Part shown: piece by piece, positions 1-64,000 of the stretch | Layout of the letters: every line of letters begins with the position of its first letter | Position numbering within the stretch: the stretch's first letter is position 1 | IMG/VR virus record: IMGVR_UViG_3300021519_001244 | Span: 1,749 to 65,748 of that record | Direction: 5' to 3' (one strand) | Length of the DNA stretch: 64,000 nt | Source of the DNA: a virus | Taxonomy: Duplodnaviria > Caudoviricetes | Made by a program: the position numbers and the translations under genes | The notes under the pieces: generated by a model | The model's input: only the letters and a program-made list of their open reading frames with translations | What the model was told of the DNA's origin: nothing | Database searches by the model: none

Positions 1-162
1 AGCAAGGTTGGCAAAACTGTGACAGTGGCATTTGGTGAGCGAGTCCTTAAGTGTGTGAAAAATAGTCGCAATCGATATCGCATCACAGAGAACAAGAAGG
101 TGATCGATTCGGACTATCTCGGAAGCATAAATGACCTCCGGCTTGCGCTGGCCACGTGGTAA
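1..162 (+). CDS. 3' part of a hypothetical protein (truncated by window edge)
   Basis: Frame 1 is open from base 1 (SKVGKTVTVAFGERVLK...) to TAA at 160-162. Confidence 0.5.
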   Translation, partial: SKVGKTVTVAFGERVLKCVKNSRNRYRITENKKVIDSDYLGSINDLRLALATW

Positions 163-180
163 AATAATCAAATAAAGGAG

Positions 181-462
181 ATGAAAATGACCAAAACAGT
201 TAAAGCGGCAAGCAAGAAAACGAAAACAGTGGTGGCACCTGTTAAAGAATTTGTTGCAGGTCAGCTGGCATTGCAAGACACCTGGGATGATGGACGCGGT
301 AACTCCACTACAACCACTAGGGTGGTGCTGGTTCGCTCGCTGGAACAAGGCACCAAATGGGGTCCTGACGCAGTAGTGGTGCTGGATAATGGCAGTCTTG
401 CAATTGTTGGAGTTAACACCCTGCGCCACCTTCCAGAAGTATTTAACGGTGCCACAATCTAA
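181..462 (+). CDS. hypothetical phage protein
   Basis: AAGGAG upstream; stop overlaps the next start (TAATG). Confidence 0.7.
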   Translation: MKMTKTVKAASKKTKTVVAPVKEFVAGQLALQDTWDDGRGNSTTTTRVVLVRSLEQGTKWGPDAVVVLDNGSLAIVGVNTLRHLPEVFNGATI

Positions 463-1502
463 TGAGAAAATTAGCAACCATTCGTAAGATTGATTCGATC
501 CGTCCTATCCCTGACGCCGATGCCATCGAGTGTGCAGTAGTAGGTGGGTGGACTGTAGTGATTAAAAAAGGTGACTTCAAGGCAGGCGATCACGCCGTCT
601 ACTGTGAAATTGATAGTTGGATTCCCACTGAACTGGCACCGTTCCTATCAAAGGGTAAAGAGCCACGCGAATACAACGGTGTTCGTGGTGAACGTCTGCG
701 TAGTGTTAAACTGCGTGGGCAGTTGAGTCAGGGCCTGCTTCTTGATCGATTCGTTGCCTTGGATAAGGTGGGAGAAATTCATGAAGGTATGGATGTATCC
801 GATCTTCTCAACATCGTTAAATACGAAGCACCTGTGCCCGCATGTTTAGCCGGCAAGGCACGTGGTGGCTTCCCCAGCTTTATCCCTAAAACGGATCAGG
901 AACGTATCCAAAATCTAACCACAGAATTTGCTGAATGGGTCAGCCCTGGCTTTCCTATAATGCCAACTTGGGAAGTGACTGAGAAGTTGGATGGTTCCAG
1001 TATGACTGTATATGTCAACGAACAAGATCAGGGAGTGTGTAGTCGCAATCTAAATCTATATGATACCGAAGGTAACACCCTGTGGCAAGTGGCACACCGT
1101 GATCAGATTATAACTGCTCTGCAGGATAGTCAACGTAATTTGGCCATTCAAGGTGAACTGATTGGTGAAGGTATCCAGGGCAATCCCTACAAGATCAAAG
1201 GTCAGAGTTTCTACGTGTTTGACATTTATGACATTGACAAGGGCAGTTACATGACTCCAACCCAGCGTAGAGATTTTTGTGAGTTCCATGAACTGCTACA
1301 TGTGCCGGTGATTGCATTTGGTGCTCATTTATACGATACGTTGGGTATGGCCACCATAGATAGTTTGCTGAAGTTCGCTGAAGGCAAATCCAAATTGAAC
1401 CCGCAAACTGATCGTGAGGGCTTAGTATTCAAGTGTAATGAACAGCAAAAATCGTTTAAAACAATCTCCAACAAATACTTGTTGAAGCACGGAGATCGAT
1501 AA
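462..1502 (+). CDS. ATP-dependent RNA ligase (Rnl2/DRB0094-like, with N-terminal extra domain)
   Basis: Motif I TEKLDGSS, CSRN, QGELIG, FYVFDI, REGLVFK, SFKTISNKYL. Confidence 0.9.
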   Translation: MRKLATIRKIDSIRPIPDADAIECAVVGGWTVVIKKGDFKAGDHAVYCEIDSWIPTELAPFLSKGKEPREYNGVRGERLRSVKLRGQLSQGLLLDRFVALDKVGEIHEGMDVSDLLNIVKYEAPVPACLAGKARGGFPSFIPKTDQERIQNLTTEFAEWVSPGFPIMPTWEVTEKLDGSSMTVYVNEQDQGVCSRNLNLYDTEGNTLWQVAHRDQIITALQDSQRNLAIQGELIGEGIQGNPYKIKGQSFYVFDIYDIDKGSYMTPTQRRDFCEFHELLHVPVIAFGAHLYDTLGMATIDSLLKFAEGKSKLNPQTDREGLVFKCNEQQKSFKTISNKYLLKHGDR

Positions 1503-1798
1503 TGAATAACCTTTTCTTACTGTCGTGGGACCAATTGGGACTTGAATCGTGCATCAACGTAACAGCAATGGAAAAAGAGCAAGTGTGGAGTTTGCTTAAA
1601 AACGAAAATTTGCGAGCACGGGCCAATTCCCAACGGCATTACGAGATTTATACAGTTACCATAGATGGAAGCATTACCGAAGATGATGTGCGAGATATGT
1701 TTAAAGACAACCCACAGGCGATGGCAGACTTGATCCGTGATCGTGGGAACAAGATGTATAGCGATAGACTTAACCAAAAAGAGGTATTGATAACATGA
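1502..1798 (+). CDS. hypothetical protein
   Basis: Translationally coupled to both neighbours. Confidence 0.65.
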   Translation: MNNLFLLSWDQLGLESCINVTAMEKEQVWSLLKNENLRARANSQRHYEIYTVTIDGSITEDDVRDMFKDNPQAMADLIRDRGNKMYSDRLNQKEVLIT

Positions 1799-2031
1799 GT
1801 AAACTTTATCTGACCCGACGTAATTTGCTGACACTACTGTCGAAGCTTGACCGCAAGAAAGCAGGCGATGATACCGCTTGCACTATCGTCAAGTATAAAA
1901 ACCCACAAAAAGAGTTTCAACAAACAATGAACTCTTGCGCCATTACAGCCGTAGAAGACGATGAATATTATACTGCACTCAACCGTCATGCTGGAGAAGT
2001 ACACCCACTTGACGAAATGAAACTTGGATAA
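1795..2031 (+). CDS. hypothetical protein
   Basis: ATGA and TAATG overlaps with neighbours; GAGG SD. Confidence 0.65.
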   Translation: MSKLYLTRRNLLTLLSKLDRKKAGDDTACTIVKYKNPQKEFQQTMNSCAITAVEDDEYYTALNRHAGEVHPLDEMKLG

Positions 2032-3341
2032 TGCTATCAAAGTCATTTTGCTCCAGCCCGTGGTATCATATACGTCTAACATATAATGGTGATTTCAGCG
2101 AATGCCGTTGGTACAAGGATGAAAAGCCCCGCCCCATAAACATAGAAAAAACATCTATGTTGGAGTTTTATAATAGCGATCGTATGCGGCAATTGCGATC
2201 AGCATTGCTTAATGGCCAAAGTGCGCCTGGTTGTGCCAGTTGCTATTACGAAGATGAGTTTGGGAAGTTAAGCGGTCGTACTAGACAGCTACTTAAGAGC
2301 GGTGTTCAAGTTGACGATTTTGATCGAACTATGCGTAGTAGTCCGCACTACCAACGATTCCTTCACAGCTATCAAAATTTAGGTCATGGAGATTACCATC
2401 CTGTTGACTTGCAAATAGATCTCGGTAACGTATGTAACAGCGCCTGTATAATGTGTGACCCAGTATCCAGTAGTCGGTTGCATACAGACTATATAAAATT
2501 GCATAAAATCAATTCTACACTATTTGAAAACCCATCTAAGTATACATCGTGGACGCAAAATCCAGATACTCTTGAACGCTTTATTGCAGAGTTAATTGCA
2601 ATACCCAATCTCAAATATATACATTTCCTTGGTGGTGAAACCCTTTACGATGAAGCATTCTACACTATTTGCGATCGTCTTGTTGCCTCGGGTATATCTA
2701 AGAATATTATTATAGGGACCACTACAAACGGCACCATACACAATAATCGTATAGACAATTTAATTTCCCAGTTTAAAGAATTCCATTTGGGTATCAGTAT
2801 AGAAGCAGTTTCAAGTCTAAATGACTATGTACGTTATCCAGGCAAGATTGATCCAATACTAAGCAACATAGATAAATTTTTAGCATTGCGTAGTTCAACA
2901 GGACTTTACGTGTCCCTACGCATAACCCCAAATATTTTTACTATATCGGAAATAGACCAATTGTTTGAATACATGATTGAAAAGAACGTTATTGCCGAGA
3001 GCTGTAACATTCTGTTCAAGCCCGAGTGTTTGCGAATCGAACTTTTACCGGAAAGTATTCGCCAACAAACTATAGACAAATTGGACCAATTGATTGTAAA
3101 ATACAAACTTACTAAAACAAGTGACAATAATATACGCAAAGCAGATGCAATAGCAGACGTGATTGGTAATGTGGTCATTGACTATCAGCAATTCCTTACT
3201 ACCTATGCCATACCAAAAAACGTAGATATACTTAGACAACAATTAGTGATATTTTTAAAGAGCTTTGAGTCCCTTAGAAATAATTCAATATTAGATCATG
3301 CCCCAAACTACACAGAATTTCTTAGACATTACGGATACTAG
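2031..3341 (+). CDS. radical SAM protein with N-terminal twitch/SPASM-like Cys domain
   Basis: CNSACIMC (CxxxCxxC), FLGGET, TTTNGT; N-terminal FCSSPW...GCASCY. Confidence 0.85.
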   Translation: MLSKSFCSSPWYHIRLTYNGDFSECRWYKDEKPRPINIEKTSMLEFYNSDRMRQLRSALLNGQSAPGCASCYYEDEFGKLSGRTRQLLKSGVQVDDFDRTMRSSPHYQRFLHSYQNLGHGDYHPVDLQIDLGNVCNSACIMCDPVSSSRLHTDYIKLHKINSTLFENPSKYTSWTQNPDTLERFIAELIAIPNLKYIHFLGGETLYDEAFYTICDRLVASGISKNIIIGTTTNGTIHNNRIDNLISQFKEFHLGISIEAVSSLNDYVRYPGKIDPILSNIDKFLALRSSTGLYVSLRITPNIFTISEIDQLFEYMIEKNVIAESCNILFKPECLRIELLPESIRQQTIDKLDQLIVKYKLTKTSDNNIRKADAIADVIGNVVIDYQQFLTTYAIPKNVDILRQQLVIFLKSFESLRNNSILDHAPNYTEFLRHYGY

Positions 3342-3687
3342 ATTAGATGGCCAACTTACAGTAGAGTTGCAGGTACGTACTCACGGGCATACTGTTAGAG
3401 TTATTAAGTTAAACGATTGGCTAATAAAAGAAAATCATACTATACTTCAATTTGATTTATTTTCTCCTCTACTACTAACTATTGATCTTGTGGAATTTAC
3501 TGAAGGTAGCAGTGGCATTGAAGTAGAATTATTCACTATAAATAATTTTGAAATATTACCACGCTATAAACATCTAGCATCAACTCCCACAAATTACATT
3601 GATACACTTGGTAGATGGCAGTTAGAAATACCATCGCCTTTTTATACTTGGTACCACGAAGTCTCTGGCCAGGGGTGGATCGCATAA
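3298..3687 (+). CDS. hypothetical protein
   Basis: 129-aa ORF overlapping the end of the radical SAM gene. Confidence 0.6.
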   Translation: MPQTTQNFLDITDTRLDGQLTVELQVRTHGHTVRVIKLNDWLIKENHTILQFDLFSPLLLTIDLVEFTEGSSGIEVELFTINNFEILPRYKHLASTPTNYIDTLGRWQLEIPSPFYTWYHEVSGQGWIA

Positions 3688-3736
3688 AAGTCACAAAGAC
3701 ACCTGATATTTTTAAAAATAGATATATACTAGTATT

Positions 3737-4174
3737 ATGTTATCAATTATCAAAGACATCGCAAATCCACTACTCGAATATCTTAAAGACGACCCTGTGC
3801 GTCCAGAAATCCCACGTGAGTTCAGAGTGAGCAATAATAGATTTGTTGCGGCTTTGATCACAGATGAAAATCCAAGGGCAATGATTTGTGTTAGCCTTCA
3901 TGATTTTGTCCCGGCGGCAGTAGCAGATCTTGAGTTAGAAACCGACAATCCAACAACAGCGATATTTTATACCATATGGAGTTATTTTCCAGGAGCCGGT
4001 GTAGAATTGCTATTGGCCATTGTTAACCAAATACGGTTAGAATATCCCAGTGTCACTAAATTTGTTACATTAAGCCCAAAAACCGAAATGGCCCGTAAAT
4101 TCCATCTAAAGAATGGAGCCCATATTATGCGGGAAAACGAATCCAGCATTAATTACGAATATACTGTAACATAG
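3737..4174 (+). CDS. conserved hypothetical protein, possible GNAT-like fold
   Basis: FYTIWSY-PGAG, VTLSP, ARKFHLKNGA pattern resembles acyltransferase motifs A/B. Confidence 0.55.
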   Translation: MLSIIKDIANPLLEYLKDDPVRPEIPREFRVSNNRFVAALITDENPRAMICVSLHDFVPAAVADLELETDNPTTAIFYTIWSYFPGAGVELLLAIVNQIRLEYPSVTKFVTLSPKTEMARKFHLKNGAHIMRENESSINYEYTVT

Positions 4175-4238
4175 TCATTGGGCCTGCTTGCTTGCTTTTT
4201 TATTTTGCCATAAATACCTTATAATAGGGTAAAATAAT

Positions 4239-6848
4239 ATGAGTTTTGCAAACGTTCAACTTGGTACAACAGCAGGGGACCAGTCTGGTGATCCATTACG
4301 GATTGCATTCCAAAAAATAAATCAGAATTTTGCCAACATTGCGTCCGGGCAAGCTAATATTACAGTTTCCGGTGCTGTTTCAACGGTTGCTGGTAGAACT
4401 GGAAATGTGATTCTTGGGGTAAATGATATCCTTGGCGCAGCCAGTATCGGTTATGTTAATACCTCAGCCAACGCAGCAAACACATTTGTTACTACTACCT
4501 ATGCTCAATTCTCAGGAAATGTATTTAATTGGATCTCTGCTAACCTAGCGGGAAATATTGCCAATGCCGCGGCCACATCAATTACCACTAGTGCTGTACT
4601 GGCGCCCTTGACTGGATTTCAAGCAAATCTTACAGCCGCAAACCTACGTATAGCAACACATGATGCTAATCTTGGTACAGCAACAACAAATATTACAGCC
4701 CTACAATATACACAAGATACGCAATCTGCTAACCTTGGTACGGCAACAACAAACATCACAACATTGTTTGCCAATGCTGGAACACAAGCATCTAGCATCA
4801 GCACAATTAATAATAACATCACAGCAGCCAATGCACGTATAGCAACACATGATGCTAACCTTGGTACAGCAACAACAAATATTTCTACGCTAACAGCAAA
4901 TGCTGGCGTACAATCTGCAGCTATTGAAGTATTGAATAGTGGCGCAACAACTTTAACAACAAACGTAAATGCTCTTCGGGCAAACATCACAGCGGCCAAT
5001 ATAGCCATTGCATCATTGTCTACAGTTAGTATCCCGGAAGTTGCGGCCAATGTCACTGCGGCCAATGCACGTATAGCAACACATGATGCTAACCTTGGCA
5101 CAGCAACAACAAATATTACAACATTGTTTGCCAATGCTGGGACACAAGCATCCAGCATTAATTCTGTTAATGCCAATGTTACCGCGGCCAATGCGGCCAT
5201 CTCAGCAATAACAGTTGCGTGGACTGCCAACGCCGCAACTCAAGCAGGTGCGTTAGCAACATTAACATCCAACGCCGCAGTACAGTCGGGAAATATTAGT
5301 ACATTGACTACAACAGTTGGATATAATTCATCGAATATTTCTTCGTTGTTATATACAACAACTGTGCATGCCGCTAATATTGTTGTACTGACAGGGAACG
5401 TTTCTAATTTAGAAGCAAATGCTGGTACACAACAAACACAAATTAATTTACTTAACGCCAACGTTGCCGGCATTGTTACAGGCAACAGTCTGGTTACTGC
5501 TACGCAACTTACAGCAAATATTTTAGCAGTTAATGTTGCTATATCTGCTGCAAATACTTTGGCAAGTGCAACAACTATCACAGCCAATACTGCAATGAAA
5601 TCATATGTTGATGCTCAAATTATTTCAGCAAGTGGTTATGGAAATACACAGGTTGCAGCATACTTGGCGTCAAATCCTCAAACTGGTACCTACAGCAATT
5701 CAAATGTTGCAACCTACTTAACTACTACTGGTGTAAACGCAAACATTACAGCGGCCAATGTAGAAATTGGTCGTTTACGTGCAAACATCACAGCAGCCAA
5801 TATAGAAATTAGTACACAAATTGCCACGTTAACATCAACAGTATCCAATGTTGTTTCAAATATATCAGCTGTGAGTGTTGCATGGACAGCAAATGCTGTT
5901 ACACAGGATACAGCAATAAATTCATTACGTGCAAATATTACAGCATCAAACGTGGCCATATCAACATTACAAACACAGGTGTATGCTAATACCAATGTAG
6001 CAACATATCTACCAACATATCTACCAACATACTCAGGTAATATTAGTGCAGCCAACATAGCATCTAATTCATATCGTTATGCAAACGGTGTAAGTATTTT
6101 AACAGGCATCGGCGGAACATATTCTAACGCCAATGTGATTGCTAATTTACAAAACTTAACAACCAGCATTACAACCACAGCCAACATTACAGCAACCAAC
6201 ATATATGCATCAAACTTCTTGTATGCAAACGGAGTACCGTACGTTGGTGGAGGTAACGTTACTGTTATTAACAGCACCGCTGCCAATCTTACGGTGGTTG
6301 GTGCATTTTATCAAGGGATAGAGTCGAATGTAAATGCCAATACGTCGGTAATCACGTTAGATACACTAACATCAGGAGTTTTCTTTATTGGAAATTTAGC
6401 CAGTAATGTTGTTATTAACTTTGCTAACATTGGCCTCCAAGGTAATGCCGGCGGAGTAGGAAGTACTACAATCACAGGTAATACAAGCACATCAATTTCT
6501 ATAATAACTAATCAAGGTGCCACTCCGTACCATATTACTGGAATTCAAGTTAACGGTAATGCAATAACTACAAGATTCCCAGGGGGCAGCACACCACCAA
6601 TGGGTGTTGCAAATTTTCAGCAATTAGATCGTCTTGATTTAACCCGTGTTGCTAATGTATGGTCTTCTGCGCTCTTACGAATATCACCAGCACTGGATAC
6701 ATGGAGTGGTAACATTACAGCAGGTAACGTTATATCCAATGGTAACATCGCGATGACATCTAATGTGACACGTAATGTTTTTGTTAATAGTTATGCGCCA
6801 TTGACCACACAAGGTAACGTTGGTGATATTTGGTATCAGACGTTTTAA
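4239..6848 (+). CDS. virion fibre-like structural protein with Ala/Asn/Thr-rich repeats
   Basis: N-terminal GD-SGDPLRIAFQKINQNF (T4 gp9/gp10-like start), VAGRTGNV, repeated ANLGTATTNITTL/ANITAAN units, C-terminal GDIWY; TAAATA upstream. Confidence 0.75.
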   Translation: MSFANVQLGTTAGDQSGDPLRIAFQKINQNFANIASGQANITVSGAVSTVAGRTGNVILGVNDILGAASIGYVNTSANAANTFVTTTYAQFSGNVFNWISANLAGNIANAAATSITTSAVLAPLTGFQANLTAANLRIATHDANLGTATTNITALQYTQDTQSANLGTATTNITTLFANAGTQASSISTINNNITAANARIATHDANLGTATTNISTLTANAGVQSAAIEVLNSGATTLTTNVNALRANITAANIAIASLSTVSIPEVAANVTAANARIATHDANLGTATTNITTLFANAGTQASSINSVNANVTAANAAISAITVAWTANAATQAGALATLTSNAAVQSGNISTLTTTVGYNSSNISSLLYTTTVHAANIVVLTGNVSNLEANAGTQQTQINLLNANVAGIVTGNSLVTATQLTANILAVNVAISAANTLASATTITANTAMKSYVDAQIISASGYGNTQVAAYLASNPQTGTYSNSNVATYLTTTGVNANITAANVEIGRLRANITAANIEISTQIATLTSTVSNVVSNISAVSVAWTANAVTQDTAINSLRANITASNVAISTLQTQVYANTNVATYLPTYLPTYSGNISAANIASNSYRYANGVSILTGIGGTYSNANVIANLQNLTTSITTTANITATNIYASNFLYANGVPYVGGGNVTVINSTAANLTVVGAFYQGIESNVNANTSVITLDTLTSGVFFIGNLASNVVINFANIGLQGNAGGVGSTTITGNTSTSISIITNQGATPYHITGIQVNGNAITTRFPGGSTPPMGVANFQQLDRLDLTRVANVWSSALLRISPALDTWSGNITAGNVISNGNIAMTSNVTRNVFVNSYAPLTTQGNVGDIWYQTF
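4645..5160 (+). repeat. intragenic coding repeats (RIATHDANLGTATTNI three times plus a partial copy)
   Basis: Near-identical DNA cgtatagcaacacatgatgctaa(t/c)cttgg(t/c)acagcaacaacaaatatt at about 4647, 4836 and 5070. Confidence 0.85.
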
Positions 6849-6851
6849 TAT

Positions 6852-8123
6852 ATGATAGCCAATACCAGTATTACTTCGTATAGCACACTATCAGCTAATC
6901 CAGCTGCCAGTATCTTAGATTATATAAATGGGACCAATGTTACTCCCACTATTATTTCAACTGCTTATAATATTCCCAGCAACACAGCATCCAATGTAAA
7001 AGTTGGTATCATTAGTCTAGGCGGAGGGTGGCAACCGAGCGACTTACAAAAATCACTGGGTAATTTAAGCGTGACACTTGCTCGGTCTATCACAAGCGTT
7101 TTGGTAGATGGCGCCGGCAACGTGTTCAGCATAAGCGACAGTAACGCCAGTTTAGAAAATACGTTAGATTTATATTGTGTGGCCGGCATGGCTCCCAGTG
7201 CAAATATTGTTTTATACACTGGACAGAATTCTGTAATGGGTTTTGCTAACGTAATCAACCGCGCAATAAATGAAAATTGTGATATTATCAGTGTAAGTTG
7301 GGGTCTTGATGAATATTATAATACGTATGGAACTTTTTTAGAAACAGCCTTTGCCAATGCAGCCACACAAGGTATCACTGTTTGTGTTGCTAGTGGTGAT
7401 TATGGATCATCAAGCGGAAGTACGCCAAGGGTCCTTTCGGTTGGATATCCAGCTGCCAGTCCAAATGTTGTGGCTGTTGGTGGCACAGTATTAACATATA
7501 ATACTTCATCATATTCTAGAGTTACAGAGTCGGTCTCTAGTTTATCGGGCGGAGGCATAAGCACGGTATTTTCTGTGCCAAGTTGGCAAACAGGACTAAC
7601 ATATCAAAAATATTTTACATCTAATTCGTCATATGGACCATCTACCGCTTTAACTGGGAGAGGTGTACCGGACGTATCAGCACCGTATCAGACATATCCA
7701 CTATGGTACAATGGTACTATTGCCAGCGTTTCCGGAACCAGCGCATCTGCACCAATCATAGCAGGTATGTTTGCTAGGTACATGTCAATGAATGGCGGCC
7801 GGCGGCCTGTTATCAATGGTATACACCCAATATTGTATTCCAACATTAATGCTTATTCTGATTTAACAACAGGTACCAATGCTGATCCGTTACCCGCTGG
7901 ATATGCGGCAAACATTGGGTGGGATCCAGTAGTTGGTATGGGAGCCCCAATTGGAACCGTGCTATACCCAATGATAACATCAGGTGGCACTAAAATTAAA
8001 ACTGCGGCAAATACGTGGTCCTATGTATCTAACGTACGGGTAAAAACTGGATCAACAACGTGGAGTAATGTAAAAGCCGTTTGGACCAAGGTAAATTCAA
8101 CTACCTGGAAGCAAACGTTTTAG
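6852..8123 (+). CDS. sedolisin (peptidase S53) with Trp-rich C-terminal extension
   Basis: ENTLD (Glu/Asp), SVSWG, ASGDYG, YPAASPNVVAVGGT, RGVPDVS, GTSASAP (Ser), GWDPVVGMG. Confidence 0.9.
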   Translation: MIANTSITSYSTLSANPAASILDYINGTNVTPTIISTAYNIPSNTASNVKVGIISLGGGWQPSDLQKSLGNLSVTLARSITSVLVDGAGNVFSISDSNASLENTLDLYCVAGMAPSANIVLYTGQNSVMGFANVINRAINENCDIISVSWGLDEYYNTYGTFLETAFANAATQGITVCVASGDYGSSSGSTPRVLSVGYPAASPNVVAVGGTVLTYNTSSYSRVTESVSSLSGGGISTVFSVPSWQTGLTYQKYFTSNSSYGPSTALTGRGVPDVSAPYQTYPLWYNGTIASVSGTSASAPIIAGMFARYMSMNGGRRPVINGIHPILYSNINAYSDLTTGTNADPLPAGYAANIGWDPVVGMGAPIGTVLYPMITSGGTKIKTAANTWSYVSNVRVKTGSTTWSNVKAVWTKVNSTTWKQTF

Positions 8124-8167
8124 CTTTGCTATCTGATAAATAACACTAATATCTGAGGAATTTAACA

Positions 8168-8482
8168 ATGTCTTTTAACGCAAATATCGTAAACATACTT
8201 AATTACAATAGTATTCAGAGTGCTGTAATTCCTAGCACACGGGCCCGGGTTTTGGCCAATATAACTTTACATTATTCGGTTGGCGTAAACCCAACCGCAT
8301 ACACGGGTAATTGTGAATTAATACCAGCAGGCGTTGTTAGATATATTAACATGGAAGGCACCAATAACAAACTTGCTTTTATTGCCAGCTCAACTGGTGT
8401 TGGCGAAGTCAGTATTGTTCCATGTGGTACCGTACTTAAATCTGGTACAGTAACCAGTTCCGACACATATATTCCTACCTAA
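8168..8482 (+). CDS. hypothetical protein (likely late/virion)
   Basis: TAAATA and GAGGA upstream. Confidence 0.65.
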   Translation: MSFNANIVNILNYNSIQSAVIPSTRARVLANITLHYSVGVNPTAYTGNCELIPAGVVRYINMEGTNNKLAFIASSTGVGEVSIVPCGTVLKSGTVTSSDTYIPT

Positions 8483-8582
8483 TCAAAACTTAAATACCCA
8501 ACACGTTATATTAACCAAACTGCTTGACGACGTACATTTATTATAGTAAACTTATTGAGCTAAAACTCAATAAATACTAACT

Positions 8583-10094
8583 ATGATACTTGCCTGGCTA
8601 TTGCTCTTAACTGGATTAACCATATCCTCTGTTGCTATCTACTATAGCGTAGTAGGCCTCACAGCAATCTTCAGTGCGGCGGCAGTCCCAATTATGATTA
8701 TGGGTGTAAGCCTTGAAGTGGCCAAATTAGTTTGCGCTACCTGGATCAAACAGTATTGGACACAAGTACCAAGGTTAATGAAAACCTATATGGTCACAGC
8801 CGTTGTGCTGTTGATGCTGATTACAAGTATGGGTATTTTTGGATTCCTAAGCAAAGCACACAACGACCAAAACCTAGTGTCGGGTGATGTACAAAGTAAA
8901 ATAGCAATATATGATGAAAAGATACGAACAGCCCGCGACAACATTGAAGCTAACCGCAAGGCGCTTAAACAAATGGATGAAGCTGTGGACCAAGTTATGG
9001 GTAGGTCAACTGATGAAAAAGGTGCAGACAAAGCAGTCGCCATCCGTAACGGTCAAAAGCGTGATCGTGCCGCTATTGCCAAAGACATAGAAGCTAACCA
9101 ACGTATCATTGCCACACTAAATGATGAAGCCGCACCCATACGTGCTGAAGTACGTAAGGTAGAAGCCGAAGTTGGCCCAATTAAATACATAGCGGCATTC
9201 TTATACGGTGTTACCCCAGATGCAGGTATGTTGGAAAAAGCAGTAACTTGGATTATTATCACCATTGTTGTTGTATTTGACCCGCTGGCAGTTATCATGC
9301 TATTAGCCGCACAAATGACCTTTGCATGGCGACGTGCTGAAGGCGGTTGGGTACACGACAAGGATGGAACCATTGTTGGTGTAACTCCTGGTACAAAAAT
9401 AACCGACGATGAAGCGGCAATGGATATTTCTGCCGAGGATATTCCTGGAGTAACCACACGTCCGTTTACACAAGCAGAAATAGATGCCCTAAATAAACCA
9501 ATTGTTGATGAAGCCATTACAGTGGAAAAGTATGCAGAAAATAATCCACCAATTAATGAAAGTATAATTAGCACAGAACCTACTATACAAGAACTGGATT
9601 CTAATGTTGGCAAAAAACCAATTGTTGACGAAATACAAGAACCACCTGTTGCGGCTGAACCACAATTTGAAGGTATCCGGACTCCGGGATCGGATGAATG
9701 GGTACAAACTGGTCCAGTATTTGACGCACCAAATCTACGTGCGGCTGAAGCATCGCCCGGTCGTAATAGAGGGGTAATGTACAGCCAACCGGTGCAGGCT
9801 GATAATACACCATCGCTTGGTAAGGCCAGCAATAGTGACTTTGGAAACCAATACCCCGACAATCCTGAAAAGGGAGATGTTTATTTACGTACAGACTTCC
9901 TTCCAAATCGATTATTTAAATATAATGGCAATAAATGGATAGAGGTTGACAAAAATCAAACTGATGTGTATGCTTATGAAGAACAGTATATTAAGTATTT
10001 GATAGAGCAAATAGAGCAAGGCAAATATGATGCCGAAACTTTAACAGCAGTTGAGCGTGAACAAATAGCACAATATATAGGAAAAAATGCATAG
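8583..10094 (+). CDS. membrane-anchored coiled-coil phage protein
   Basis: Three N-terminal hydrophobic helices, coiled coil, a fourth TM segment, acidic Pro-rich linker, C-terminal KGDVYLRTDFLPNRLFKYNGNKW domain. Confidence 0.75.
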   Translation: MILAWLLLLTGLTISSVAIYYSVVGLTAIFSAAAVPIMIMGVSLEVAKLVCATWIKQYWTQVPRLMKTYMVTAVVLLMLITSMGIFGFLSKAHNDQNLVSGDVQSKIAIYDEKIRTARDNIEANRKALKQMDEAVDQVMGRSTDEKGADKAVAIRNGQKRDRAAIAKDIEANQRIIATLNDEAAPIRAEVRKVEAEVGPIKYIAAFLYGVTPDAGMLEKAVTWIIITIVVVFDPLAVIMLLAAQMTFAWRRAEGGWVHDKDGTIVGVTPGTKITDDEAAMDISAEDIPGVTTRPFTQAEIDALNKPIVDEAITVEKYAENNPPINESIISTEPTIQELDSNVGKKPIVDEIQEPPVAAEPQFEGIRTPGSDEWVQTGPVFDAPNLRAAEASPGRNRGVMYSQPVQADNTPSLGKASNSDFGNQYPDNPEKGDVYLRTDFLPNRLFKYNGNKWIEVDKNQTDVYAYEEQYIKYLIEQIEQGKYDAETLTAVEREQIAQYIGKNA

Positions 10095-10323
10095 CAATTT
10101 TATAACACCGCCGGATTATATTCAATCAATATTGATTTTAAACGCAACCGAAGAGCAAATTAAAGAATGTGCTGATACGTGTAAAGACAAGGGCAAGGCA
10201 TACAATGTTTACTTTTATAATGCTGAAATGAATCAGCCCGATTGGCTTGAGGGTATTAAATCAAAGATTGATGTAACATTGGATGCAAATATTACTAACC
10301 CAGCAGACTACTTTAATAAATAA
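10087..10323 (+). CDS. hypothetical protein
   Basis: 78-aa ORF coupled to upstream gene. Confidence 0.65.
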   Translation: MHSNFITPPDYIQSILILNATEEQIKECADTCKDKGKAYNVYFYNAEMNQPDWLEGIKSKIDVTLDANITNPADYFNK

Positions 10324-10327
10324 CTTT

Positions 10328-10576
10328 ATGGCATATTACTCAAAAGAAAAACCAATGTTTCCGGGAAATACTGTTACATTACGTGATGGGGAACCAATAG
10401 AAAAAGCATTACGTAAATTCAAAAAGAAGGTATTGGAATCAGGATTACTTCGTGAACTTAAAGAACGTGAGTTTTACGAAAAACCAACTACCCGTCGTAA
10501 GAAGGCCAAAGCCTCTGCTAAGAATCGCTGGCGCAAAAAGTTAGCATCCGAATCTCTCCCTAAAAAAATGTATTGA
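10328..10576 (+). CDS. rpsU: ribosomal protein bS21
   Basis: EPIEKALRKFKKKV-ESGLLRELKEREFYEKPT-RRK signature; ATG at 10328 is the likely start. Confidence 0.9.
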   Translation: MAYYSKEKPMFPGNTVTLRDGEPIEKALRKFKKKVLESGLLRELKEREFYEKPTTRRKKAKASAKNRWRKKLASESLPKKMY

Positions 10577-10626
10577 TTTTACCAATATGTATTGCTTTAA
10601 TGGACAATATGTAGTATAAATATATT

Positions 10627-10688
10627 TGTAGTGCCCAGGTGGGGCTACATTTTATAGTCATCTTGCTTAATAAAGGAGAAAACAAATG
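10627..10688 (+). promoter_or_regulatory. ROSE-like RNA thermometer 5' UTR
   Basis: Hairpin TGTAGTGCCC-AGGT-GGGGCTACA, then TCTTGCTT-AATA-AAGGAGA pairing the SD with a bulged G, upstream of an sHsp gene. Confidence 0.65.
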
Positions 10689-11150
10689 ACACAATTCACA
10701 ATCGGAAAACTTCATACACTCGACGTACCTGCATTCGTAAACCAACTTCATCGTCAAACAATTGGCTTTGACAATATGTTTGATCAGCTACATCGCACTT
10801 TTGCCAACAGCAAAACCGACGGCAATTATCCCCCACATAACGTAGTTAAACTAGACGACACTCATTATGTTATCGAAGTTGCTGTGGCTGGATTTAGCGA
10901 AAGCGAAATTGATGTTGAATTAACTGATAATCTATTAACGGTTAAAGGCGAACAGGTAAAAAGCGAAACAGAAGTGGAATACTTACATAAAGGCATTAGT
11001 GCCCGTAATTTTGTTCGTACCTTCCCGCTGGCAGAGCACATCGAAGTTCGTGGTGCCACTGTTAAAAATGGTATACTTGGCATTGCATTGGAACAACTAG
11101 TTCCGGATGAAGAGAAGCCTAAAAAGATACAAATTACGTTTGCAAAATAA
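10686..11150 (+). CDS. small heat shock protein (Hsp20/IbpA family)
   Basis: IGFD, NYPPHNVV, AVAGF, YLHKGISARNF-R-F-L, NGIL-I-L, KPKKIQI. Confidence 0.92.
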   Translation: MTQFTIGKLHTLDVPAFVNQLHRQTIGFDNMFDQLHRTFANSKTDGNYPPHNVVKLDDTHYVIEVAVAGFSESEIDVELTDNLLTVKGEQVKSETEVEYLHKGISARNFVRTFPLAEHIEVRGATVKNGILGIALEQLVPDEEKPKKIQITFAK

Positions 11151-11168
11151 GTAATTTATGTGTATAAT

Positions 11169-11200
11169 AAAGGGGAGTTACACAACTTCCCTTTATTTTT
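11169..11200 (+). terminator. hairpin/intrinsic terminator-like element
   Basis: AAAGGGGAGTT-ACAC-AACTTCCCTTT followed by ATTTTT. Confidence 0.5.
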
Positions 11201-11203
11201 ATT

Positions 11204-11533
11204 ATGAATGATACTATGACAACAACGAAAACAACTACAGTAGTTAATCAACGGATTGAACCAAAGTTGAACATCAGTGAGCCTCCACAATATCGTGTGA
11301 TTTATATCAATGATGAAACAACAACTCAAGAATTTGTTGTAGAAACCCTTAAGGCTATTTTCAACTATGATGAAGGCGCCGCCGAAGCATTAACAGCCAA
11401 GGTCCACGAAGAAGGTAGCGCAGTAGTAGCAGTATTGCCATATGAAATGGCAGAACAAAAAGGTATTGAAGTTACCTTACTTGCACGTAATCACGGATTC
11501 CCATTACAAGTAAAAATCGAACAAGATAAATGA
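11204..11533 (+). CDS. clpS: ATP-dependent Clp protease adaptor ClpS
   Basis: PPQYRVIYINDETTTQEFVV, VHEEGSAVV, YEMAEQK, GFPLQVKIE. Confidence 0.92.
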   Translation: MNDTMTTTKTTTVVNQRIEPKLNISEPPQYRVIYINDETTTQEFVVETLKAIFNYDEGAAEALTAKVHEEGSAVVAVLPYEMAEQKGIEVTLLARNHGFPLQVKIEQDK

Positions 11534-11994
11534 TATTTAACCACGTTAGAAAACTCAAAGACGAAGGTAAGAAGATTGGCATAACATTCAGCACCTTTGA
11601 CCTATTACATGCTGGCCATATTGCCATGCTTGCGGAAGCCAAAAACCATTGCGATTACTTGATTGCAGGCTTACAAACAGACCCAACTATAGATCGCCCA
11701 GACACTAAAAACAAACCGGTGCAAAGTATCGTGGAACGCCAGATACAGCTGGCCGCTTGTCGTTATGTTGATGAAGTAGTAGTGTATCAAACAGAACAGG
11801 ACCTAATTGACTTACTGCTGATCCTGCCAATTGATGTACGTGTGCTGGGTGTTGAATACGAAGACAAAGAATATAGTGGTAAAGCGGAAGGTGTTAAGCG
11901 CAATATTACAGCAGTCTTTAACGGTCGTGATCATTCATTTTCTAGTTCGGGATTGCGTAGCCGTGTAGTAGCCGCCCAAAAACTACTAACGTAG
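11530..11994 (+). CDS. cytidylyltransferase (glycerol-3-phosphate CTP-transferase-like)
   Basis: TFDLLHAGH (HxGH), CDYLIAGL, YVDEV, FSSS. Confidence 0.85.
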   Translation: MIFNHVRKLKDEGKKIGITFSTFDLLHAGHIAMLAEAKNHCDYLIAGLQTDPTIDRPDTKNKPVQSIVERQIQLAACRYVDEVVVYQTEQDLIDLLLILPIDVRVLGVEYEDKEYSGKAEGVKRNITAVFNGRDHSFSSSGLRSRVVAAQKLLT

Positions 11995-13077
11995 TAATCC
12001 AATATCGGTCCTGTAAGTGAAGCCAGACCCCAATAAACAAGTGTAGAGTATATCGCAAGATTGCTCTACATTTTCTTTTGCAGCCATTACTGTTCCGTGA
12101 TACGGTGCATTTTTTTGACAGAGGCTATAAACAATATCGCTTGGTACATTAGATAATACACCGTTGCCCCATAAGCTAATAGCAACAGGTCGTAACGTGT
12201 TGCACGTAATCTTAGGTATTTCTTTGCCTGTGGCTGTTAGGTATAACAATTCTACAATATCATTTTCAATCGTTGGTACAATGGTTTGTATTTCCGGATC
12301 ACCAGATCTAATGTTAATTTCAAGTATGTAAGGAACCCCTTGACTAACAAGTATGCCCAGGAATATAAAGCCTATGTAAGGATCTGTCTTCTTTAAATGA
12401 TGATAGATTTTGTCGGCATATTCATGCACGATATGATCAATATCAGTAACACAATATGCACCCATACCTGGTGTATTATCTCCGTGATCACCATCTAACC
12501 TTTGCTTATAATCACGGGCCGATCCAAAGTACTGCCAGTTTTGGTCACCAAACAATGCGTGATAGGAATATTCGCGATCGGCTGGTACATATTCTTCCAC
12601 TAAAAAATTACGCTGTTCTCCAGGAAATAACTGAGCACAGGTCCATGTACTTGATTTAATGTATTCATATGCCCAGTTACAATTATCTTCGGTCACAATG
12701 ATTGTCTGTAGACCAAATCTATTATCTCTATTGAACTTAACCACAAATGGTTGTGTAAAATGATTAAATTGTTTGAGTAATTCTTCCAACTCAAATACTT
12801 GGAATTTTGGTGTGGGGATTCCGAGCTTGAGAAACATTTCTTTTGTTTGAACTCTGTCCCATTCAAGCATGGCATTATGTCGGCTGGGAATAGTGTGTGG
12901 CACAGTATAATTTAAATTTTGGAACGGCTGACGGCTGTTCAAGGAAATAATCAGATCGGCACGATCCATTTCATTAATAACTTGCACATTTGAGTCACGC
13001 TCAAGCCACTGTTTTAGGAAATGGGAGCCAGACAGTAAGGTACCAATAATACCAATTTTCATGTAAGTATATATCAT
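11986..13077 (-). CDS. PurD (GAR synthetase)-like ATP-grasp ligase, divergent
   Basis: GIPT, VVK, EEY, EYS, RDYKQRLDGD-GDNTPGMGAY, LEINIRSGDPEIQ; start may be 13062. Confidence 0.75.
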   Translation of the reverse strand: MIYTYMKIGIIGTLLSGSHFLKQWLERDSNVQVINEMDRADLIISLNSRQPFQNLNYTVPHTIPSRHNAMLEWDRVQTKEMFLKLGIPTPKFQVFELEELLKQFNHFTQPFVVKFNRDNRFGLQTIIVTEDNCNWAYEYIKSSTWTCAQLFPGEQRNFLVEEYVPADREYSYHALFGDQNWQYFGSARDYKQRLDGDHGDNTPGMGAYCVTDIDHIVHEYADKIYHHLKKTDPYIGFIFLGILVSQGVPYILEINIRSGDPEIQTIVPTIENDIVELLYLTATGKEIPKITCNTLRPVAISLWGNGVLSNVPSDIVYSLCQKNAPYHGTVMAAKENVEQSCDILYTCLLGSGFTYRTDIGLLR

Positions 13078-13082
13078 TTAAA

Positions 13083-13111
13083 TTGACCTTAATATAAAAA
13101 TGTAGTATAAT
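13083..13111 (+). promoter_or_regulatory. sigma70-type promoter
   Basis: TTGACC-17 nt-TATAAT, 6 nt before the ATG. Confidence 0.75.
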
Positions 13112-13117
13112 GTTTTT

Positions 13118-13651
13118 ATGGACATAATGCTAGATATTGAAACATTGGGAACACGCCCGGAGTGCGTTATATTGACTTTGGGTGCAGTTAAATTTAATCC
13201 TTTCGACATCGACGCTGAGCCGGGACCTGGCTTGTATATGCGTATTGATGTTGATGAACAGTTAGCATTGGGACGAGAGGTACAGGAAGATACTCTCCAA
13301 TGGTGGATGAACCAAGCCGAAGATGTGCGCGAGGAAGCCCTGGGCGAAAGTGATCGGGTCAGTCTAGATACCATGTATAAAGATCTAAATCGTTTTTTAG
13401 TCGGAGCAAAAAATATATGGTGCCAAGGCCCGGCATTTGATATGGTGATACTTGAAAACATTTATCGTCAGTGCGGTTGGCCTACTCCGTGGCAATTCTG
13501 GCAGATACGTGATAGCCGTACGTTATTTGGGGTACACGGAGATCCTAGGGTCAAAGGTAAAGTTGGATTACATAATGCCTTAGAAGATTGTGTGAGCCAA
13601 GCAAAAGGTGTGCAGCAAGTTTTTCATAAGCACAACATAGTCAAGTTATAA
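13118..13651 (+). CDS. DEDDh 3'-5' exonuclease (Rv2179c/RNase AS-like)
   Basis: LDIETLG, W-QGPAFD, RDSRTL, HNALED. Confidence 0.88.
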   Translation: MDIMLDIETLGTRPECVILTLGAVKFNPFDIDAEPGPGLYMRIDVDEQLALGREVQEDTLQWWMNQAEDVREEALGESDRVSLDTMYKDLNRFLVGAKNIWCQGPAFDMVILENIYRQCGWPTPWQFWQIRDSRTLFGVHGDPRVKGKVGLHNALEDCVSQAKGVQQVFHKHNIVKL

Positions 13652-13659
13652 ATAAAATT

Positions 13660-13968
13660 ATGCAAATTATTTGGGATCAAGAAGTAGTAGAGAAAATAAA
13701 AAATACTCATACTATATTAGAGTTAGAAACATTTGAAGTAGAAGATAAATTTATAACTGCATACTGTGTAGTACCTGCAGAAAAAATTGTCATGGAAATA
13801 ATGCAATTAGATGCAAATAAAGAATTGCACAATGGCTTTGTTAAAGCGTTCAAAGATAAAAATTATGCCTTGTGTAATGAGTTATCTGAGCACTTAATGG
13901 GGAAATTTGGTGGGGAAGTTGACACATTCTACGAAGAAATAATCAATAGGATCAACTCGGTCACATAA
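13660..13968 (+). CDS. hypothetical protein
   Basis: 102-aa ORF after TAAATA. Confidence 0.7.
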   Translation: MQIIWDQEVVEKIKNTHTILELETFEVEDKFITAYCVVPAEKIVMEIMQLDANKELHNGFVKAFKDKNYALCNELSEHLMGKFGGEVDTFYEEIINRINSVT

Positions 13969-14009
13969 CTTATTCTGGTTTTCTGTTAAATAGTAATAGG
14001 AGCCAGAGT

Positions 14010-14462
14010 ATGAAAAAAATAATAATAGCACTCTTGGGCGCCTCAGCGCCTATTGTCGTTTTTGCAACCCCAATTGGGGACTATTCATTCAAAAGCCCGT
14101 CATTCAATGGATCAGGCTACAGTAGTCACGTGCTGACAATTGAAAATCAAGAATTCACTCGCAAGGTACAACTTGCCAAGGACGCTTTGTCTGCATTGCA
14201 GGCCGAAGCAAATGCTAAGAATAACACCAATATTGCTAAGTTTATGAACAACTTAGAATCGCGTATCTATGCACAGATATCACAGAATTTGGCCACAGCG
14301 ATGTTTGCTACAGGCGGAAGTAATAGTGGTACGTTAAACTTTGAAGGAAATACAATACTTTGGAGTAAGGATAGTAGTAATGTTTATCTAACAGTAACTG
14401 ACTCGGTTGGTAATCAAACAAGTATAACGGTACCATTGGGGCAGTTCCAATTTGGAAATTAA
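14010..14462 (+). CDS. csgF: curli assembly component CsgF-like
   Basis: Signal peptide, then YSFKSPSFNG-G (CsgF FxNPxFGG-like), F...LESRIYAQ-SQ, C-terminal T-I-VP; directly upstream of csgG. Confidence 0.8.
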   Translation: MKKIIIALLGASAPIVVFATPIGDYSFKSPSFNGSGYSSHVLTIENQEFTRKVQLAKDALSALQAEANAKNNTNIAKFMNNLESRIYAQISQNLATAMFATGGSNSGTLNFEGNTILWSKDSSNVYLTVTDSVGNQTSITVPLGQFQFGN

Positions 14463-15620
14463 ATGAAAACGATATTGTGTTTACTTTTAATTTTGCTAAC
14501 AGCAGGTTGTGCAATAACCCAGAAGATGGGAGTAGAGTATAAACCACAGTTAGCTGAAGTAAAACTCCAAAAAGAGTTTGATGCTTTGCCGCCACCTGAT
14601 GGTAAAAAAGTTACTGTGGCAGTATATGTATTTGCTGACAAAACCGGACAACGTAAACCTACCACCGGTATTGCTAGTTTAAGTATGGCAGTTACCCAGG
14701 GTGCAGAAGTATTTTTAATTAAAGCATTACAAGATGTAGGCAAGGGAATGTGGTTTGATGTAGTGGAACGTGTAAACGTAGATGCATTGACTAAAGAACG
14801 GTTAATCATAAGACAAATGCGTGAAGCATATGAAGGCAAAGATGCAAAGCCCTTAATGCCATTGCAATTTGCTGGACTGATTATGGAAGGTGGTATAATT
14901 GGATATGATAGCGGAAGTGAAAGTGGTGGTGCTGCCTACAGATTTTTAGGAGTAGGACCACAAACACAATATAGCAAAGATACCGTGACTGTTAGTTTAC
15001 GGGCCATTAGCGTTAACACAGGTAAAGTATTAGCGGCAGTAACAGTAACAAAGATAGTATACAGTACAGCAGACAGTTTTGCCATGTTAAAATTTTTAAA
15101 TGCTGGCACACAAGCATTTGAAGCAGAAACAGGATTAACGATCAATGAGCCGGGAACGTTGGCTGTAAAAGCAACAGTAGAGGCGGCAGTTGTTGAACTT
15201 ATTAAAGAAGGTGAACGCAAAGGGGTATGGGATTATAAAAAAGCAGAAGTCCCGGCCACAGTTATTCCGCCAAAAGTTAATATAGTTGTACCACCCAAGG
15301 TTGAATTAATAGAGCCAGAAAAGAAAGTTGCGGTTGTAGCAACAGCAGATCCAAAAGAAATTAGTAAAAACGTTAATAACCCTGTCGCTGTAGTGCGCGG
15401 TCCGCCACCGGAGTTAATTGGTAAGACAATGTACGTTAACGTAGCAGGTGTGTTCCTTCGCAAGGACCCACTAGAAACAAGCACTAAACAATGGTGGATG
15501 GGATTAAACCAAGAAGTAGTGGTAAATGTTGTAGACAACGATTGGTTGTTTGTAAAAGCTACAGATCCAGAAAGAAAAGGCTGGGTTAGGAAAAACTTAC
15601 TGAGCGACACCAAGCAGTAG
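14463..15620 (+). CDS. csgG: curli secretion pore CsgG-like lipoprotein with extra C-terminal SH3-like domain
   Basis: Lipobox LTAGC, VAVYVFADKTGQRKP, AVTQGA, WFDVVER, LTKERLIIR, EGGIIGYD, NEPG; C-terminal FLRKDP...WLFVKA...KGWV. Confidence 0.88.
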   Translation: MKTILCLLLILLTAGCAITQKMGVEYKPQLAEVKLQKEFDALPPPDGKKVTVAVYVFADKTGQRKPTTGIASLSMAVTQGAEVFLIKALQDVGKGMWFDVVERVNVDALTKERLIIRQMREAYEGKDAKPLMPLQFAGLIMEGGIIGYDSGSESGGAAYRFLGVGPQTQYSKDTVTVSLRAISVNTGKVLAAVTVTKIVYSTADSFAMLKFLNAGTQAFEAETGLTINEPGTLAVKATVEAAVVELIKEGERKGVWDYKKAEVPATVIPPKVNIVVPPKVELIEPEKKVAVVATADPKEISKNVNNPVAVVRGPPPELIGKTMYVNVAGVFLRKDPLETSTKQWWMGLNQEVVVNVVDNDWLFVKATDPERKGWVRKNLLSDTKQ

Positions 15621-15653
15621 GTGTAAATTTTTTAACGGTGTAAATTTTTTAAC
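15620..15653 (+). repeat. 17-bp tandem direct repeat
   Basis: GGTGTAAATTTTTTAAC twice. Confidence 0.9.
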
Positions 15654-15818
15654 AGTGGCATATAATTACCATTAAACGGTACTTAAATATGTTAAATGCC
15701 GAAAGTTCTCTAGGTCGGAAGTTTAGAGGACAATAAGAGTAGTAACCAGTAGTGAATTATGTGCTACTGATCAATATGATTTTAATAAGGCCCAACTAAT
15801 AGGGCAGAGGAAGAACAA

Positions 15819-16679
15819 ATGAAACAGGGGTTAGCTAAAAAAACATTAACAACATTGCTAAGTCTTGTGATGAGTGTAGGTGTATATGCCGCAGATAACA
15901 GCATATATATCGATCAAGCAGGCGATAATTCTACAATTTCTATAACACAAGATGGAGCAGGGAACGTTGTAAGAGGAATACAGGGAGTTGGTACTAACAA
16001 CCAAACCCCAGCACGGTTATACGGCTCGGGCACAGTGGTTACTATTGACCAAATTGGTTCAGGTAATACATTAAGTCTAGGTATACAAACTACCACAGGC
16101 GGAACTACAAATTTACCAGGTGGCACCACAGCTACAGCACCAACTGTAATTTACTCAGTTGATGGTAATAATGCCACAGCAGTCATTAACAGCAATAACA
16201 GCAACACAGCAGTAACAAATGATAGCAACTATATCAATGTTAATCAAACTGGTAATACAGCAAATGCTAATATTAATGTTGAAGGAAACAATAATGCTGT
16301 AGTGGCTGTAACAGCAGGTGGCGCAGGCAATAGTATTATATCCACAGTTGTTGGTGATAATAATCTACAAAATATTGGAATGACTGGCGGTGGAGGAAAC
16401 ACAGCAACTATTAAACAAGGTAATGCCGGTGATTCAACTACTAACACCGGTGGTGTTGTTAATTTAGTAAGCGTGGGAGCGACCAACACATTTGCAGTTA
16501 CACAAACTGGTGGCGGCACAAATGGTCATAATACTAGCATCGATCTAAATGGTTCGGGCAATACTGTGGGAGTTACCCAAGTTGGTACAGCTGGCGATAA
16601 TATTGCCAATATTAAAGTAGGATCCAGTGGTGCTGGCAGTAACGGTAGCACCATTACGATAAATCAAAACAATAGATAG
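15819..16679 (+). CDS. secreted curlin-repeat (CsgA/CsgB-like) protein
   Basis: Signal peptide; repeated N-x-I-x-I-x-Q-x-G-x-x-N units (NSIYIDQAGDN, TISITQDGAGN, VTIDQIGSGN, INVNQTGNT); Gly/Asn/Thr-rich. Confidence 0.75.
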   Translation: MKQGLAKKTLTTLLSLVMSVGVYAADNSIYIDQAGDNSTISITQDGAGNVVRGIQGVGTNNQTPARLYGSGTVVTIDQIGSGNTLSLGIQTTTGGTTNLPGGTTATAPTVIYSVDGNNATAVINSNNSNTAVTNDSNYINVNQTGNTANANINVEGNNNAVVAVTAGGAGNSIISTVVGDNNLQNIGMTGGGGNTATIKQGNAGDSTTNTGGVVNLVSVGATNTFAVTQTGGGTNGHNTSIDLNGSGNTVGVTQVGTAGDNIANIKVGSSGAGSNGSTITINQNNR

Positions 16680-16681
16680 AC

Positions 16682-16855
16682 ATGATAGATATGCGCTCAC
16701 TCGAAGTTATGTACCAGCAATGGATACAGGGCAACGATGCGTATGTCCGTCGTTGGGTTGATTTTGTTGAATTAGCCGCAAGGGAATATGCAACAACTGG
16801 AGATCAAATAATGAAAGAATTACAAAAATGTACTTGGTTCAGAAAAGGAGAATAA
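16682..16855 (+). CDS. small hypothetical protein (57 aa, below ORF-track cutoff)
   Basis: MIDMRSLEVMYQQW...WFRKGE; stop overlaps the FecR ATG (TAATG). Confidence 0.6.
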   Translation: MIDMRSLEVMYQQWIQGNDAYVRRWVDFVELAAREYATTGDQIMKELQKCTWFRKGE

Positions 16856-17970
16856 TGCCATGGAAGGAAATACTATGCGTACTCTCGCTGAGTATATCGC
16901 TAACCTCCATCGCCGCGGCGGCGATAGGAACAATTACGGAACAGGTGAACACGCCGCCTTCGATACAACGATCAACGAAGACTCTGACCGGGAACAAGGG
17001 AGCGGGAGTGGAGTTGGAAGATGCGATAAAGACAACTCGGGGAAAAGTGGGAATAACCTTTGAGGATAATACGCAAGTTCAAGTAAATGAAAATTCAAAA
17101 TTAGTCATTGACGACTTTGTGTATGATGCAAAAGCCAAAACCGGCAAACTGGCACTGAACATGGCAATGGGTACCGTACGTTATGCGTCGGGACAAATCG
17201 CAAAAAACAACAACCAAAATGTAAACATTCATACGCCAACTGCTACTATCGCTGTACGGGGTACTGACTTTAGTGCAACTGTTGATGAACTTGGCGCAAG
17301 CACTATTATTTTATTACCAAGTTGTCCTCCGTTGTACAAGGATGTATCAAAAGATTGTTACACCGGTGTAATTGAAGTTGTAACCGACGCAGGCAAAGTA
17401 ATACTTGACCAGGCCTTTCAAGCAACAAAAGTAGAAAGTCGCGGGTTAATGCCACTGAAGCCTGTTACATTAAATTTAAGCGAAGACGCAATTGGTAATA
17501 TGTTAATTATTTCACCACCACGACAACTAAGCAGAGATAATGATGCTTCCAAAGTCAAACTTGACGCTAAAGGTGCATTGGATGTTGACTTTCTTAAAGA
17601 GACTGGATTGGTTAATGCGTTGGATGCACAGAAAGAAGAAATTTTTAAAGATAAACTAAGTCAAAACTTACTTGATCAAAATTTCCTTGCTAACATATTA
17701 GATATTATTAATATGCAACTAGCGGCACAACTTGATATGTTAAACAATACTAAAAGCGGACTGTTACCAGACTATGTGGCTACATCCGGTGTTGTTGCTG
17801 AAATAGATGATATGAATGTGACCTTATCTCGCAATGACGGTTCTAATATGCAAAGCGTCACAGTTCCAAAGAATCAAAATTCTACTATATATCAGACACA
17901 GGGTGCAGTTGATATTAAAAACCGTGTTAACAGTGGGAGCGGCACAATTATAACGCTGATACAACGATGA
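16855..17970 (+). CDS. FecR-domain periplasmic protein
   Basis: Signal peptide; ITFEDNTQVQVNENSKLVIDDFVYD, GTVRYASG, TPTATIAVRGTDF; AGGAG SD supports a start at 16855. Confidence 0.85.
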   Translation: MPWKEILCVLSLSISLTSIAAAAIGTITEQVNTPPSIQRSTKTLTGNKGAGVELEDAIKTTRGKVGITFEDNTQVQVNENSKLVIDDFVYDAKAKTGKLALNMAMGTVRYASGQIAKNNNQNVNIHTPTATIAVRGTDFSATVDELGASTIILLPSCPPLYKDVSKDCYTGVIEVVTDAGKVILDQAFQATKVESRGLMPLKPVTLNLSEDAIGNMLIISPPRQLSRDNDASKVKLDAKGALDVDFLKETGLVNALDAQKEEIFKDKLSQNLLDQNFLANILDIINMQLAAQLDMLNNTKSGLLPDYVATSGVVAEIDDMNVTLSRNDGSNMQSVTVPKNQNSTIYQTQGAVDIKNRVNSGSGTIITLIQR

Positions 17971-18557
17971 AATTAGCCTTGATATTTTTTCTCGTAGCAA
18001 TAGCAGGCCTACAATGCAATAAAGTACAGGCTGGCGACAATACCATTAACATTGAGCAAGTTGGCAACAATAATACTATAACTATCAGTCAAGATGGCTC
18101 GGGGCACACAGCCACCGTGGAACTTGGAAAAACTACTGCTGGCAGCGGTAATAACATCGCAATAGATCAAAAAGATTCAGGACCAAAAGTAGCCACAGTT
18201 ATTATACCAACGGGTATAAACAATGGAGTATCAATACTTCAGCAAGGTGCCGGCAATCATACTGCTAACATACAAAACTTAAATGGCTCTGGTAATAATA
18301 TAAGCATAGATCAAAATGGTGCAGGCAATCATCAATTTATATTAGTTGGCACTAACGGATCAACAAATAACGGTAATACAGTTGGCGCTGTACAGTCGGG
18401 CGGCTTTGGGGCAGATAAATCGTTTCAATTAGATTTAAATGGAGCAACCGGAGCAACAGTTGGAATACAACAAACAAACCCAACACAAGCTAATCAAGGA
18501 ACAATGACCATACAATGTAATCCGTGCAACGGTAATTATAGTTACACTAGATTTTAG
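17967..18557 (+). CDS. second secreted curlin-repeat protein
   Basis: Signal peptide; NTINIEQVGNNN, TITISQDGSGH, NNIAIDQ, VSILQQGAGNH, NNISIDQNGAGNH. Confidence 0.75.
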   Translation: MKLALIFFLVAIAGLQCNKVQAGDNTINIEQVGNNNTITISQDGSGHTATVELGKTTAGSGNNIAIDQKDSGPKVATVIIPTGINNGVSILQQGAGNHTANIQNLNGSGNNISIDQNGAGNHQFILVGTNGSTNNGNTVGAVQSGGFGADKSFQLDLNGATGATVGIQQTNPTQANQGTMTIQCNPCNGNYSYTRF

Positions 18558-18607
18558 AAGTACGTAGTAAGCTCAATTAGATCGGCTAAGCCGTCGGGAG
18601 ACAATCG

Positions 18608-18799
18608 ATGATATCATTTAAAGCAAGTCTATTCAACACGGCCATGGACATAGACGAAATTGGTTTTTATACACAAGAAATTGGCGGCTACTTTGAAGTA
18701 CAGCGAGGTATCAGGGTAGAATATTTTATTCCGCAAGAATACAGAGATTTTATGATTTTAAAATATCCTTTCTTAGAAGAAGTACCTTATGTCTATTGA
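18608..18799 (+). CDS. hypothetical protein
   Basis: GGGAG SD; 63 aa. Confidence 0.55.
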   Translation: MISFKASLFNTAMDIDEIGFYTQEIGGYFEVQRGIRVEYFIPQEYRDFMILKYPFLEEVPYVY

Positions 18800-18965
18800 T
18801 ATAACAGAACTTAAGGCTCCGCCGGCCTGCCAAGTTCGTAGTTGTCAACATGGCGCCCAAATAATGGCCAAGTTTGGTCCCAATGTTACATATTTTAAAA
18901 CATGTCGACGACATACATACCAAGATCTAATACCACATAAGTTACAGAGCAACAATAATAAATAG
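18789..18965 (+). CDS. small Cys/His protein (58 aa)
   Basis: MSIDITELKAPPACQVRSC...TCRRH, possible Zn-binding; overlaps upstream stop. Confidence 0.45.
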   Translation: MSIDITELKAPPACQVRSCQHGAQIMAKFGPNVTYFKTCRRHTYQDLIPHKLQSNNNK

Positions 18966-19062
18966 GTATGTAAGTTTGATATTTACTGTTGCCTGTACAG
19001 GTTCTATAAAGCAGCACCGTGTTTTTTCGAGATCAAGAGAATAAAAATAAAGGATCTCGACA

Positions 19063-21069
19063 ATGAAATTAATAGTAAAGGCCTTGGTGGCCATATCGTT
19101 TTGCTTTGCTACATTAGCAATGGCACAAGATGTAAGTTTTGGTACAGGTGACCTTAACGGTTGGACAGGCGGCCCCAGCGTAGGTACACAAACTGGCCCT
19201 TATGGATCGTCTGGTATTGGTGTTTCTACAGTAAACGGAACACAAACTATTAGTTGTTGCGGAACTAATACTTGGACTATTAGTCCTTACACAGGCAGTT
19301 ACATGGTTGGTATGCAACCGGGTAGTGGATCAAACTACTCAGCAATGACCACAGCACTTGGTCTAAGTAGTACTAGCATCACAGCATTGAATGGTCAAGT
19401 AGCATCCACTGGTGGTAGTATTACTAGTACAGCATGGATCGCTAAAGACTTTACCTTTTCTGCAGGTACAACATTTAAAATGGCATGGGTCTACACAAGT
19501 ACAGACTATGTTCCATTCAATGACGGGTCGTTAGCTACATTAGTTAATAAAACTTCAGCTACAACATTTGGTACAATTAATGGTGTAAGTGCTCAATATA
19601 TTTTATTGGGTGCTACTAATCCAGGAACAGGAAACTATTCAACAGGTAGTTATGGTTCAACTGGATGGCAACAGATTAATTACAGTATTACTACTGCCGG
19701 TGATTATAAAGTAGGTTTTGGTGTATTCAACCAAGGCGATACTGCATTAAGTCCTGTGTTGTTTGTCAATGACAACTTAGGCACAGTAAATAAAAATGGA
19801 ACACTATTTGGTGCAGTTGCATCAAATGACCCAACAATGCCAAGTGGTGGCGGCACGCCAACAGTAACAGGTACGACCACAACAAACTCTGTAACAACAA
19901 ATAGTGTTAACGGCACTTCGTCAGTTGCGACTGTTGTTGCCTACGGAGTTACAGCCACAGCAATTGATTTGGCAAATAGTCGTGGTTCACAAACAGCACA
20001 AAAGTTAACAGTTACTCAGACAACAACAGTAACAAATGAAACTCCTGTGGCTATTACAACCACAACCACAACTCCAGTAACTACCACTACAACAACTACC
20101 CCTGTGACAGTTACCGCCTACAGTGACGGTACATCAACAACTACCAATGGTACTGCTGTTGTAACCGTGGCAACTACCAACACAGTTACGTCAAATACTA
20201 TCAACGGTATAGAAATTGATCAAACACAAAATAACAAAGACTATTCAACACGTATTGATATGTACAACGAATTAAAATCTGCTAACAGTATGGTTAACTT
20301 AGCAATGAATAGTGATCCGTTAAGTCGTAGTAGTGTCAATGACGGGCGTATTAGTTTACGTAACGGCAAAGATACTGATTTTTATGTAACAGGTATTGGT
20401 TCAAAGTCAAACACAACAAATACGTATGCAACTAAAACTGGTATTGTTGGTGTTGGTTACGAAAAGTTAATTGATCCGACGATGTTGGTTGGAGTACAAT
20501 ATAACCATAGTAATACAACCATGAACGGCAACGAAGCCGGCGGTAGTTTTAACAAAGACATGGCTGGCGTATATGCTGTTAAAACAATCAAAGACTGGAT
20601 TATTAAAAGTGACATAGGAGTTGCAACTAATCAGTATAATGCATACCATACACTGAACGCTTTGGGATTAGGTAATAGTTCAACGGTCAACGGTCAAGAT
20701 CGATGGGTGGCTGTACGCGGATATAGTCCGGCAGTAAATGGCTTCCGTCCGTTTGTTGGTACTCGTTTTGAGCACAACCAAATTGGCGGAACTAGAGAAT
20801 CAGGTAGTGCCGTAAGTGCAATGACCTATGATCCAACAGCCACAAAAACATACTCTGGTGAAGCTGGTGTAGCATATAACAAATACTTTGATAATAAATG
20901 GAGTCTAGGTGCCGAAGCTGGGCAAACTACAAAAAATGTAAAAACCATTATGGGTACAGCCAGTTACAAAACTACAGACAATACCAACGTATTATTAAAA
21001 GTTGGTACGCAGATGAAAGACTCTGTTGTTAGTAACTCTGCACAAGCATATTTGCGTGTAGTGTTTTAA
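19063..21069 (+). CDS. autotransporter-like outer-membrane protein (passenger, Thr-rich stalk, beta-barrel)
   Basis: Signal peptide, beta-rich passenger, poly-Thr stalk, amphipathic beta strands, C-terminal YLRVVF. Confidence 0.75.
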   Translation: MKLIVKALVAISFCFATLAMAQDVSFGTGDLNGWTGGPSVGTQTGPYGSSGIGVSTVNGTQTISCCGTNTWTISPYTGSYMVGMQPGSGSNYSAMTTALGLSSTSITALNGQVASTGGSITSTAWIAKDFTFSAGTTFKMAWVYTSTDYVPFNDGSLATLVNKTSATTFGTINGVSAQYILLGATNPGTGNYSTGSYGSTGWQQINYSITTAGDYKVGFGVFNQGDTALSPVLFVNDNLGTVNKNGTLFGAVASNDPTMPSGGGTPTVTGTTTTNSVTTNSVNGTSSVATVVAYGVTATAIDLANSRGSQTAQKLTVTQTTTVTNETPVAITTTTTTPVTTTTTTTPVTVTAYSDGTSTTTNGTAVVTVATTNTVTSNTINGIEIDQTQNNKDYSTRIDMYNELKSANSMVNLAMNSDPLSRSSVNDGRISLRNGKDTDFYVTGIGSKSNTTNTYATKTGIVGVGYEKLIDPTMLVGVQYNHSNTTMNGNEAGGSFNKDMAGVYAVKTIKDWIIKSDIGVATNQYNAYHTLNALGLGNSSTVNGQDRWVAVRGYSPAVNGFRPFVGTRFEHNQIGGTRESGSAVSAMTYDPTATKTYSGEAGVAYNKYFDNKWSLGAEAGQTTKNVKTIMGTASYKTTDNTNVLLKVGTQMKDSVVSNSAQAYLRVVF

Positions 21070-21088
21070 TAGTTTACTTTGGTAAAAT

Positions 21089-21114
21089 AAAAAAGCACCC
21101 TCGGGTGCTTTTTT
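21089..21114 (+). terminator. intrinsic (bidirectional) terminator
   Basis: AAAAAAGCACCC-TC-GGGTGCTTTTTT. Confidence 0.85.
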
Positions 21115-21119
21115 GTTAA

Positions 21120-21137
21120 TTGTAACACAACTGTAAT
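21120..21137 (+). promoter_or_regulatory. Pho box (PhoB site)
   Basis: TTGTAAC-ACAA-CTGTAAT, an 11-bp-periodic match to CTGTCAT-N4-CTGTCAT, upstream of pstS. Confidence 0.6.
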
Positions 21138-21191
21138 AATAGCGGCCTTAAATAATGTTGTGCATTCGCACATTAACTTAAGGAGTTCAAA

Positions 21192-22178
21192 TTGAAAAAA
21201 TTATTGGCTATGTTATTGGTAACACTGGCTGTATCGGCACAGGCACAACCAGTTATTAACGGAGCAGGCGCAACTTTCCCAGCACCAGTTTACAGTAAAT
21301 GGGCTGGAGAGTATCACAGAGAAACTGGCATCAAAATTAACTATCAAGCAATTGGATCTGGTGGCGGCATAAAACAAATTGAAGCAAAGACTGTAGATTT
21401 TGGCGCATCAGATGATCCAATGTCAGCGGATGAGGTGAAAGCAAAAGGGTACTATCAATTTCCAGCAGTCATTGGCGGCGTAGTTCCTGTTATTAACGTT
21501 AAAGGGATTGAGCCCGGACAGTTAGTTTTAGACGGCAAAACATTAGCAGATATTTTTCAAGGCAAAATTACTAACTGGAATGATCCTGCTATTAAGAAAC
21601 TAAATCCTAAACTAGCATTGCCAGATCTGGCACTGACCAGGGTAGTCCGTGCAGATGCCAGTGGCACTACAGCAGTATTTACAGACTACCTATGTCAAGT
21701 AAGTGAAGACTTTAAAACTGTAATTGGTACTAATAAAACAATTAGTTGGAAAACTGGTAATACAACAGCAGGTAAAGGCAATGCTGGTGTTGCAGCGTTT
21801 GTGCAACAAATACAAGGTACAATTGGTTATGTAGAATATGCTTATGTTAAACAAGCAAAGATGACATACGTTGGTATGCTTAATCGAGGTAAAGTAGTAC
21901 ATCCAGATGACACTACATTTGCTGAAGCCGCCCAAGGTGTAAATTGGAACATACCAGGAATGGCAGTTAACTTAAATAATCAAAGTAAAGGTTGGCCAAT
22001 TACTTCTGCAACTTTTGTAATTATATACAAAGGAAGCGATAAGTCAGATCCTGTAATTAAGTTCTACGATTGGGCATTTAGTAAAGGTGACAAACTAGCA
22101 TTAGAATTAGACTATGTTCCATTGCCATCGGCGGTGAAAGCACAGATACGTAAAGACTGGAAAACGCTGGGTTACTAG
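21192..22178 (+). CDS. pstS: phosphate ABC transporter substrate-binding protein
   Basis: GAGATFPAP, YQAIGSGGG, VDFGASD, RADASGTT, GKGNAGV, IGYVE, WPIT. Confidence 0.95.
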   Translation: MKKLLAMLLVTLAVSAQAQPVINGAGATFPAPVYSKWAGEYHRETGIKINYQAIGSGGGIKQIEAKTVDFGASDDPMSADEVKAKGYYQFPAVIGGVVPVINVKGIEPGQLVLDGKTLADIFQGKITNWNDPAIKKLNPKLALPDLALTRVVRADASGTTAVFTDYLCQVSEDFKTVIGTNKTISWKTGNTTAGKGNAGVAAFVQQIQGTIGYVEYAYVKQAKMTYVGMLNRGKVVHPDDTTFAEAAQGVNWNIPGMAVNLNNQSKGWPITSATFVIIYKGSDKSDPVIKFYDWAFSKGDKLALELDYVPLPSAVKAQIRKDWKTLGY

Positions 22179-22240
22179 TTTTTAACTAAATAATTATGCG
22201 GGCACAAGATAAGGTGTCGTGGGAATCCGTAATCCACACT

Positions 22241-22263
22241 GGACCACAAGCGGGTCCTTTTTT
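22241..22263 (+). terminator. intrinsic terminator
   Basis: GGACC-ACAAGCG-GGTCC followed by T6. Confidence 0.55.
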
Positions 22264-22280
22264 AACGACTAAATATTTGT

Positions 22281-22931
22281 ATGAAGCCGCAAATTGCATT
22301 ATTCATAAATCACCCAGAATGTAGTCAAGACTGTTGTGATGCTATGATTTATGCCCTTGAGCCACGCTACAATGTCAGACTGTTCACTAAAGAAGAAGTT
22401 AGTGCAACAACGCTAACCGGGGTAGATGTTATTGCATTTCCCGGGGGTATCGGCGACTCGGACAGTTATGATAAATTCTTTAGGCGCAAAGCCGAAAATA
22501 TAATAGCAGACTACGTTGCCAATGGTGGTAGGTACCTGGGAATCTGCATGGGCGCATATTGGGCCGCAAAACAGTATTTTGACATATTAGATGGAGTTGA
22601 CGCGGTACAATATATTAAACGTCCAGGCGCCGATATACGCAGAAGTTACGGTACTGTGGCGCCGATTCTATGGAATAATGCACCAGAAGACATGTATTTT
22701 TACGATGGGTGTGCCTTAGTAGGTGATCCAGCTACATTTGACACAATTGCTACGTATGCGAATGGCGATCCAATGGCAATTATACAGAATAGGATTGGAA
22801 TAATTGGGTGTCACCCTGAAAGTTCTAAATATTGGTATGAAGAGCCATGGGATTATCTAGCACCAAAATGGCATCAAGAAAGACATCATACCTTATTGGC
22901 TGACTTCGTGGATACTTTAATGCTAAAATAA
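22281..22931 (+). CDS. class I glutamine-amidotransferase-like (BPL_N) protein
   Basis: FPGG, GGRYLGICMGAY (nucleophile Cys), GCHPE. Confidence 0.8.
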   Translation: MKPQIALFINHPECSQDCCDAMIYALEPRYNVRLFTKEEVSATTLTGVDVIAFPGGIGDSDSYDKFFRRKAENIIADYVANGGRYLGICMGAYWAAKQYFDILDGVDAVQYIKRPGADIRRSYGTVAPILWNNAPEDMYFYDGCALVGDPATFDTIATYANGDPMAIIQNRIGIIGCHPESSKYWYEEPWDYLAPKWHQERHHTLLADFVDTLMLK

Positions 22932-22938
22932 ATACCTT

Positions 22939-24954
22939 ATGCTGAAAAAAATCCTAACAAGTCCGTGGACTGCCCTAATTACATTAGCACTTATATTAAG
23001 TATAAGAATTGCCGATCCTGTCTTTGTAGAAAGTATAAGATTACGCTATTTTGATACCTTAGTAACAAGTAAAGCATCAGAAACAATTGGTGTGAGCATA
23101 GTAAACATTGATGAGAAATCATTGGAAAAATATGGTCAATTCCCGTTCCCCCGCGATATATACGGATCCATTATTCGGGATCTTTATCGTCGTAATGCTG
23201 GCCTTGTGGTGTTTAACATTCTTACTCCAGATCGCGATCGACTTGGAAAAGACTCGGAATATGTTCGAGCATTAAAACAATTCCCAACAATATTACCAAG
23301 CATTGGCTCCACTGCAACACGAAACAATCCTCGAGCCCCGGGTAGTGCTGTAATTGGAAGTTTTAATCAAGATGCATTTATACAATATCCCGGAATTATT
23401 GCTAACTTACCAGCAGTTGAAAATGCAGCCGCGGGCGTTGGTATTACAAATACGTTGCCCGAGGTAGATGGTGTTGTACGCAGAATGCCTTTGATAATAG
23501 CGCACGATGGTAAATTATATCCCAGCCTGGCAATGGAAACATTACGTGTTGCGGGCGCCGACTCAACGGTGCAGATTAAAGTTAATGCCAACGGCGTTGA
23601 GAAAATGCGTATTCCAAAGTTTGGTCCAGTTACTACAGATAGTTTATCCCGTATATGGATTGACTGGAGTTTAGAACCAACAAAATATAGTTTAACAGAT
23701 TTACCCAAGGACTTTAGGGGTGAAATTGTTATCGTTGGTGTAAGCGCACAAGGATTGAGTAATCCAGTGGCAACAAGCAAAGGTGAGCTGTTACCGCAGG
23801 AATTGCAAGCGGCAGTATTAGGTACAGTAATAGCCAATAAAGATAGATCGGTTATTACAAGGCCGGACTGGGCCGACGGAGCAGAAATGTTGGCGTTGGT
23901 AGTTATAGGAATAGTTTTACTTTTTTTAACAAGGTGGACTTATGTTGGAATTGTTTCCGGTGCTTTGGTTATTGGTGGTTTGTACCCTGCTAGTCAGTAT
24001 TTGTATTCGAACAATAGCTGGTTGGTTGATATTACTATCCTTATCAGCGGCCTTATATTGGTTATGCTTCATGCATACGGTGTTAAGTTCGTAAGTGAGT
24101 TTTTACAAAAGCAACAGATAAAGAAACAATTTGGTACATACCTAAGCCCAGACTTAGTGGCGCAGTTACAGCGACAGCCAGAACTATTGCAGTTAGGTGG
24201 CGACAGTCGTGAACTATCAATCATGTTTACAGACGTTCGTGGCTTTACAAGTATTAGTGAGCACTACGGTGCCGATGTACAAGGCCTTACTAAGATCATG
24301 AATCGCTATATGACTGCAATGACTAAGAAGATCCTGGAAAACAAGGGTACTCTTGATAAGTACATTGGTGATGCACAAATGGCATTTTGGAATGCGCCGT
24401 TGATAGATGCCAATCACGCTAAAAATGCTGTAAGAACAGCATTACAGATGATGGAGTCGTTAGATGAGTTTAATAAAGAAGTTGTGGCAGAAGGAGTACC
24501 ACCTTTTGGAATGGGCCTTGGCATTAACACAGGCGTTGTTGTCGTTGGTAACATGGGTAGCGATCAACGCTTTGACTATACTTGCTTGGGTGATAGTGTT
24601 AATCTTGCAAGTCGCCTCGAAGGGCAATCGAAAAATTATGGAGTTCGTATTGTACTTGGGCCAGAAACAGCAAAGCAGGTGCAGGATGAATATCCAGTCT
24701 TTGAAATGGACTGTATCGCAGTTAAAGGAAAAAAAGAAGGTGTAAGAATTTTTACTCTGTCTGAACAGACACAGGCACAAAACGTTTTCTTATATTGGTA
24801 CTATGAAGGTGTGTGGGAAGATGCATTACGTATTGCTAAACAAGAAGTAAAGAATAATAAAGAAATGTCCCATTACTACGAGCTAATGGTTGAGAGATTA
24901 GAAGAAGGAAAACCCAATGACTGGCACGGTACCTACGTTGCAACTTCTAAATAA
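22939..24954 (+). CDS. CHASE2-domain class III adenylate cyclase
   Basis: IVNIDEKSL..GQFPFPR, DGVVRR, three TM helices, FTDVRGFT, LDKYIGDA, GINTG..VVGNMG, YTCLGDSVNLASRLEG. Confidence 0.92.
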   Translation: MLKKILTSPWTALITLALILSIRIADPVFVESIRLRYFDTLVTSKASETIGVSIVNIDEKSLEKYGQFPFPRDIYGSIIRDLYRRNAGLVVFNILTPDRDRLGKDSEYVRALKQFPTILPSIGSTATRNNPRAPGSAVIGSFNQDAFIQYPGIIANLPAVENAAAGVGITNTLPEVDGVVRRMPLIIAHDGKLYPSLAMETLRVAGADSTVQIKVNANGVEKMRIPKFGPVTTDSLSRIWIDWSLEPTKYSLTDLPKDFRGEIVIVGVSAQGLSNPVATSKGELLPQELQAAVLGTVIANKDRSVITRPDWADGAEMLALVVIGIVLLFLTRWTYVGIVSGALVIGGLYPASQYLYSNNSWLVDITILISGLILVMLHAYGVKFVSEFLQKQQIKKQFGTYLSPDLVAQLQRQPELLQLGGDSRELSIMFTDVRGFTSISEHYGADVQGLTKIMNRYMTAMTKKILENKGTLDKYIGDAQMAFWNAPLIDANHAKNAVRTALQMMESLDEFNKEVVAEGVPPFGMGLGINTGVVVVGNMGSDQRFDYTCLGDSVNLASRLEGQSKNYGVRIVLGPETAKQVQDEYPVFEMDCIAVKGKKEGVRIFTLSEQTQAQNVFLYWYYEGVWEDALRIAKQEVKNNKEMSHYYELMVERLEEGKPNDWHGTYVATSK

Positions 24955-25062
24955 GTATTATATTCAGCCATATAAGGATTATCAAACGTGGCTAATGGTT
25001 ATTATGATACGCCCGTACTACCCTGGCATAATGATGCAGGGTTGGCTAAACTATCATCTAAT

Positions 25063-25773
25063 TTAATTTGTATCTTTTACTTTTGCTAGTCTTAAGAATT
25101 GTAAGAGATTAATATAAAACCAACCAATATCAAATTCAAACCATCTTAAACTAAGTCGTGGGCTGGCAGGAGCCAGATGATGATTATTGTGAAGTTCTTC
25201 CCCACCAATGATAATTCCCCAAGGGGAGATGTTTCTTGATGCATCGGCTGTTGGACCGTTGCGATATCCCCACCAGTGTGCAAGTCCGTTTACTACGCCA
25301 GCAGCCCAGAACGGTATCCATATCATTTGAATACCCCAAATTAATAATCCCCATTCGCCAAACAACGAAGTATTGATAAACAACATTGTTAGAATGCCTA
25401 CCCTACTATGCGTTGAGTAGATGTTTCTTTCCATCCAATCATCGGGGGTACCAACACCGTATTGGTTAACCATTTTTGTGTCTTTGCTTGCGGTATGATA
25501 TAAACCGGCACCTTTAAACAATACTTGCCAAATACCATATACATGCGGACTATGTGGGTCGCCTTCTTTATCGCTGAATCTATGATGCTTGCGATGTATG
25601 GCCACCCATTGCTTAGTAACCATGCCGGTTGTGAGCCACAGCCATGCACGAAAAAAATGTGCTATAACTGGATTAAACTCTACTGATCTGTGTGCTTGAC
25701 CGCGGTGCAAAAATAAGGTAACGGAAACAATGGTGATGTGTGTCATCACGAGGAGGTATATAATTTCTATCAT
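25063..25773 (-). CDS. desA: membrane fatty-acid (acyl-CoA, delta-9-like) desaturase
   Basis: His boxes LHRGQAH, HRKHH, GEELHNNHH; DPHSP. Confidence 0.9.
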   Translation of the reverse strand: MIEIIYLLVMTHITIVSVTLFLHRGQAHRSVEFNPVIAHFFRAWLWLTTGMVTKQWVAIHRKHHRFSDKEGDPHSPHVYGIWQVLFKGAGLYHTASKDTKMVNQYGVGTPDDWMERNIYSTHSRVGILTMLFINTSLFGEWGLLIWGIQMIWIPFWAAGVVNGLAHWWGYRNGPTADASRNISPWGIIIGGEELHNNHHLAPASPRLSLRWFEFDIGWFYINLLQFLRLAKVKDTN

Positions 25774-25786
25774 TTATATACTTATG

Positions 25787-26128
25787 TTAGCCGTTTCCGC
25801 TTGCAGCTTCTTTATCATCCCCGGTAGATTTTCTAAAAGTTTTTTCGGATTCCTGATCAACCTTGTGTGCCTCAAGCACACGATCACTTTCAATTACTTT
25901 ACCACGTAGATGTAGCACAGTATTAACTTTTTGATTTAATCGTATTAAATCGTTATCAAGCATACGTATGCGATCAATAAGAGCGATAAGAACAGAATTA
26001 GCATCACTGATAACTGGTTTAATTTCAGTGGTTGCCCAAGTCCATACATACTTAATGATAAATCCCATTCCAACTGCCATGACAATTGGAAAGCCATATT
26101 TGTTTACTAGTTCAACAATATTTCCCAT
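25787..26128 (-). CDS. small membrane protein (GFPI motif plus coiled coil)
   Basis: YGFPIVMAVGMG TM; paralogous to 26698..26979. Confidence 0.7.
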   Translation of the reverse strand: MGNIVELVNKYGFPIVMAVGMGFIIKYVWTWATTEIKPVISDANSVLIALIDRIRMLDNDLIRLNQKVNTVLHLRGKVIESDRVLEAHKVDQESEKTFRKSTGDDKEAASGNG

Positions 26129-26299
26129 TTAGCTATACCCCGTAAAGAAACCAATGATAAAACCAACAGCAAGAGCAACACTGGCTATCCTGGCAACATC
26201 ACGGTCGTGCCAAATTGGTTGATTACTTAAATATTCTTGTGTGTGCTTAGGGAGGCTATCCCACCATTTTGCCCATTTATCTTCTTTGAAAAATTTCAT
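26129..26299 (-). CDS. small membrane protein (56 aa)
   Basis: MKFFKEDKWAKWW...IIGFFTGYS; AGGAG SD; fills the gap exactly. Confidence 0.6.
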   Translation of the reverse strand: MKFFKEDKWAKWWDSLPKHTQEYLSNQPIWHDRDVARIASVALAVGFIIGFFTGYS

Positions 26300-26508
26300 T
26301 GTAGTTCTCCTTGATAATTTTCTGTTATATTACTAAACCCTCTTACAAACTTTTCCACAGGGTTTATCTTGAGTAGGCTAGCTTTTCCGTTAACTTTAAC
26401 TAATTTAAATATGTCTCCTTCTTCCCAACCCAACCCATCTATGTTTAATTCTTCATCAAACATAATTGCACCGGGCTCCAAGTCCCACGTATAATCAATG
26501 TATCGCAT
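26296..26508 (-). CDS. hypothetical protein
   Basis: GGAGG SD before MRYIDYTWDL. Confidence 0.6.
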   Translation of the reverse strand: MRYIDYTWDLEPGAIMFDEELNIDGLGWEEGDIFKLVKVNGKASLLKINPVEKFVRGFSNITENYQGELQ

Positions 26509-26698
26509 AATTGCCTCCCTCCACAACAGCAGGGCAACAATCATGCCACTTTAATAGAAACTCAGTTAGCAGTAGACCGTCGGGTATCCAAAACCGTGTA
26601 CGATTTAGATGTGGTTCATATTTAACGTTGTTGACAGTTAGCCAGTGGGCAACCGCCATAAAATTAGGATCTTGTGTGTATACGCAGTACTGTTGCAT
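26495..26698 (-). CDS. hypothetical protein
   Basis: Coupled ORF within the minus-strand operon. Confidence 0.6.
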   Translation of the reverse strand: MQQYCVYTQDPNFMAVAHWLTVNNVKYEPHLNRTRFWIPDGLLLTEFLLKWHDCCPAVVEGGNYAIH

Positions 26699-26979
26699 TA
26701 GTCTCTCCTTGCATCATTCTTGCCATCTGCACGGGCAATACGATCAACATCGGGTTTAAGACCTAATGCGTTGGATACAATCATGTCAATACGGACTACG
26801 TCATGATTCATAGTCTTAACACGATTATCTAATGCGGTAATAATACCGGCCATGCCTTTAACAGCACTAAGGACTCCGGCTAAAAGTAATTTAATTGTTA
26901 GGTATACGAAGTAACCACCAGCGAGTGCGGCAGCAATTGGAAATCCGAGATCTCCAATGATCTTGAAAATATCATTCAT
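26698..26979 (-). CDS. small membrane protein (GFPI motif plus coiled coil)
   Basis: LGFPIAAALAGG TM; AGGAG SD; TAAATA upstream on minus strand. Confidence 0.7.
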   Translation of the reverse strand: MNDIFKIIGDLGFPIAAALAGGYFVYLTIKLLLAGVLSAVKGMAGIITALDNRVKTMNHDVVRIDMIVSNALGLKPDVDRIARADGKNDARRD

Positions 26980-27026
26980 ACTAGCTCCTTGATGACGGCT
27001 TATGCCGTTCTATCTTATGCTAGTAT

Positions 27027-28277
27027 TTATTGTAAGAGTCTATTTTTTACTTCTTCTAAATACCCAGCAGGGAAATCAATACGTTGATGAAATCTGCTAT
27101 GATTATTTGGTTCGCGCCCGTTATTGATACGGCCTATTATTCCATCAAAATTATCAACCAACTCGTTAACAATAAGTTTTTTAAAATTGCCATAAAAATG
27201 TTGAAAGTTATATTCTAATACTTCTTGCATTTCCATATGCATCTGTTTAAGTGCAACAGGAGACAATGCACACAGTTTAGCAATTTCCGCTGTAATTTTT
27301 TCTATGCGTATATAATGGTCTTCTTCTAAATCGTAGCTTTCGTCTATCCAGCGATCAAAAGTTTTAAATCCATAGCTTTTTAAATAAGCAAGATTCCCAG
27401 GAGCCGCAACAAGTATAAAAGGTCTCTTGGCAACAATAGGTTTAAAAATCTTTTCTGTTAAATGTAGCTTAGGTAGAAAATATACAGTTTCAGTTACTAT
27501 GTGCCATAGAGCACTTGTAAGTTGTTTTATATCAACTGTTGCGCTCATTGAACCGGTTGGATCTTTGGTGTCAATTATTAAAGGTTCCGTTATATCTTTT
27601 AATACATTATGAATATGTACGCGAGCACGATTATCCAATGGTGTAGTTGAATCTTCAATTACATCTTTCCATGTGCCGTGCTCATCCTTGAGGAAAAAAC
27701 TAACATAACCATGTTTGGTCAAATCTTGTGCTATTAGATTACTAACCAGGTGTAGTCGATATGAACGATATTTTGATATCAGATGATTGTAGCATATAAA
27801 TACTTTATCAAATTGATTAAATGAATCTTGTCGAATATATTGAAAATCCCTGTACCAATCTAATGCTGCAAATCCGTGAAAAAAATAGTACCAGTCGTAG
27901 TAGTCACGTTCTTTTAAAAACTGATGCTTAAATTCAGATTTTTCACTATTAGCAAACAGACGATATCGTCGTCCGTTGTTCCAAATTGGTTGGCCAGCCG
28001 CTACTTCGGTATCAAGTACAATTTGTTTGGTAAACTGATATAGTGGTTCCTGATCAAAAAAGTAACAATGAGTAAATGCCTTAATTTGGTCCAACGATTT
28101 TCTAATGCCAATACATGTATAATCATCTGTTCGATATGTTTGGCCGTGTTCGGTGTCGGATAGTACTAAAAACACTTGGTACGTACCAAACGGATAAAAG
28201 TAAAAAGACATTCCATTTTTAAGTGGGAAGATCAAGTTATTATGAAGAATATTGTAGAATCTATCTAAGGAGAACAT
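27027..28277 (-). CDS. conserved phage protein, putative glycosyltransferase-like
   Basis: IVTET...LTEKIFKPI..RPFI...L-YLKSYGFKTFD-WIDESYD, reminiscent of the GT10 TEK motif; paralog at 33960. Confidence 0.55.
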   Translation of the reverse strand: MFSLDRFYNILHNNLIFPLKNGMSFYFYPFGTYQVFLVLSDTEHGQTYRTDDYTCIGIRKSLDQIKAFTHCYFFDQEPLYQFTKQIVLDTEVAAGQPIWNNGRRYRLFANSEKSEFKHQFLKERDYYDWYYFFHGFAALDWYRDFQYIRQDSFNQFDKVFICYNHLISKYRSYRLHLVSNLIAQDLTKHGYVSFFLKDEHGTWKDVIEDSTTPLDNRARVHIHNVLKDITEPLIIDTKDPTGSMSATVDIKQLTSALWHIVTETVYFLPKLHLTEKIFKPIVAKRPFILVAAPGNLAYLKSYGFKTFDRWIDESYDLEEDHYIRIEKITAEIAKLCALSPVALKQMHMEMQEVLEYNFQHFYGNFKKLIVNELVDNFDGIIGRINNGREPNNHSRFHQRIDFPAGYLEEVKNRLLQ

Positions 28278-28279
28278 TA

Positions 28280-29503
28280 ATGGAAATTGGATTTATTGGT
28301 TGTGGAAAATTAGGAATGGCATGTGCCGAAACCATGGCAAGCAAACATAATGTAACTGGATATGATATTTATCCGCGGTCTAGCGACAAGATTACAATTG
28401 CTACCCAATTAGAAGATGCTGTGTTAGGCAAAGACTTAATATTCATTGCTGTCCAAACCCCACACGATCCGGTATACGGAGGGTCGCAACCAATTACGCA
28501 TCTTCCAAATAAAGATTTTGATTATACTGTAGTAAACGATGTACTAAAGCAAGTTAATACCGTAGCAAAAGCAGACCAACTAGTAGTACTAATCTCCACA
28601 GTACTTCCCGGCACTACACGGAGAGAACTGAAGAACAACATCACCAATGCACGTTTTATTTACAACCCTTACTTAATTGCCATGGGGTCTGTTGAATGGG
28701 ACATGGTTAACCCAGAGATGGTGATCATTGGTACAGAAGATGGTAGCGAAACAGGCGATGCAAAATTGCTGACCGACTTCTATAATACATTAATGGAAAA
28801 TAATCCACGTTACGTAGTGGGCACGTGGGACGAAGCTGAGTGTATCAAGGTATTTTATAATACATTTATTTCGGCAAAAATTGGCCTGGTTAACATGATA
28901 CAAGACGTAGCAATTAAACAAGGGAACATTGATGTAGATGTAGTGACCAATGCCCTTGCACACAGTACGATGCGTATCATGGGACCTAAATATATGACAG
29001 CTGGAATGGGAGATGCAGGGCCATGTCATCCTCGTGATAACATCGCTCTGCGTTACCTTGCACAAGAATTAGATCTAGGGTATGATATATTTGACACCAT
29101 AATGCATGCCAGAGAAAAGCAGGCTAAAAATATGGCACGTTATGTTTATGACCATAGAGAAGGCTTGACCGTTTATATACACGGAAAAGCATACAAGCCC
29201 AACGTTACATATTTAGAAGGTAGCTATAGTTTACTGGTTGGGCACTATTTAAAAGAGATGGGAATTAATCCTGTCTATGTTGATCCACTAACAGAAGTAG
29301 TTAATCCTGTCTCAGTCAAAGGATGTGTATTGTTGGCACACAATCAACAGGTAACTTATGGTTACAGTGGTGTTGAAAACGAACAACCACTGTATTGCGA
29401 AATACTAGACGGTAGTATTGTAATTGATCCATGGCGAACATTTAAGACGTATAAAAATATAAAGGTTATACATTATGGCAATACCCGCACACGCAATAAT
29501 TAA
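28280..29503 (+). CDS. UDP-glucose/GDP-mannose dehydrogenase family
   Basis: GCGKLG, IAVQTP, ISTVLPGT, YNP, AECIKVFYN, GDAGPCHPRD, AYKP; AAGGAG SD before ATG 28280. Confidence 0.88.
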   Translation: MEIGFIGCGKLGMACAETMASKHNVTGYDIYPRSSDKITIATQLEDAVLGKDLIFIAVQTPHDPVYGGSQPITHLPNKDFDYTVVNDVLKQVNTVAKADQLVVLISTVLPGTTRRELKNNITNARFIYNPYLIAMGSVEWDMVNPEMVIIGTEDGSETGDAKLLTDFYNTLMENNPRYVVGTWDEAECIKVFYNTFISAKIGLVNMIQDVAIKQGNIDVDVVTNALAHSTMRIMGPKYMTAGMGDAGPCHPRDNIALRYLAQELDLGYDIFDTIMHAREKQAKNMARYVYDHREGLTVYIHGKAYKPNVTYLEGSYSLLVGHYLKEMGINPVYVDPLTEVVNPVSVKGCVLLAHNQQVTYGYSGVENEQPLYCEILDGSIVIDPWRTFKTYKNIKVIHYGNTRTRNN

Positions 29504-29999
29504 ATATCAAATTGAAAAGTTCTGGGACGATAGCTTTAAACAATTAGACTATGTTAACGAAGAATTCAATGACGCAGAAAACTTAACTAAGTGGTTGGCC
29601 TTGGGCTATCCAAATAAGTTCACCGGCGACATGTGCGATATACGTCAAACTCAGCCAAAGTGGAATCATGTGTTTATTGAGTTGTTTACTTCAATGAATT
29701 GGAAAGATATCGGTACCAGTTATTACCGCATGATGCCGGGTACTACATTACCCACGCATTATGATTTATATAAAAGATACATTGAAGTGTTTGACTTACA
29801 AGGGCAAGAACAATCAATTCGCAGAGCTATAGTATTCCTTGAAGATTGGCAACCGGGACATTATGCAGAATACGTAGATCAACCATACACTAGCTGGATT
29901 GCCGGCTCTACAGTTGAGTGGGCGTATGATGCGCCACACATGGCAGCTAATATGGGACCGACTCCTCGATATACGCTACAAATTACCGGACATGTATGA
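29475..29999 (+). CDS. 2OG-Fe(II) oxygenase-like (cupin) protein
   Basis: LPTHYD (HxD), PHMAAN, RYTLQITG. Confidence 0.7.
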   Translation: MAIPAHAIIKYQIEKFWDDSFKQLDYVNEEFNDAENLTKWLALGYPNKFTGDMCDIRQTQPKWNHVFIELFTSMNWKDIGTSYYRMMPGTTLPTHYDLYKRYIEVFDLQGQEQSIRRAIVFLEDWQPGHYAEYVDQPYTSWIAGSTVEWAYDAPHMAANMGPTPRYTLQITGHV

Positions 30000-30916
30000 T
30001 TTTAACCTTCAATGAATGGGATTCACTTAAATCTGTTGTAGTGGGACACGCTACCTATGCAAATTGGCCTACAAACGATCCTGTATTTGCCCTCGAAGGT
30101 GAAAAAACACTATGGAAAGAAACCCCAGTACCGAGCGGCCCAGTACCGCAGTGGATAGTTGAGGAAGCAACTGAAGATTTAAATGAACTGGCAGTAACCT
30201 TGAGTCGCTTGGGAGTAGCAGTTGAACGTCCAAGTCCACGCAATTTTCCAATTACGCAAGGCATGTACAATTATTGTCCGCGTGATCGTTTACTTGTTTA
30301 CGGCAGTACTATTGTGGATTGTGCTATGATGTATCCGTGCAGAGATCAAGAAATACTATGTCTTGACAAAGTACTGGTCAAAACACATGATGTTCGACGT
30401 ATGCCAAGAAATAAAGGCATGATACTAGATGCTGCAAATGTATGCAGACTGGGAAATAATTGGTTGTATCTTGAAAGTGCCAGTGGTAACAAAGCCGCAT
30501 ACGAGTGGCTCTGTGAACAATTTCCTGAAGTTAACATTGAACTATGTAATTTTTATGCAGGGGTACACATCGACAGTACTATTGTGCCGGTGCGCGAAGG
30601 ATTGGTTTTACTCAATGGCGCTCGCGTTAACGAAGATAACTGCCCACGTGTATTTGATTACTGGGAAAAAATTTATATAGAAGACGTAGTGGCACAAGAT
30701 TTTTATCAATACCCTTATGCTAGTAAATGGATAGCAATGAACATGCTTACCGTGGATCCAAATACAATTATCGTGGATAAACACCAAAATAAATTAATAA
30801 AAATACTAGAACAACAAAATTTTACAGTTATACCCTTAGAATTGCGGCATAGTCGCACATTAGGGGGAGGATTTCATTGTGTGACTCTTGATTTAGTGCG
30901 AGATGGCAATAAATAA
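29996..30916 (+). CDS. amidinotransferase (glycine/inosamine-phosphate amidinotransferase family)
   Basis: NEWDSLKSVVVG, CPRD, DAAN, HIDST, GGGFHCVTLD. Confidence 0.9.
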   Translation: MILTFNEWDSLKSVVVGHATYANWPTNDPVFALEGEKTLWKETPVPSGPVPQWIVEEATEDLNELAVTLSRLGVAVERPSPRNFPITQGMYNYCPRDRLLVYGSTIVDCAMMYPCRDQEILCLDKVLVKTHDVRRMPRNKGMILDAANVCRLGNNWLYLESASGNKAAYEWLCEQFPEVNIELCNFYAGVHIDSTIVPVREGLVLLNGARVNEDNCPRVFDYWEKIYIEDVVAQDFYQYPYASKWIAMNMLTVDPNTIIVDKHQNKLIKILEQQNFTVIPLELRHSRTLGGGFHCVTLDLVRDGNK

Positions 30917-30948
30917 CATTATGCTTTATAAAGAGAAGAATACACATA

Positions 30949-31686
30949 ATGACCGATTTTGCTAGATACACCGATGCTGTCTTATCTGCCTTAAAATTTA
31001 ACCCAAGGGCAACAGATGTTATAGCAAAGAAACAAGAAATATTAGATGGAGTTTATGCAACACATAACTTTAGTCCTTCTAGTATTTTATTTGTAGGGTT
31101 CAGTCCCACTATACTAAGTTGTAATGCTTCTGTTATCACGGTAACAGCAATTAGTCAAGAAGCACGGGATTACATAAAGTCCAAGGGAGTAAAATTTACG
31201 TATATTCCGTTAGATGACATTACTAACTATACCAAACAATTCCAAGTAGTTATTGCATTAGAAGAATTTTTTACTTTTGCTGATTCTGATGCAGACCAGC
31301 AAAATTCTGTTAAAACAATTTGTTCTGCGGCCACTGACTTTGTAATAAGTACTTTAAGAGATTACAAGAATCAAGATTTTAAAGATCGTGAGTTTAGCTT
31401 ACCGGCGTTGGTTAGAAATGGGTCGGATAGTACAATTTACGCAGAATACCATGATTGGGATTTAAAGGATCGTACACTATGGAACACAATGGTATACGAA
31501 ATTGAAAATCCAAGCGGCACATTAACTACGTATGGATTATTCCAAAGACGTACAATGTACTTTAAGCAGTTAGCAAAGTTTAGTTCGGACGCTGGGGCAG
31601 TGGGTTTCCTCGTTCATAAGAACTTGATGTATAAGAGTTTAATAAAGAAAAACTATGAACACGTAATTAGCATACAATTCGAGTAA
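30949..31686 (+). CDS. hypothetical protein, possibly degenerate SAM-dependent methyltransferase fold
   Basis: SILFVG, FQVVIAL, TLRDY pattern; weak. Confidence 0.5.
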   Translation: MTDFARYTDAVLSALKFNPRATDVIAKKQEILDGVYATHNFSPSSILFVGFSPTILSCNASVITVTAISQEARDYIKSKGVKFTYIPLDDITNYTKQFQVVIALEEFFTFADSDADQQNSVKTICSAATDFVISTLRDYKNQDFKDREFSLPALVRNGSDSTIYAEYHDWDLKDRTLWNTMVYEIENPSGTLTTYGLFQRRTMYFKQLAKFSSDAGAVGFLVHKNLMYKSLIKKNYEHVISIQFE

Positions 31687-31688
31687 AA

Positions 31689-32954
31689 ATGGATATCGAT
31701 CAACACGTAAACCAAATAGTTCAAAACATAGTAGCAGATATAACAACAAAAGTACAAGCCCAAGCCGCTGACGCAATTTCTCAGAAGATTGACGAAGTTC
31801 TTAGTACGTTAGATTATTCTACTTTACTGTCAGATAAACTAAGTCAAAAATTAGATATAAAATTATCTAGTTTACCAATTGATAAAAATACCATTGAAAC
31901 AGAGTTAACAAACAGGGTTAATAACTTGGCACGTAACCTGTCTGTGTCTGTTGAACAACAATCATTAAAGATAATCACCGATACCGTAAGTGGATATGTG
32001 AGTCAAATTGATTTTAAAGACTTATATCAAAAAACAATAGTACAGGCTGTAGCAAATGCAGAAGTCACATTCCCTGTAGCAAGTATACCACATTCGTCTA
32101 TACAGTTTGAAGGATTAACAGTATCCGGCAATCAGGTAATTGGCGGAATAATTCAACAATTTGGCAGTACCGGAATAGATGATCAATCCACTGTATGCCA
32201 ATTGACTATACGGGATGATGTAACAGTAGTTGAGAATAATTTGCTAACCAAGGACTTAACCGTTAAGGGTACCACTACAATAGAAGGTGATCTAAATGTG
32301 ACTGGTGAAATCCCGGAAACCAGTGCTATGTTTATTAAGTTTGTGAATGCCGCCACAAACAATGTGCGTACCAGCCTAGATCAAGTTGTATTTAAAAGTT
32401 ATGCAGATATGGTAATTGATACCATTAAAAAAGATGGCCTGGATCTTACTAAAATTAAGTTAAATGGCGAGGAAGTAATAAATGGTGGCAACCTAAGCAA
32501 CGCAATTACTTTTAGTAATTTACAACGGGTCGGTCAACTAAACGAACTACAGGTACGCGGTGAAACATTACTGGGCGAAACAGTTTATGTATCCGGAAAG
32601 CGTGTAGGTATTAACACCATTGAACCAACACAATCATTGAGTATTTGGGATCAAGAAATTGAAGTTGGTATCGGAAAGCAGTCAACCAATACCGCTATAA
32701 TTGGTGCACCTCGCAATCAAACATTAGTTATCAGCGCAAACAACAAAAACAACCTAACCTTATTACCAGATGGTTCTGTTTCGGTTAATCGGATAAACCT
32801 TGGTAGTGTAAGTATGTCAAGCAGTGATAAACCTCCAATGGACAATCAACCCAAAGGAACAATCATGTTTAATAGTAATCCTAGTCTTGGTGGACCAATG
32901 GGTTGGGTAAGTCTTGGCGATGCCCGTTGGGCAAATTTTGGAATCATTGACTAA
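31689..32954 (+). CDS. coiled-coil/beta-helix protein, likely virion-associated
   Basis: N-terminal coiled coil, GDLNVTG, RVGINTIEP, C-terminal KGTIMFNSNP..GGPMGWV..W..FG. Confidence 0.6.
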   Translation: MDIDQHVNQIVQNIVADITTKVQAQAADAISQKIDEVLSTLDYSTLLSDKLSQKLDIKLSSLPIDKNTIETELTNRVNNLARNLSVSVEQQSLKIITDTVSGYVSQIDFKDLYQKTIVQAVANAEVTFPVASIPHSSIQFEGLTVSGNQVIGGIIQQFGSTGIDDQSTVCQLTIRDDVTVVENNLLTKDLTVKGTTTIEGDLNVTGEIPETSAMFIKFVNAATNNVRTSLDQVVFKSYADMVIDTIKKDGLDLTKIKLNGEEVINGGNLSNAITFSNLQRVGQLNELQVRGETLLGETVYVSGKRVGINTIEPTQSLSIWDQEIEVGIGKQSTNTAIIGAPRNQTLVISANNKNNLTLLPDGSVSVNRINLGSVSMSSSDKPPMDNQPKGTIMFNSNPSLGGPMGWVSLGDARWANFGIID

Positions 32955-32975
32955 TAATTAACATACTGCTATACT
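32947..32975 (+). promoter_or_regulatory. sigma70-type promoter
   Basis: TTGACT-17 nt-TATACT, 6 nt before the uvsE ATG. Confidence 0.7.
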
Positions 32976-32981
32976 AGCGGC

Positions 32982-33998
32982 ATGATTACAACTAAAATTG
33001 GTTTCGCTTGTAAATTTTCCTCGTTGACAAACAAGGGAATCGTATCTGTTCCTGAGATGAATGTCAAAGCCACAACCTGTCGTTGGTTGCGTGAACATCC
33101 AACAGAAGCTGATCAGAGATTGTGGGATATAACTACACATAATCTTGAAGCTATCAAACAACTTGTAACTAAAGTAGGAGAGCAAGATGAGCACCTTAGA
33201 ATGGTACGGCTGGGTAGTGATATATTGCCTGTTTATACTCATAGCGACTGGAAACATTATTGGTCTCGGAAAGATGTTATACAATACTGTGAAAGGGGAT
33301 TTGGCGAAATTGGCCGTATCGCTAGGGACCGCGGTGTCCGCCTTAGTTTTCATCCTGGTCAGTTTACAGTTCTTGCCAGTGAAAATCCCGGCATAGTCGA
33401 TCGTTCAATTGAGGAGTTTGAATATCATGCAACAATGGCCGCTTGGATGGGGTTTGGCAGAAGTTTCCAGGACTTTAAAATTAACGTCCACATCTCAGGT
33501 AGACAAGGCCCTGACGGAATCCGTAAAGCATATAAACGGCTCAGTCCAGAAGCAAGGAATTGTATTACCATCGAAAACGAAGAAAACTCTTGGGGGTTAA
33601 ATGATTGTATTGAGCTTTGTGATTTGTTGCCTATTGTTCTTGACATACATCATCATTGGATTCGCGAAGGAGTATACATTGATCCAGCTGATGACACCGT
33701 TGCGCGAGTGTTGGATAGTTGGCGCGGTGTTCGCCCTACTATGCATTATAGTATCAGTAGGGAAGATTACCTAGTAGGACATGACGCCAATGTTTTACCT
33801 GATCATGCCCAATTATTGGCGCAGGGTTACAAAAAGCAGAAGCTACGTGCCCACAGTGATTTTTATTGGAATCACGCTGTAAATGATTGGGCATTGGGGT
33901 TCAATGATCAATTTGATATCATGTGCGAAAGCAAGGCCAAGAATCTCGCTAGTTTTAAATTAGCGGAAATAAGAAACAAAGGCCGGCTTAAAATATAA
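32982..33998 (+). CDS. uvsE: UV damage endonuclease UvsE/UVDE
   Basis: IGFACK, RLGSD, RLSFHPGQF, NVHISG, IENEE, VLDIHHH, MHYS, RAHSD, MCESKAK. Confidence 0.92.
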   Translation: MITTKIGFACKFSSLTNKGIVSVPEMNVKATTCRWLREHPTEADQRLWDITTHNLEAIKQLVTKVGEQDEHLRMVRLGSDILPVYTHSDWKHYWSRKDVIQYCERGFGEIGRIARDRGVRLSFHPGQFTVLASENPGIVDRSIEEFEYHATMAAWMGFGRSFQDFKINVHISGRQGPDGIRKAYKRLSPEARNCITIENEENSWGLNDCIELCDLLPIVLDIHHHWIREGVYIDPADDTVARVLDSWRGVRPTMHYSISREDYLVGHDANVLPDHAQLLAQGYKKQKLRAHSDFYWNHAVNDWALGFNDQFDIMCESKAKNLASFKLAEIRNKGRLKI

Positions 33999-35042
33999 AT
34001 CATACCAATCAGTTGTCATCATAACATTAAAGTTATGATCAACGATTGGTTTTATTTTATTTAAGATTTCTTCCTGTGGTTGGTTGCATAGATACTTAAC
34101 TTGTTCCATTGCACCCATAAATCGTGTAGTATGATCGCCAATTGTATCATACGTTTCGTCAATGACATTATCAAATGATTTGAATCCGTGTAACTTTAAA
34201 TTACGTAGATGATATTGTCCCGCTAGGATAACAAACAATCGTCGACCTATTATAGGTTTAACTGTTTTTTCAGTATAAAAACTATAGTGATTTGTCCAAT
34301 TCGTCTCGGCAATGATGCTGTATACAGTTTGGTTGTAAATGCTAAGTGGTATGATTTGACTTATGCTCATGCGATGATCATAGTAAGGGAAACGTTCCAC
34401 AGTCCATTCCACATCGCGATCAACCACAAGCCCTTCGTTCTCCCACAACCATTTATCGGCAGTTGTATTTGCCAGATTGCAGTCGCGACTTGCGTCTAAG
34501 TATGTGACAATATTCCTGTCAGCCAGATTATTTTCAACAATATAATCATATGCAAATCGTCTATGAATTTTACGTCTACCTAGCAATACGTCAAATGCTA
34601 ATTTCTTTGGCGTGTATGGTGTTAATGTATCCAACGTCTGCGGTCGTACATTACGATAAAAATGCACAGTGGTAGTAAACCAATCGTAAAATCTATGCAC
34701 TGGACTATGCACTAGAGATAAATTTAATTCCCCGCATATAAAGTATGCAATATTTTTTTGATCATTTCTTTGTAGTATTTCTACGGTGCGATCATGTAGT
34801 TCGCTTACTAGCACCAACACCGAATTGGCATTCTCTGCAAAGTATCGTAATTCCGCATCAAAGTTTGGATCAATGGGATACGGCATCTGTAAGCACACTA
34901 CTTTATTGTCGTGCTGACTAGATACAAATGTATCTTTATCATTGTAAATTTTTGTGTCTAGTAGATTACAACGGGAAAAGTGAAAGTGAAAAAGGGCATC
35001 GGTATCTGATGTAACGAATACCCCCGTGGTAACACCGGCCAT
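33960..35042 (-). CDS. conserved phage protein, putative glycosyltransferase-like (paralog of 27027..28277)
   Basis: IIAET..FYTEKTVKPI..RRLF...LK-HGFKSFD-VIDETYD. Confidence 0.55.
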   Translation of the reverse strand: MAGVTTGVFVTSDTDALFHFHFSRCNLLDTKIYNDKDTFVSSQHDNKVVCLQMPYPIDPNFDAELRYFAENANSVLVLVSELHDRTVEILQRNDQKNIAYFICGELNLSLVHSPVHRFYDWFTTTVHFYRNVRPQTLDTLTPYTPKKLAFDVLLGRRKIHRRFAYDYIVENNLADRNIVTYLDASRDCNLANTTADKWLWENEGLVVDRDVEWTVERFPYYDHRMSISQIIPLSIYNQTVYSIIAETNWTNHYSFYTEKTVKPIIGRRLFVILAGQYHLRNLKLHGFKSFDNVIDETYDTIGDHTTRFMGAMEQVKYLCNQPQEEILNKIKPIVDHNFNVMMTTDWYDLYFKPAFVSYFR

Positions 35043-35051
35043 TTGCAACTA

Positions 35052-35303
35052 TTAGGCTTTTGGTTTACGTGTAGTGGCTTTTTTAACTGTGGCTTTTGCT
35101 TTGGCAGCGCCAGCTCTAACCTTGGTAGCAACAACCTTAACTTCTTCTTCAACCTTGGCTTCGATTACTTTAACTTCAGCAATAGCTTCTTCCTTGCTAA
35201 CAACGCCATCCTGGTTTGTATCCGCTTTTTTGGCAAATGCTTTATATAACATATAACCACCAGCGACTACGACTGCAATAATAATAACTGTAGAAAAATC
35301 CAT
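35052..35303 (-). CDS. small membrane-anchored protein with EF-hand-like loop and basic tail
   Basis: N-terminal TM, DTNQDGVVSKEE, Lys/Ala-rich C-terminus. Confidence 0.7.
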   Translation of the reverse strand: MDFSTVIIIAVVVAGGYMLYKAFAKKADTNQDGVVSKEEAIAEVKVIEAKVEEEVKVVATKVRAGAAKAKATVKKATTRKPKA

Positions 35304-35415
35304 TTTAAATCTCCCATTGAATAGATATAATATTTAGTAGACTTTTTGGGTAAACAGAATATATTAATTGTTGCACCGCAAGGTAAATACTGTTATACTA
35401 GATACTTGGTATAAC

Positions 35416-35477
35416 GTAAGATGCTGAATAGTTCGGGTCTTACAATAACATTTCGCTTAATAAAGGAAAATAAAATG
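35416..35477 (+). promoter_or_regulatory. second ROSE-like 5' UTR
   Basis: Hairpin GTAAGATGCTGAA-TAG-TTCGGGTCTTAC, then TTTCGCTT-AATA-AAGGAAA with a bulged G opposite the SD. Confidence 0.55.
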
Positions 35478-35747
35478 TTTACATTAGATACAACAATCGA
35501 CGCAGTACAATCCGCAAAGAAACAGTTCGTTAAGACGTTTGTAACAAACGAAACAATCGCTAAAGCAATGAATGAATTTGTTGACGCACAAGCCGCATAC
35601 ACAAAACAAGCAACCAAAGTTGGTACAGATACATTTACCACACTAGCACAAGAATCTGTTAAGGCCGTTAAAGAAGCTTCAAAATTTGACTACACCAAGT
35701 TCGGTGAAGGCATTATGAAGGCATACACAGCCCAGGGCAAAAAGTAA
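35475..35747 (+). CDS. phasin-like amphipathic helical protein
   Basis: 90-aa Ala/Thr/Lys-rich helical protein; AAGGA SD; TGCACCGCA (PhaR-box-like) upstream. Confidence 0.5.
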   Translation: MFTLDTTIDAVQSAKKQFVKTFVTNETIAKAMNEFVDAQAAYTKQATKVGTDTFTTLAQESVKAVKEASKFDYTKFGEGIMKAYTAQGKK

Positions 35748-35771
35748 CTTTGTTGCTAAAAAACAACAAAT

Positions 35772-35797
35772 AACCCCCTGATTTTAGGGGGTTTTTT
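35772..35797 (+). terminator. intrinsic terminator
   Basis: AACCCCCT-GATTTT-AGGGGGTT-TTTT. Confidence 0.8.
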
Positions 35798-35811
35798 AAT
35801 GGCCAAAATAT

Positions 35812-35870
35812 GGTTGACCCGAAATTCGGGTTCGTGTATACTAGTTGTATTGTTAATAAAGAGGAGTTAC
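35812..35870 (+). promoter_or_regulatory. early promoter/RBS cassette, copy A1
   Basis: TTGACC-17-TATACT plus GAGGAG; 58/59 identical to 51031..51089. Confidence 0.85.
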
Positions 35871-35873
35871 TAA

Positions 35874-36248
35874 ATGGCTTATATTACTGCCCAAGAAGTT
35901 AAAGCAATCCGCGATGAACTTAAAGCACAATTTCCAAAGTTCAAATTTGGTGTGCGTAAGGGCTCGGGTAGTTTGTCCGTTGATGTAACAATTAAAAGCG
36001 GACCCACTGACTTTTCCAATGCACTGGAAAACCACGGTCAAATCAATCAGTATCACTTGCATAATTATGGTGAGCATCAAGCATTTTTTGAGCAGATCAT
36101 GCGTATAATTAAGATTGCCCCGTCCACGATCCCCAATGGACGTCGTTGGTTTGATGAGTCGGATTCAATGACTGACTATTTCCATACTGCATATTACATC
36201 CACTTGCAAGTTGGCCAGTGGGACACTCCGTATATACTGTCAAAATAA
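35874..36248 (+). CDS. LPD29-like early protein
   Basis: AIRDELKAQFPKFKFGVR..SVDV...DESDSMTDYFHTAYY pattern. Confidence 0.6.
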   Translation: MAYITAQEVKAIRDELKAQFPKFKFGVRKGSGSLSVDVTIKSGPTDFSNALENHGQINQYHLHNYGEHQAFFEQIMRIIKIAPSTIPNGRRWFDESDSMTDYFHTAYYIHLQVGQWDTPYILSK

Positions 36249-36250
36249 GT

Positions 36251-36281
36251 GGTTGACCCAAAATTCGGGTTCATGTATAAT
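36251..36281 (+). promoter_or_regulatory. early promoter, copy A2
   Basis: GGTTGACCCAAAATTCGGGTTCATGTATAAT. Confidence 0.85.
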
Positions 36282-36311
36282 GTATGTATAGTGAAAAACA
36301 AGGAGAGAAAC

Positions 36312-36587
36312 ATGTTTGTAGTTTACCATAAAGAAACCACCAAAATTGTTGGTAGCCGTGTTCACAATACGTGGAAGAGTCTAGGTGCCGCAAAAGCGCA
36401 TTTGGGCCGTATGGCTAAAATGGGTTACAATGTAGACGAATACGATATTGCTTCTTACTCGTTCTTTTCCGACAGCATTGAAAAAACTGTGGTCCGTACA
36501 AATTTGATGTCGGGCAAGGAATTTACCGAAAGTGTAAATACACCACATTATTGCAGTCCGTCTAGTGAATCATATTGGAGTATGTAA
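36312..36587 (+). CDS. hypothetical early protein
   Basis: AGGAG SD; C-terminal NTPHYCSPSSESYWSM. Confidence 0.7.
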   Translation: MFVVYHKETTKIVGSRVHNTWKSLGAAKAHLGRMAKMGYNVDEYDIASYSFFSDSIEKTVVRTNLMSGKEFTESVNTPHYCSPSSESYWSM

Positions 36588-36710
36588 ATGATTACCATAT
36601 ACAACGAGATGAAACAAGCTGGTTTGAGTAAAACCGATATGGTTATAGAAGTGGCGTGTGCGGTCATGGTGTTTGCGGTGCCATTGTTGTTTTTGTTCAT
36701 TGACCAATAA
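36588..36710 (+). CDS. small membrane peptide (40 aa)
   Basis: GGAG SD; hydrophobic C-terminal half. Confidence 0.45.
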   Translation: MITIYNEMKQAGLSKTDMVIEVACAVMVFAVPLLFLFIDQ

Positions 36711-36763
36711 ATTGTTTTGTAGTAAACTGTATTTCCGATTAACCAATAAGTAAAGAGCCATAT

Positions 36764-37087
36764 ATGAGTTTATTGTATCTTAGAGCAAGACCAATTTTAG
36801 CGTTCAACGAAAATGATCCGCTACACAGGAAATACTATTACGAATTCATGACAACAAGGTCGTGGGGTCATTGTCCAGTTCGATTTATGGCAGAGGCTCT
36901 TAACACTAGCCTTGTGTATCATATAAACGAAAGGATGTTAGCTTATTATGTCAAACAAGAATTTGCCAAACGTATCGCGAAGCCCAAACCCAAGGGTGCA
37001 TCTGGCGCTGTTCGCAAGAAACAGCCCATTCAAGCCAAAACAGGTACAGTTAAAAAATCTGTATCAAAGAAAACCAAAGCACTCTAA
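36764..37087 (+). CDS. hypothetical protein with basic tail
   Basis: TTGACC-17-TAAACT promoter upstream (36700). Confidence 0.7.
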   Translation: MSLLYLRARPILAFNENDPLHRKYYYEFMTTRSWGHCPVRFMAEALNTSLVYHINERMLAYYVKQEFAKRIAKPKPKGASGAVRKKQPIQAKTGTVKKSVSKKTKAL

Positions 37088-37110
37088 ACCCGAAAATTAT
37101 GGAGAATAAA

Positions 37111-37266
37111 ATGACTCACCAAGTTGAAGCCGTTGCCAATGAAGCAGTATTTCGTATGCAGTTTAACACCCGCGATGCCGTGCGGTATGTGCAACGTAAT
37201 GCCAGCGTGGATCAAGCAACCGCGCAAAGTGCAGTTCGACAAGTAATGGTTTTTCATAAGAAATGA
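37111..37266 (+). CDS. small hypothetical protein (51 aa)
   Basis: GGAG SD; ATGA overlap with next gene. Confidence 0.55.
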   Translation: MTHQVEAVANEAVFRMQFNTRDAVRYVQRNASVDQATAQSAVRQVMVFHKK

Positions 37267-37589
37267 AATTGTTAACAGCGTCGCTGATGGTTATAAGTTT
37301 AGTTGGGTGTGCAACCAGCAACCAGCCCAGCGGCCCTGTTAACCATCCTCGAGTTCGGGCAATTAGTTATGCTCAGTTAACTGAATTTTCTAATAATATG
37401 AGCAATAAAAATTGTCCCAGAATAGATGAAACTATTAATTTTTTAGAATCCCAATTGGAGGCCAAGGGTTTACTGTATGCCACACCGGAACAGTTAAACG
37501 ATGAAGATCGTAAGTATAATGCCACAGCCAGGCTAACCATATGGGGCTTACGTATTGGGTGCAACAATCCCAATAGGTATAGATCATGA
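37263..37589 (+). CDS. putative lipoprotein
   Basis: Lipobox LVGC. Confidence 0.7.
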   Translation: MKLLTASLMVISLVGCATSNQPSGPVNHPRVRAISYAQLTEFSNNMSNKNCPRIDETINFLESQLEAKGLLYATPEQLNDEDRKYNATARLTIWGLRIGCNNPNRYRS

Positions 37590-38149
37590 AGCGTACCGTG
37601 TTATTTGGTTTATGTTTAGCAAGTGCTGTGGCCAATGCTGATTGTTATGTTAGGTCAAGTATTAAACTATCAGTTCAACCAGTTAATACAACGCCAACGG
37701 ATATCCAAAAATTAGTGGTGCCCGATGCAAAAGGTTTCAAGTGTGTAATTCGGTACAGAATCCATATCAATGATGATTGGCAGACGGCTGAAGGCATTGG
37801 ATATAATAAAACCGAGGCAGGTGCATGTATACAGGCATTGGAATTACAAAAAGGATTTATCTTAGAAGAAGTTATACCCACTAGAGTCAAGGCAGACACC
37901 CAGATGGTGTGTAGTGACTTAATTGATATTAAGGTACGTCCGGTTAAAGTTGGAGAAACTATTTGGGATTCTGAAGCAGATATGCACAGACACCCAGCTG
38001 AGAGAAAGCCGTTTAATTATAAAGGTACTGTATGCAGGATGTTTACAGAACGAAACGACAAGGACCGAAATTTGTATACGTACCAAGGTATCATGTGTCG
38101 CACTACATCACAGCCAGATTCAAAATGGCGTGTGATTGACAAGTATTGA
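37586..38149 (+). CDS. secreted Cys-containing protein
   Basis: Signal peptide ending ANA; six Cys in the mature part. Confidence 0.7.
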   Translation: MKRTVLFGLCLASAVANADCYVRSSIKLSVQPVNTTPTDIQKLVVPDAKGFKCVIRYRIHINDDWQTAEGIGYNKTEAGACIQALELQKGFILEEVIPTRVKADTQMVCSDLIDIKVRPVKVGETIWDSEADMHRHPAERKPFNYKGTVCRMFTERNDKDRNLYTYQGIMCRTTSQPDSKWRVIDKY

Positions 38150-38197
38150 TTTTTGTAGTAAACTGTAGTTATTGTAACCAAACCAAAAGGTGATAAA

Positions 38198-38887
38198 ATG
38201 AAGAAGTTAGCGATTGTAGTAGCTGTAGCAAGTGTGTTGAGTGCATGTGGAACCACTGGTGGTTCTTCAAATTATACAGCTCAACTTGAGAAACAGGCCG
38301 AGCGCACTGAAAAGCAGATGAAAATGGCTATCAGCGAAGCTCCCGAGTGGATGACTAAACTGCCCAAGAGTGCCAATGCAGTATTTGAAAATGGTACATC
38401 TACCAGCATTGATATGTCCATGGCAGATTTGAAGGCCAAGACTATTGCGTATGCTAAAATTTGTACTGCCGCAGGTGGTAAAGTTCGTAGCCAAATGAAA
38501 ATGTATAGGGCAGATAACGGGGAAGCCAGCGTAGAGCAATCTGAGTTGACTGTACGTAGCCTGTGTCCGGACATCGACATCACTGGTGTAGAAACTGTGG
38601 AAATGAAGCATGTTTCTGAAGGTAACAGAATCCGTACTTATGTGCTAGTTGCACTTCCAATTGGGCAATCGAATATTCTTAAATCTACCAAGGATGCAGA
38701 AAAACGTGCTCCGGAAGCATTTAGGGAATTAGATACTATCACTAACCCAAGATCAGCACCGGTTGTTACGCCCACCCAGGAACGTGGCATTACCTTGATG
38801 CCTGTGGACAACGAAGAATACAAGCGCAAGCGCGATGAAGCTCTACAGAAGCCTGGTGCAGTAGTGGGACAAGCAGTAATTCGTTAA
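38198..38887 (+). CDS. lipoprotein, LPP20-like
   Basis: Lipobox LSAC, APEWM, MADLKA..A, RTYVLV. Confidence 0.65.
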   Translation: MKKLAIVVAVASVLSACGTTGGSSNYTAQLEKQAERTEKQMKMAISEAPEWMTKLPKSANAVFENGTSTSIDMSMADLKAKTIAYAKICTAAGGKVRSQMKMYRADNGEASVEQSELTVRSLCPDIDITGVETVEMKHVSEGNRIRTYVLVALPIGQSNILKSTKDAEKRAPEAFRELDTITNPRSAPVVTPTQERGITLMPVDNEEYKRKRDEALQKPGAVVGQAVIR

Positions 38888-38955
38888 TTTTTGGTAGTAA
38901 AAGTGGTACTTTAACGCTTTCACAGTATAGGAGTAAATACTGTGGAGGCGTTAAC

Positions 38956-39444
38956 ATGTCAAGACCCAATCCGATTCGATCAATAATGGAAAGTCCGCTA
39001 CCCAGCATAACGTATCAGCGGCGACTGCAATTTCGTCCAACTTACAAAGATATTAACTACGCATATAAAATTATTAACAGGCATATCTTTAATAATGTAT
39101 TACACAAGCCTGTTATTAAACAAGGCATCAGACGCGATACCTGGGGATTTTGTACCTGGGAATCAGAAAAGCAAAAAACTGGTAGCTGGTGCGTTATTAG
39201 CCTGTCCGATAAATGGTTTTGCCCCCAGTGGTTTATGCAAACTTTAGCCCACGAAATGGTACATCAATACCAGTGGGATAAACTTACCAAAGATACCAGG
39301 GTAGATGCTTACAGCAATCTAAGTGGGGCGCATGGTCCTAGCTTTTTTGAGTGGCGTGAACAATTTGGGTATTACGGACTTGATTTAAAAATAGCCCATG
39401 GACGTCAGCGATGGTTTCTTCATCAAGACTTTGCTAAGTGTTGA
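38956..39444 (+). CDS. SprT-like zinc metalloprotease
   Basis: TLAHEMVHQYQ (HExxH), HGPSF. Confidence 0.8.
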   Translation: MSRPNPIRSIMESPLPSITYQRRLQFRPTYKDINYAYKIINRHIFNNVLHKPVIKQGIRRDTWGFCTWESEKQKTGSWCVISLSDKWFCPQWFMQTLAHEMVHQYQWDKLTKDTRVDAYSNLSGAHGPSFFEWREQFGYYGLDLKIAHGRQRWFLHQDFAKC

Positions 39445-40126
39445 TTGTTTTAGTTCCACGCAGACAAAATATAAATTTTAAATTGCCATTGGTTGTGTCG
39501 GGATTTTCGTGGCTGGGATAAATTCCTTGCTTATTTGCTATTTGCTTTTTAAAGTTTATATCAGACCAACATAGCACCAAACCAAATTGTTCCTGTAGGC
39601 TGACAGCCCACAAACGATAGTATTCTTCCATGTCAACTACAAGCCTATTTAAAGGCAACATCTGCGTATCCCTAAAACTGTAAAACAACAGGCCATTGGG
39701 TTGCAAGCAATCAACGTAACTTTTGATATTGCTGTTAAGTTCGTTAACATCCTTCATCCAATGATCTCCGCGATTGTTGGTCACAATAAAATTAGCAGAC
39801 TTGGGCACATGATTTTTGATGTCTTTACGGTCTGAGACTATAATGGCCTTGGGGTAGAACGTTTTAACCACTGGATGCATTTCAACTACATGTAAGTCGG
39901 GTACAACTTCTTCTAAATAATAACCAGCACTTCCAAATATAGTAGTTGGGCCAGCATTCAAGTTTTGCAGTATAAAATAGTCGTACGGATCAATAATAAA
40001 TTCTGTTGAGTTTTTTCTATTGGTGAGCCAATACTGATGCTTTAGCCTTCCCATACGAAATCTTTTATATTGCGTTATCCAACTTTGACTTAGATCAGGA
40101 ACGTGGAGGTTATCTACGTATTTCAT
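39434..40126 (-). CDS. hypothetical protein, possible methyltransferase-like fold
   Basis: CLQPNGLLFYSF motif; start inferred from ATGA-type coupling. Confidence 0.55.
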   Translation of the reverse strand: MKYVDNLHVPDLSQSWITQYKRFRMGRLKHQYWLTNRKNSTEFIIDPYDYFILQNLNAGPTTIFGSAGYYLEEVVPDLHVVEMHPVVKTFYPKAIIVSDRKDIKNHVPKSANFIVTNNRGDHWMKDVNELNSNIKSYVDCLQPNGLLFYSFRDTQMLPLNRLVVDMEEYYRLWAVSLQEQFGLVLCWSDINFKKQIANKQGIYPSHENPDTTNGNLKFIFCLRGTKTINT

Positions 40127-40659
40127 GCAGTAATCCAAAATATTTGATCGGGTATTACCCATGTAAAGTATGTGCCATCTTCAAAGTAGTTGTGTGATAA
40201 GTTAACTACATTGCCATTGATGTTTTGTGTTAGCCATTCGTGTATGGCCGTGGGGTAGCTATCCGCTAGTGCAGCGTCATGATAACTATTATCGATGTTG
40301 ATATACGTTCTATTTAAACACACCAATATATCCTTATCACAGTTAAGGTAGTTAGTTAACTGTGCAACAATTTCTGGACACGGCAATCTACTGAATCTTT
40401 GATCTGTTATTAATAAAGTGTCGGCTAGTTCTATATATTCTGTCACAGGAAACGTAACATCTGTGAATGTTTCGTTATCTTTGATGATATAAACTGGACC
40501 AGTAGAGTTAAAATACAAAAAGTCGTTTATAGTCTTCTCTCGTCTCATACCAACCTTCTCAGTAAAAAAGTTTAATTGAACTTGTTTATAGTTGCGGTGC
40601 CAGCGATATACTCGCTGTCCGTTTTCTACAACAATGTTCTTACCTGTTAAAGTTTTCAT
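40123..40659 (-). CDS. hypothetical protein
   Basis: Coupled ORF in minus-strand operon. Confidence 0.6.
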   Translation of the reverse strand: MKTLTGKNIVVENGQRVYRWHRNYKQVQLNFFTEKVGMRREKTINDFLYFNSTGPVYIIKDNETFTDVTFPVTEYIELADTLLITDQRFSRLPCPEIVAQLTNYLNCDKDILVCLNRTYINIDNSYHDAALADSYPTAIHEWLTQNINGNVVNLSHNYFEDGTYFTWVIPDQIFWITA

Positions 40660-41209
40660 TTTGTTCTTTCCATGTTTTATGGAGTAATTCAACTTGCTTT
40701 ATATCAAAGGGTATAGAGTGCATGATACAAAATTCTTCAAAATCAAGTAGAAATTGTTTTGTATTAAAAATATTGCTAATATCAAATTGCCTTGGGAACG
40801 TAAAACTCTGATTCCAGTTTGCACACATTTGAGCATACTCTGCATCAAAGTTATCTTGGTTGATGTTAAGTTGACTGCATAAATGTTTAAGAATTTCTGG
40901 TCGATGCAATGCGCCAAATCTGCTACTTAATTTAGTCAGCGTATCTATATTGCTACATAGGATACGTATAGTTCGGTCTGGGTGTTGCAATGAAAAGTTG
41001 GTATCGTGCGAACTTAGAAATGCTGTACTGTTATGGTTATTTATATAGGTTAATTTTTCGTCGTCGGTCATCTGCCAGAATTTTTTTAATAGTACAAATT
41101 CCTTTTTTACAGTTACAGCGACATAAATAGATTCTAGTTGGGTTGGGTTCAAACAGCTAACAAAGAAGTCTCCAGCCATTCCACCTAAATACAAAACAAT
41201 AGTTGACAT
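40640..41209 (-). CDS. hypothetical protein (possible sulfotransferase/P-loop-like N-terminus)
   Basis: VLYLGGMAGDF, SSH; weak. Confidence 0.55.
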   Translation of the reverse strand: MSTIVLYLGGMAGDFFVSCLNPTQLESIYVAVTVKKEFVLLKKFWQMTDDEKLTYINNHNSTAFLSSHDTNFSLQHPDRTIRILCSNIDTLTKLSSRFGALHRPEILKHLCSQLNINQDNFDAEYAQMCANWNQSFTFPRQFDISNIFNTKQFLLDFEEFCIMHSIPFDIKQVELLHKTWKEQNENFNR

Positions 41210-41260
41210 AATAGTATTATATAGTATACACTAAGAACTTACAACTTTTTAAGGACCGTA

Positions 41261-41854
41261 ATGCCAAATTTTATTCCCACAGTACTCGAAAAAACCAGTA
41301 ACGGAGAACGTGCATATGACATCTACAGTCGTTTACTCAAGGACCGTATCCTTATGCTTGACCACGATGTAAATGAACATTCAAGTAGCCTTTTAGTTGC
41401 TCAATTTCTATTTTTAGAGTCAGAAGATCCAGAAAAAGACATCTACTTTTACATTAATAGCCCCGGCGGCAGCGTTACAGCGGGAATGGCCATTTATGAT
41501 GTTATGCAATTTATCAAGCCCAATGTTAGCACTATTGTAATGGGGCAGGCATGCAGTATGGGGTCGCTATTGGCACAAGCCGGTGCTCCGGGTAAACGAT
41601 TGATATTGCCAAATGCCCGCCATATGATACATCAACCCTCTGGTGGTGCCCAGGGACAAGCAACGGATATCCAAATCCAAGCCCAAGAAATCATGAAGAT
41701 GAAGAAATACCTAACTGAAATTTATGTTACTCATAACAGCGCAGGTAAAACATTTGAAGAACTGTCGCAGGGCATGGAACGTGACTTCTTTATGAGCGCC
41801 GATGAAGCAGTTGCATACGGATTGGCAGACGAGGTTATTAGTAAAAGACAATAA
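41261..41854 (+). CDS. clpP: ATP-dependent Clp protease proteolytic subunit
   Basis: [24 protein letters not shown] (Ser), MIHQP (His), ERD (Asp). Confidence 0.96.
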
Positions 41855-41930
41855 TCAATACTTATAAATGTTGCATCGCCAGGTATAAGTACTAGTAGAA
41901 ACCATGAGTCATTATACCCGGAGAGATGCA

Positions 41931-42053
41931 ATGTTTAACAAGATTATTGATACAATTTTTATGTTTTTAGCAGTATTAGACCAAACACGTAGAGCCGCCG
42001 CATTGGCCAGACGTGGAGACACTCGTCAAGCAAAAGAATTAATGAAAACTTAA
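41931..42053 (+). CDS. small hypothetical protein (40 aa)
   Basis: GGAG upstream; MFNKIIDTIFMFLAVLDQTRRAAALARRG. Confidence 0.5.
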   Translation: MFNKIIDTIFMFLAVLDQTRRAAALARRGDTRQAKELMKT

Positions 42054-42081
42054 TACCTATCACAGTAATAAATACTGTGTT

Positions 42082-43017
42082 ATGAAATTTTTTGAACTAG
42101 AAACCAAACGCGAAACTGCTCCTATTGTTTACATAGATATGGATGGTGTTCTTGCTGATTTTTTTGGCGAAGTAGCACGTGAGCATGGCGTTAATTACTG
42201 GCGCGAAATACACCGCCAAGAAATAGCAATTGAACAAACAGCCAAAAAACCTGGCTTTTTCTTAAATTTACCCCCAATGCCCAATGCCGCAAGTTTTATC
42301 CGCGGAGTAAAGCATTTGGCTAGCAAGTTTAGTATACTGAGCAGTCCGTTACAAAGCAACGTAGAACAAAGTAGCCAAGAGAAATCGCAGTGGCTACAAA
42401 ATCACATGAAAAATATACAGCCACAGTCGGTTATATTTGATCATGAAAAGTTTAAGTTTGCCAAACAAGCAAACGGCACCCCAAACATACTAATTGATGA
42501 TTTTGATACTAATATAAATCTGTGGATATCCAATGGCGGCATCGGTATACTACACGTGGACAAAGAGTATCAACAGTCTCTACAACAGTTAAAAAAAGCA
42601 TTGCATGGCGATCTTGAACAAGAAGTTAGATTGGCCGTAAAAGAAGAGTCAGATGAAATTGCCAGCAATCTGCAGAAAAACAAATTATATACTGCACGGC
42701 AAGTATTAAAGTACGTGCAAGGCATACATAAAGACTATCATTTGCCCAAGCCTATATTAAAATACAAAACTTGGGTATTAATTGACGTGTCAGTGGACAG
42801 CCTTAAGACCCCAGAATTTGTGCACCAAGATGATCCTTATCGTAGAGTAATAGATATTGATTGGGATCATGTACAAGAAATACCACGGTGGGATATATTA
42901 AACAGGCCAGTTGTCATTGACGACAACGGCTGGGTATTAGATGGAAACCATAGAGCAACAGCGGCACGAGCTGCCGGCATAGACGTTATACCAGCATTAG
43001 CACCTTACCAGGATTAA
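42082..43017 (+). CDS. HAD 5'(3')-deoxyribonucleotidase-like domain fused to a ParB/Srx-like domain
   Basis: DMDGVLADF, ILSS, K, LIDD; C-terminal RPVVID..VLDGNHRATAA. Confidence 0.8.
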   Translation: MKFFELETKRETAPIVYIDMDGVLADFFGEVAREHGVNYWREIHRQEIAIEQTAKKPGFFLNLPPMPNAASFIRGVKHLASKFSILSSPLQSNVEQSSQEKSQWLQNHMKNIQPQSVIFDHEKFKFAKQANGTPNILIDDFDTNINLWISNGGIGILHVDKEYQQSLQQLKKALHGDLEQEVRLAVKEESDEIASNLQKNKLYTARQVLKYVQGIHKDYHLPKPILKYKTWVLIDVSVDSLKTPEFVHQDDPYRRVIDIDWDHVQEIPRWDILNRPVVIDDNGWVLDGNHRATAARAAGIDVIPALAPYQD

Positions 43018-43019
43018 TT

Positions 43020-44180
43020 ATGAGAGCAAGAGAATTTGTTATTAAAGAAAGCACAGGATTTAAAGTTAAGAATGGTTTAACTTATCTATCGTTGGACCAG
43101 TTGATCCAACAACAGAAACCCGAGCCCGAAGTTGATGAAGCAATTGGATTAAATGCTCCGCATCGTCGTGTGCCCGATGCCGAACTGCAAGATTATCTGG
43201 GTCGTGTTAAAAATAAAGACAAGAGCAACAAAAGTGATTACTATACTAAACCACATGTACATGCATCTAGTTTAAAATACTCAGACAATGGCACTGAAAT
43301 TGATATGGAGTCAGTGCGTCAGATTATTACTAAACGACCAACTGAACTTCTAAAGCAAAATAAGAAGCTGGAGCACAGCGGTGGTCATGGAGAAGTATCA
43401 TTTAATACAGGATTGCCAGCATTAAAAGGTTTATGTGTCGATGAAGATACCGGCGAGTTTATATTTGTAGATACTTGTCCCGGTGCAGGTGGCTGTCAGT
43501 CATACTGCTATGTCAAAGGCGGCTTCTATATCATGTTCAAAGGACCCTGGGAAAAGATGAGCCAGACCCTGAACTTTTTGCTTAACGATCCTGCTGGGTT
43601 TGAAGAGCAAATGGCATCTGAGATTGAAACGTTACGTGCAGAATATGAAGCACCACCAGCCTGGCAGATCAGTATCAGATGGCATGATTCCGGAGACTTC
43701 TTTAGTCCGGAATATATGGATATGGCTGTACGTATTGCAAAACGTTTCCCATCGGTGAAGTTTTATGCTTATACCAAGATGGGTTCCGCGGCAGCGGCAC
43801 AGTTACCCGATAACTTTATAATCAACTGGAGTGAGGGTGCTAAACCTGAACAACGTAAGATTATTAAGATACATCAGCAAACAACTGGCAAGCCTATTAA
43901 AAAGAGTGAAGTAGTACCAAAAGAGATGTTCTCAAAAATGTTGATTAAAGATGCAGGGAAACAATGGCAATGGAAGTCGCCGGAAATATATGATGCATTT
44001 AAAAATTCTTTAGCGGCAAAATATAAGATTCAACCGGATACTATATTGACGTATGACCAGATGGAAAAGACTCCAATTGGCACAGAACCAAAATGGAATG
44101 TTATTGTAAAACCCGGTGGCGACGGAGATACCAGTGCTAATCGTAGAGACGTAATAGGTACGTATCTACTGTATCATTAA
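43020..44180 (+). CDS. Gp88-like Fe-S/radical-SAM-like protein with N-terminal MRAREF tag
   Basis: TCPGAGGCQSYCY, IRWHDSGDFFS, FYAYTK. Confidence 0.75.
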   Translation: MRAREFVIKESTGFKVKNGLTYLSLDQLIQQQKPEPEVDEAIGLNAPHRRVPDAELQDYLGRVKNKDKSNKSDYYTKPHVHASSLKYSDNGTEIDMESVRQIITKRPTELLKQNKKLEHSGGHGEVSFNTGLPALKGLCVDEDTGEFIFVDTCPGAGGCQSYCYVKGGFYIMFKGPWEKMSQTLNFLLNDPAGFEEQMASEIETLRAEYEAPPAWQISIRWHDSGDFFSPEYMDMAVRIAKRFPSVKFYAYTKMGSAAAAQLPDNFIINWSEGAKPEQRKIIKIHQQTTGKPIKKSEVVPKEMFSKMLIKDAGKQWQWKSPEIYDAFKNSLAAKYKIQPDTILTYDQMEKTPIGTEPKWNVIVKPGGDGDTSANRRDVIGTYLLYH

Positions 44181-44203
44181 AGCAGTTAACTAGGAAATCA
44201 AGA

Positions 44204-45025
44204 ATGAAACAAGTGTTATTATCAATTATATTGCTGTTAAGCACAGTCAGCGCACAAGCATGGACGCAACGGGCCAATGTAGCACCACAGTATTGTGCGG
44301 CCCACGTACCGTTTGGTACACCACAAGTAAAAAAAGCGGACGCGACATTGATTTGCCGCCAGGGTTATTTTTTACTACACGATAACCAAGCTAAGATCCC
44401 AACTTGGGTAGCATGGCAAATACTTCCGCAAAACATCAATGGTTGTGTACCACGTAGCAATGCGTTTGCAACAGACCAAAGTTTACCACAGGGCAAAAGT
44501 GCAACACCTGACGACTATGCCGGGACTGGTTACGATAAGGGACATTTAGCAAACGATGCACATCAATCCTGGGATCAACAAGTAGAATACGAATCATTCT
44601 TGATGACCAACATGAGTCCACAGTTACCTGGGTTAAACAGAGGTATCTGGAAATTGCTTGAAACAGCGACCGGTGCTTGGGGATTTGCTAGACAGCATGA
44701 ATTGATTGTTTATGCCGGTAACGTATATGATGTTACAAAAGATAAAAAGATTGGACCATCACAAGTTGATGTTCCGTATGGTCTCTTTAAAATTGTTATT
44801 GACAAGCAAACTGGTGACACGCTGGCCTTCTTGTTCCCACATAAGGAAAACCAAGGTAACGATTTAACTGTTGTTCAGACCACTGTACAGGCAGTAGAAG
44901 CTGCAACTGGCATTGTGTTTGCTATTCCTAAGGGACATAACAAAGCAGTCAAAGAGCCAATTTGGCCAATTGATTTTAAATCTGTTGCTGTCAATAAGAA
45001 ACAATTATGCAAGGGTGCTGAATAA
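44204..45025 (+). CDS. secreted DNA/RNA non-specific endonuclease (NucA/EndA family)
   Basis: Signal peptide; DY..TGYDKGHLA, ESFLMTNMSPQ..LNRGIW, VP..LFKI. Confidence 0.92.
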   Translation: MKQVLLSIILLLSTVSAQAWTQRANVAPQYCAAHVPFGTPQVKKADATLICRQGYFLLHDNQAKIPTWVAWQILPQNINGCVPRSNAFATDQSLPQGKSATPDDYAGTGYDKGHLANDAHQSWDQQVEYESFLMTNMSPQLPGLNRGIWKLLETATGAWGFARQHELIVYAGNVYDVTKDKKIGPSQVDVPYGLFKIVIDKQTGDTLAFLFPHKENQGNDLTVVQTTVQAVEAATGIVFAIPKGHNKAVKEPIWPIDFKSVAVNKKQLCKGAE

Positions 45026-45028
45026 ATT

Positions 45029-45727
45029 ATGAGAGCTCGCGACTTCGTTAAAAATAATGTGGCCTACCATAGTAGCCTTAATCCGGCTGCATGGGATGGT
45101 ACAGAATTACGTCCCGAAGTCCGCACTCGTTTACTTGAGATAGCCAAGGTGTTTGTTGGATATTTAGACATTCCGGATTTTATAGTAATTGATGTAGTGT
45201 TAACTGGATCAATGACCAATTACAATTATACCAAGTACAGTGATTTTGATATACATGTAGTGACACGCTATTCCGATCTACAATGTGATGACTTGGCAGA
45301 AGCATTGTATCGTGCCAAGAAACAAATCTGGAATGATGCACACGACATAATGATACGTGGACACGAAGCAGAGCTATATGTTGAGGATATTGACCAGCCG
45401 CCGGTGAGCGCAGGCACATTTAGTCTGTTAAAAAACAAATGGATCAAAGAACCAACGCATAATGTGCCTACTGTGGATGATGCTGCCGTTAACGCCAAGG
45501 TACGTGACTTAATTAAACAAATTGATTCAACGTTAAAAACTGCAGATGATCCCGAGGACCTTAAACGTATCATGGATAAACTACGCAAGATGCGTAGATC
45601 CGGATTGGATAGCACAGGTGAATTTGGCGTCGAGAATCTAGCATTTAAAATTTTACGCAATATGGGATACCTGAGTAAAATTAGTAAATCATATCACAAA
45701 CAACAAGATATGGAACTAAGTTTATGA
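45029..45727 (+). CDS. Pol-beta-superfamily nucleotidyltransferase
   Basis: LTGS..NYNY..YSDFDIH, ELYVED; MRARDF N-terminus. Confidence 0.8.
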   Translation: MRARDFVKNNVAYHSSLNPAAWDGTELRPEVRTRLLEIAKVFVGYLDIPDFIVIDVVLTGSMTNYNYTKYSDFDIHVVTRYSDLQCDDLAEALYRAKKQIWNDAHDIMIRGHEAELYVEDIDQPPVSAGTFSLLKNKWIKEPTHNVPTVDDAAVNAKVRDLIKQIDSTLKTADDPEDLKRIMDKLRKMRRSGLDSTGEFGVENLAFKILRNMGYLSKISKSYHKQQDMELSL

Positions 45728-46374
45728 GAGCCAAGGAATTCCTAACCGAAGCGGTGTTTAATATAATTTTTAAGGCACAATTGCCCGACGGTAAACCATA
45801 TCTTAAAAAGTTTAAAATTACAGCACCAGACAAGTATACCGCTTCAGACAAAATTAAAGAAAAATTAGGTAATCTATACGATAAATTATTAAGACCTACA
45901 TTTATATTTGGTGATCAAGAAAAGAAAATCGCACCAGACTATGTTTCAGACAAACTTAAAGGTCTCAAAGAAAGTGAAGCACCTATTAGGCTGTCTGACT
46001 CGTTGGTCAAACCACGGGCCTGGATTGAAAAGGTATATGCACTCTATCCGCAAACTTGGCAAAACAATCATGTCATGCCCATGGGCGGCACCGGCGATGA
46101 CCAGCAATTTGCCATGTTTGAATTAATACCCAGCCTGAGTAAGAAAGATTCTGTAGAGGTCAAATGGTTCCAGGCATATCCATTACGACAAGGTGTGGGT
46201 AGCCGAGCAATGAAAGAGCTACAAGAGTTAGCCAGAACGGATGGGATTGGACTTACATTATTCCCCTGGCAACATGGACAAGTAAGTCAATCTAAACTAA
46301 CCAAGTTCTATAAAGGACAAGGATTTAACCCCATTGTAAAAGGTTCTAAAAATATGCATTGGACTCCGCAATGA
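45724..46374 (+). CDS. protein with C-terminal GNAT acetyltransferase domain
   Basis: RQGVGSRAM (motif A), LTKFYKGQGF; MRAKEFLTE N-terminus. Confidence 0.75.
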   Translation: MRAKEFLTEAVFNIIFKAQLPDGKPYLKKFKITAPDKYTASDKIKEKLGNLYDKLLRPTFIFGDQEKKIAPDYVSDKLKGLKESEAPIRLSDSLVKPRAWIEKVYALYPQTWQNNHVMPMGGTGDDQQFAMFELIPSLSKKDSVEVKWFQAYPLRQGVGSRAMKELQELARTDGIGLTLFPWQHGQVSQSKLTKFYKGQGFNPIVKGSKNMHWTPQ

Positions 46375-46532
46375 CTATCAAATCTTTACAAACTCAACTA
46401 AGTATTGATTTAGTTAACATAGAAGATTTGGCTTATTTAGAACCGGATCAATTAAAAATGGTAGAGGATGCATATCAGAAAGTATATGATATGTTATCAG
46501 AGTTAAACAAGAAGCAGGATACCCCCAAGTGA
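46371..46532 (+). CDS. small hypothetical protein (53 aa)
   Basis: ATGA overlap; fills gap. Confidence 0.5.
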   Translation: MTIKSLQTQLSIDLVNIEDLAYLEPDQLKMVEDAYQKVYDMLSELNKKQDTPK

Positions 46533-46700
46533 ATGGCCACTGTATGGGCATTATTTTTAATATGGGGGCAGTTAAATCCCACATTGAACTACTTGGCTAC
46601 ATACAAGGATGAAGCAGTTTGTAAGCAGGCAGTAAAAGAATTACAAGACAGTAAATTAAAGAGTGTATGTATACCCATGCAACCAGAGAATAAAAAATGA
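46533..46700 (+). CDS. small hypothetical protein (55 aa)
   Basis: Hydrophobic N-terminus, two Cys; ATGA overlap with next gene. Confidence 0.5.
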   Translation: MATVWALFLIWGQLNPTLNYLATYKDEAVCKQAVKELQDSKLKSVCIPMQPENKK

Positions 46701-47359
46701 GAGCAAACGAAATCACAACTGAAGCCCCGTTGCCGCCCGATTGGGATGAGAAACAATATCAGCCTGGGTCATCATTCAAAGCACGGTTGGCCTATGCTTT
46801 AGATCGTGCTAAAAAATTAGGTGCAGGATCTAGTCGTGTTGCTGTAACTATAGAATATCAAGGTCGTCCAACTGTATTAAAGATCGCAAAAAACACCCGA
46901 GGGGTGGGACAAAATGGTGCAGAGGCAAGTATACTAAATGATGGATATGCCAGGCAGATGGGTATTCTTATTCCGCTGATAGACTACGATAAACAAAATC
47001 CTCAACCTACTTGGATCCAGACTGAGTTAGCACAACGAGCATCCAAGAAGCAACTGTGTGCTATTATGAAATGTGATACTTTGGTACAATTGGTGGCAAT
47101 GGCTCGTGCTATCAAAGGGGTCGGAAAGTATCAACAAAATTATGCCGACTTTGTAAAATCTCGATTAACTCACAAGTCCGAACAGGATATTGAGACAATG
47201 ACAGAATATGCCGATAAATTAGCAGATTTAGATAGTCAGTTTGATGTCCTAATAAGTGATTTAAGCAGAGAGGCTAATTGGGGGATTTATCAAGGTAATC
47301 CGGTCATAATTGATGTGGGATATACCAGCAACGTAAGTAAGCAATATTACTCAAGATGA
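46697..47359 (+). CDS. protein-kinase-like fold protein
   Basis: LGAGSSRVAV (Gly loop), VLKIAK, NGAE, DLSREANWG (catalytic-loop-like), VIIDVG; MRANEITTE N-terminus. Confidence 0.7.
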   Translation: MRANEITTEAPLPPDWDEKQYQPGSSFKARLAYALDRAKKLGAGSSRVAVTIEYQGRPTVLKIAKNTRGVGQNGAEASILNDGYARQMGILIPLIDYDKQNPQPTWIQTELAQRASKKQLCAIMKCDTLVQLVAMARAIKGVGKYQQNYADFVKSRLTHKSEQDIETMTEYADKLADLDSQFDVLISDLSREANWGIYQGNPVIIDVGYTSNVSKQYYSR

Positions 47360-48045
47360 AAGCAAACGAAATTATAACCGAAGGTTTAAGTCATCCTATC
47401 ATATGTGTGGATGTTCAGCCTGAGTACAGTGGTATGAACGACGGTGATGAAAATTCCGTATTTCCGGAGATCATTAACTTTGTCAATAAACAAACTGGTC
47501 CAGTATTAATGTTTGTCAATGCCGAAGATCAGGGACTAAGCGGAGATACTGTTCAAAGCATAAAGCAATATTGGGATGATACTATTTGTCCCGAAGATGA
47601 ACGATATACATATAACGACGAAACAGAAGAACACGATGAAAATCCCGATTGTCCCAAGATAAATTGGCAACGATTCACAATAGTAGACAAAGGGTATGGT
47701 TATTTTAGAGCCTGGATGGATCAAAACGTCAATCCTGCTACTATCATCAAAGTAATTAGATTCATGTATCAGAGTAAAGTAACCGACAGCAGAGAATTAT
47801 TTGGTGGGGAGAATGAGGAAGATTACGCAGAAAACATGCAGAAACTCGTTGGCCCTGAGTTTGACTATTGGATGTTGAGTGACGCAATATCGGTTAATTG
47901 GACCAGTATCGCACAATTAAGGCGATTCAATGGTGCATATCTAGTAGGTGGTGGGCGAAATGAATGTTTACAAGAAGTTGAATTACTCATGTCTGCATTT
48001 AATGTTAAATACAAGAGAATAGATAGATTAGTATACGGACAATGA
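47356..48045 (+). CDS. isochorismatase/cysteine-hydrolase-like protein
   Basis: IICVDVQ, DKGYG, LVGGGRNECL; MKANEIITE N-terminus. Confidence 0.6.
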   Translation: MKANEIITEGLSHPIICVDVQPEYSGMNDGDENSVFPEIINFVNKQTGPVLMFVNAEDQGLSGDTVQSIKQYWDDTICPEDERYTYNDETEEHDENPDCPKINWQRFTIVDKGYGYFRAWMDQNVNPATIIKVIRFMYQSKVTDSRELFGGENEEDYAENMQKLVGPEFDYWMLSDAISVNWTSIAQLRRFNGAYLVGGGRNECLQEVELLMSAFNVKYKRIDRLVYGQ

Positions 48046-49751
48046 AAATAAACGAAATCTTAACTGAAGCGGTTAAACAACGATTAGATCCCAAATGCTG
48101 GCCGCGCAAGCACAAGGCTGGCACCAAGATCAAAGGTGGAATCCGTGTGAATAATTGTGTGCCTAACGAAGGTGTGGCAGAAGGGCTACAGAATATTGAA
48201 ATCCAAGACGATAAATCTATAGTCACTATTAGTGTTGGTGGAAAAGAAAGATTCGTATTGCAACCTGCTACCGGTCATAAACTAAAATCATATGGTGGTC
48301 GCGCATACAAATACTGGACTATCTATGATATAGAACGTAAGAAGGATAGATTTAATCCTAATATTGGTATGATGAGTAAAAATCAAGCTATTGCGTATGT
48401 CAACAAAATAATCCAGCATGAAGAAGATACGGCAAAAGAAAAGCAAGGTGTGGCAGAAGGTACTTCTCCCAAACTTAGTGCGGCACCAATAAAGATTGGG
48501 TCGATTTACCGTATGAAGGTTAATGGGTCACAAACATACGGGAAGGTTGCATCTATAAATGACGACAGGGGAACAGTTCGCCTTCGTCGTTTAAATAAAG
48601 ATGGTTCGCCATATGAAGGCGCTGGGCCAGACAAGGATTCTGATGGTCGCTGGATTCAGCAATATCATTTCCATGTGACAACCCCGGATAATCTTGGTAA
48701 ACGCTTTCAGATGGACAATATGTATGGGGAACTTGTTCCATATGGAACAGCAAAAATACCCGGAACAGAACCTATAGGTGAAGACAAAAGACCTGAAGAA
48801 ACTTCCCCTAAACTCAGCGTATCCAAAGCTGATGTGGTGTCCGTGCAAGGTGTGGCGGAAGGCACGGAAAAAGTCAACCCGTTAACCAAATTAACCAACG
48901 CAGTGATTAGTTTCTATAAACCAGTTGTTGATCAGATTGAACCAGGCGCAGTTGACGACTATGACAAACAAGCCAAGGAGTTATTAAACCAAGCACCTGA
49001 CCCAAATATACGCAGTCGGATGCGGGAGATATTTCAGAAGGGTCAGAAAGATCCCATGATACAGGGCGGTGTTATTACTGCTATTGCGGCTATACTGACC
49101 GGCGGCTTATTATCATCTGCATCACGCATGGGATTAAGCCCAGCACAGACCAACATATTGTTACAAGCAGTATTGAATACAGTTATACCCACTATTATCG
49201 CACGTATCAATAACAAGAGCTGGAGTGATACCATCAAATATACCTTGGCCAGTGTGGGTGTGGGAATGACCGCAGCCGCCACATTGAGTGAGAAACGTGT
49301 GACAGAAGGTCTCAGCATTGATGTACCCAACGAACAATGGTTACAAGACAAAATAGACTATGCTAAAAGCAAAGGTCGTGATGAATGGGGAGCTCCTTTC
49401 TTTGGTACTACTACCGCTTATGTCAGACCAAACCCACAGGTATCAGTTGTTAGATTAGAAATGCTCAAAGGTATGCGTAACGAACAGAACAATGTTCGCA
49501 AGAAAGACCTAGAGTGGTTAATGGCTACTATGGAAAAGACCGGTAAACTACCACTCACAGACCAGGGTGAAGAATACCCACCATTTGTCATGGTGGCATA
49601 CAATGGTGAAGCCTGGGTCAATGAAGGCAATCATCGTATTATGGCTGCGTATAGATTGGGTTGGAAAAAGATGCCTGTTGAAATTAGATACTTTGACGGC
49701 GGCGAACGTGTTGAAGACGGAATCATGTATCCAGGCAAGATTGGACTATAA
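48042..49751 (+). CDS. multi-module (polyvalent) protein with GVAEG linkers and C-terminal ParB/Srx-like domain
   Basis: MKINEILTE; CW...NNCVP module; GVAEG three times and RVTEG once; PPFVMV..VNEGNHRIMAA. Confidence 0.75.
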   Translation: MKINEILTEAVKQRLDPKCWPRKHKAGTKIKGGIRVNNCVPNEGVAEGLQNIEIQDDKSIVTISVGGKERFVLQPATGHKLKSYGGRAYKYWTIYDIERKKDRFNPNIGMMSKNQAIAYVNKIIQHEEDTAKEKQGVAEGTSPKLSAAPIKIGSIYRMKVNGSQTYGKVASINDDRGTVRLRRLNKDGSPYEGAGPDKDSDGRWIQQYHFHVTTPDNLGKRFQMDNMYGELVPYGTAKIPGTEPIGEDKRPEETSPKLSVSKADVVSVQGVAEGTEKVNPLTKLTNAVISFYKPVVDQIEPGAVDDYDKQAKELLNQAPDPNIRSRMREIFQKGQKDPMIQGGVITAIAAILTGGLLSSASRMGLSPAQTNILLQAVLNTVIPTIIARINNKSWSDTIKYTLASVGVGMTAAATLSEKRVTEGLSIDVPNEQWLQDKIDYAKSKGRDEWGAPFFGTTTAYVRPNPQVSVVRLEMLKGMRNEQNNVRKKDLEWLMATMEKTGKLPLTDQGEEYPPFVMVAYNGEAWVNEGNHRIMAAYRLGWKKMPVEIRYFDGGERVEDGIMYPGKIGL

Positions 49752-49754
49752 CAC

Positions 49755-49779
49755 AAAAGCCACCCTAGGGTGGCTTTTT
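49755..49779. terminator. bidirectional intrinsic terminator
   Basis: AAAAGCCACCC-TA-GGGTGGCTTTT between convergent genes. Confidence 0.85.
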
Positions 49780-49800
49780 AATTGATATATTATTGTTATT

Positions 49801-50430
49801 TTACACTAAAGCATATTGAACGGTACGGGTACAGCCAACTGCATCTAACTCTATTGCTCTATGATTGTCGGACCAATGATGTGCTGAAAAATTTGCACTA
49901 TTGCTATACTGGTGTGTAGCAACAATTGAATTGGTATTTACAACTAAGTTTGTTAATGTACCTGCATCACAGCCACCTTCAGATCCATTTGTACGAATAT
50001 TTTCTGCCAACTGTGCCACTTGGTCGGCTACCTCAGCCGCAAATGCCTCATTGGATGGAAACGTGTATGTTGTGGTCACTTTAAATGGTACTGTTATTCC
50101 CTCGTGCGTAAAACCCAAGTGCTCTATACCATGAGCATTGTTATATGTTGCAAAAGCCGCATCAAGCTGGATACTTAGAAACGAATCAAATTGACTATAA
50201 CGATCTAGATTGGATAAAGTTGAAACCATAGTTGATGTCAGTCCATCTTCGCTTAGGGTGTTTGTATGAAATTTATTATTATTATCAAACGCCACTTTCA
50301 TATCCGGATAAGCCTCATGAATTTTAGCTTGGATAGTTGCCCATAAGGCCATGGCCTCGGCTGTATCCGCATAAAACGGTGTTGACGTGTTAGGCCGTTT
50401 CATTCTCTTTGTTTCGGTGATTGCTGACAT
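49801..50430 (-). CDS. hypothetical protein
   Basis: AAGGA SD and TAAATA upstream on minus strand. Confidence 0.7.
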   Translation of the reverse strand: MSAITETKRMKRPNTSTPFYADTAEAMALWATIQAKIHEAYPDMKVAFDNNNKFHTNTLSEDGLTSTMVSTLSNLDRYSQFDSFLSIQLDAAFATYNNAHGIEHLGFTHEGITVPFKVTTTYTFPSNEAFAAEVADQVAQLAENIRTNGSEGGCDAGTLTNLVVNTNSIVATHQYSNSANFSAHHWSDNHRAIELDAVGCTRTVQYALV

Positions 50431-50485
50431 GTCTAAATTCCTTGATAAAATTATTACTGATACAGTTATTTATACAAACTCGTTT

Positions 50486-50516
50486 GGTTGACCGAAAAAT
50501 CCATTTCTGCTATACT
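50486..50516 (+). promoter_or_regulatory. early promoter, family B
   Basis: TTGACC-17 (contains AAATCCATTT)-TATACT. Confidence 0.8.
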
Positions 50517-50522
50517 AAGAGC

Positions 50523-50741
50523 ATGAAGAAACTAGATTTTTATCTAAAATGGACGGCTACAGCGGTCATTGTTATTGCCACCCTGGCCAATGCGTTTGAC
50601 ATTAACCCATTGAATAAAATACTCTTTTTACTGGGGTGCGGACTATGGACCTGGGTGGGCATACTGTGGAAACAGCCCAGTCTTTGGTTGCTCAACGTAT
50701 TTTGTGCCCTTGTATACGTAGTAGGCTTTGTAAGTCATTGA
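50523..50741 (+). CDS. small three-TM membrane protein
   Basis: LKWTAT...W.WVGILWKQPSL..LN; ATG 6 nt after the -10 element. Confidence 0.7.
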   Translation: MKKLDFYLKWTATAVIVIATLANAFDINPLNKILFLLGCGLWTWVGILWKQPSLWLLNVFCALVYVVGFVSH

Positions 50742-50760
50742 TTTGTATAGAGAATATTTT

Positions 50761-50820
50761 GGTTGTCCAATAAATCCATTTCCTATATAATATACATATA
50801 CTAGCAAAACGGAGAAGAAA
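50761..50820 (+). promoter_or_regulatory. early promoter/RBS cassette, family B
   Basis: GGTTGTCCAATAAATCCATTTCCTATATAAT...ACTAGCAAAACGGAGA; similar to 62164, 62903, 63222. Confidence 0.85.
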
Positions 50821-51027
50821 ATGGGATTTGAAAAAGTGGTACTTAATGTAGTCTCAGAAGTGTTGCAAAAAGACGACACCGCCAGTTTTACATGCGGCAC
50901 ATTATTTGTGGCCTGTGATGAGAGTGATGCTCGTAGTGTTTTCCACCGTTTGAGCCGTGATTTTGGGCTTGGAAAAGTGCAAATAAACGGTCCAATCCAA
51001 GGTGAATTTGCTTACGATTTTGTATAA
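50821..51027 (+). CDS. hypothetical early protein
   Basis: Follows promoter cassette with GGAG. Confidence 0.7.
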   Translation: MGFEKVVLNVVSEVLQKDDTASFTCGTLFVACDESDARSVFHRLSRDFGLGKVQINGPIQGEFAYDFV

Positions 51028-51030
51028 AAC

Positions 51031-51089
51031 GGTTGACCCAAAATTCGGGTTCGTGTATACTAGTTGTATTGTTAATAAAGAGGAGTTAC
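51031..51089 (+). promoter_or_regulatory. early promoter/RBS cassette, copy A3
   Basis: 58/59 identical to 35812..35870. Confidence 0.85.
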
Positions 51090-51091
51090 AA

Positions 51092-51409
51092 ATGCTAAGT
51101 CAAATCGTCCAAGAAGCTTTTACAGCGGCCAAACAAGCCGAAGCAGAATTCCGTGCCAAACACGGTGAGCCAGGCTACTGTGGTTTTGGGTGGGTTGAAG
51201 TGTATGTTAATCGCACCAATTCCAAAGAAGCCAAAGAATTGCTGGCCGCTGGTTTTAAGAAAGACTACAAGCCGAAGTGCCTGACTGTTTGGAACCCAGG
51301 TGGCAGTTTTACCCAGTCCATGGATATCAAAGAAGCTGGCGCCCAGGCGTTTGCGGAAGTGTTGCAAAAGGCGGGATTGAATGCGTATGCTTGCTCGAGG
51401 GCCGACTAA
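51092..51409 (+). CDS. hypothetical early protein
   Basis: GAGGAG SD; CGFGWV...QSMDIKEAGAQAFA...SRAD. Confidence 0.75.
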   Translation: MLSQIVQEAFTAAKQAEAEFRAKHGEPGYCGFGWVEVYVNRTNSKEAKELLAAGFKKDYKPKCLTVWNPGGSFTQSMDIKEAGAQAFAEVLQKAGLNAYACSRAD

Positions 51410-51410
51410 C

Positions 51411-51611
51411 ATGGCGTATACTGTTTATCAACACGATATACGGTTTGGTCCCAGAAAAGGACTTGAAGGGCCGTATCATTACCCCAACGGTCAGACGTTG
51501 TATTACGACCCCAAGGCTGGTGAATACTACGACCCTACCACGGACTTTTATGTAGACCGCGAAGATGTTGCTCGCTTGCAACAGAGTATTTTTGATAGGA
51601 TCAGTGCCTAA
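51411..51611 (+). CDS. hypothetical protein
   Basis: GAGG SD; GLEGPY..YYDPKAGEYYDPTTDFY. Confidence 0.7.
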   Translation: MAYTVYQHDIRFGPRKGLEGPYHYPNGQTLYYDPKAGEYYDPTTDFYVDREDVARLQQSIFDRISA

Positions 51612-51612
51612 C

Positions 51613-51852
51613 ATGAAAAAATTTATAATGCCGGAACGGGTTGCGTTTGATAAAGTGGGTGATACTGAAATATCCACAGTCAAATTGAACTCAGCTGGTT
51701 GGGGATACGAGACCTGCATGTTTTATGCCGATGGTCATTCGGATGTAGTTTCAACCTATGATACGTTGAAAGATGCCGTGGCTACCCACAAGCAGATAGT
51801 AGAACACGAAAAGAAACATTTTGTAGCAAAAATGCGACATTTTGGTGATTGA
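51613..51852 (+). CDS. hypothetical protein
   Basis: ISTV...YETCMF; coupled spacing. Confidence 0.65.
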   Translation: MKKFIMPERVAFDKVGDTEISTVKLNSAGWGYETCMFYADGHSDVVSTYDTLKDAVATHKQIVEHEKKHFVAKMRHFGD

Positions 51853-51877
51853 CCATAAAATCCATTTCAGCTATAAT
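51849..51877 (+). promoter_or_regulatory. early promoter, family B
   Basis: TTGACC-17-TATAAT. Confidence 0.8.
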
Positions 51878-51909
51878 ACTTGTATAGTAACTAAAAAGGA
51901 GTTTGAAAA

Positions 51910-52185
51910 ATGATCACAATCCAAGAAATTAATTCGCAAATTATCGCAGGAACGTTTACAAACGATCAATTGACGTCTATTAACGATGCTGTAAAGTTTG
52001 CCCGAAGCAGGCTAACACAACAAGTAGCCCGTACACTCCAAATTGGAGCCGCTGTTAGATTTACCAGCAACCGTAACGGTAAAGTTTATCCGGGCATACT
52101 AGAATCAATTAAAATTAAAAATGCTATTGTCTCAACGGCGTTTGGACGATACAAGGTTCCGATGAATATGTTGGAGGCTGTATGA
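51910..52185 (+). CDS. hypothetical early protein (SH3-like C-terminus)
   Basis: AGGAG SD. Confidence 0.7.
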   Translation: MITIQEINSQIIAGTFTNDQLTSINDAVKFARSRLTQQVARTLQIGAAVRFTSNRNGKVYPGILESIKIKNAIVSTAFGRYKVPMNMLEAV

Positions 52186-52364
52186 AATATATATTGATCA
52201 TTCTGTTGATTGTTTTACTGATTGTTCTTGGCCCGCTCCTAACAATTTGGGCACTGAATACATTGTTTCCGGTTCTTGCAATTGGGTATACAATTGAAAC
52301 ATGGTGTGCGGTAATAATTGTTGGTGCCGCTATGCGGGCCAACGTAACGGTTAAAAGGGATTAA
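52182..52364 (+). CDS. small membrane protein
   Basis: Hydrophobic 60 aa; GGAGG SD. Confidence 0.65.
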   Translation: MKYILIILLIVLLIVLGPLLTIWALNTLFPVLAIGYTIETWCAVIIVGAAMRANVTVKRD

Positions 52365-52367
52365 ATC

Positions 52368-52844
52368 ATGGGAACTCGTAGCCGAATTGCTGTAATGCAT
52401 GGTACTATATGCAAGTCTGTATACTGTCATTGGGATGGTTATTTGGAACACAATGGTAGCATACTAGAAAAACATTATGATACTGTCAAGGCCAATAATC
52501 TTGTTGCCTTAGGAGATATGTCTACTTTGCGTCCAAACATTGGTGTTAAGCATGCCTTCAGCAAATTGGATATTCCGGAGGCGGATCGCGAGTTGTTTGA
52601 ACAAGAACATGCAGAGTCATGCACCTTTTATGGACGTGACAGGGAAGAAAAAGATTGTTCATGGAAAGTGGCGCATACATTTGAAGAGTTTTTGGAACAA
52701 TGTTACCAGTGTAACGCAGAATATTACTACGTTATGGAAAATGGTAAGTGGTTTGTTGGTACTACTGGCGGCGGTGAGTTCAAAGGTCGCTTGGTACGGT
52801 TGAGCGAAGCGTTGGAAGATGTTATTGAAACTGAATCAATCTAA
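52368..52844 (+). CDS. conserved hypothetical phage protein
   Basis: MGTRSRI...YCHWDGYL...LGDMS...YGRDR...EYYY. Confidence 0.75.
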   Translation: MGTRSRIAVMHGTICKSVYCHWDGYLEHNGSILEKHYDTVKANNLVALGDMSTLRPNIGVKHAFSKLDIPEADRELFEQEHAESCTFYGRDREEKDCSWKVAHTFEEFLEQCYQCNAEYYYVMENGKWFVGTTGGGEFKGRLVRLSEALEDVIETESI

Positions 52845-52853
52845 GGAGATATC

Positions 52854-52982
52854 ATGAGTAAATTTATCATTGGTGCTATTTTTGGTGTGATGATTTGTAC
52901 TGTTGGGTTTTCGGGTATCGCTCGAATGTTTGACAACGGTGTGGCCAAGGTACAGAGCGTGGCCAAGGATGCGGCAAAATGA
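52854..52982 (+). CDS. small membrane peptide (42 aa)
   Basis: AAGGAG SD; MSKFIIGAIFGVMICTVGFSG. Confidence 0.6.
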   Translation: MSKFIIGAIFGVMICTVGFSGIARMFDNGVAKVQSVAKDAAK

Positions 52983-53104
52983 AAATTGTATTTGCATTGA
53001 TTTTGGCAAGTGTGCTGTCCGCGTGTTCGACTGTGGCCGGTGTTGGTAAAGACATTTCTTCTGGTGCAGAATGGACCAAAGAAAAAATGGGCAAGGCGCT
53101 GTAA
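52979..53104 (+). CDS. entericidin A/B-family lipoprotein
   Basis: MKIVFALILASVLSA-CSTVAGVGKDISSG matches the L-x-A-C-x-T-x-x-G-x-G-x-D-I pattern. Confidence 0.75.
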   Translation: MKIVFALILASVLSACSTVAGVGKDISSGAEWTKEKMGKAL

Positions 53105-53129
53105 TTTTGGTAAAAAGAATTCAAAAGTT

Positions 53130-53160
53130 GGTTGACTCAAAATTTGAAATCAGCTATACT
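53130..53160 (+). promoter_or_regulatory. sigma70-type promoter
   Basis: TTGACT-17-TATACT. Confidence 0.75.
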
Positions 53161-53220
53161 TAGAATATGTCCAGTGTGTGGACATGGTAGTTTTAATTTA
53201 ACTTAAATGGAGTTTTAAAA

Positions 53221-53553
53221 ATGAGTAAACTGTTCAAAGTAGGTGGTGTTAGCAAGTGTAAGTCGGGTTATAAAGTTCGTTTCGCTAATGAAGTGACTCG
53301 TGTCAAGATCTTGGCTAAGACTGATACGGACATTCAACTGTTTGATTTGCCTAAGGCAATGGACAAAGCTGAATTGGTTACGTTTTTGAAGTCGCATGAG
53401 CTGTATGCTAATGCTGATTACAAAGCGGCAATTGATGCGGCTGATATCAAGTACAACAGCGTTAAGGTTGTTAGTACCAAGGCTACCAAGGTTAAGCCTA
53501 GTCTTGAGGCTATTAAGGCCCGTGCAACTAGCAAGCAGGCGGTTGCTGAGTAA
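53221..53553 (+). CDS. basic hypothetical protein
   Basis: GGAG SD; KVRFAN..RVKILAK..TDI.L..LP.AM.K. Confidence 0.75.
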   Translation: MSKLFKVGGVSKCKSGYKVRFANEVTRVKILAKTDTDIQLFDLPKAMDKAELVTFLKSHELYANADYKAAIDAADIKYNSVKVVSTKATKVKPSLEAIKARATSKQAVAE

Positions 53554-53558
53554 TTCAC

Positions 53559-54070
53559 GTAGGGGCATCGCCGAGAGGCGTATTAGTCCCTTACTATCTT
53601 TTAGCACATTGCCCGAACCGAGTTTCCGGTAGCAAGGCGAAAGCTGGCAAGTGTGCTAAAAAATAGCGGATAAGGACAAGTGCGTTCTTTTAGAGTCCCG
53701 AAAGGGTTCGCTTAATAAAGACTCTATAAAACGATGCGGGTGAATCCAGGTGCCACCTCCCAAAACCACCCTGGACGAATTTAGGTTATTCCAAAACGCA
53801 AGCCACGCGAAAGCAAAAAGACAAGCAAGGAATATTAAATGACCAAAGGTCAGCCAACTTGGACCCGCCTGGGTAACGCTGGGCTAGTATGACCCGTACG
53901 AAGGAGAAGTGAGTTCGTGACTCAAGGGTGGTAGTCTTTTTACCTAAAGGCCGCTGGCAATGCGTTAACGGAACCTGTCGTGGAGAGGGTGGAGGCTGTG
54001 TGTGATGATGTATTGGTCGTAAGCCAATATGTTTGATGCAGTATAATTACCTCCGGGGTTCGCAGAGCAT
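53559..54070 (+). ncRNA. large structured non-coding RNA(s), unclassified (GOLLD/ROOL-like class possible)
   Basis: No ORF of 60 aa or more, GC-richer than flanks, GNRA-capped hairpins and several long-range complementary segments. Confidence 0.65.
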
Positions 54071-54074
54071 TTTG

Positions 54075-54243
54075 TTTATATAGGTAAGTATTTGAGACTG
54101 AAAAGTGGGTATCGTTAGAAGACGTTCTAACTATTCGGGCCTAACCGGCGTGGAACAGGTCCTGATAAAACTAGCCGTACGCTATTGCCCGTGGGAGTTA
54201 GTCCGGACGCATAAATTGGCCCTCAAATACTTACCTATATAAA
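54075..54243 (+). ncRNA. 169-nt element closed by a perfect 22-bp inverted repeat
   Basis: TTTATATAGGTAAGTATTTGAG (54075-96) / CTCAAATACTTACCTATATAAA (54222-43). Confidence 0.55.
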
Positions 54244-54452
54244 TATTGTAGGCCTTTATATACTAATAGAACTGAAAGACTGGGTTGGTTCTAATGATAA
54301 TACCGACACTAAATAGATATACGAATATTTTACGGAGGGCGATGCCAACATAAATATTTTACAAAAGCAGTATTCAATAAACGGTTAAATTCCGCATAGG
54401 CAACAAGCTCAAAGTGTGTTACAATTTATAAACTTTTAAAAAGGAAATAAGA

Positions 54453-55175
54453 ATGAAGAAATTACTATTAGCAGTATTATTGGTCACTGGTATTACTACA
54501 GCCCAAGCACAGGTATCAGGCAATTTAGGATTAACAAGTGACTATCGTTTCCGCGGTATTAGCCAAAGTCAAAATGCACCAGCAGTACAAGGTGGTGTTG
54601 ATTACGCTCACTCAAGCGGTTTCTATGTTGGTAACTGGAACAGTTCAGTAAGCTCATCTGTTCACACAAACGGTTCTGGCGTTGAGAGCGATCTCTATGC
54701 TGGTTGGAAGAAAGATATTTACAAGGGCCTGACTCTTGATGTTGGTTCTTATAACTATTTTTACCCACGTGCTACCGCTGCAAGCACAGGCTCAAACTTT
54801 GACACATACGAAGGTTTTGCAGGTCTAGGTTATGGTCCGGTTAGCGTTAAGTACAGCCGTACACTAGGTAATGGTTATTTTGGTACAGCTAATGCTCAAG
54901 GTACACAATACTACCAAGCTGATGTAAACTATCCAATCGCTGGATCAAAGATTAGTTTGCTTGCTCACGCAGGTAAGACTAATGTTGCGAATCAAAGCAC
55001 AGGTGATTACAACGATTATAACTTTGGCGTTGGTTACGACTTAAAGGGCTGGAATTTAGCCGCTAAGTATTACACAAACACATCGTTAACAACTGCCGCT
55101 AAAACAGCAAATACAATCAATAGTCAAAAATTGTATAAGAATGCCGCTGTATTATCAGTAAGCAAATCATTCTAA
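54453..55175 (+). CDS. TorF-family (TIGR02001-like) outer-membrane beta-barrel
   Basis: Signal peptide; TSDYRFRGISQS..PAVQGGVDY-HSSGFYVGNW-S, ESDLYAG, C-terminal VSKSF. Confidence 0.88.
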   Translation: MKKLLLAVLLVTGITTAQAQVSGNLGLTSDYRFRGISQSQNAPAVQGGVDYAHSSGFYVGNWNSSVSSSVHTNGSGVESDLYAGWKKDIYKGLTLDVGSYNYFYPRATAASTGSNFDTYEGFAGLGYGPVSVKYSRTLGNGYFGTANAQGTQYYQADVNYPIAGSKISLLAHAGKTNVANQSTGDYNDYNFGVGYDLKGWNLAAKYYTNTSLTTAAKTANTINSQKLYKNAAVLSVSKSF

Positions 55176-55195
55176 TTTAAACATTAGAGTAAACT

Positions 55196-55220
55196 AAAAG
55201 CCCACTTTGGTGGGCTTTTT
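55196..55220 (+). terminator. intrinsic terminator
   Basis: AAAAGCCCAC-TTTG-GTGGGCTTTTT; same hairpin at 61120. Confidence 0.85.
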
Positions 55221-55289
55221 CTTGACTTTTGATTACAGCATAGCGTATACTGAGTAGGTATAAATACAAGATAACAGAGTAAAGAAAAT

Positions 55290-55964
55290 ATGACCTTACC
55301 AGTAAGCGGAGCAATTAGCCTTAGCCAAGTTTCAGTTGAAGTAGGACAAGCATCTACTTATTCTGCATCATTAAACTGGGTTAAATCTATAACCAAAGAT
55401 AGTGTTAGCAATATGAATGCATTGCATGGTCGTTCGTACTATCAAAGTTCCATGGATGGCAACTGTAACAATGGTAATTGCGACTCAGCTGTTGGCGGCG
55501 GCAATATAAATTGTGTAAATTGTAGTTTAACTACAGTTAATTGTGCAAATTGCGACGCCCAATCATGGTTGCAAGCTGGTACAAACTGCGCCTGTACTTA
55601 TAACTGCGATCAGCACACAGATCAAGCGTACAACTGTAACTGCAATTGTAATTGTAATTGTGCATGTTTTTGGTCTGATGATACGCTTAAAGATCGCCAA
55701 GGCGAAATTGTTAATGCGTTGGATATCATTTGCGAATTAACAGGGTTTTATTATACTGGTAATAATAAAGCAAGACAACTTGGCCTAAATCCAAAACTTG
55801 ATGTTGGAGTTAGTGCCCAAGATATAGAACGAGTGTTCCCTGTGGCGGCTGGCGACCCATTACCGGGAAGTGGTGTAAAAACTGTACGATATGAACGTTT
55901 AGTTCCGTTACTGCTCGAAGCTGTAAAATCATTAAATCAAAAAATTGATCAACTCAAAAAATAA
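55290..55964 (+). CDS. Asn-Cys-rich protein with C-terminal peptidase S74 intramolecular chaperone domain
   Basis: 15 Cys in aa 59-126; WSDDTLK, NAL-II-L-G-Y, VGVSAQDIE-VFP, V-YERLVPLL-EAVK-L coiled coil; TAAATA upstream. Confidence 0.85.
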   Translation: MTLPVSGAISLSQVSVEVGQASTYSASLNWVKSITKDSVSNMNALHGRSYYQSSMDGNCNNGNCDSAVGGGNINCVNCSLTTVNCANCDAQSWLQAGTNCACTYNCDQHTDQAYNCNCNCNCNCACFWSDDTLKDRQGEIVNALDIICELTGFYYTGNNKARQLGLNPKLDVGVSAQDIERVFPVAAGDPLPGSGVKTVRYERLVPLLLEAVKSLNQKIDQLKK

Positions 55965-55972
55965 GGCCCAAT

Positions 55973-57418
55973 ATGCTGTTTGAAGTTCATGCTGAACGAA
56001 ACTCTGAAGACAAAAAAATATTTTATTATGATAACGAAACAAATACGTTGTCTGATGCTAACAATAATATATTCGAATACCCCGTTGAACAAATTATAAA
56101 CAAAGAACTTGATATTGTAACTAGAGCATTTTCTAAAGAAGATCCGTTACGTAAGTCCACTAAAATTAGTACGTTAAAGATTCAAATGGGTTTGTCTTGC
56201 AATTATTCGTGCGACTATTGTTCGCAAAAGTTTGTTGAACGGCCTCCAGAAACAAATAGAAAAGACATTGATGATTTCTTGGCAAAATTGGAAGTGTTGG
56301 AATTTAACGAAGCCACTGGATTAAAGATTGAATTTTGGGGAGGTGAGCCATTTGTATATTGGAAAACTCTCAAACCATTGGCTGAAGCGTTAGTTGAAAA
56401 ATTTAGCACATGGAAAACAAAGCCGAGACTAAGTGTCATAACAAACGGATCGTTGTTAACCAGAGAAATTTGCTCGTGGTTGTACTATATGGGATTCAGT
56501 GTAGGCATTAGTCACGACGGGCCGGGGCAAAGTGTACGTGGACCTGATCCTTTCTTAGATCCTGAGAAGAAAAAAATAGTATTAGAGTTTTATAACATTA
56601 TGCGACAAGTTAATCGCATAAGTTTTAACTCAATGTTGAATAATAAAAATACCAGTCGAAAAGCCGTATACGAGTGGTTTGTAGAGTTTACCGGAGACCC
56701 AAACGTTGTTGTCGGGGAAGGCTCAATTGTTGATGCATATGACGAAGACGGGTCAAATAGTTCACTAGATACACTAAACGAACATTTTGCATACAGACAG
56801 TTATCATTTAATGATATGTATTCTACAAATGGCCAAATTGGGTTTATAAATATCAAAGACAAAGTCAATGGGTTTGTGCGTAGCGTATTGACGCACAAAA
56901 AATCAGAAGGGCTAGGCCAGAAGTGCGGCATGGACGATGAGCATACTATTGCCATAGATCTTAAGGGCAATGTTGTCACTTGCCAAAATGTTAGTGTAAT
57001 GGAAACCAGTAAGAATGGTGAAAGCCACCTAGGTGGCAACTTAGCTGAGTATGATGCAGTAGAACTTAAATCTGTTACGCATTGGAAAAATAGAGCAAAC
57101 TGTTCTGGTTGTCCAGTACTGCATCTGTGCAAAGGCGCATGTATGTATCTAGACGGCAAGTACTGGGACATCACTTGTAATAATGCTTACTCCGACAACA
57201 TTCCATTATTTGCCTTGGGCTTTGAAAAAATTACCGGATACATTCCAACACTAATTAAAGGTGACGGACTTCCGCTAGAGCGCCAAGATATATGGGGTAC
57301 CATATATGAGCATAAAGAAAAAGCTAAAAAGAAACTGATACCCATTAAAGTTGTAAATGAAAAGATTGCTGTCATTGACGACGTGGAAGTATACGGGCAG
57401 TCAAGAATAGGAGAATAA
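55973..57418 (+). CDS. radical SAM/SPASM-domain protein
   Basis: CNYSCDYC, FWGGEP, ITNGS, ISHDG; KCG, TCQ, CSGCPVLHLCKGAC-x10-C. Confidence 0.92.
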   Translation: MLFEVHAERNSEDKKIFYYDNETNTLSDANNNIFEYPVEQIINKELDIVTRAFSKEDPLRKSTKISTLKIQMGLSCNYSCDYCSQKFVERPPETNRKDIDDFLAKLEVLEFNEATGLKIEFWGGEPFVYWKTLKPLAEALVEKFSTWKTKPRLSVITNGSLLTREICSWLYYMGFSVGISHDGPGQSVRGPDPFLDPEKKKIVLEFYNIMRQVNRISFNSMLNNKNTSRKAVYEWFVEFTGDPNVVVGEGSIVDAYDEDGSNSSLDTLNEHFAYRQLSFNDMYSTNGQIGFINIKDKVNGFVRSVLTHKKSEGLGQKCGMDDEHTIAIDLKGNVVTCQNVSVMETSKNGESHLGGNLAEYDAVELKSVTHWKNRANCSGCPVLHLCKGACMYLDGKYWDITCNNAYSDNIPLFALGFEKITGYIPTLIKGDGLPLERQDIWGTIYEHKEKAKKKLIPIKVVNEKIAVIDDVEVYGQSRIGE

Positions 57419-57420
57419 CA

Positions 57421-58074
57421 ATGTGGACCACAACGTTAAAATTAGAAGAATTTATAAACACATCTAAGAAACATGCCGAGATAGTTAATATTACTGCACA
57501 GGCGCCCACAGACTTAATGTTGGCCCAAATTTCTGATGCGTATACTTTTGCCGAGATCCCGACACATTTTACATTTACCGTCAAAGACTCCGATGGAGTA
57601 TCACGTGAATTAAGCATACTAGTTCCAAGTGAGGTTTGGCAAAAGATGGAAATACCCGTTACGGAATTAGTCAAGGCCGCTAATAGATTTAAAGTTGCCC
57701 CAATTATATACACACATTTTATAAGACCCGATATCGTTGATGGTTGTGAATTATATGGATGCCTTATTAATCCAATGCTCGCCCCTCCGGAGCCACTTGC
57801 AAAATTACTCAATGAACTAAAAGTTTTACCCCGTGTTATAGATGCAAAAGCCTTTAATATAGTGGACCCGGCTCAGTTAGCGGCTGCTGGGTGTAATGAG
57901 GCTGTGCGAATTTTCCTTGAACTGGATATTATTACCGAAGCCAGGCTAGATCAATACGATGATAGTATATTTGATCGTCATGATTTCTTAGTTCCAAGTA
58001 TTGGTTATATGAGCGAAGAAGCGCACGAGCATATTATTAATACCGCAAAAGAATATTTAAATAATATAAAATAA
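57421..58074 (+). CDS. hypothetical protein in the radical SAM operon
   Basis: AGGAG SD; abuts both neighbours. Confidence 0.7.
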   Translation: MWTTTLKLEEFINTSKKHAEIVNITAQAPTDLMLAQISDAYTFAEIPTHFTFTVKDSDGVSRELSILVPSEVWQKMEIPVTELVKAANRFKVAPIIYTHFIRPDIVDGCELYGCLINPMLAPPEPLAKLLNELKVLPRVIDAKAFNIVDPAQLAAAGCNEAVRIFLELDIITEARLDQYDDSIFDRHDFLVPSIGYMSEEAHEHIINTAKEYLNNIK

Positions 58075-58701
58075 ATGATCAAACAGTTAAACAATTTGTT
58101 TAGCACACCGTTTTGGACCTTTGACTTTCATAAAGACAATCCACAATTGGCTAAAACCGTCCAGATGGATGGACTTACCTTTAGTAAATATGTTACAGAC
58201 AAAAAAGCCAAAAACGAAACACCTACAAATATTCGTTATGATTTCTTTAATCACATTGGGTACGGTATCAGTGGACTACGCGAGAACACAACAAACGCAA
58301 TAATCGAAGTTGCAAAAGATCAACAGTGGACAGACTACACAGTTGATATACGTGCCAGACAAAATGTAATTTTCCCGGGACAATGCGATACCCCTCATCA
58401 TCATCAAGGATTAGATTTAATTGGTGTGTATTACGTTACTGTTCCAGAAAATAGTGGTGACATATTGTTATTTGAAACCAGGGGCAGTATTAACCGTTTA
58501 TGGGAAGATCCAATGGTAACTCCCGATTCGATGGGCCGCACAGGCAGAGTTTATTACAGGCATAAGCCACAAGTTGGTACATTGATAATGTTCCCTAGTT
58601 ATCTATTCCATGCAGTTGAAACAAATTTAAGCAACGAAAATAGAATTTCTATTGTGATGGATATACGGATAAACAAGGAATACGACGACGTATATGTTTA
58701 A
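58075..58701 (+). CDS. 2OG-Fe(II) oxygenase (TIGR02466-like)
   Basis: PHHH, GVYYV-VPENSGDI, P..GTLIMFPSYLFHAV..N..RISI. Confidence 0.85.
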   Translation: MIKQLNNLFSTPFWTFDFHKDNPQLAKTVQMDGLTFSKYVTDKKAKNETPTNIRYDFFNHIGYGISGLRENTTNAIIEVAKDQQWTDYTVDIRARQNVIFPGQCDTPHHHQGLDLIGVYYVTVPENSGDILLFETRGSINRLWEDPMVTPDSMGRTGRVYYRHKPQVGTLIMFPSYLFHAVETNLSNENRISIVMDIRINKEYDDVYV

Positions 58702-59848
58702 ATATGTAATAGTCGGGGGCGGAACTGCAGGTTGGTTAACTGCGCTATTTGTCAAAGAAAAATTCCCATACAGCGACGTCACAGTAATAGCAAGCTCTGA
58801 AATTGGCATACTTGGTGCTGGTGAAGGGACTACCCCACCGTTCATAAACTTTTTAGCAAAAATAAAAATTAACCCAGACGAAATTATATCCAACTGCCTT
58901 GGTACAGTAAAGACTGGCATTAAGTTTACTAACTGGTGTGGCGACACCAAACACTATTATCACAACTTCTTAGCCGACACACGGCAAGGAGACTCGGCTC
59001 TGCACTTTGATGCAAACTTGTTGGCAAAGTATTTGCAAACAGTTGGAATTAAACGTGGTATTAAACTAGTTGATAACGAAGTAACTGATGTATGTGCCGA
59101 CTCCAATAACAATATAACAAGTCTTATACTTAAAGATAAAACGTCTATAGACCTAGACTTTGTATTTGATTGCTCGGGCTTTCGACGATTAATAATTGGC
59201 AAGCATTATAACGCTAAATGGACATCGTACAAAAAAATATTACCCGTCGACCGTGCTATGCCATTCTTTCTTCAAAACGATAATACCAACCTTCCTGTAT
59301 ATACAGAAGCGATAGCACTTAGACATGGATGGATGTGGAAGATACCAGTACAAGGAAGATACGGATGTGGTTACGTGTTTGATAGCGGTCGTGCCACAGA
59401 CAGCGAAATTAAAGAAGAAATAGAAGAACATCTAGGACACGAGATTGTTAGTCCACGTATGTTTAGTTTTGATGCTGGATGCTTTGAAGATACCTGGATT
59501 AACAATTGCGTGGCAATTGGATTAAGTTCGGGATTTTCAGAACCACTTGAAGCCACTAGCATATGGGTACAAACAACTAGTCTGACTTTCTTGCTTAAAA
59601 ATATCAACGGAATAATACTAACAGACACTGATGCAAAGCGTAGATACAACGATGCTGTAAAAACTATGAATTTAGAAATAGCAAAATTTTTACATTTTCA
59701 TTATCTAACTAACAGACAGGATAGTGATTTCTGGAGAAGTTTTGAAGTACCAAATGTATTTAATATGCATAGCAGCGGAGAACTACTCACGTTTGCAGAA
59801 TACAATTGGGAAACAATACAAAAAGGGATTGGATATGGTAACCGTTGA
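58694..59848 (+). CDS. tryptophan-halogenase-like flavin-dependent enzyme
   Basis: GGGTAGW, GAGEGT, K in TVKTGI, FDCSGF, GWMWKIP (WxWxIP), GLSSGFSEPLEATSI. Confidence 0.88.
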   Translation: MFKYVIVGGGTAGWLTALFVKEKFPYSDVTVIASSEIGILGAGEGTTPPFINFLAKIKINPDEIISNCLGTVKTGIKFTNWCGDTKHYYHNFLADTRQGDSALHFDANLLAKYLQTVGIKRGIKLVDNEVTDVCADSNNNITSLILKDKTSIDLDFVFDCSGFRRLIIGKHYNAKWTSYKKILPVDRAMPFFLQNDNTNLPVYTEAIALRHGWMWKIPVQGRYGCGYVFDSGRATDSEIKEEIEEHLGHEIVSPRMFSFDAGCFEDTWINNCVAIGLSSGFSEPLEATSIWVQTTSLTFLLKNINGIILTDTDAKRRYNDAVKTMNLEIAKFLHFHYLTNRQDSDFWRSFEVPNVFNMHSSGELLTFAEYNWETIQKGIGYGNR

Positions 59849-60461
59849 TGCGTTTGGACATTGTATAGTTTTATCACATTGTGATAATAGTGACTACTAT
59901 ATCAACGATGATGTTATATCCGCAGTAGATAAAATTTTTGCATTACCCGAAGTACAGAATAGAGAGCGCGGCGCAGACTGGGATAGCCACCATGGAGAAG
60001 GCGAAACATCTGAGGTTAATCCTTATCTTGGACCAGCACATATACCGGGTGCAAGTAAGTTAGTACAATGGATTAAGTCCAGTTGTATTCGTGCATTGTC
60101 CGCATACAATATTACAGGAAACGACGTTGAAATCACGCGGTCTTGGATGAATCGAATGAACCAAGGTAGCCAAGGTAGATGTCATATACATACAGGAAAG
60201 GATATTTTAGGCCTAGAAGAATCACCGGACCTTGTTGCTATTTTTTATGTAAACAACCCAGACAACGGGTCAAAGTTAGTAATAGTCAAAGATGGTATCG
60301 CTGGTACATTGCCATCGGATATGCCAGAATCAGACAAAATATACATAACGCCATCAACCGGAGATTTAATCATACATCGCCCAGATGTATGGCATGCTGT
60401 CAGTGAGCATAAAAATCCGGACCCTAGAATTTGTTTTGTGTTCCAATTACGCAAAATATGA
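59835..60461 (+). CDS. 2OG-Fe(II) oxygenase (TIGR02466-like)
   Basis: SWMN, CHIH, IFYV, GDLII-..WHAV, RICFVF; likely start 59835. Confidence 0.8.
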
Positions 60462-60558
60462 GTCTGGGCAGATTAAATTTGACTATATTAGGGTATTATC
60501 GTATACTATACCAAGTATACAGTTAAATACTATTTTAAAAGAAGGAAGTACAGTAATT

Positions 60559-60762
60559 ATGGCAACAGGTAAAGTTAAGTGGTTTAATGATGCAAAAGGT
60601 TTTGGATTTATTACACCTGATGGTGGTGGTGAAGATTTGTTTGCACATTTCTCAGCAATCAACAGCAGTGGATTTAAGTCACTGAAAGAAAATCAGCAAG
60701 TTACGTTTGATGTAACACAAGGCCCAAAAGGCAAACAAGCGTCAAATATTCAACCTCAGTAA
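60559..60762 (+). CDS. cold-shock protein (CspA family)
   Basis: [33 protein letters not shown]. Confidence 0.96.
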
Positions 60763-60764
60763 GG

Positions 60765-61118
60765 TTGTAAAGAATTGTTGTAATTCCTTCGTAGTGAAGG
60801 CATCTTGGACGCGGGGGCAGTACCCGCCCAGTCCACCAGAGAGTATATTATGATGTAATCTGAAGCCCAAACTAATCAAAATCGATAGATTATGATGAGG
60901 GCGGAACTTGTGTGTTGATAGCCTAACGGCAGGAGCCAAGATAATATACTCCCTAATGGGCTGGAAATAGTTTCGACAGGGTGAGATAGCGAAAGAGGCA
61001 ACACAGTAGGCGATGACTGTAAATCAAGCAAAATTATAACTGCAAACGATGAGTTATTCGCTTTAGCCGCTTAATACCGGCTTGCTGAGGTAGGGATACC
61101 AATAAACAGAAACTTCCA
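60765..61118 (+). ncRNA. ssrA: permuted (two-piece) tmRNA gene
   Basis: Acceptor piece ends CCAGTCC-ACCA at 60838; coding piece starts GGGCTGG-AAATAGTTTCGAC at 60958 (7-bp acceptor stem with G3.U70); tag 61042-61074 is ANDELFALAA*; outer ends approximate. Confidence 0.9.
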
Positions 61119-61119
61119 G

Positions 61120-61146
61120 AAAGCCCACTTTGGTGGGCTTTCTTTT
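61120..61146 (+). terminator. intrinsic terminator
   Basis: AAAGCCCAC-TTTG-GTGGGCTTT-CTTTT. Confidence 0.8.
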
Positions 61147-61176
61147 GTCAGTAAAATAATTGTATTAAATACTTAC

Positions 61177-62106
61177 ATGGATATTCAACAATACTTTGTA
61201 GACAACCAAGATAAACTTGATGTAGATTTTATAAATGCCACCTTAGATAAAAAGATTGAATGGCTTAATTTTCTGAAAGAATCTGCAGCAATTGATTTAT
61301 CTCTAGGACATATTATACAGCATAACCACACAGCACGATTAACAATTGAGTTGGTAAGTCCAGATCTTACTAAAGAATATTTACACGCACATCCATATAG
61401 TCAACTATTTGGCACCAGTAGCGTAATTAAACTTGATGATACTTGCCAAATTGATAATAACACATTATCTGGTGAAAAATTATTTGTTAGCGGGATTGAC
61501 AGAGCTGGATATCATGTTTTTTGGATGAATCATAATAATAAACAACAAATTGCCTTTGTTAAAGACCATGCCAATGGCGTATCGCACAATATGAATTATG
61601 TACCAATTGGCATGGAAGGCACTACCACAGGACATCTAGTTTTTGATAACGTAACAGATTTCCAGTTGCTGACTACTACAGCAGATGAACGATTGGCAAA
61701 AAGGTTATTTTTTCATAATATTGGATTCAATACGGTCAATCTTGGATTATGTCGAGCATTACTAGTAGACCTGTTCTTGTTTGTAGAATCAAAAAATATT
61801 CCGTTTGAGTTTGAAACTAAAGCCCTAACCCATTCATTGAATGTATATGCAGATTTATGGGAATCAAATTTGTATTGTTTACAAACCAACGGGTTTGATA
61901 ATTATCAATTAAAAAAGATAGCAACAACGTATTCTGAAGGCAAGCGGGTATTAATGTCAATAATTGAAAAATACTTAATGCTAGGCGACAGCCGTTATAC
62001 CCAGTATGGGATTGATAGCCAACGGTTTCGTGATGCATTAATCTACGTATCACACCGCACTAATTTTTACAATTCGCTGTCTACTGTATATAAACAGGGA
62101 AAATAA
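61177..62106 (+). CDS. acyl-CoA dehydrogenase-like flavoprotein, divergent
   Basis: LSGEKLFVSG, IGMEGTTTGHLVFDNV, RFRDA. Confidence 0.6.
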   Translation: MDIQQYFVDNQDKLDVDFINATLDKKIEWLNFLKESAAIDLSLGHIIQHNHTARLTIELVSPDLTKEYLHAHPYSQLFGTSSVIKLDDTCQIDNNTLSGEKLFVSGIDRAGYHVFWMNHNNKQQIAFVKDHANGVSHNMNYVPIGMEGTTTGHLVFDNVTDFQLLTTTADERLAKRLFFHNIGFNTVNLGLCRALLVDLFLFVESKNIPFEFETKALTHSLNVYADLWESNLYCLQTNGFDNYQLKKIATTYSEGKRVLMSIIEKYLMLGDSRYTQYGIDSQRFRDALIYVSHRTNFYNSLSTVYKQGK

Positions 62107-62163
62107 CACCTTATTGCTGGTAAATTCTCTTTAAGAATCAACGACTTACGTAGCCTATATTTC

Positions 62164-62220
62164 GGTTGTCCAATAAATCCATTTCCTGTATAATATACAC
62201 TTACACTAGCGAAACGGAGA
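62164..62220 (+). promoter_or_regulatory. early promoter/RBS cassette, family B
   Basis: TTGTCC-17-TATAAT...ACACTAGCGAAACGGAGA; identical to 62903..62959. Confidence 0.85.
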
Positions 62221-62226
62221 CAGCAA

Positions 62227-62382
62227 ATGAACAAGAAAATTCAAAGATTACAGAAGTTGGCTCTCAAAGAAACTCAAAGACTTATCGCTCATCATAGTGA
62301 ACACCGAACTGCCCGTGTTGTGCGTGACAAGTTCGAGGAAGCACTGGCTCTCAAAGAAACTCAAAGACTTATCGCTCATTGA
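62227..62382 (+). CDS. small hypothetical protein (51 aa) with internal duplication
   Basis: 35-bp direct repeat 62258-62292 / 62345-62379 encoding LALKETQRLIAH twice. Confidence 0.5.
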   Translation: MNKKIQRLQKLALKETQRLIAHHSEHRTARVVRDKFEEALALKETQRLIAH

Positions 62383-62450
62383 GGGGATTGACCCCCAAGC
62401 GAATGCAGGTGATTGGATGTGCTAATTGGAGAATATGCAGGAATAAAATT

Positions 62451-62508
62451 GGTTGACTTCTGGTCTGATCCTGTGTATAATACACACTTACACTAGCAAA
62501 ACGGAGAA
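62451..62508 (+). promoter_or_regulatory. early promoter/RBS cassette (variant)
   Basis: TTGACT-17-TATAAT then ACACTTACACTAGCAAAACGGAGA. Confidence 0.8.
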
Positions 62509-62513
62509 GCAAA

Positions 62514-62873
62514 ATGTATACAGCAAAAGTGGGTGACATGGTTGGTTACTTTCGTGTTGGTGGCACTGGTGGACACATGATGGGCGTGGGTTACGGCACG
62601 GTAACCAAAATCAACGGTCACGGTCATTACCACCTTGACACTGGTAAAGTGTTTGACAAGCATGGCAACGAGCGTGGTACCAATTATGGTGTTTGCCTGG
62701 TTAATGCAGAATATCTCCGTGAGCGTGTGGCCAAAGAACAAGCCCGTCAAGACAAAGCCGCAATGGTACGCAGCCTGATCCAGAAGCTGGAAGGCAGTTT
62801 TTCCTACTCCGGAACGGTGCATATTGATGGCGATGCCAAGCAGGAATTGCTGGCTATGGTGAATAGCCTTTAA
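62514..62873 (+). CDS. hypothetical early protein
   Basis: Follows cassette RBS. Confidence 0.75.
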   Translation: MYTAKVGDMVGYFRVGGTGGHMMGVGYGTVTKINGHGHYHLDTGKVFDKHGNERGTNYGVCLVNAEYLRERVAKEQARQDKAAMVRSLIQKLEGSFSYSGTVHIDGDAKQELLAMVNSL

Positions 62874-62902
62874 TAATCAATGACTTACAGCACCTGTATT
62901 TC

Positions 62903-62959
62903 GGTTGTCCAATAAATCCATTTCCTGTATAATATACACTTACACTAGCGAAACGGAGA
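62903..62959 (+). promoter_or_regulatory. early promoter/RBS cassette, family B
   Basis: Identical to 62164..62220. Confidence 0.85.
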
Positions 62960-62964
62960 AACAA

Positions 62965-63234
62965 ATGCTTACAGTTAAACAAGTTCGTGCGGTATTGGAA
63001 GGTCATGCGGACACGATTGGTAAAAACAAAGACGGCCATATCGTTGTGCGTAAAGGCTTCTTTTATACCAACGGAATGGATGCTGAGCAATTTGCCCAAG
63101 TGGTGCTGGCGCGATTAACGCGGTCGGGTATTGCGGCCCGTTTGGTAGACGCCAATTGCATTTGGAAAGCCTTCCGGGGTGGTGCTAGTGTAGCACAAGG
63201 CAGTCACTTTAAAGTGGTTTTGGTTGCCCAATAA
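62965..63234 (+). CDS. hypothetical early protein
   Basis: ATG 62965 follows GGAG; WKAFRGGASVAQGSHF-V. Confidence 0.75.
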   Translation: MLTVKQVRAVLEGHADTIGKNKDGHIVVRKGFFYTNGMDAEQFAQVVLARLTRSGIAARLVDANCIWKAFRGGASVAQGSHFKVVLVAQ

Positions 63235-63278
63235 ATCCATTTGCCGTATAATATACACTTACACTAGCGAAACGGAGA
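63222..63278 (+). promoter_or_regulatory. early promoter/RBS cassette, family B
   Basis: TTGCCC-17-TATAAT...ACACTAGCGAAACGGAGA. Confidence 0.85.
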
Positions 63279-63284
63279 AACAAA

Positions 63285-63989
63285 ATGCATACATTCCGAA
63301 CCCGTCAAGTCACTCCGCAAGTCCCAGCAATGCCAGGCATGACCCCCCTGGGTTTCCGCCCAGCTCGCAAGGCGGTGCAAGCCAACCCTGACCAAGTGGG
63401 TGCCATTGCGGCATTGGGCCAGGCCTTGCCCCAGCTGAGCAACAGCGACAGCCAGTTTGCCGCCAGCCTGTTACAGAACTTCAACCGGTATGGCAACCTG
63501 AGCGACAAGCAGATGCACTGGGTTAACACCTTAACTGCTCGTGCGGCGGCTCCCCGGCCGGCTCCAGTGGTATTGGTTACTGTGAACTTCCAACCCATAC
63601 AGGACCTGTTTGACAAAGCCGCACAGAAGCTGAAACGCATCCGGGTTAAACTGCAAACCACTGACGGCCAACCGGTTGTTATCGGCCGCGCCGGCCCCAT
63701 GAGCAAGTATACAGGGCAGATCCTGATCACAGACGGCGGTCCGTTTGGCGATAACAAGTTCTTTGGCCGCATTGACGTCACAGGCGAGTTCTTTGCTACT
63801 CGTAGTGCTACCACTGAAGTGTGCAATTTGGTGAAACAGTTTAGCGAAGACCCGGCCGGGTCAGCAGCACAATACGGCAAGCTCACAGGCGGTTGCAGTT
63901 TCTGCAAGCATGGGTTGACTGACAACCGTAGCCTGGCAGTGGGGTATGGCCCGGTTTGTGCTAAGAACTTTGGCTTGGTGTGGGGTTAA
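63285..63989 (+). CDS. DUF6011-like zinc-finger protein
   Basis: LSDKQ..W; C-terminal CSFC-..LTD..S...GYGPVCA. Confidence 0.75.
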   Translation: MHTFRTRQVTPQVPAMPGMTPLGFRPARKAVQANPDQVGAIAALGQALPQLSNSDSQFAASLLQNFNRYGNLSDKQMHWVNTLTARAAAPRPAPVVLVTVNFQPIQDLFDKAAQKLKRIRVKLQTTDGQPVVIGRAGPMSKYTGQILITDGGPFGDNKFFGRIDVTGEFFATRSATTEVCNLVKQFSEDPAGSAAQYGKLTGGCSFCKHGLTDNRSLAVGYGPVCAKNFGLVWG

Positions 63990-64000
63990 TATTTTGGTTG

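What the first reader, a model, noticed from the sequence alone, without database searches (positions are those of the whole stretch)
53559..54070. About 500 nt of ornate, pseudoknot-rich non-coding RNA
Seen: in an otherwise gene-packed genome this stretch has no ORF. Local stems: CGCC-GAGA-GGCG, TTTTAGCACATTGCC/GGCAAGTGTGCTAAAA three-way junction, TAGAGTC/GACTCTA with CCC-GAAA-GGG, TGACC/GGTCA, TGAGT/ACTCA, TATTGG/CCAATA. Long-range pairs: ACCACCCT 53765 with AGGGTGGT 53925, AAAAAGAC 53815 with GTCTTTTT 53934, TTTAGGT 53780 with ACCTAAA 53942, and TGCGGG 53735 with TTCGCA 54059. The three 3' partners are nearly contiguous, implying a pseudoknotted core. It also contains TTCGCTTAATAAAG (53707), identical to the phasin-like leader. 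Known: phages carry large ornate RNAs of unknown function (GOLLD, ROOL). Inference: a member of such a class or a new one, possibly several RNAs.
Basis: partly seen in the sequence, partly recalled or inferred. Interest (0 to 1): 0.75.

Follow-up and report, generated by a model that had tools for sequence, protein, structure and literature searches.

The report
Tandem small RNA genes, jumbo phage
The flagged stretch is not one giant RNA but a row of separate, intricately folded small RNA genes of a giant lake phage, none listed in the RNA catalogue, and what they do is still unknown.

Summary
The ORF-free stretch is real and is the largest in the window (820 nt). It holds real structured RNA on the + strand, but as separate units, not one 500-nt molecule.

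- **A1 (53559-53594):** GNRA-capped hairpin tied to the upstream 110-aa gene.
- **A2 (53594-53668):** three-way junction. The same element forms the spacer of a relative's permuted tmRNA.
- **B (53660-53782):** 123-nt double-pseudoknot RNA.
- **X (53783-53860):** strain-specific 78-nt insert.
- **C (53861-54071):** 211-nt RNA.

Covariation is strong for C (74 distinct sequences, 94% paired against 78.7% in shuffles, 0/500) and for B (14 distinct, 88.6% against 75.9%, 0/500).

The units assort independently. Their order differs between relatives. B accompanies C in only 3 of 99 C-bearing sources. In one 266-kb genome B and C lie 70 kb apart.

C normally sits inside phage tRNA arrays. This scan had already found that family on other DNA (e1-5900371, e1-5900377).

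Rfam gives no hit even at E<=10, so this is neither GOLLD nor ROOL. A relative does carry GOLLD beside C.

Function is unknown.

The parts
53132..53160 (+). Sigma-70-like promoter (TTGACT, 17 nt, TATACT) upstream of the 110-aa gene. It is the only promoter-like site on the + strand before 54272, so it is the likely start of the transcript that carries the RNA units.
   Evidence: 10 of 12 matches; consensus scan only. A metatranscriptome contig covers 53149-53522 with 1 mismatch.
53221..53553 (+). 110-aa conserved ORF of unknown function. It anchors the locus: relatives carry RNA units and/or tmRNA just downstream of it.
   Evidence: 36 related loci. No Pfam or PHROG family. Model pLDDT 76, no PDB fold match at E<=0.001.
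53559..53594 (+). Unit A1: bipartite hairpin. The outer stem is GUAGGGGC/GUCCCUUAC. The inner stem is CGCC-GAGA-GGCG with a GNRA loop. It starts 6 nt after the stop codon. Likely a 3'-end element of the 110-aa mRNA.
   Evidence: Fold z = -2.9. Present after the gene in 6 distinct relatives, with compensatory changes in both stems and GNRA loops GAGA/GGGA/GUGA. No U-run, so not scored as a terminator.
53594..53668 (+). Unit A2: 75-nt three-way junction. It has a 15-bp closing stem, an ACCG/CGGU arm, and a GGC-GAAA-GCU arm.
   Evidence: Fold z = -3.8, 0 of 200 shuffles as stable. The core 17-mer is found in 12 viral contigs, of which 4 distinct true copies have fully different, complementary closing stems. 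In L196 it is the spacer inside a permuted tmRNA.
53660..53782 (+). Unit B: 123-nt double-pseudoknot RNA.
- P1: 53665-53670 with 53707-53712
- Hairpin: 53672-53689
- P2: 53691-53697 with 53720-53726
- CCC-GAAA-GGG: 53697-53706
- 3' H-type knot: S1 53738-53742 with 53754-53758; S2 53746-53750 with 53770-53774
   Evidence: Model R2 scores 116 bits. Covariation on 14 distinct sequences: 88.6% paired against 75.9% shuffled, 15 of 29 pairs changed on both sides, 0/500. P1 shows 5-6 of 6 pairs in all 14 when read register-aware.
53783..53860 (+). Unit X: window-specific 78-nt insert between B and C. It holds UAUUCC/GGAAUA and UGACC-AAA-GGUCA stems. Status unknown.
   Evidence: No homologue in the loci held. 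Relatives L015 and L010 join B to C by 8 nt. A DNA run carries a variant joining 53782 to 53861 through GTTGTAAA (tables 5 and 5c). Fold z = -0.8.
53861..54071 (+). Unit C: 211-nt RNA of the jumbo-phage tRNA-array family.
- P1: 53861-53864 with 54058-54061
- H1: 53867-53884
- H2: 53887-53899, whose loop ACCC (53892-53895) pairs with GGGU (53926-53929)
- H3: 53910-53924
- H4: 53934-53951
- H5: 53952-53964
- P6: 53983-53988 with 54050-54054
- P7: 53996-53999 with 54038-54041
- k-turn-like GUGAUGA...UGA, then a variable hairpin: 54011-54029
- Invariant 3' tail GCAGAGCAU: 54062-54070
   Evidence: Model R1 scores 198 bits, with a single copy in the window. Covariation: 28 sequences, 93.4% against 80.9%, 21 of 40 pairs; 74 distinct sequences, 94.0% against 78.7%, 21 of 36 pairs, 0/500.
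54075..54243 (+). Unit D (outside the flagged range, next in the array): 169-nt RNA closed by a perfect 22-bp stem.
   Evidence: I1. 8 sequences give 53 predicted pairs, 17 of them with changes on both sides. G-U pairs fit the + strand. D lies before B-C in L010 and after C in L015 and the window.
54249..54452 (+). Remaining 204 nt of the gap: leader of the Gcw_chp gene with promoter-like sites at 54272 and 54397. No homologue found.

Best explanation
The stretch 53559-54070 is most of a tandem array of separate small structured RNA genes, extending to unit D at 54243. It lies on the + strand just downstream of a conserved 110-aa gene, in a fragment of a freshwater jumbo phage.

**Shown:**
- Units A1, A2, B and C (and D) each fold on their own.
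- Their helices are kept by compensatory changes.
- Each unit has its own distribution.
  - C belongs to a roughly 205-nt family that usually lies flush between tRNA genes in phage tRNA arrays.
  - B is a 123-nt double pseudoknot. Elsewhere it follows a tRNA or an ORF and precedes a promoter.
  - A2 also serves as the spacer of a permuted tmRNA.
  - A1 travels with the 110-aa gene.

**Inferred:**
- The array is transcribed from the promoter-like site at 53132, through the 110-aa gene.
- Host RNases then cut it at AU-rich linkers and at D's long stem into stable RNAs of about 75, 125, 210 and 170 nt. In tRNA arrays, RNase P and tRNA 3' trimming would release C.
- Shuffling of the units between phages is driven by recombination and homing endonucleases.

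**Function (weakest step, about 0.3):** these are trans-acting stable RNAs made during infection. They would bind a conserved host or phage partner tied to tRNA or translation. They are not regulators of neighbouring genes.
For: **Independence of the units**
- The order differs between relatives: L010 has D,B,C; L015 has B,C,D; L013 has A,C; L006 and L011 have D only.
- B is found with C in 3 of 99 C-bearing sources.
- In record G005, C lies at 174,657 and B at 105,038. In 5 large records, C is present in 3 and B in 1.

**RNA-level constraint**
- Covariation was measured.
- Many conserved G-U pairs would be A-C on the other strand (for example UG:61, UG:52 and UG:44).
- Hairpin extensions are replaced by a GCAA tetraloop in L054.

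**tRNA-array context of C**
- 18 of 28 viral loci have a tRNA within 100 nt, 22 of 28 within 250 nt, and 10 abut the C 5' end with a gap of 0-2 nt.

**Other links**
- tmRNA lies close downstream of the 110-aa gene in relatives.
- A2 lies inside the L196 tmRNA.
- In L211, a GIY-YIG/NUMOD3 ORF sits between a 5' fragment of one C and a full C.

**RNA libraries**
- Two metatranscriptomes from two studies hold contigs on the C core, from relatives, and on the 110-aa gene of this phage.
Against: - No transcript ends, strand or processing sites have been observed. The runs are contigs, and an RNA library can carry DNA.
- The window has no tRNA genes, so the release route inferred for C in tRNA arrays does not apply here.
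- C is absent from 2 of 5 large related records, one of them 97% complete, so it is dispensable.
- Thermodynamic folding alone is not exceptional for B (z = +1.2), C (z = -0.6) or X (z = -0.8).
- The complementarity ACCACCC(U/A) with (A/U)GGGUGGU between B and C is kept in all 3 genomes that have both units. A B-C contact in this lineage is therefore not excluded.
- No binding partner or activity is known.
Confidence: 0.78

Rival explanations
1. One large ornate RNA of about 500 nt or more, with a pseudoknotted core formed by long-range pairs between the B region, the insert and the C region.
For: The complementary words exist. The B-C word pair is complementary in all 3 genomes that have both units, including a U-A to A-U switch. 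B, X and C are contiguous without promoter-like sites between them.
Against: - C occurs without B in 96 of 99 sources, and 70 kb from B in G005.
- The switch is accounted for by local helices that covary: B stem S2 is 100% paired with all 5 pairs changed on both sides, and C hairpin H3 covaries too.
- Two of the four pairs involve insert X, which relatives and a strain variant lack.
- Their C-side partner forms hairpin H4, which has 4 of 6 pairs with changes on both sides.
- The count of long-range complementary words is at chance level.
Confidence: 0.05
2. The units are cis-acting parts of messenger RNAs, not free RNAs. They would be 3'-end stabilisers or terminators of the upstream gene, or leaders or riboswitches of the downstream gene.
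For: - A1 follows the stop codon of the 110-aa gene in 6 distinct relatives, whatever comes next.
- In 7 of 9 other contexts read, B lies just upstream of a TTGACA-N17-TATAAT promoter, at the end of a transcription unit.
- In L084 and L082 the last stem of B is followed by a U-rich run.
Against: - The neighbours of C vary (tRNAs, ORFs, unit D), and C often has tRNAs on both sides.
- B follows tRNAs in L119, L165 and L166.
- No terminator-like site is scored in 53559-54070 on the + strand.
- No riboswitch family matches.
Confidence: 0.12
3. The units are mobile DNA cassettes (MITE-like elements or homing-endonuclease cargo). Their symmetry would act at the DNA level, with no RNA function.
For: The units are shuffled between genomes. 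D has a perfect 22-bp terminal inverted repeat. A homing-endonuclease-like ORF interrupts the C locus in L211.
Against: - The helices tolerate G-U but not A-C, which marks a strand-specific RNA constraint.
- GNRA loops and pseudoknots are conserved.
- Each unit is single-copy in the record.
- No target-site duplications were seen.
Confidence: 0.05

Closest known systems
GOLLD and ROOL RNAs (Rfam RF02032, RF03087)
   Same: Ornate, pseudoknotted RNAs of phages and prophages with unknown function, 'often near tRNA islands' (passages of 10.1101/2024.12.08.627333 read). GOLLD lies in the same tRNA array as a unit C copy in L211.
   Different: No sequence or structure match. The units here are 75-211 nt, not 400-800 nt or more. 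They are several separate genes. No evidence of self-assembly.
Stable RNAs 'species 1 and 2' (rnaC, rnaD) of the phage T4 tRNA gene cluster
   Same: Small stable RNAs of unknown function encoded among phage tRNA genes and released with them. This comparison was also made by earlier agents of this scan (e1-5900371, e1-5900377).
   Different: Recalled knowledge: no T4 sequence was compared here. The phage collection gave no match to the window stretch. In this window the RNAs are not among tRNAs.
Intervening segment of two-piece (permuted) tmRNA genes
   Same: Unit A2 occupies exactly this position in L196, between ...GTCCACC and the GGGCC... 5' end. The window's own tmRNA has a different long hairpin there.
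   Different: In the window and in L013, A2 stands alone after a protein gene, about 7 kb from the tmRNA.
SegB-type free-standing homing endonucleases of the T4 tRNA region
   Same: A GIY-YIG-family endonuclease gene inside a phage tRNA cluster drives preferential inheritance of that region (PMC2330249; listing and start of abstract seen). L211 has a NUMOD3/GIY-YIG-like ORF wedged into the C locus.
   Different: No such ORF lies in the window's array. The GIY-YIG score (17.7 bits) is below Pfam's cut-off, while NUMOD3 (25.9 bits) passes.

Membership tests
GOLLD (RF02032) | Match to the Rfam covariance model at or above 150 bits | tested here: not met
   No match in the window at gathering score, nor at E<=10 in 53300-54500. 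Positive control: 226 bits in L211.
ROOL, RNase P RNA, group I/II introns, riboswitches, small ribozymes (all 4227 Rfam families) | Any covariance-model match | tested here: not met
   0 matches at E<=10 over 53300-54500, both strands. In 33 related loci only tRNA, tmRNA and one GOLLD were found.
Jumbo-phage tRNA-array RNA of about 205 nt (unit C; uncatalogued, seen earlier by this scan) | Full-length match to a model built from family members | tested here: met
   198.1 bits over model positions 1-211. The window was itself among the 28 sequences used to build the model. The other 99 matches range from 33 to 239 bits.
Jumbo-phage tRNA-array RNA of about 205 nt (unit C) | Helices kept by compensatory change | tested here: met
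   All 9 nested helices plus the pseudoknot can form in the window copy (read).
Jumbo-phage tRNA-array RNA of about 205 nt (unit C) | Location inside a tRNA gene array | tested here: not met
   The window has no tRNA gene. 6 of 28 viral loci likewise have none. Context is typical of the family but not universal.
Unit B family (123-nt double pseudoknot; uncatalogued) | Model match and five covarying helices, including two crossing pairs of helices | tested here: met
   116.2 bits; counts. Only 14 distinct sequences, all sharing the 14-nt seed used to find them, so family breadth is underestimated and the seed columns are uninformative.
Kink-turn (C/D-like GUGAUGA ... UGA) in unit C | Tandem sheared G-A pairs next to a 3-nt bulge. 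Recognised here only as a sequence pattern, recalled from knowledge. | not testable with these tools
   The pattern is present at 54002-54008 and 54034-54036. It is lost in L043, L054 and L058, so it is optional.
Intrinsic terminator (for A1) | GC-rich hairpin followed by a U-run | tested here: not met
   No terminator-like site on the + strand at 53559-53600.

The most novel reading that the evidence does not exclude
Units C, B and D are a toolkit of phage-made RNAs that act directly on the host's tRNA or translation machinery.
- For example, C could be a compact RNA that docks onto tRNAs or ribosomes through its invariant junctions and 3' tail.
- Alternatively, they could assemble into RNA-only particles, as GOLLD and ROOL do.
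- On this reading the tRNA islands of giant phages are general 'RNA organelle' loci holding several undiscovered functional RNA classes.
Probability: 0.15. Interest if true: 0.85.

Novelty: new variant of a known kind. Interest (0 to 1): 0.6.

Why it matters
Phage tRNA islands are already known to harbour the enigmatic GOLLD and ROOL RNAs. This locus shows that freshwater jumbo phages carry further, smaller RNA classes absent from Rfam, each with strong covariation:
- a 211-nt pseudoknotted RNA
- a 123-nt double pseudoknot
- a three-way junction shared with a tmRNA spacer
- a 169-nt clamped RNA

These classes move between tRNA arrays, tmRNA genes and protein-gene 3' regions.

They are compact enough for structure determination and biochemical screening. 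They could therefore make the long-open question of what phage tRNA-island RNAs do more tractable.

The finding also corrects a tempting misreading: a contiguous ORF-free stretch full of stems is not necessarily one giant RNA.

Tried and rejected
**Database searches that found nothing or little**
- Rfam at the gathering threshold and at E<=10: nothing in the stretch.
- blastn of 53200-54460 against 50,697 phage records: no match.
- Exact C 3' motif in 185,579 species' genome contigs: 0 hits. No bacterial or prophage copy was found at that stringency.

**Folding energy**
- Whole stretch: z = -1.8 on the + strand and -3.0 on the - strand.
- By unit: B z = +1.2, C z = -0.6, X z = -0.8.
- These values are uninformative for pseudoknotted RNAs and point to the wrong strand. 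I relied on comparative evidence instead.

**Target search for C's invariant 3' tail**
- The complement TGCTCTGCGAAC has 5 matches with up to 2 mismatches in the window, one of them the site itself, against 2.5 expected (9 of 100 shuffles reach 5). No target was found.

**The 110-aa protein**
- No Pfam or PHROG family.
- No usable Atlas hit.
- The AlphaFold model has pLDDT 76, but there is no PDB fold match at E<=0.001. I could not link it to RNA binding.

**RNA runs**
- In the two metatranscriptomes laid (X16, X20), no contig covered A1, A2 or B, and X16 had none over 53537-53871.
- These are contigs, so this says nothing about absence of transcription.
- The runs with small shares listed that I did not lay were not used for habitat.

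**Ideas considered and dropped (my own reading)**
- I considered RNase P-like, hammerhead-like, HDV-like, T-box-like and guanidine-III-like readings of B, C and A2. I dropped each because key conserved positions do not fit and Rfam models of those families do not match.

**Not done**
- I built no model for A2. Only 4 distinct sequences exist and the MAFFT alignment of its closing stem is out of register.
- MAFFT and Infernal both left 5 rows of B's helix P1 one column out of register, which lowers the tool's count for that helix (71% paired). A register-aware count gives 5-6 of 6 pairs in all 14 rows.

**Literature limits**
- The supplementary lists of the 8,495 unnamed IMG/VR candidates in PMC10690425 (29-151 nt long; passages read) are closed. 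A2, B or pieces of C may be among them.
- My claim 'not catalogued' rests on Rfam 15 and on paper searches only.

Full report
**Setting.** The window is 64,000 of the 65,748 bases of an IMG/VR virus record. CheckV rates the record 19% complete, so it is a fragment of a jumbo phage. Relatives found through the neighbouring gene lie on contigs of 265-357 kb. The only Rfam or ARAGORN gene in the window is a permuted, betaproteobacterial-type tmRNA at 60727-61165. There are no tRNA genes.

**The observation.**
- The flagged stretch follows a 110-aa ORF (53221-53553). The ORF-free gap really extends to 54452.
- With ORFs of at least 60 aa masked on both strands, the gap is the largest in the window: 820 nt, against 386 nt for the next.
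- The 14-mer TTCGCTTAATAAAG is indeed repeated at 35452, in the leader of an ORF starting at 35476. No other similarity to unit B is visible there. In B the word is the 3' strand of a pseudoknot helix, so I leave the repeat unexplained.

**It is modular.**
- The 110-aa protein recovered 36 related viral loci.
- blastn of the gap against them breaks it into blocks that occur in different combinations and orders:
  - A: 53557-53666
  - B: 53662-53782
  - a window-only 78-nt insert X: 53783-53860
  - C: 53861-54070
  - D: 54078-54248
  - a unique 204-nt leader
- L010 has D,B,C. L015 has B,C,D. L013 has A,C. L006, L008 and L011 have D without B or C.
- A DNA run carries a strain variant in which 53782 is joined to 53861 through GTTGTAAA. 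That is the junction seen in L015 and L010 (tables 5 and 5c).
- In many relatives the tmRNA gene lies 0.3-1.5 kb downstream of the 110-aa gene. The locus is therefore a general home for RNA genes. In the window, a Gcw_chp porin-like gene, a tail-fibre-like gene and a radical-SAM gene separate the tmRNA from it.

**Unit C.**
- An exact 16-nt word from its 3' end hit 40 viral contigs. Of these, 7 are chance hits in GC-rich coding DNA and 33 are true, giving 28 distinct sequences besides the window.
- An internal degenerate word hit 71 metagenome contigs.
- I derived a structure by eye from the alignment. It has a short closing helix, five hairpins, a long-range helix, a helix leading into a k-turn-like GUGAUGA/UGA motif with a variable hairpin, and a pseudoknot between the loop of hairpin 2 (ACCC) and GGGU.
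- On the MAFFT alignment of 28 sequences:
  - 93.4% of cells pair, against 80.9% in shuffles (0/500).
  - 21 of 40 pairs change on both sides.
  - The score is 0.370, against 0.135 in shuffles and at most 0.080 for slid partners.
- Model R1 then found 100 matches in 99 sources. On that alignment (74 distinct rows), 94.0% of cells pair against 78.7%. Of 36 pairs, 21 change on both sides, and the score is 0.406 against 0.134 (0/500). That alignment is fitted to the model and so leans towards the structure. The MAFFT result does not have that bias.
- The pseudoknot has one supporting double change (A-U to G-C in 2 of 28 sequences). It is therefore plausible but thinly supported.
- The 4-bp closing helix never changes on both sides.
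- The variable hairpin is replaced by a GCAA tetraloop in L054, and hairpin 4 carries a 51-nt insertion in L050. This is the behaviour expected of a folded RNA.
- Abundant conserved U-G pairs fix the + strand.
- The window copy scores 198 bits and is the only copy in the window.

**Context of C.**
- Of the 28 viral loci scanned with ARAGORN:
  - 18 have a tRNA within 100 nt of C.
  - 22 have one within 250 nt.
  - In 10, the C 5' end abuts a tRNA 3' end (gap 0-2 nt).
  - In L043, L053, L063 and L066 the next tRNA starts 1-8 nt after C.
  - 6 loci have no tRNA at all. These include the window's closest relatives.
- C is single-copy in 3 of 5 large related records. It is absent from 2, one of them 97% complete.
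- It was not found in cultured-phage records or in bacterial and archaeal genomes by exact motif.
- Earlier agents of this scan reached the same family from other genomes (e1-5900371, e1-5900377). My tests agree with them.

**Unit B.**
- A 14-nt seed gave at least 119 hits, nearly all by chance. Those that also carry a downstream CAAAACC word form a family.
- A longer pattern found 16 contigs.
- The fold has two crossing systems:
  - A 5' strand (AGCGGA in the window) pairs with UUCGCU, which lies inside the loop closed by UAGAGUC/GACUCUA.
  - A 3' H-type knot, in which GGGUG pairs with CACCU inside the loop of stem CCAGG/CCUGG, followed by a conserved A-rich strand.
- On 14 distinct sequences:
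  - 88.6% of cells pair, against 75.9% in shuffles (0/500).
  - 15 of 29 pairs change on both sides.
  - Stem S2 is 100% paired, with all 5 pairs changed on both sides.
- Helix P1 is undercounted because 5 rows sit one column out of register. Read register-aware, it has 5-6 of 6 pairs in all 14 rows.
- B is independent of C:
  - It accompanies C in 3 of 99 sources.
  - In G005 it lies about 70 kb from C.
  - Elsewhere it follows a tRNA (L119, L165, L166) or an ORF and usually precedes a strong promoter-like site.

**Units A1, A2 and X.**
- **A1** sits 5-8 nt after the stop codon of the 110-aa gene in six distinct relatives. It shows compensatory changes in both stems and always has a GNRA loop. 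It has no U-run. I read it as a 3'-end element of that mRNA.
- **A2** is a stable three-way junction (z = -3.8). Its 33-nt core is nearly invariant, while its closing stem is completely different yet complementary in the four distinct copies.
- In L196, A2 lies between the acceptor piece and the coding piece of a permuted tmRNA. The window's own tmRNA has an unrelated long hairpin at that position.
- **X** has no homologue and no exceptional fold.

**The long-range pairs.**
- ACCACCCU/AGGGUGGU: the B strand overlaps stem S2 of B. The C strand overlaps hairpin 3 and the pseudoknot of C.
  - The complementarity does persist in the three genomes with both units. The one double change is explained by the local helices.
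  - The B-side word ACCAYCC is also present in B copies that have no C nearby.
- The two pairs with insert X use the strands of C hairpin 4. In that hairpin, 4 of 6 pairs change on both sides across the family.
  - The UUUUU variant that seemed matched to X also occurs in L051, which lacks X.
- TGCGGG/TTCGCA uses the invariant closing strand of C and a variable position of B.
- The number of long-range complementary 7- and 8-mers is at chance level.

**Expression.** Evidence is thin.
- One metatranscriptome has a contig matching 53149-53522 with one mismatch and another matching 54232-54416 exactly.
- Two metatranscriptomes from two studies have contigs from relatives on the C core, 53921-54007.
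- RNA libraries can contain DNA, and contigs show neither strand nor ends.

**Mosaicism.**
- In L211, part of a 301-kb contig, the same tRNA array holds a GOLLD RNA (226 bits) and a unit C.
- A 175-aa ORF with a NUMOD3 motif and a sub-threshold GIY-YIG match lies between a 48-nt 5' fragment of one C variant and a complete C of the other variant.
- This resembles the free-standing homing endonuclease SegB of the T4 tRNA cluster (PMC2330249, abstract seen). It offers a mechanism for the shuffling.

**Comparison and novelty.**
- The closest known things are GOLLD and ROOL. These are phage RNAs of unknown function near tRNA islands, now known to form RNA-only cages (passages read).
- From recall, the T4 stable RNAs species 1 and 2 are also close.
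- The units here match none of the 4227 Rfam families.
- A 2023 survey of IMG/VR lists 8,495 unnamed candidates of 29-151 nt.
- I therefore class the finding as new families within a known kind. The C family was already met by this scan.

**Verdict.** This is real, structured RNA, in several units rather than one. Function is unknown.

Noticed in passing
window 54075-54243: Unit D: a 169-nt RNA closed by a perfect 22-bp stem (another note of this scan, e1-6232888). Across 8 sequences, 17 of 53 predicted pairs change on both sides. D sits before B-C in L010 but after C in the window and L015.
   Followed up: partly
window 60727-61165: Permuted two-piece tmRNA of betaproteobacterial type, with tag ANDELFALAA and an intervening hairpin of about 115 nt. 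In many relatives the tmRNA lies within 0.3-1.5 kb of the 110-aa gene; here it is 7 kb away.
   Followed up: partly
L211:661-3136: One tRNA array of a 301-kb metagenome contig holds GOLLD (226 bits, with a tRNA inside it), a 5' fragment of unit C, a NUMOD3/GIY-YIG-like ORF (2407-2931), and then a complete unit C.
   Followed up: partly
L010:4884-5089; L015:5110-5302: A further conserved non-coding block ('F') follows the RNA units in L006, L007, L010, L011, L013 and L015. It is absent from the window.
   Followed up: no
window 54453-55175: A Gcw_chp family outer-membrane-type protein (Pfam E = 1e-50) with a signal-peptide-like start is encoded in the phage, apparently as an insertion relative to most relatives. 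L004 and L005 have a 237-aa ORF at the same place.
   Followed up: no
window 52979-53104: A 41-aa ORF with a lipoprotein-like start gives a weak entericidin match (20.1 bits, below the 23.3 cut-off).
   Followed up: no
window 35452-35465: An exact second copy of the 14-mer TTCGCTTAATAAAG lies 10 nt upstream of an ATG at 35476. No other likeness to unit B is visible there. Unexplained.
   Followed up: partly
window 62107-62492, 46375-46696, 18558-19062: These are the next largest stretches without an ORF of 60-80 aa. They were not examined for RNA genes.
   Followed up: no
window 53221-53553: The 110-aa protein is conserved in 36 viral loci and folds confidently over residues 1-80 (mean pLDDT 76). 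It has no Pfam, PHROG or PDB fold match. It always precedes RNA genes.
   Followed up: partly
L050:7402-7666; L210, L223, L253, L270 and others: Long forms of unit C (about 265 nt) carry an insertion of about 50 nt in the loop of hairpin 4. L159 has a short, divergent form of about 130 nt directly after a unit B.
   Followed up: no

Follow-up and report, generated by a model that had tools for sequence, protein, structure and literature searches.

What does a phage do with a small protein that is rich in Asn-Cys pairs and encoded next to a radical SAM/SPASM enzyme (rSAM)? The question is raised by a unit of six genes at positions 55290-60461 of the analysed stretch of 64,000 nucleotides (the window). 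The genes lie on a 65.7-kb IMG/VR virus contig with an estimated completeness of 19%, a jumbo-phage fragment from a large freshwater phage. The tight operon of the original prediction is borne out by the ORF listing: six closely packed ORFs run on the + strand, as do all features described below. In the best overall explanation, which is moderately probable, the rSAM acts on the gene 1 product, two oxygenases, a peptidase S74 domain and a halogenase follow, and the product becomes part of the virion. If true, peptide-antibiotic chemistry would have been brought to a virus protein. Literature searches found no phage description of an Asn-Cys protein paired with an rSAM.

A terminator-like hairpin (55196..55219; a 10-pair stem, then a T run) lies 3' of the upstream Gcw_chp gene. 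A sigma-70-like promoter match (TTGACT, 18 nt, TATACT; 55222..55251) is found 5' of gene 1; it is a consensus match only, and the total of such sites in the region is not above that in shuffles. A similar site is present at 60479-60507, 5' of the next gene.

Gene 1 and its Asn-Cys core

Gene 1 (55290..55964) encodes 224 aa starting with MTLPVSGAISLSQV; the ORF and profile matches divide it into an N-terminal domain, an Asn-Cys core and an S74 follower. A total of 377 relatives were found in the protein collection at E≤1e-5. Residues 1-55 (55290..55454; MTLPxSGxI...) form a small domain, conserved across 45 relatives and folded in the structure model (pLDDT 73-90 across residues 1-50), which may serve in enzyme docking or fibre attachment.

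The core, delimited by Cys count and conservation (residues 57-128; 55458..55673), is the presumed substrate region and has Phe-Trp at its end. Its predicted Cys content stands: residues 59-126 (68 residues) contain 15 Cys, 13 of them as Asn-Cys. C59, C106, C116 and C118 are invariant among gene 1 relatives. Residues 115-126 (55632..55667) are an (Asn-Cys)5-Ala-Cys tract, NCNCNCNCNCAC. Ser129 had been placed immediately after this tract, which is wrong, as Phe127-Trp128 intervene. Among + strand ORFs of at least 60 aa in the 64-kb window, gene 1 alone packs 6 or more Cys into 20 residues. The X of X-Cys tracts is Asn in 38%, Ala in 35% and Asp in 20% of 197 positions; to our knowledge, Ala, at 35%, has not been described as a ranthionine acceptor.

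The radical SAM/SPASM enzyme

The rSAM (481 aa; 55973..57418) was identified by profile matches, conservation and a structure model. It matches Radical_SAM PF04055 with 35.7 bits and SPASM TIGR04085 with 34 bits (vs 27). The CxxxCxxC cluster motif (Cys76, Cys80, Cys83; 56198..56221) is invariant in 24 sequences, and the SPASM region (56924..57178), located by profile and the same 24-sequence conservation, has seven invariant Cys (318, 337, 377, 380, 386, 390, 402). The same seven-Cys arrangement is described for CrpC, where it is said to leave one iron free to bind a substrate Cys (Dieter et al., PMC13692751). The best-scoring named family is PapB (73 bits vs a cut-off of 340, residues 64-392), and the enzyme is far under all curated family cut-offs (QhpD 65 vs 453, TIGR04463 49.5 vs 525, anSME 43.6 vs 349 bits). 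A search of its N-terminus for a RiPP recognition element (RRE), proposed as a check in the original prediction, found no canonical one: the structure model shows three strands and no helix there.

The nearest solved folds are chains of the sulfatase maturase anSME (TM 0.52 by query, 0.66 by target), which oxidises Cys and forms no cross-links. Weak hits include the cyclophane-forming families YhhB, AmcB, GrrM and FxsB and the epimerase YydG. The enzyme could modify the tract without thioethers, by oxidising Cys to formylglycine like anSME, by epimerising residues, or by forming carbon-carbon bonds with the conserved Tyr/Trp. This is unlikely: by sequence PapB is the best family, and the first auxiliary-cluster site has one Cys, as in the thioether synthase CteB, whereas anSME has more; the auxiliary-cluster Cys count is that of CteB/CrpC. 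Moreover, the tract does not contain the C/S-x-P/A-x-R motif of anSME.

Co-occurrence of enzyme and Cys tract

Relatives of the rSAM were found in 134 viral stretches, of which the best 80 were kept for counts. Among these best 80 of 134, 51 loci contain an ORF with at least four X-Cys repeats, 66 contain a Cys-dense ORF (6 or more Cys within 20 aa) on the + strand, and 66 give a tblastn match to gene 1. As a control, the minus strand carries 10 such Cys-dense ORFs in the whole 886 kb of the same 80 loci. Further loci (L074, L077, L083) were judged by eye to have short (NC)2-3 C-terminal tails, and two of the best 80 of 134 show no partner: L073 and, with its rSAM placed at the end of the contig, L068. 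In the reverse direction, a DNA pattern for NCNCNCNC matched 80 loci, 44 of which have the tract at most 12 residues from the end of an ORF of at least 60 aa. The rSAM clade is encoded on the same strand in 33 of these 44, and where C-terminal NCNCNCNC genes have at least 4 kb downstream, it is nearby in 20 of 21 cases. Co-occurrence therefore runs both ways, and the rSAM clade does not commonly occur without a Cys-rich neighbour, the finding that the original prediction had named as speaking against it. This pairing strongly supports gene 1 as the candidate substrate of the enzyme.

A dedicated SPASM enzyme accompanying the tract in nearly every assessable case would be superfluous for metal binding alone, and the named SPASM relatives in the profile search are all peptide or protein modifiers. 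Both points argue against a tract that serves a trimeric needle as its metal- or Fe-S-binding core and lacks covalent cross-links, with the rSAM otherwise employed or using the tract as a cluster scaffold. The T4 long-fibre tip (gp37), with its iron-binding His-x-His ladder, would be a parallel to such a core. It would also suit the alternating X-Cys pattern, which sets all thiols on one strand face, the strictly terminal placement of the tract beside trimerising followers, and the pLDDT below 50 with which the core is modelled without ligands. Overall it seems quite improbable.

The S74 follower and the mature C-terminus

Residues 129-224 (55674..55961) are a peptidase S74 intramolecular-chaperone domain with Ser129 and Lys134, matched by PF13884 over residues 129-185 (29.1 bits vs a cut-off of 22). 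Ser129, Asp130 and Lys134 are invariant among 42 S74-type relatives. A trimer model passes: ipSAE is 0.88, whereas the highest of 3 controls scores 0.00, partner pLDDT is 65 or more, and runs share at least 52% of contacts. The interface is confined to residues 125-223. Among proteins with solved structures, 20 of 30 pairs and 1 of 23 single chains reach the tool's mark; since S74 trimers have already been solved, the pass may reflect memorised structures. Relatives without a follower stop exactly at the predicted S74 cleavage point. Together, the invariant residues, the model and these bare ends fit the self-removing follower that had been proposed.

The tract is always found at the end of the mature protein: relatives stop there or go on to S74, Hint or an unnamed follower. 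The ends of 45 non-redundant relatives are bare with Trp (14), otherwise bare (8), S74-fused (2), Hint-fused (2) or followed by a 'SKIIC' follower (19). These ends and the co-occurrence of a halogenase mark Trp128 (55671..55673) as a candidate halogenase target and as the residue predicted to end the mature protein.

Location of the product

Only relatives point to the virion. In Achromobacter phage JWF, the tail fibre gp028, two genes 5' of the JWF rSAM, ends in NCNCDCNCNCSC, then a Hint domain, and the same tract terminates long fibres in many viral loci. A separate S74-ended fibre ORF (334-785 aa) is present at most 3 kb upstream of 8 of 83 non-redundant relatives, in 3 of those 8 with a 4-nt gap, and is absent nearby in 75. 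The unit itself is flanked by a porin-like Gcw_chp gene and csp/tmRNA, with no tail module around it in the 64-kb window. Other auxiliary genes nearby are a PstS-like gene and a cyclase. For this unit, the virion appendage of the original prediction is inferred from the relatives.

The auxiliary surroundings, the unit's own promoter-like site in the window and an N-domain that could serve as a leader would suit a released or host-directed modified protein (bacteriocin-like, signalling or metal-scavenging) made by an auxiliary unit of a jumbo phage. This rates as rather improbable, as the PHROGs matched are tail proteins without exception, known S74 domains belong to fibres and spikes, relatives lie directly after fibre genes, the tract terminates long fibres, and the unit contains no export or leader-protease gene.

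Oxygenases, halogenase and the terminal Trp

Two 2OG-Fe(II) oxygenases were identified by profile matches: the first (58075..58701; PF13759, TIGR02466) has relatives in 47 of the best 80 of 134 loci, the second (59835..60461) in 19. Their 2OG-FeII_Oxy_5 matches are 63.1 and 34.5 bits, respectively (cut-off 27). The second ORF opens at GTG 59724, but its start is likely ATG 59835, from which relatives align. The 217-aa protein at 57421..58074 has no known family in Pfam, PHROGs or NCBIfam. Its relatives occur in only 4 of the best 80 of 134 loci.

The flavin-dependent halogenase homologue (58694..59848; profile and alignment) gives a Trp_halogenase match of 312 bits. It keeps the flavin motif, GWMWKIP and a Lys that takes the place of the catalytic Lys in alignments with solved enzymes; at 384 aa (vs 497-550 aa in solved Trp halogenases) it lacks their C-terminal module. 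Relatives occur in 21 of the best 80 of 134 loci. A halogenase accompanies all 17 assessable relatives with a mature Trp end and none of the 48 without, an apparent link that is a new point. On the rSAM tree, however, it involves only 2 changes (1-2 independent pairs; sign test p 1) and traces to only about two evolutionary events. Distant exceptions were also found: in L071 and L072 a halogenase homologue of 32-33% identity lies next to a fibre that ends ...NCSC, a tail in L247 ends ...CCGW with no halogenase within 7 kb, and Pelagibacter phage HTVC008M has an oxygenase-halogenase pair between terminase genes, with no match to the unit's rSAM.

Proposed mechanism

Most likely, the rSAM, the two oxygenases and the halogenase chemically modify the gene 1 product. 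Steps, order and virion location can be proposed as follows. The rSAM would act on the Asn/Asp/Ala-Cys ladder, most likely abstracting H from a neighbouring residue and joining the Cys sulfur to that carbon, with thioethers of the ranthionine or sactionine kind as the likeliest cross-links. The oxygenases probably hydroxylate side chains in the same core. The S74 domain would trimerise the protein and cleave itself off between Trp128 and Ser129, leaving a mature protein of 128 residues ending ...NCNCACFW. The truncated halogenase, without a pocket for free tryptophan, may then act on the terminal Trp. The product would most likely be a small virion protein located at the fibre tip or otherwise associated with the fibre.

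Comparison with known systems

The S74 chaperones of endosialidases and phage fibres resemble that of gene 1 in the Pfam match over cut-off, Ser and Lys at the first and sixth positions and the predicted trimer. Known S74 domains follow a long fibre or spike, whereas this one follows a 128-residue Cys-rich protein and is swapped in relatives for Hint, an unnamed domain or nothing.

Among characterised systems, CrpC/CrpA and QhpD/QhpC/QhpG come nearest. CrpC of Methanococcus voltae introduces thioether (ranthionine) cross-links into a Cys-rich protein, not a short peptide (Dieter et al. 2026, PMC13692751). The enzyme likewise has seven SPASM Cys, and the N-terminal domain of its Cys-rich substrate aids binding (PMC13692751). 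CrpC/CrpA is, however, archaeal and cellular, CrpC has a predicted RRE where the unit's rSAM shows none in its model, the TIGR04463 score of the latter is 49.5 vs a cut-off of 525, and the CrpC/CrpA system lacks the self-cleaving follower, halogenase and oxygenases of the viral unit.

As proposed here, an rSAM/SPASM enzyme of the quinohaemoprotein amine dehydrogenase system cross-links Cys, there to Asp/Glu in the small subunit. Further processing of this subunit consists of Trp modification by a flavoprotein and trimming by a protease. Weak matches exist in the unit for QhpD and for QhpG (E 3.9e-6 for the flavoenzyme), but both score far under their cut-offs (240 for QhpG), and the flavoenzyme is a clear Trp_halogenase member. 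The dehydrogenase partner subunits are absent from the unit, and its context is viral.

NxxcB links Cys to Asn. PapB links Cys to the carbon next to an Asp/Glu carboxylate, and also to a C-terminal carboxylate (PMC12373016). In the X-Cys tracts, Asn and Asp together account for 57% of X positions. PapA and NxxcA are short leader-core peptides in which the motifs (CxxxD, NxxC) are spaced, in contrast to an X-Cys ladder on a folded protein, and the unit's rSAM, low-scoring against PapB, has no canonical RRE.

MibH halogenates Trp in a thioether peptide (a lanthipeptide). VirX1 is a viral halogenase with a large open site, for which no natural product is listed (PMC8407142). The unit's halogenase shares their family and catalytic motifs but is 384 aa, vs 531 aa for VirX1 (match 164 bits), and differs from both in its proposed substrate, the candidate C-terminal Trp of a phage protein.

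Genomic setting of the unit

The unit comprises six genes on the plus strand (55290-60461) with intergenic gaps of -14 to +8 bases. It is bounded upstream by a terminator-like hairpin (55196-55219), which precedes a TTGACT-18-TATACT site (55222-55251) 5' of gene 1, and downstream, after gene 6, by a promoter-like TTGACT-17-TATACT site (60479-60507). The unit is present in a single copy in the 65.7-kb IMG/VR virus record, and a search with its whole DNA gave no match among isolated phages. The CheckV completeness of the record is 19% at this length, and the window is therefore a piece of a jumbo phage.

On its 5' side the unit adjoins a Gcw_chp porin-like gene, and on its 3' side a cold-shock-like gene and a tmRNA. 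The Gcw_chp gene (54453-55175; PF09694, 173 bits), immediately 5' of the unit, encodes an outer-membrane-type protein with a signal-peptide-like start. Close to the site at 60479-60507 there is a small ORF (60559-60762) that by eye looks like a CspA-type cold-shock protein. The tmRNA follows the unit and this ORF (60727-61145; RF01850, 164.8 bits); it is permuted and two-piece, with the tag ANDELFALAA. Because it is of the betaproteobacterial type, its sequence points to a betaproteobacterial host for the phage.

Elsewhere in the window are an RNA ligase, nucleases, a PstS-like phosphate-binding protein (21192-22178) and a CHASE2 sensor-adenylate/guanylate cyclase fusion (22939-24954). A second radical SAM gene (2031-3341; phrog_14086, E 4e-10) is unrelated to gene 2. 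A 48-nt element, GTATAATA...ACGGAGA...ATG, occurs in four copies at 62118-63293, each 5' of a small gene, and combines a -10 box, a leader and a ribosome site. Across the last 2 kb of the window, where these copies lie, G+C rises to 0.48.

Gene 1 and its relatives

Gene 1 (55290-55964, plus strand) encodes a protein of 224 aa in which an Asn-Cys core is followed by a peptidase S74 domain. Between residues 59 and 126 the core has 15 Cys, of which 13 occur as Asn-Cys, and it ends with NCNCNCNCNCAC-Phe-Trp. The S74 domain starts at Ser129. The original prediction describes the unit correctly, except that Ser129 does not follow the tract (the (X-Cys)n run closing the core) immediately, as Phe-Trp lies in between. 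PF13884 matches residues 129-185 with 29.1 bits (cut-off 22), and S129, D130 and K134 are invariant across 42 aligned S74-type relatives. Ser129 and Lys134 are presumably the catalytic Ser-Lys dyad of S74 at its cleavage site. A cut between Trp128 and Ser129 would leave a C-terminal end of the same kind as in relatives that carry no follower (the domain after the tract). Judged from sequence, the architecture of N-domain, core and putative self-cleaving follower fits the plan of a RiPP-type precursor.

A monomer prediction for gene 1 left its core unmodelled. The three-copy model reached an ipSAE of 0.88 (0.00 for the best of three controls), a pass that may reflect the S74 trimers already solved. 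Its pLDDT is at least 65 and its contact agreement at least 52%, and the confident interface comprises residues 125-223 only. The mark applied was reached by 20 of 30 proteins solved as pairs and by 1 of 23 single chains.

At E<=1e-5 gene 1 has 377 relatives in the protein collection; of the 120 that were listed, we read about 60 as S74-type. The N-domain and Asn-Cys core are common to 45 non-redundant small relatives, and what comes after the core varies. In 14 of the 45 the protein has the bare end ...CACACW, and 8 have other short bare ends. An S74 follower is present in 2, a Hint follower in another 2, and 19 carry an unnamed follower of about 170 aa starting with SKIIC, which matched no Pfam family. 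In every arrangement the Cys tract is the putative mature C-terminus.

The SKIIC follower is the commonest after the Cys tract (L014, 7468-8373, and 18 other non-redundant relatives). It starts with SKIIC(A/T)KL and has a hydrophobic end, and the genes carrying it lie downstream of the rSAM gene, not upstream. Fibres of Burkholderia phage JC1 and Synechococcus phage Sf-FS3 were rejected as relatives: they match through S74 only and have no Cys tract. A long fibre with both tract and S74 was also sought, and the sole match was a 792-aa collagen-repeat fibre with S74 and without the tract. In the long-fibre form of the system (L074, 4626-5360; L002, 4314-5129; and others) fibre and rSAM flank a protein of about 245-270 aa that ends with ...KVKAGFKNFSG...V, belongs to no Pfam family and is absent from the window.

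Co-occurrence of the radical SAM enzyme and the tract

Relatives of gene 2, the radical SAM/SPASM enzyme (rSAM), are encoded by 134 viral stretches, of which the best 80 were analysed. An ORF with at least four X-Cys repeats was found in 51 of these 80 loci, and 66 have a plus-strand ORF in which a 20-residue stretch includes 6 or more Cys; for comparison, the minus strands of the same 886 kb together gave 10 ORFs that reach the latter threshold. Gene 1 is the sole plus-strand ORF of the window to reach it. It also has a tblastn match in 66 of the best 80 loci. By eye, short (NC)2-3 tails were recognised in three further loci. Among the best 80, one locus (L073) has no tract partner for the rSAM, and another (L068) stops at the rSAM.

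In the reverse search, a DNA pattern for NCNCNCNC matched at least 80 loci. Of the 80 listed, 36 were rejected as noise: out-of-frame matches, matches in short ORFs, and repeats of giant viruses. In the other 44, an ORF of at least 60 aa ends no more than 12 residues beyond the tract. The rSAM clade is present on the same strand in 33 of these 44, and in 20 of the 21 that have at least 4 kb downstream, among the matches listed. The pairing of the rSAM clade with a Cys-rich gene, which the original prediction had proposed, thus holds in both directions, and the rSAM is not commonly found alone.

The rSAM is also present in isolated phages: Ralstonia phage RSP15, Achromobacter phages JWF and 2-1 and, more distantly, RP12 and RP31. 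The JWF tail fibre gp028 has the end NCNCDCNCNCSC, then a Hint domain, and the rSAM lies two genes later. In bacterial genomes the clade was detected at 200 bits or more in 42 loci, mostly from Burkholderiales and Alphaproteobacteria according to record titles. A regular expression called a tract in 32 of these; 26 are clear by eye, one (L217) is ambiguous, and those of L234, L236, L240, L243 and L245 were discarded as spurious calls in GC-rich frames. No halogenase was found among the 42 bacterial loci.

Probable chemistry of the radical SAM enzyme

Gene 2 matches PF04055 with 35.7 bits (cut-off 29.5) and the SPASM model TIGR04085 with 34 bits (cut-off 27). The Cys residues of CxxxCxxC (C76, C80, C83) are invariant in 24 rSAM sequences. 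The seven-Cys SPASM motif was tested as CX9-15GX4C ... CX2CX5CX3C ... C, and C318, G332, C337, C377, C380, C386, C390 and C402 are invariant in the same number of sequences. All named NCBIfam matches are peptide or protein maturases, with every score far under its cut-off. The best is PapB (NF047865; residues 64-392, 73 bits, cut-off 340). Assignment to QhpD (TIGR03906; 65.4 bits, cut-off 453) or to the CrpC-type maturases (TIGR04463; 49.5 bits, cut-off 525) was rejected. So was anSME (TIGR03942; 43.6 bits, cut-off 349), although it ranks first in Foldseek for the AF2 model of gene 2 (TM 0.52/0.66), followed by ChlB, TigE and CteB: in profile alignments the first auxiliary-cluster segment of the family has one Cys, as in CteB, whereas anSME has more.

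CrpC puts thioethers on a 29-kDa Cys-rich protein, and its seven-Cys arrangement is described as keeping one iron open to a substrate Cys (Dieter et al., PMC13692751). PapB is reported to join Cys beside Asp/Glu carboxylates, and even to the C-terminal carboxylate (PMC12373016). In the tracts studied here the X residues are Asn (38%), Ala (35%) and Asp (20%). Thioether formation is most likely the chemistry of the rSAM on the tract, because of the CteB-like single Cys, the CrpC precedent, the best match to PapB and the Asn/Asp at X positions.

A PqqD-like winged-helix RiPP recognition element was looked for in the N-terminus of the rSAM and in the product of gene 3 (57421-58074; the 57421 protein), and neither gave evidence of one. 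The rSAM has no canonical element, because its AF2 model (pLDDT 86.7) opens with three strands (2-8, 14-20, 25-28) and lacks any helix ahead of residue 84. No family was assigned to the 57421 protein in Pfam, PHROGs or NCBIfam, and the Atlas gave no usable match for it. As a relative recurs in just 4 of the best 80 of the 134 rSAM loci, the protein was also rejected as a conserved component of the system.

Oxygenases, halogenase and the terminal Trp

The 2OG-Fe(II) oxygenases encoded by genes 4 and 6 match 2OG-FeII_Oxy_5 (PF13759; cut-off 27) with 63.1 and 34.5 bits. For TIGR02466 (cut-off 62.5), gene 4 is over the cut-off with 63.5 bits and gene 6 under it with 27.5.

Gene 5 (58694-59848) matches Trp_halogenase (PF04820) with 312 bits. 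In alignments with solved halogenases it keeps GGGTAG and GWMWKIP, which we take to be the GxGxxG flavin motif and WxWxIP, and the Lys of its GTVKTGIKF falls on their catalytic Lys. The protein is 384 aa long, compared with 497-550 aa in solved Trp halogenases. The C-terminal module for free tryptophan was not found in gene 5, as alignments stop near query residue 351 (chain residues 407-445).

Trp is the putative mature end in 18 of 83 non-redundant relatives of gene 1. A halogenase of at least 40% identity is encoded nearby in 17 of the 18, and the remaining one (L010) has less than 5 kb downstream. None was found at this identity among the 65 relatives without terminal Trp: 47 lack a halogenase on at least 5 kb downstream, 17 lack it on short flanks, and one has a weak flavoprotein match only (20-35%). 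On the rSAM tree (41 rows, seven short-flank rows left out) terminal Trp and halogenase each change only twice, and the link therefore represents one or two events; as an independent correlation it was rejected, and it stands as an observation. More distant exceptions are L071, L072, L247 and Pelagibacter phage HTVC008M.

HTVC008M has, between its small and large terminase genes, an overlapping 2OG oxygenase-halogenase pair (6418-8377) like genes 4-5. Four additional 2OG oxygenases are found near it, and the genome gave no match to the rSAM of the unit. In the table of one review no natural product is given for the viral halogenase VirX1, and its open site is stressed (PMC8407142).

A possible virion role

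The PHROG matches of gene 1 are all tail proteins. In 8 of the 83 relatives a separate S74-ended fibre ORF is found within 3 kb upstream, with a 4-nt gap in three; genes for a fibre and its tip protein are ordered in a similar way. The tail matches and the fibre-adjacent relatives argue for a virion role of the gene 1 product, and the auxiliary-gene neighbours in the window argue against it; from its relatives we infer such a role.

It is possible, though rather unlikely, that gene 1 encodes a phage fibre-tip protein that is covalently laddered. The rSAM would install thioethers on the Asn/Asp-Cys tract, the oxygenases would hydroxylate it, and the self-cleaved follower would expose a C-terminal Trp for halogenation by a minimal viral halogenase. 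Were this so, viral flavin halogenases, or at least those of this clade, would have virion proteins as their natural substrates, and natural-product chemistry would tune host-recognition tips.

If the proposed modification of gene 1 is confirmed, structural or host-binding proteins of phages would join peptide antibiotics and a small number of cellular proteins as targets of radical-SAM cross-linking. The reach of this chemistry would include many freshwater and marine phages and prophages of Burkholderiales and Alphaproteobacteria. With one substrate of 224 aa and four enzymes, the unit would be inexpensive to use as a test system and could help to show how SPASM enzymes treat protein substrates without a recognition element. 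It could also bear on the substrates of viral halogenases and of the abundant phage 2OG oxygenases, and on the reason for self-cleaving followers on fibre tips. Predicting host range solely from fibre sequences could overlook such chemical modification.

Comparison with known systems

In the literature covered, which was largely without subscription journals and supplements, no paper was found that describes a phage fibre or an Asn-Cys tract as the substrate of an rSAM. Phage examples may be included in Supplemental Data set 1 of the study by Dieter et al. (PMC13692751), which is described as cataloguing similar clusters 'across all domains of life'. SPASM maturases of Cys-rich substrates are known as a class. 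What sets this system apart is the viral fibre-like protein as the proposed substrate, the interchangeable putative self-cleaving followers after the tract, and the oxygenase-halogenase set attached to a SPASM enzyme and a Cys-rich protein.
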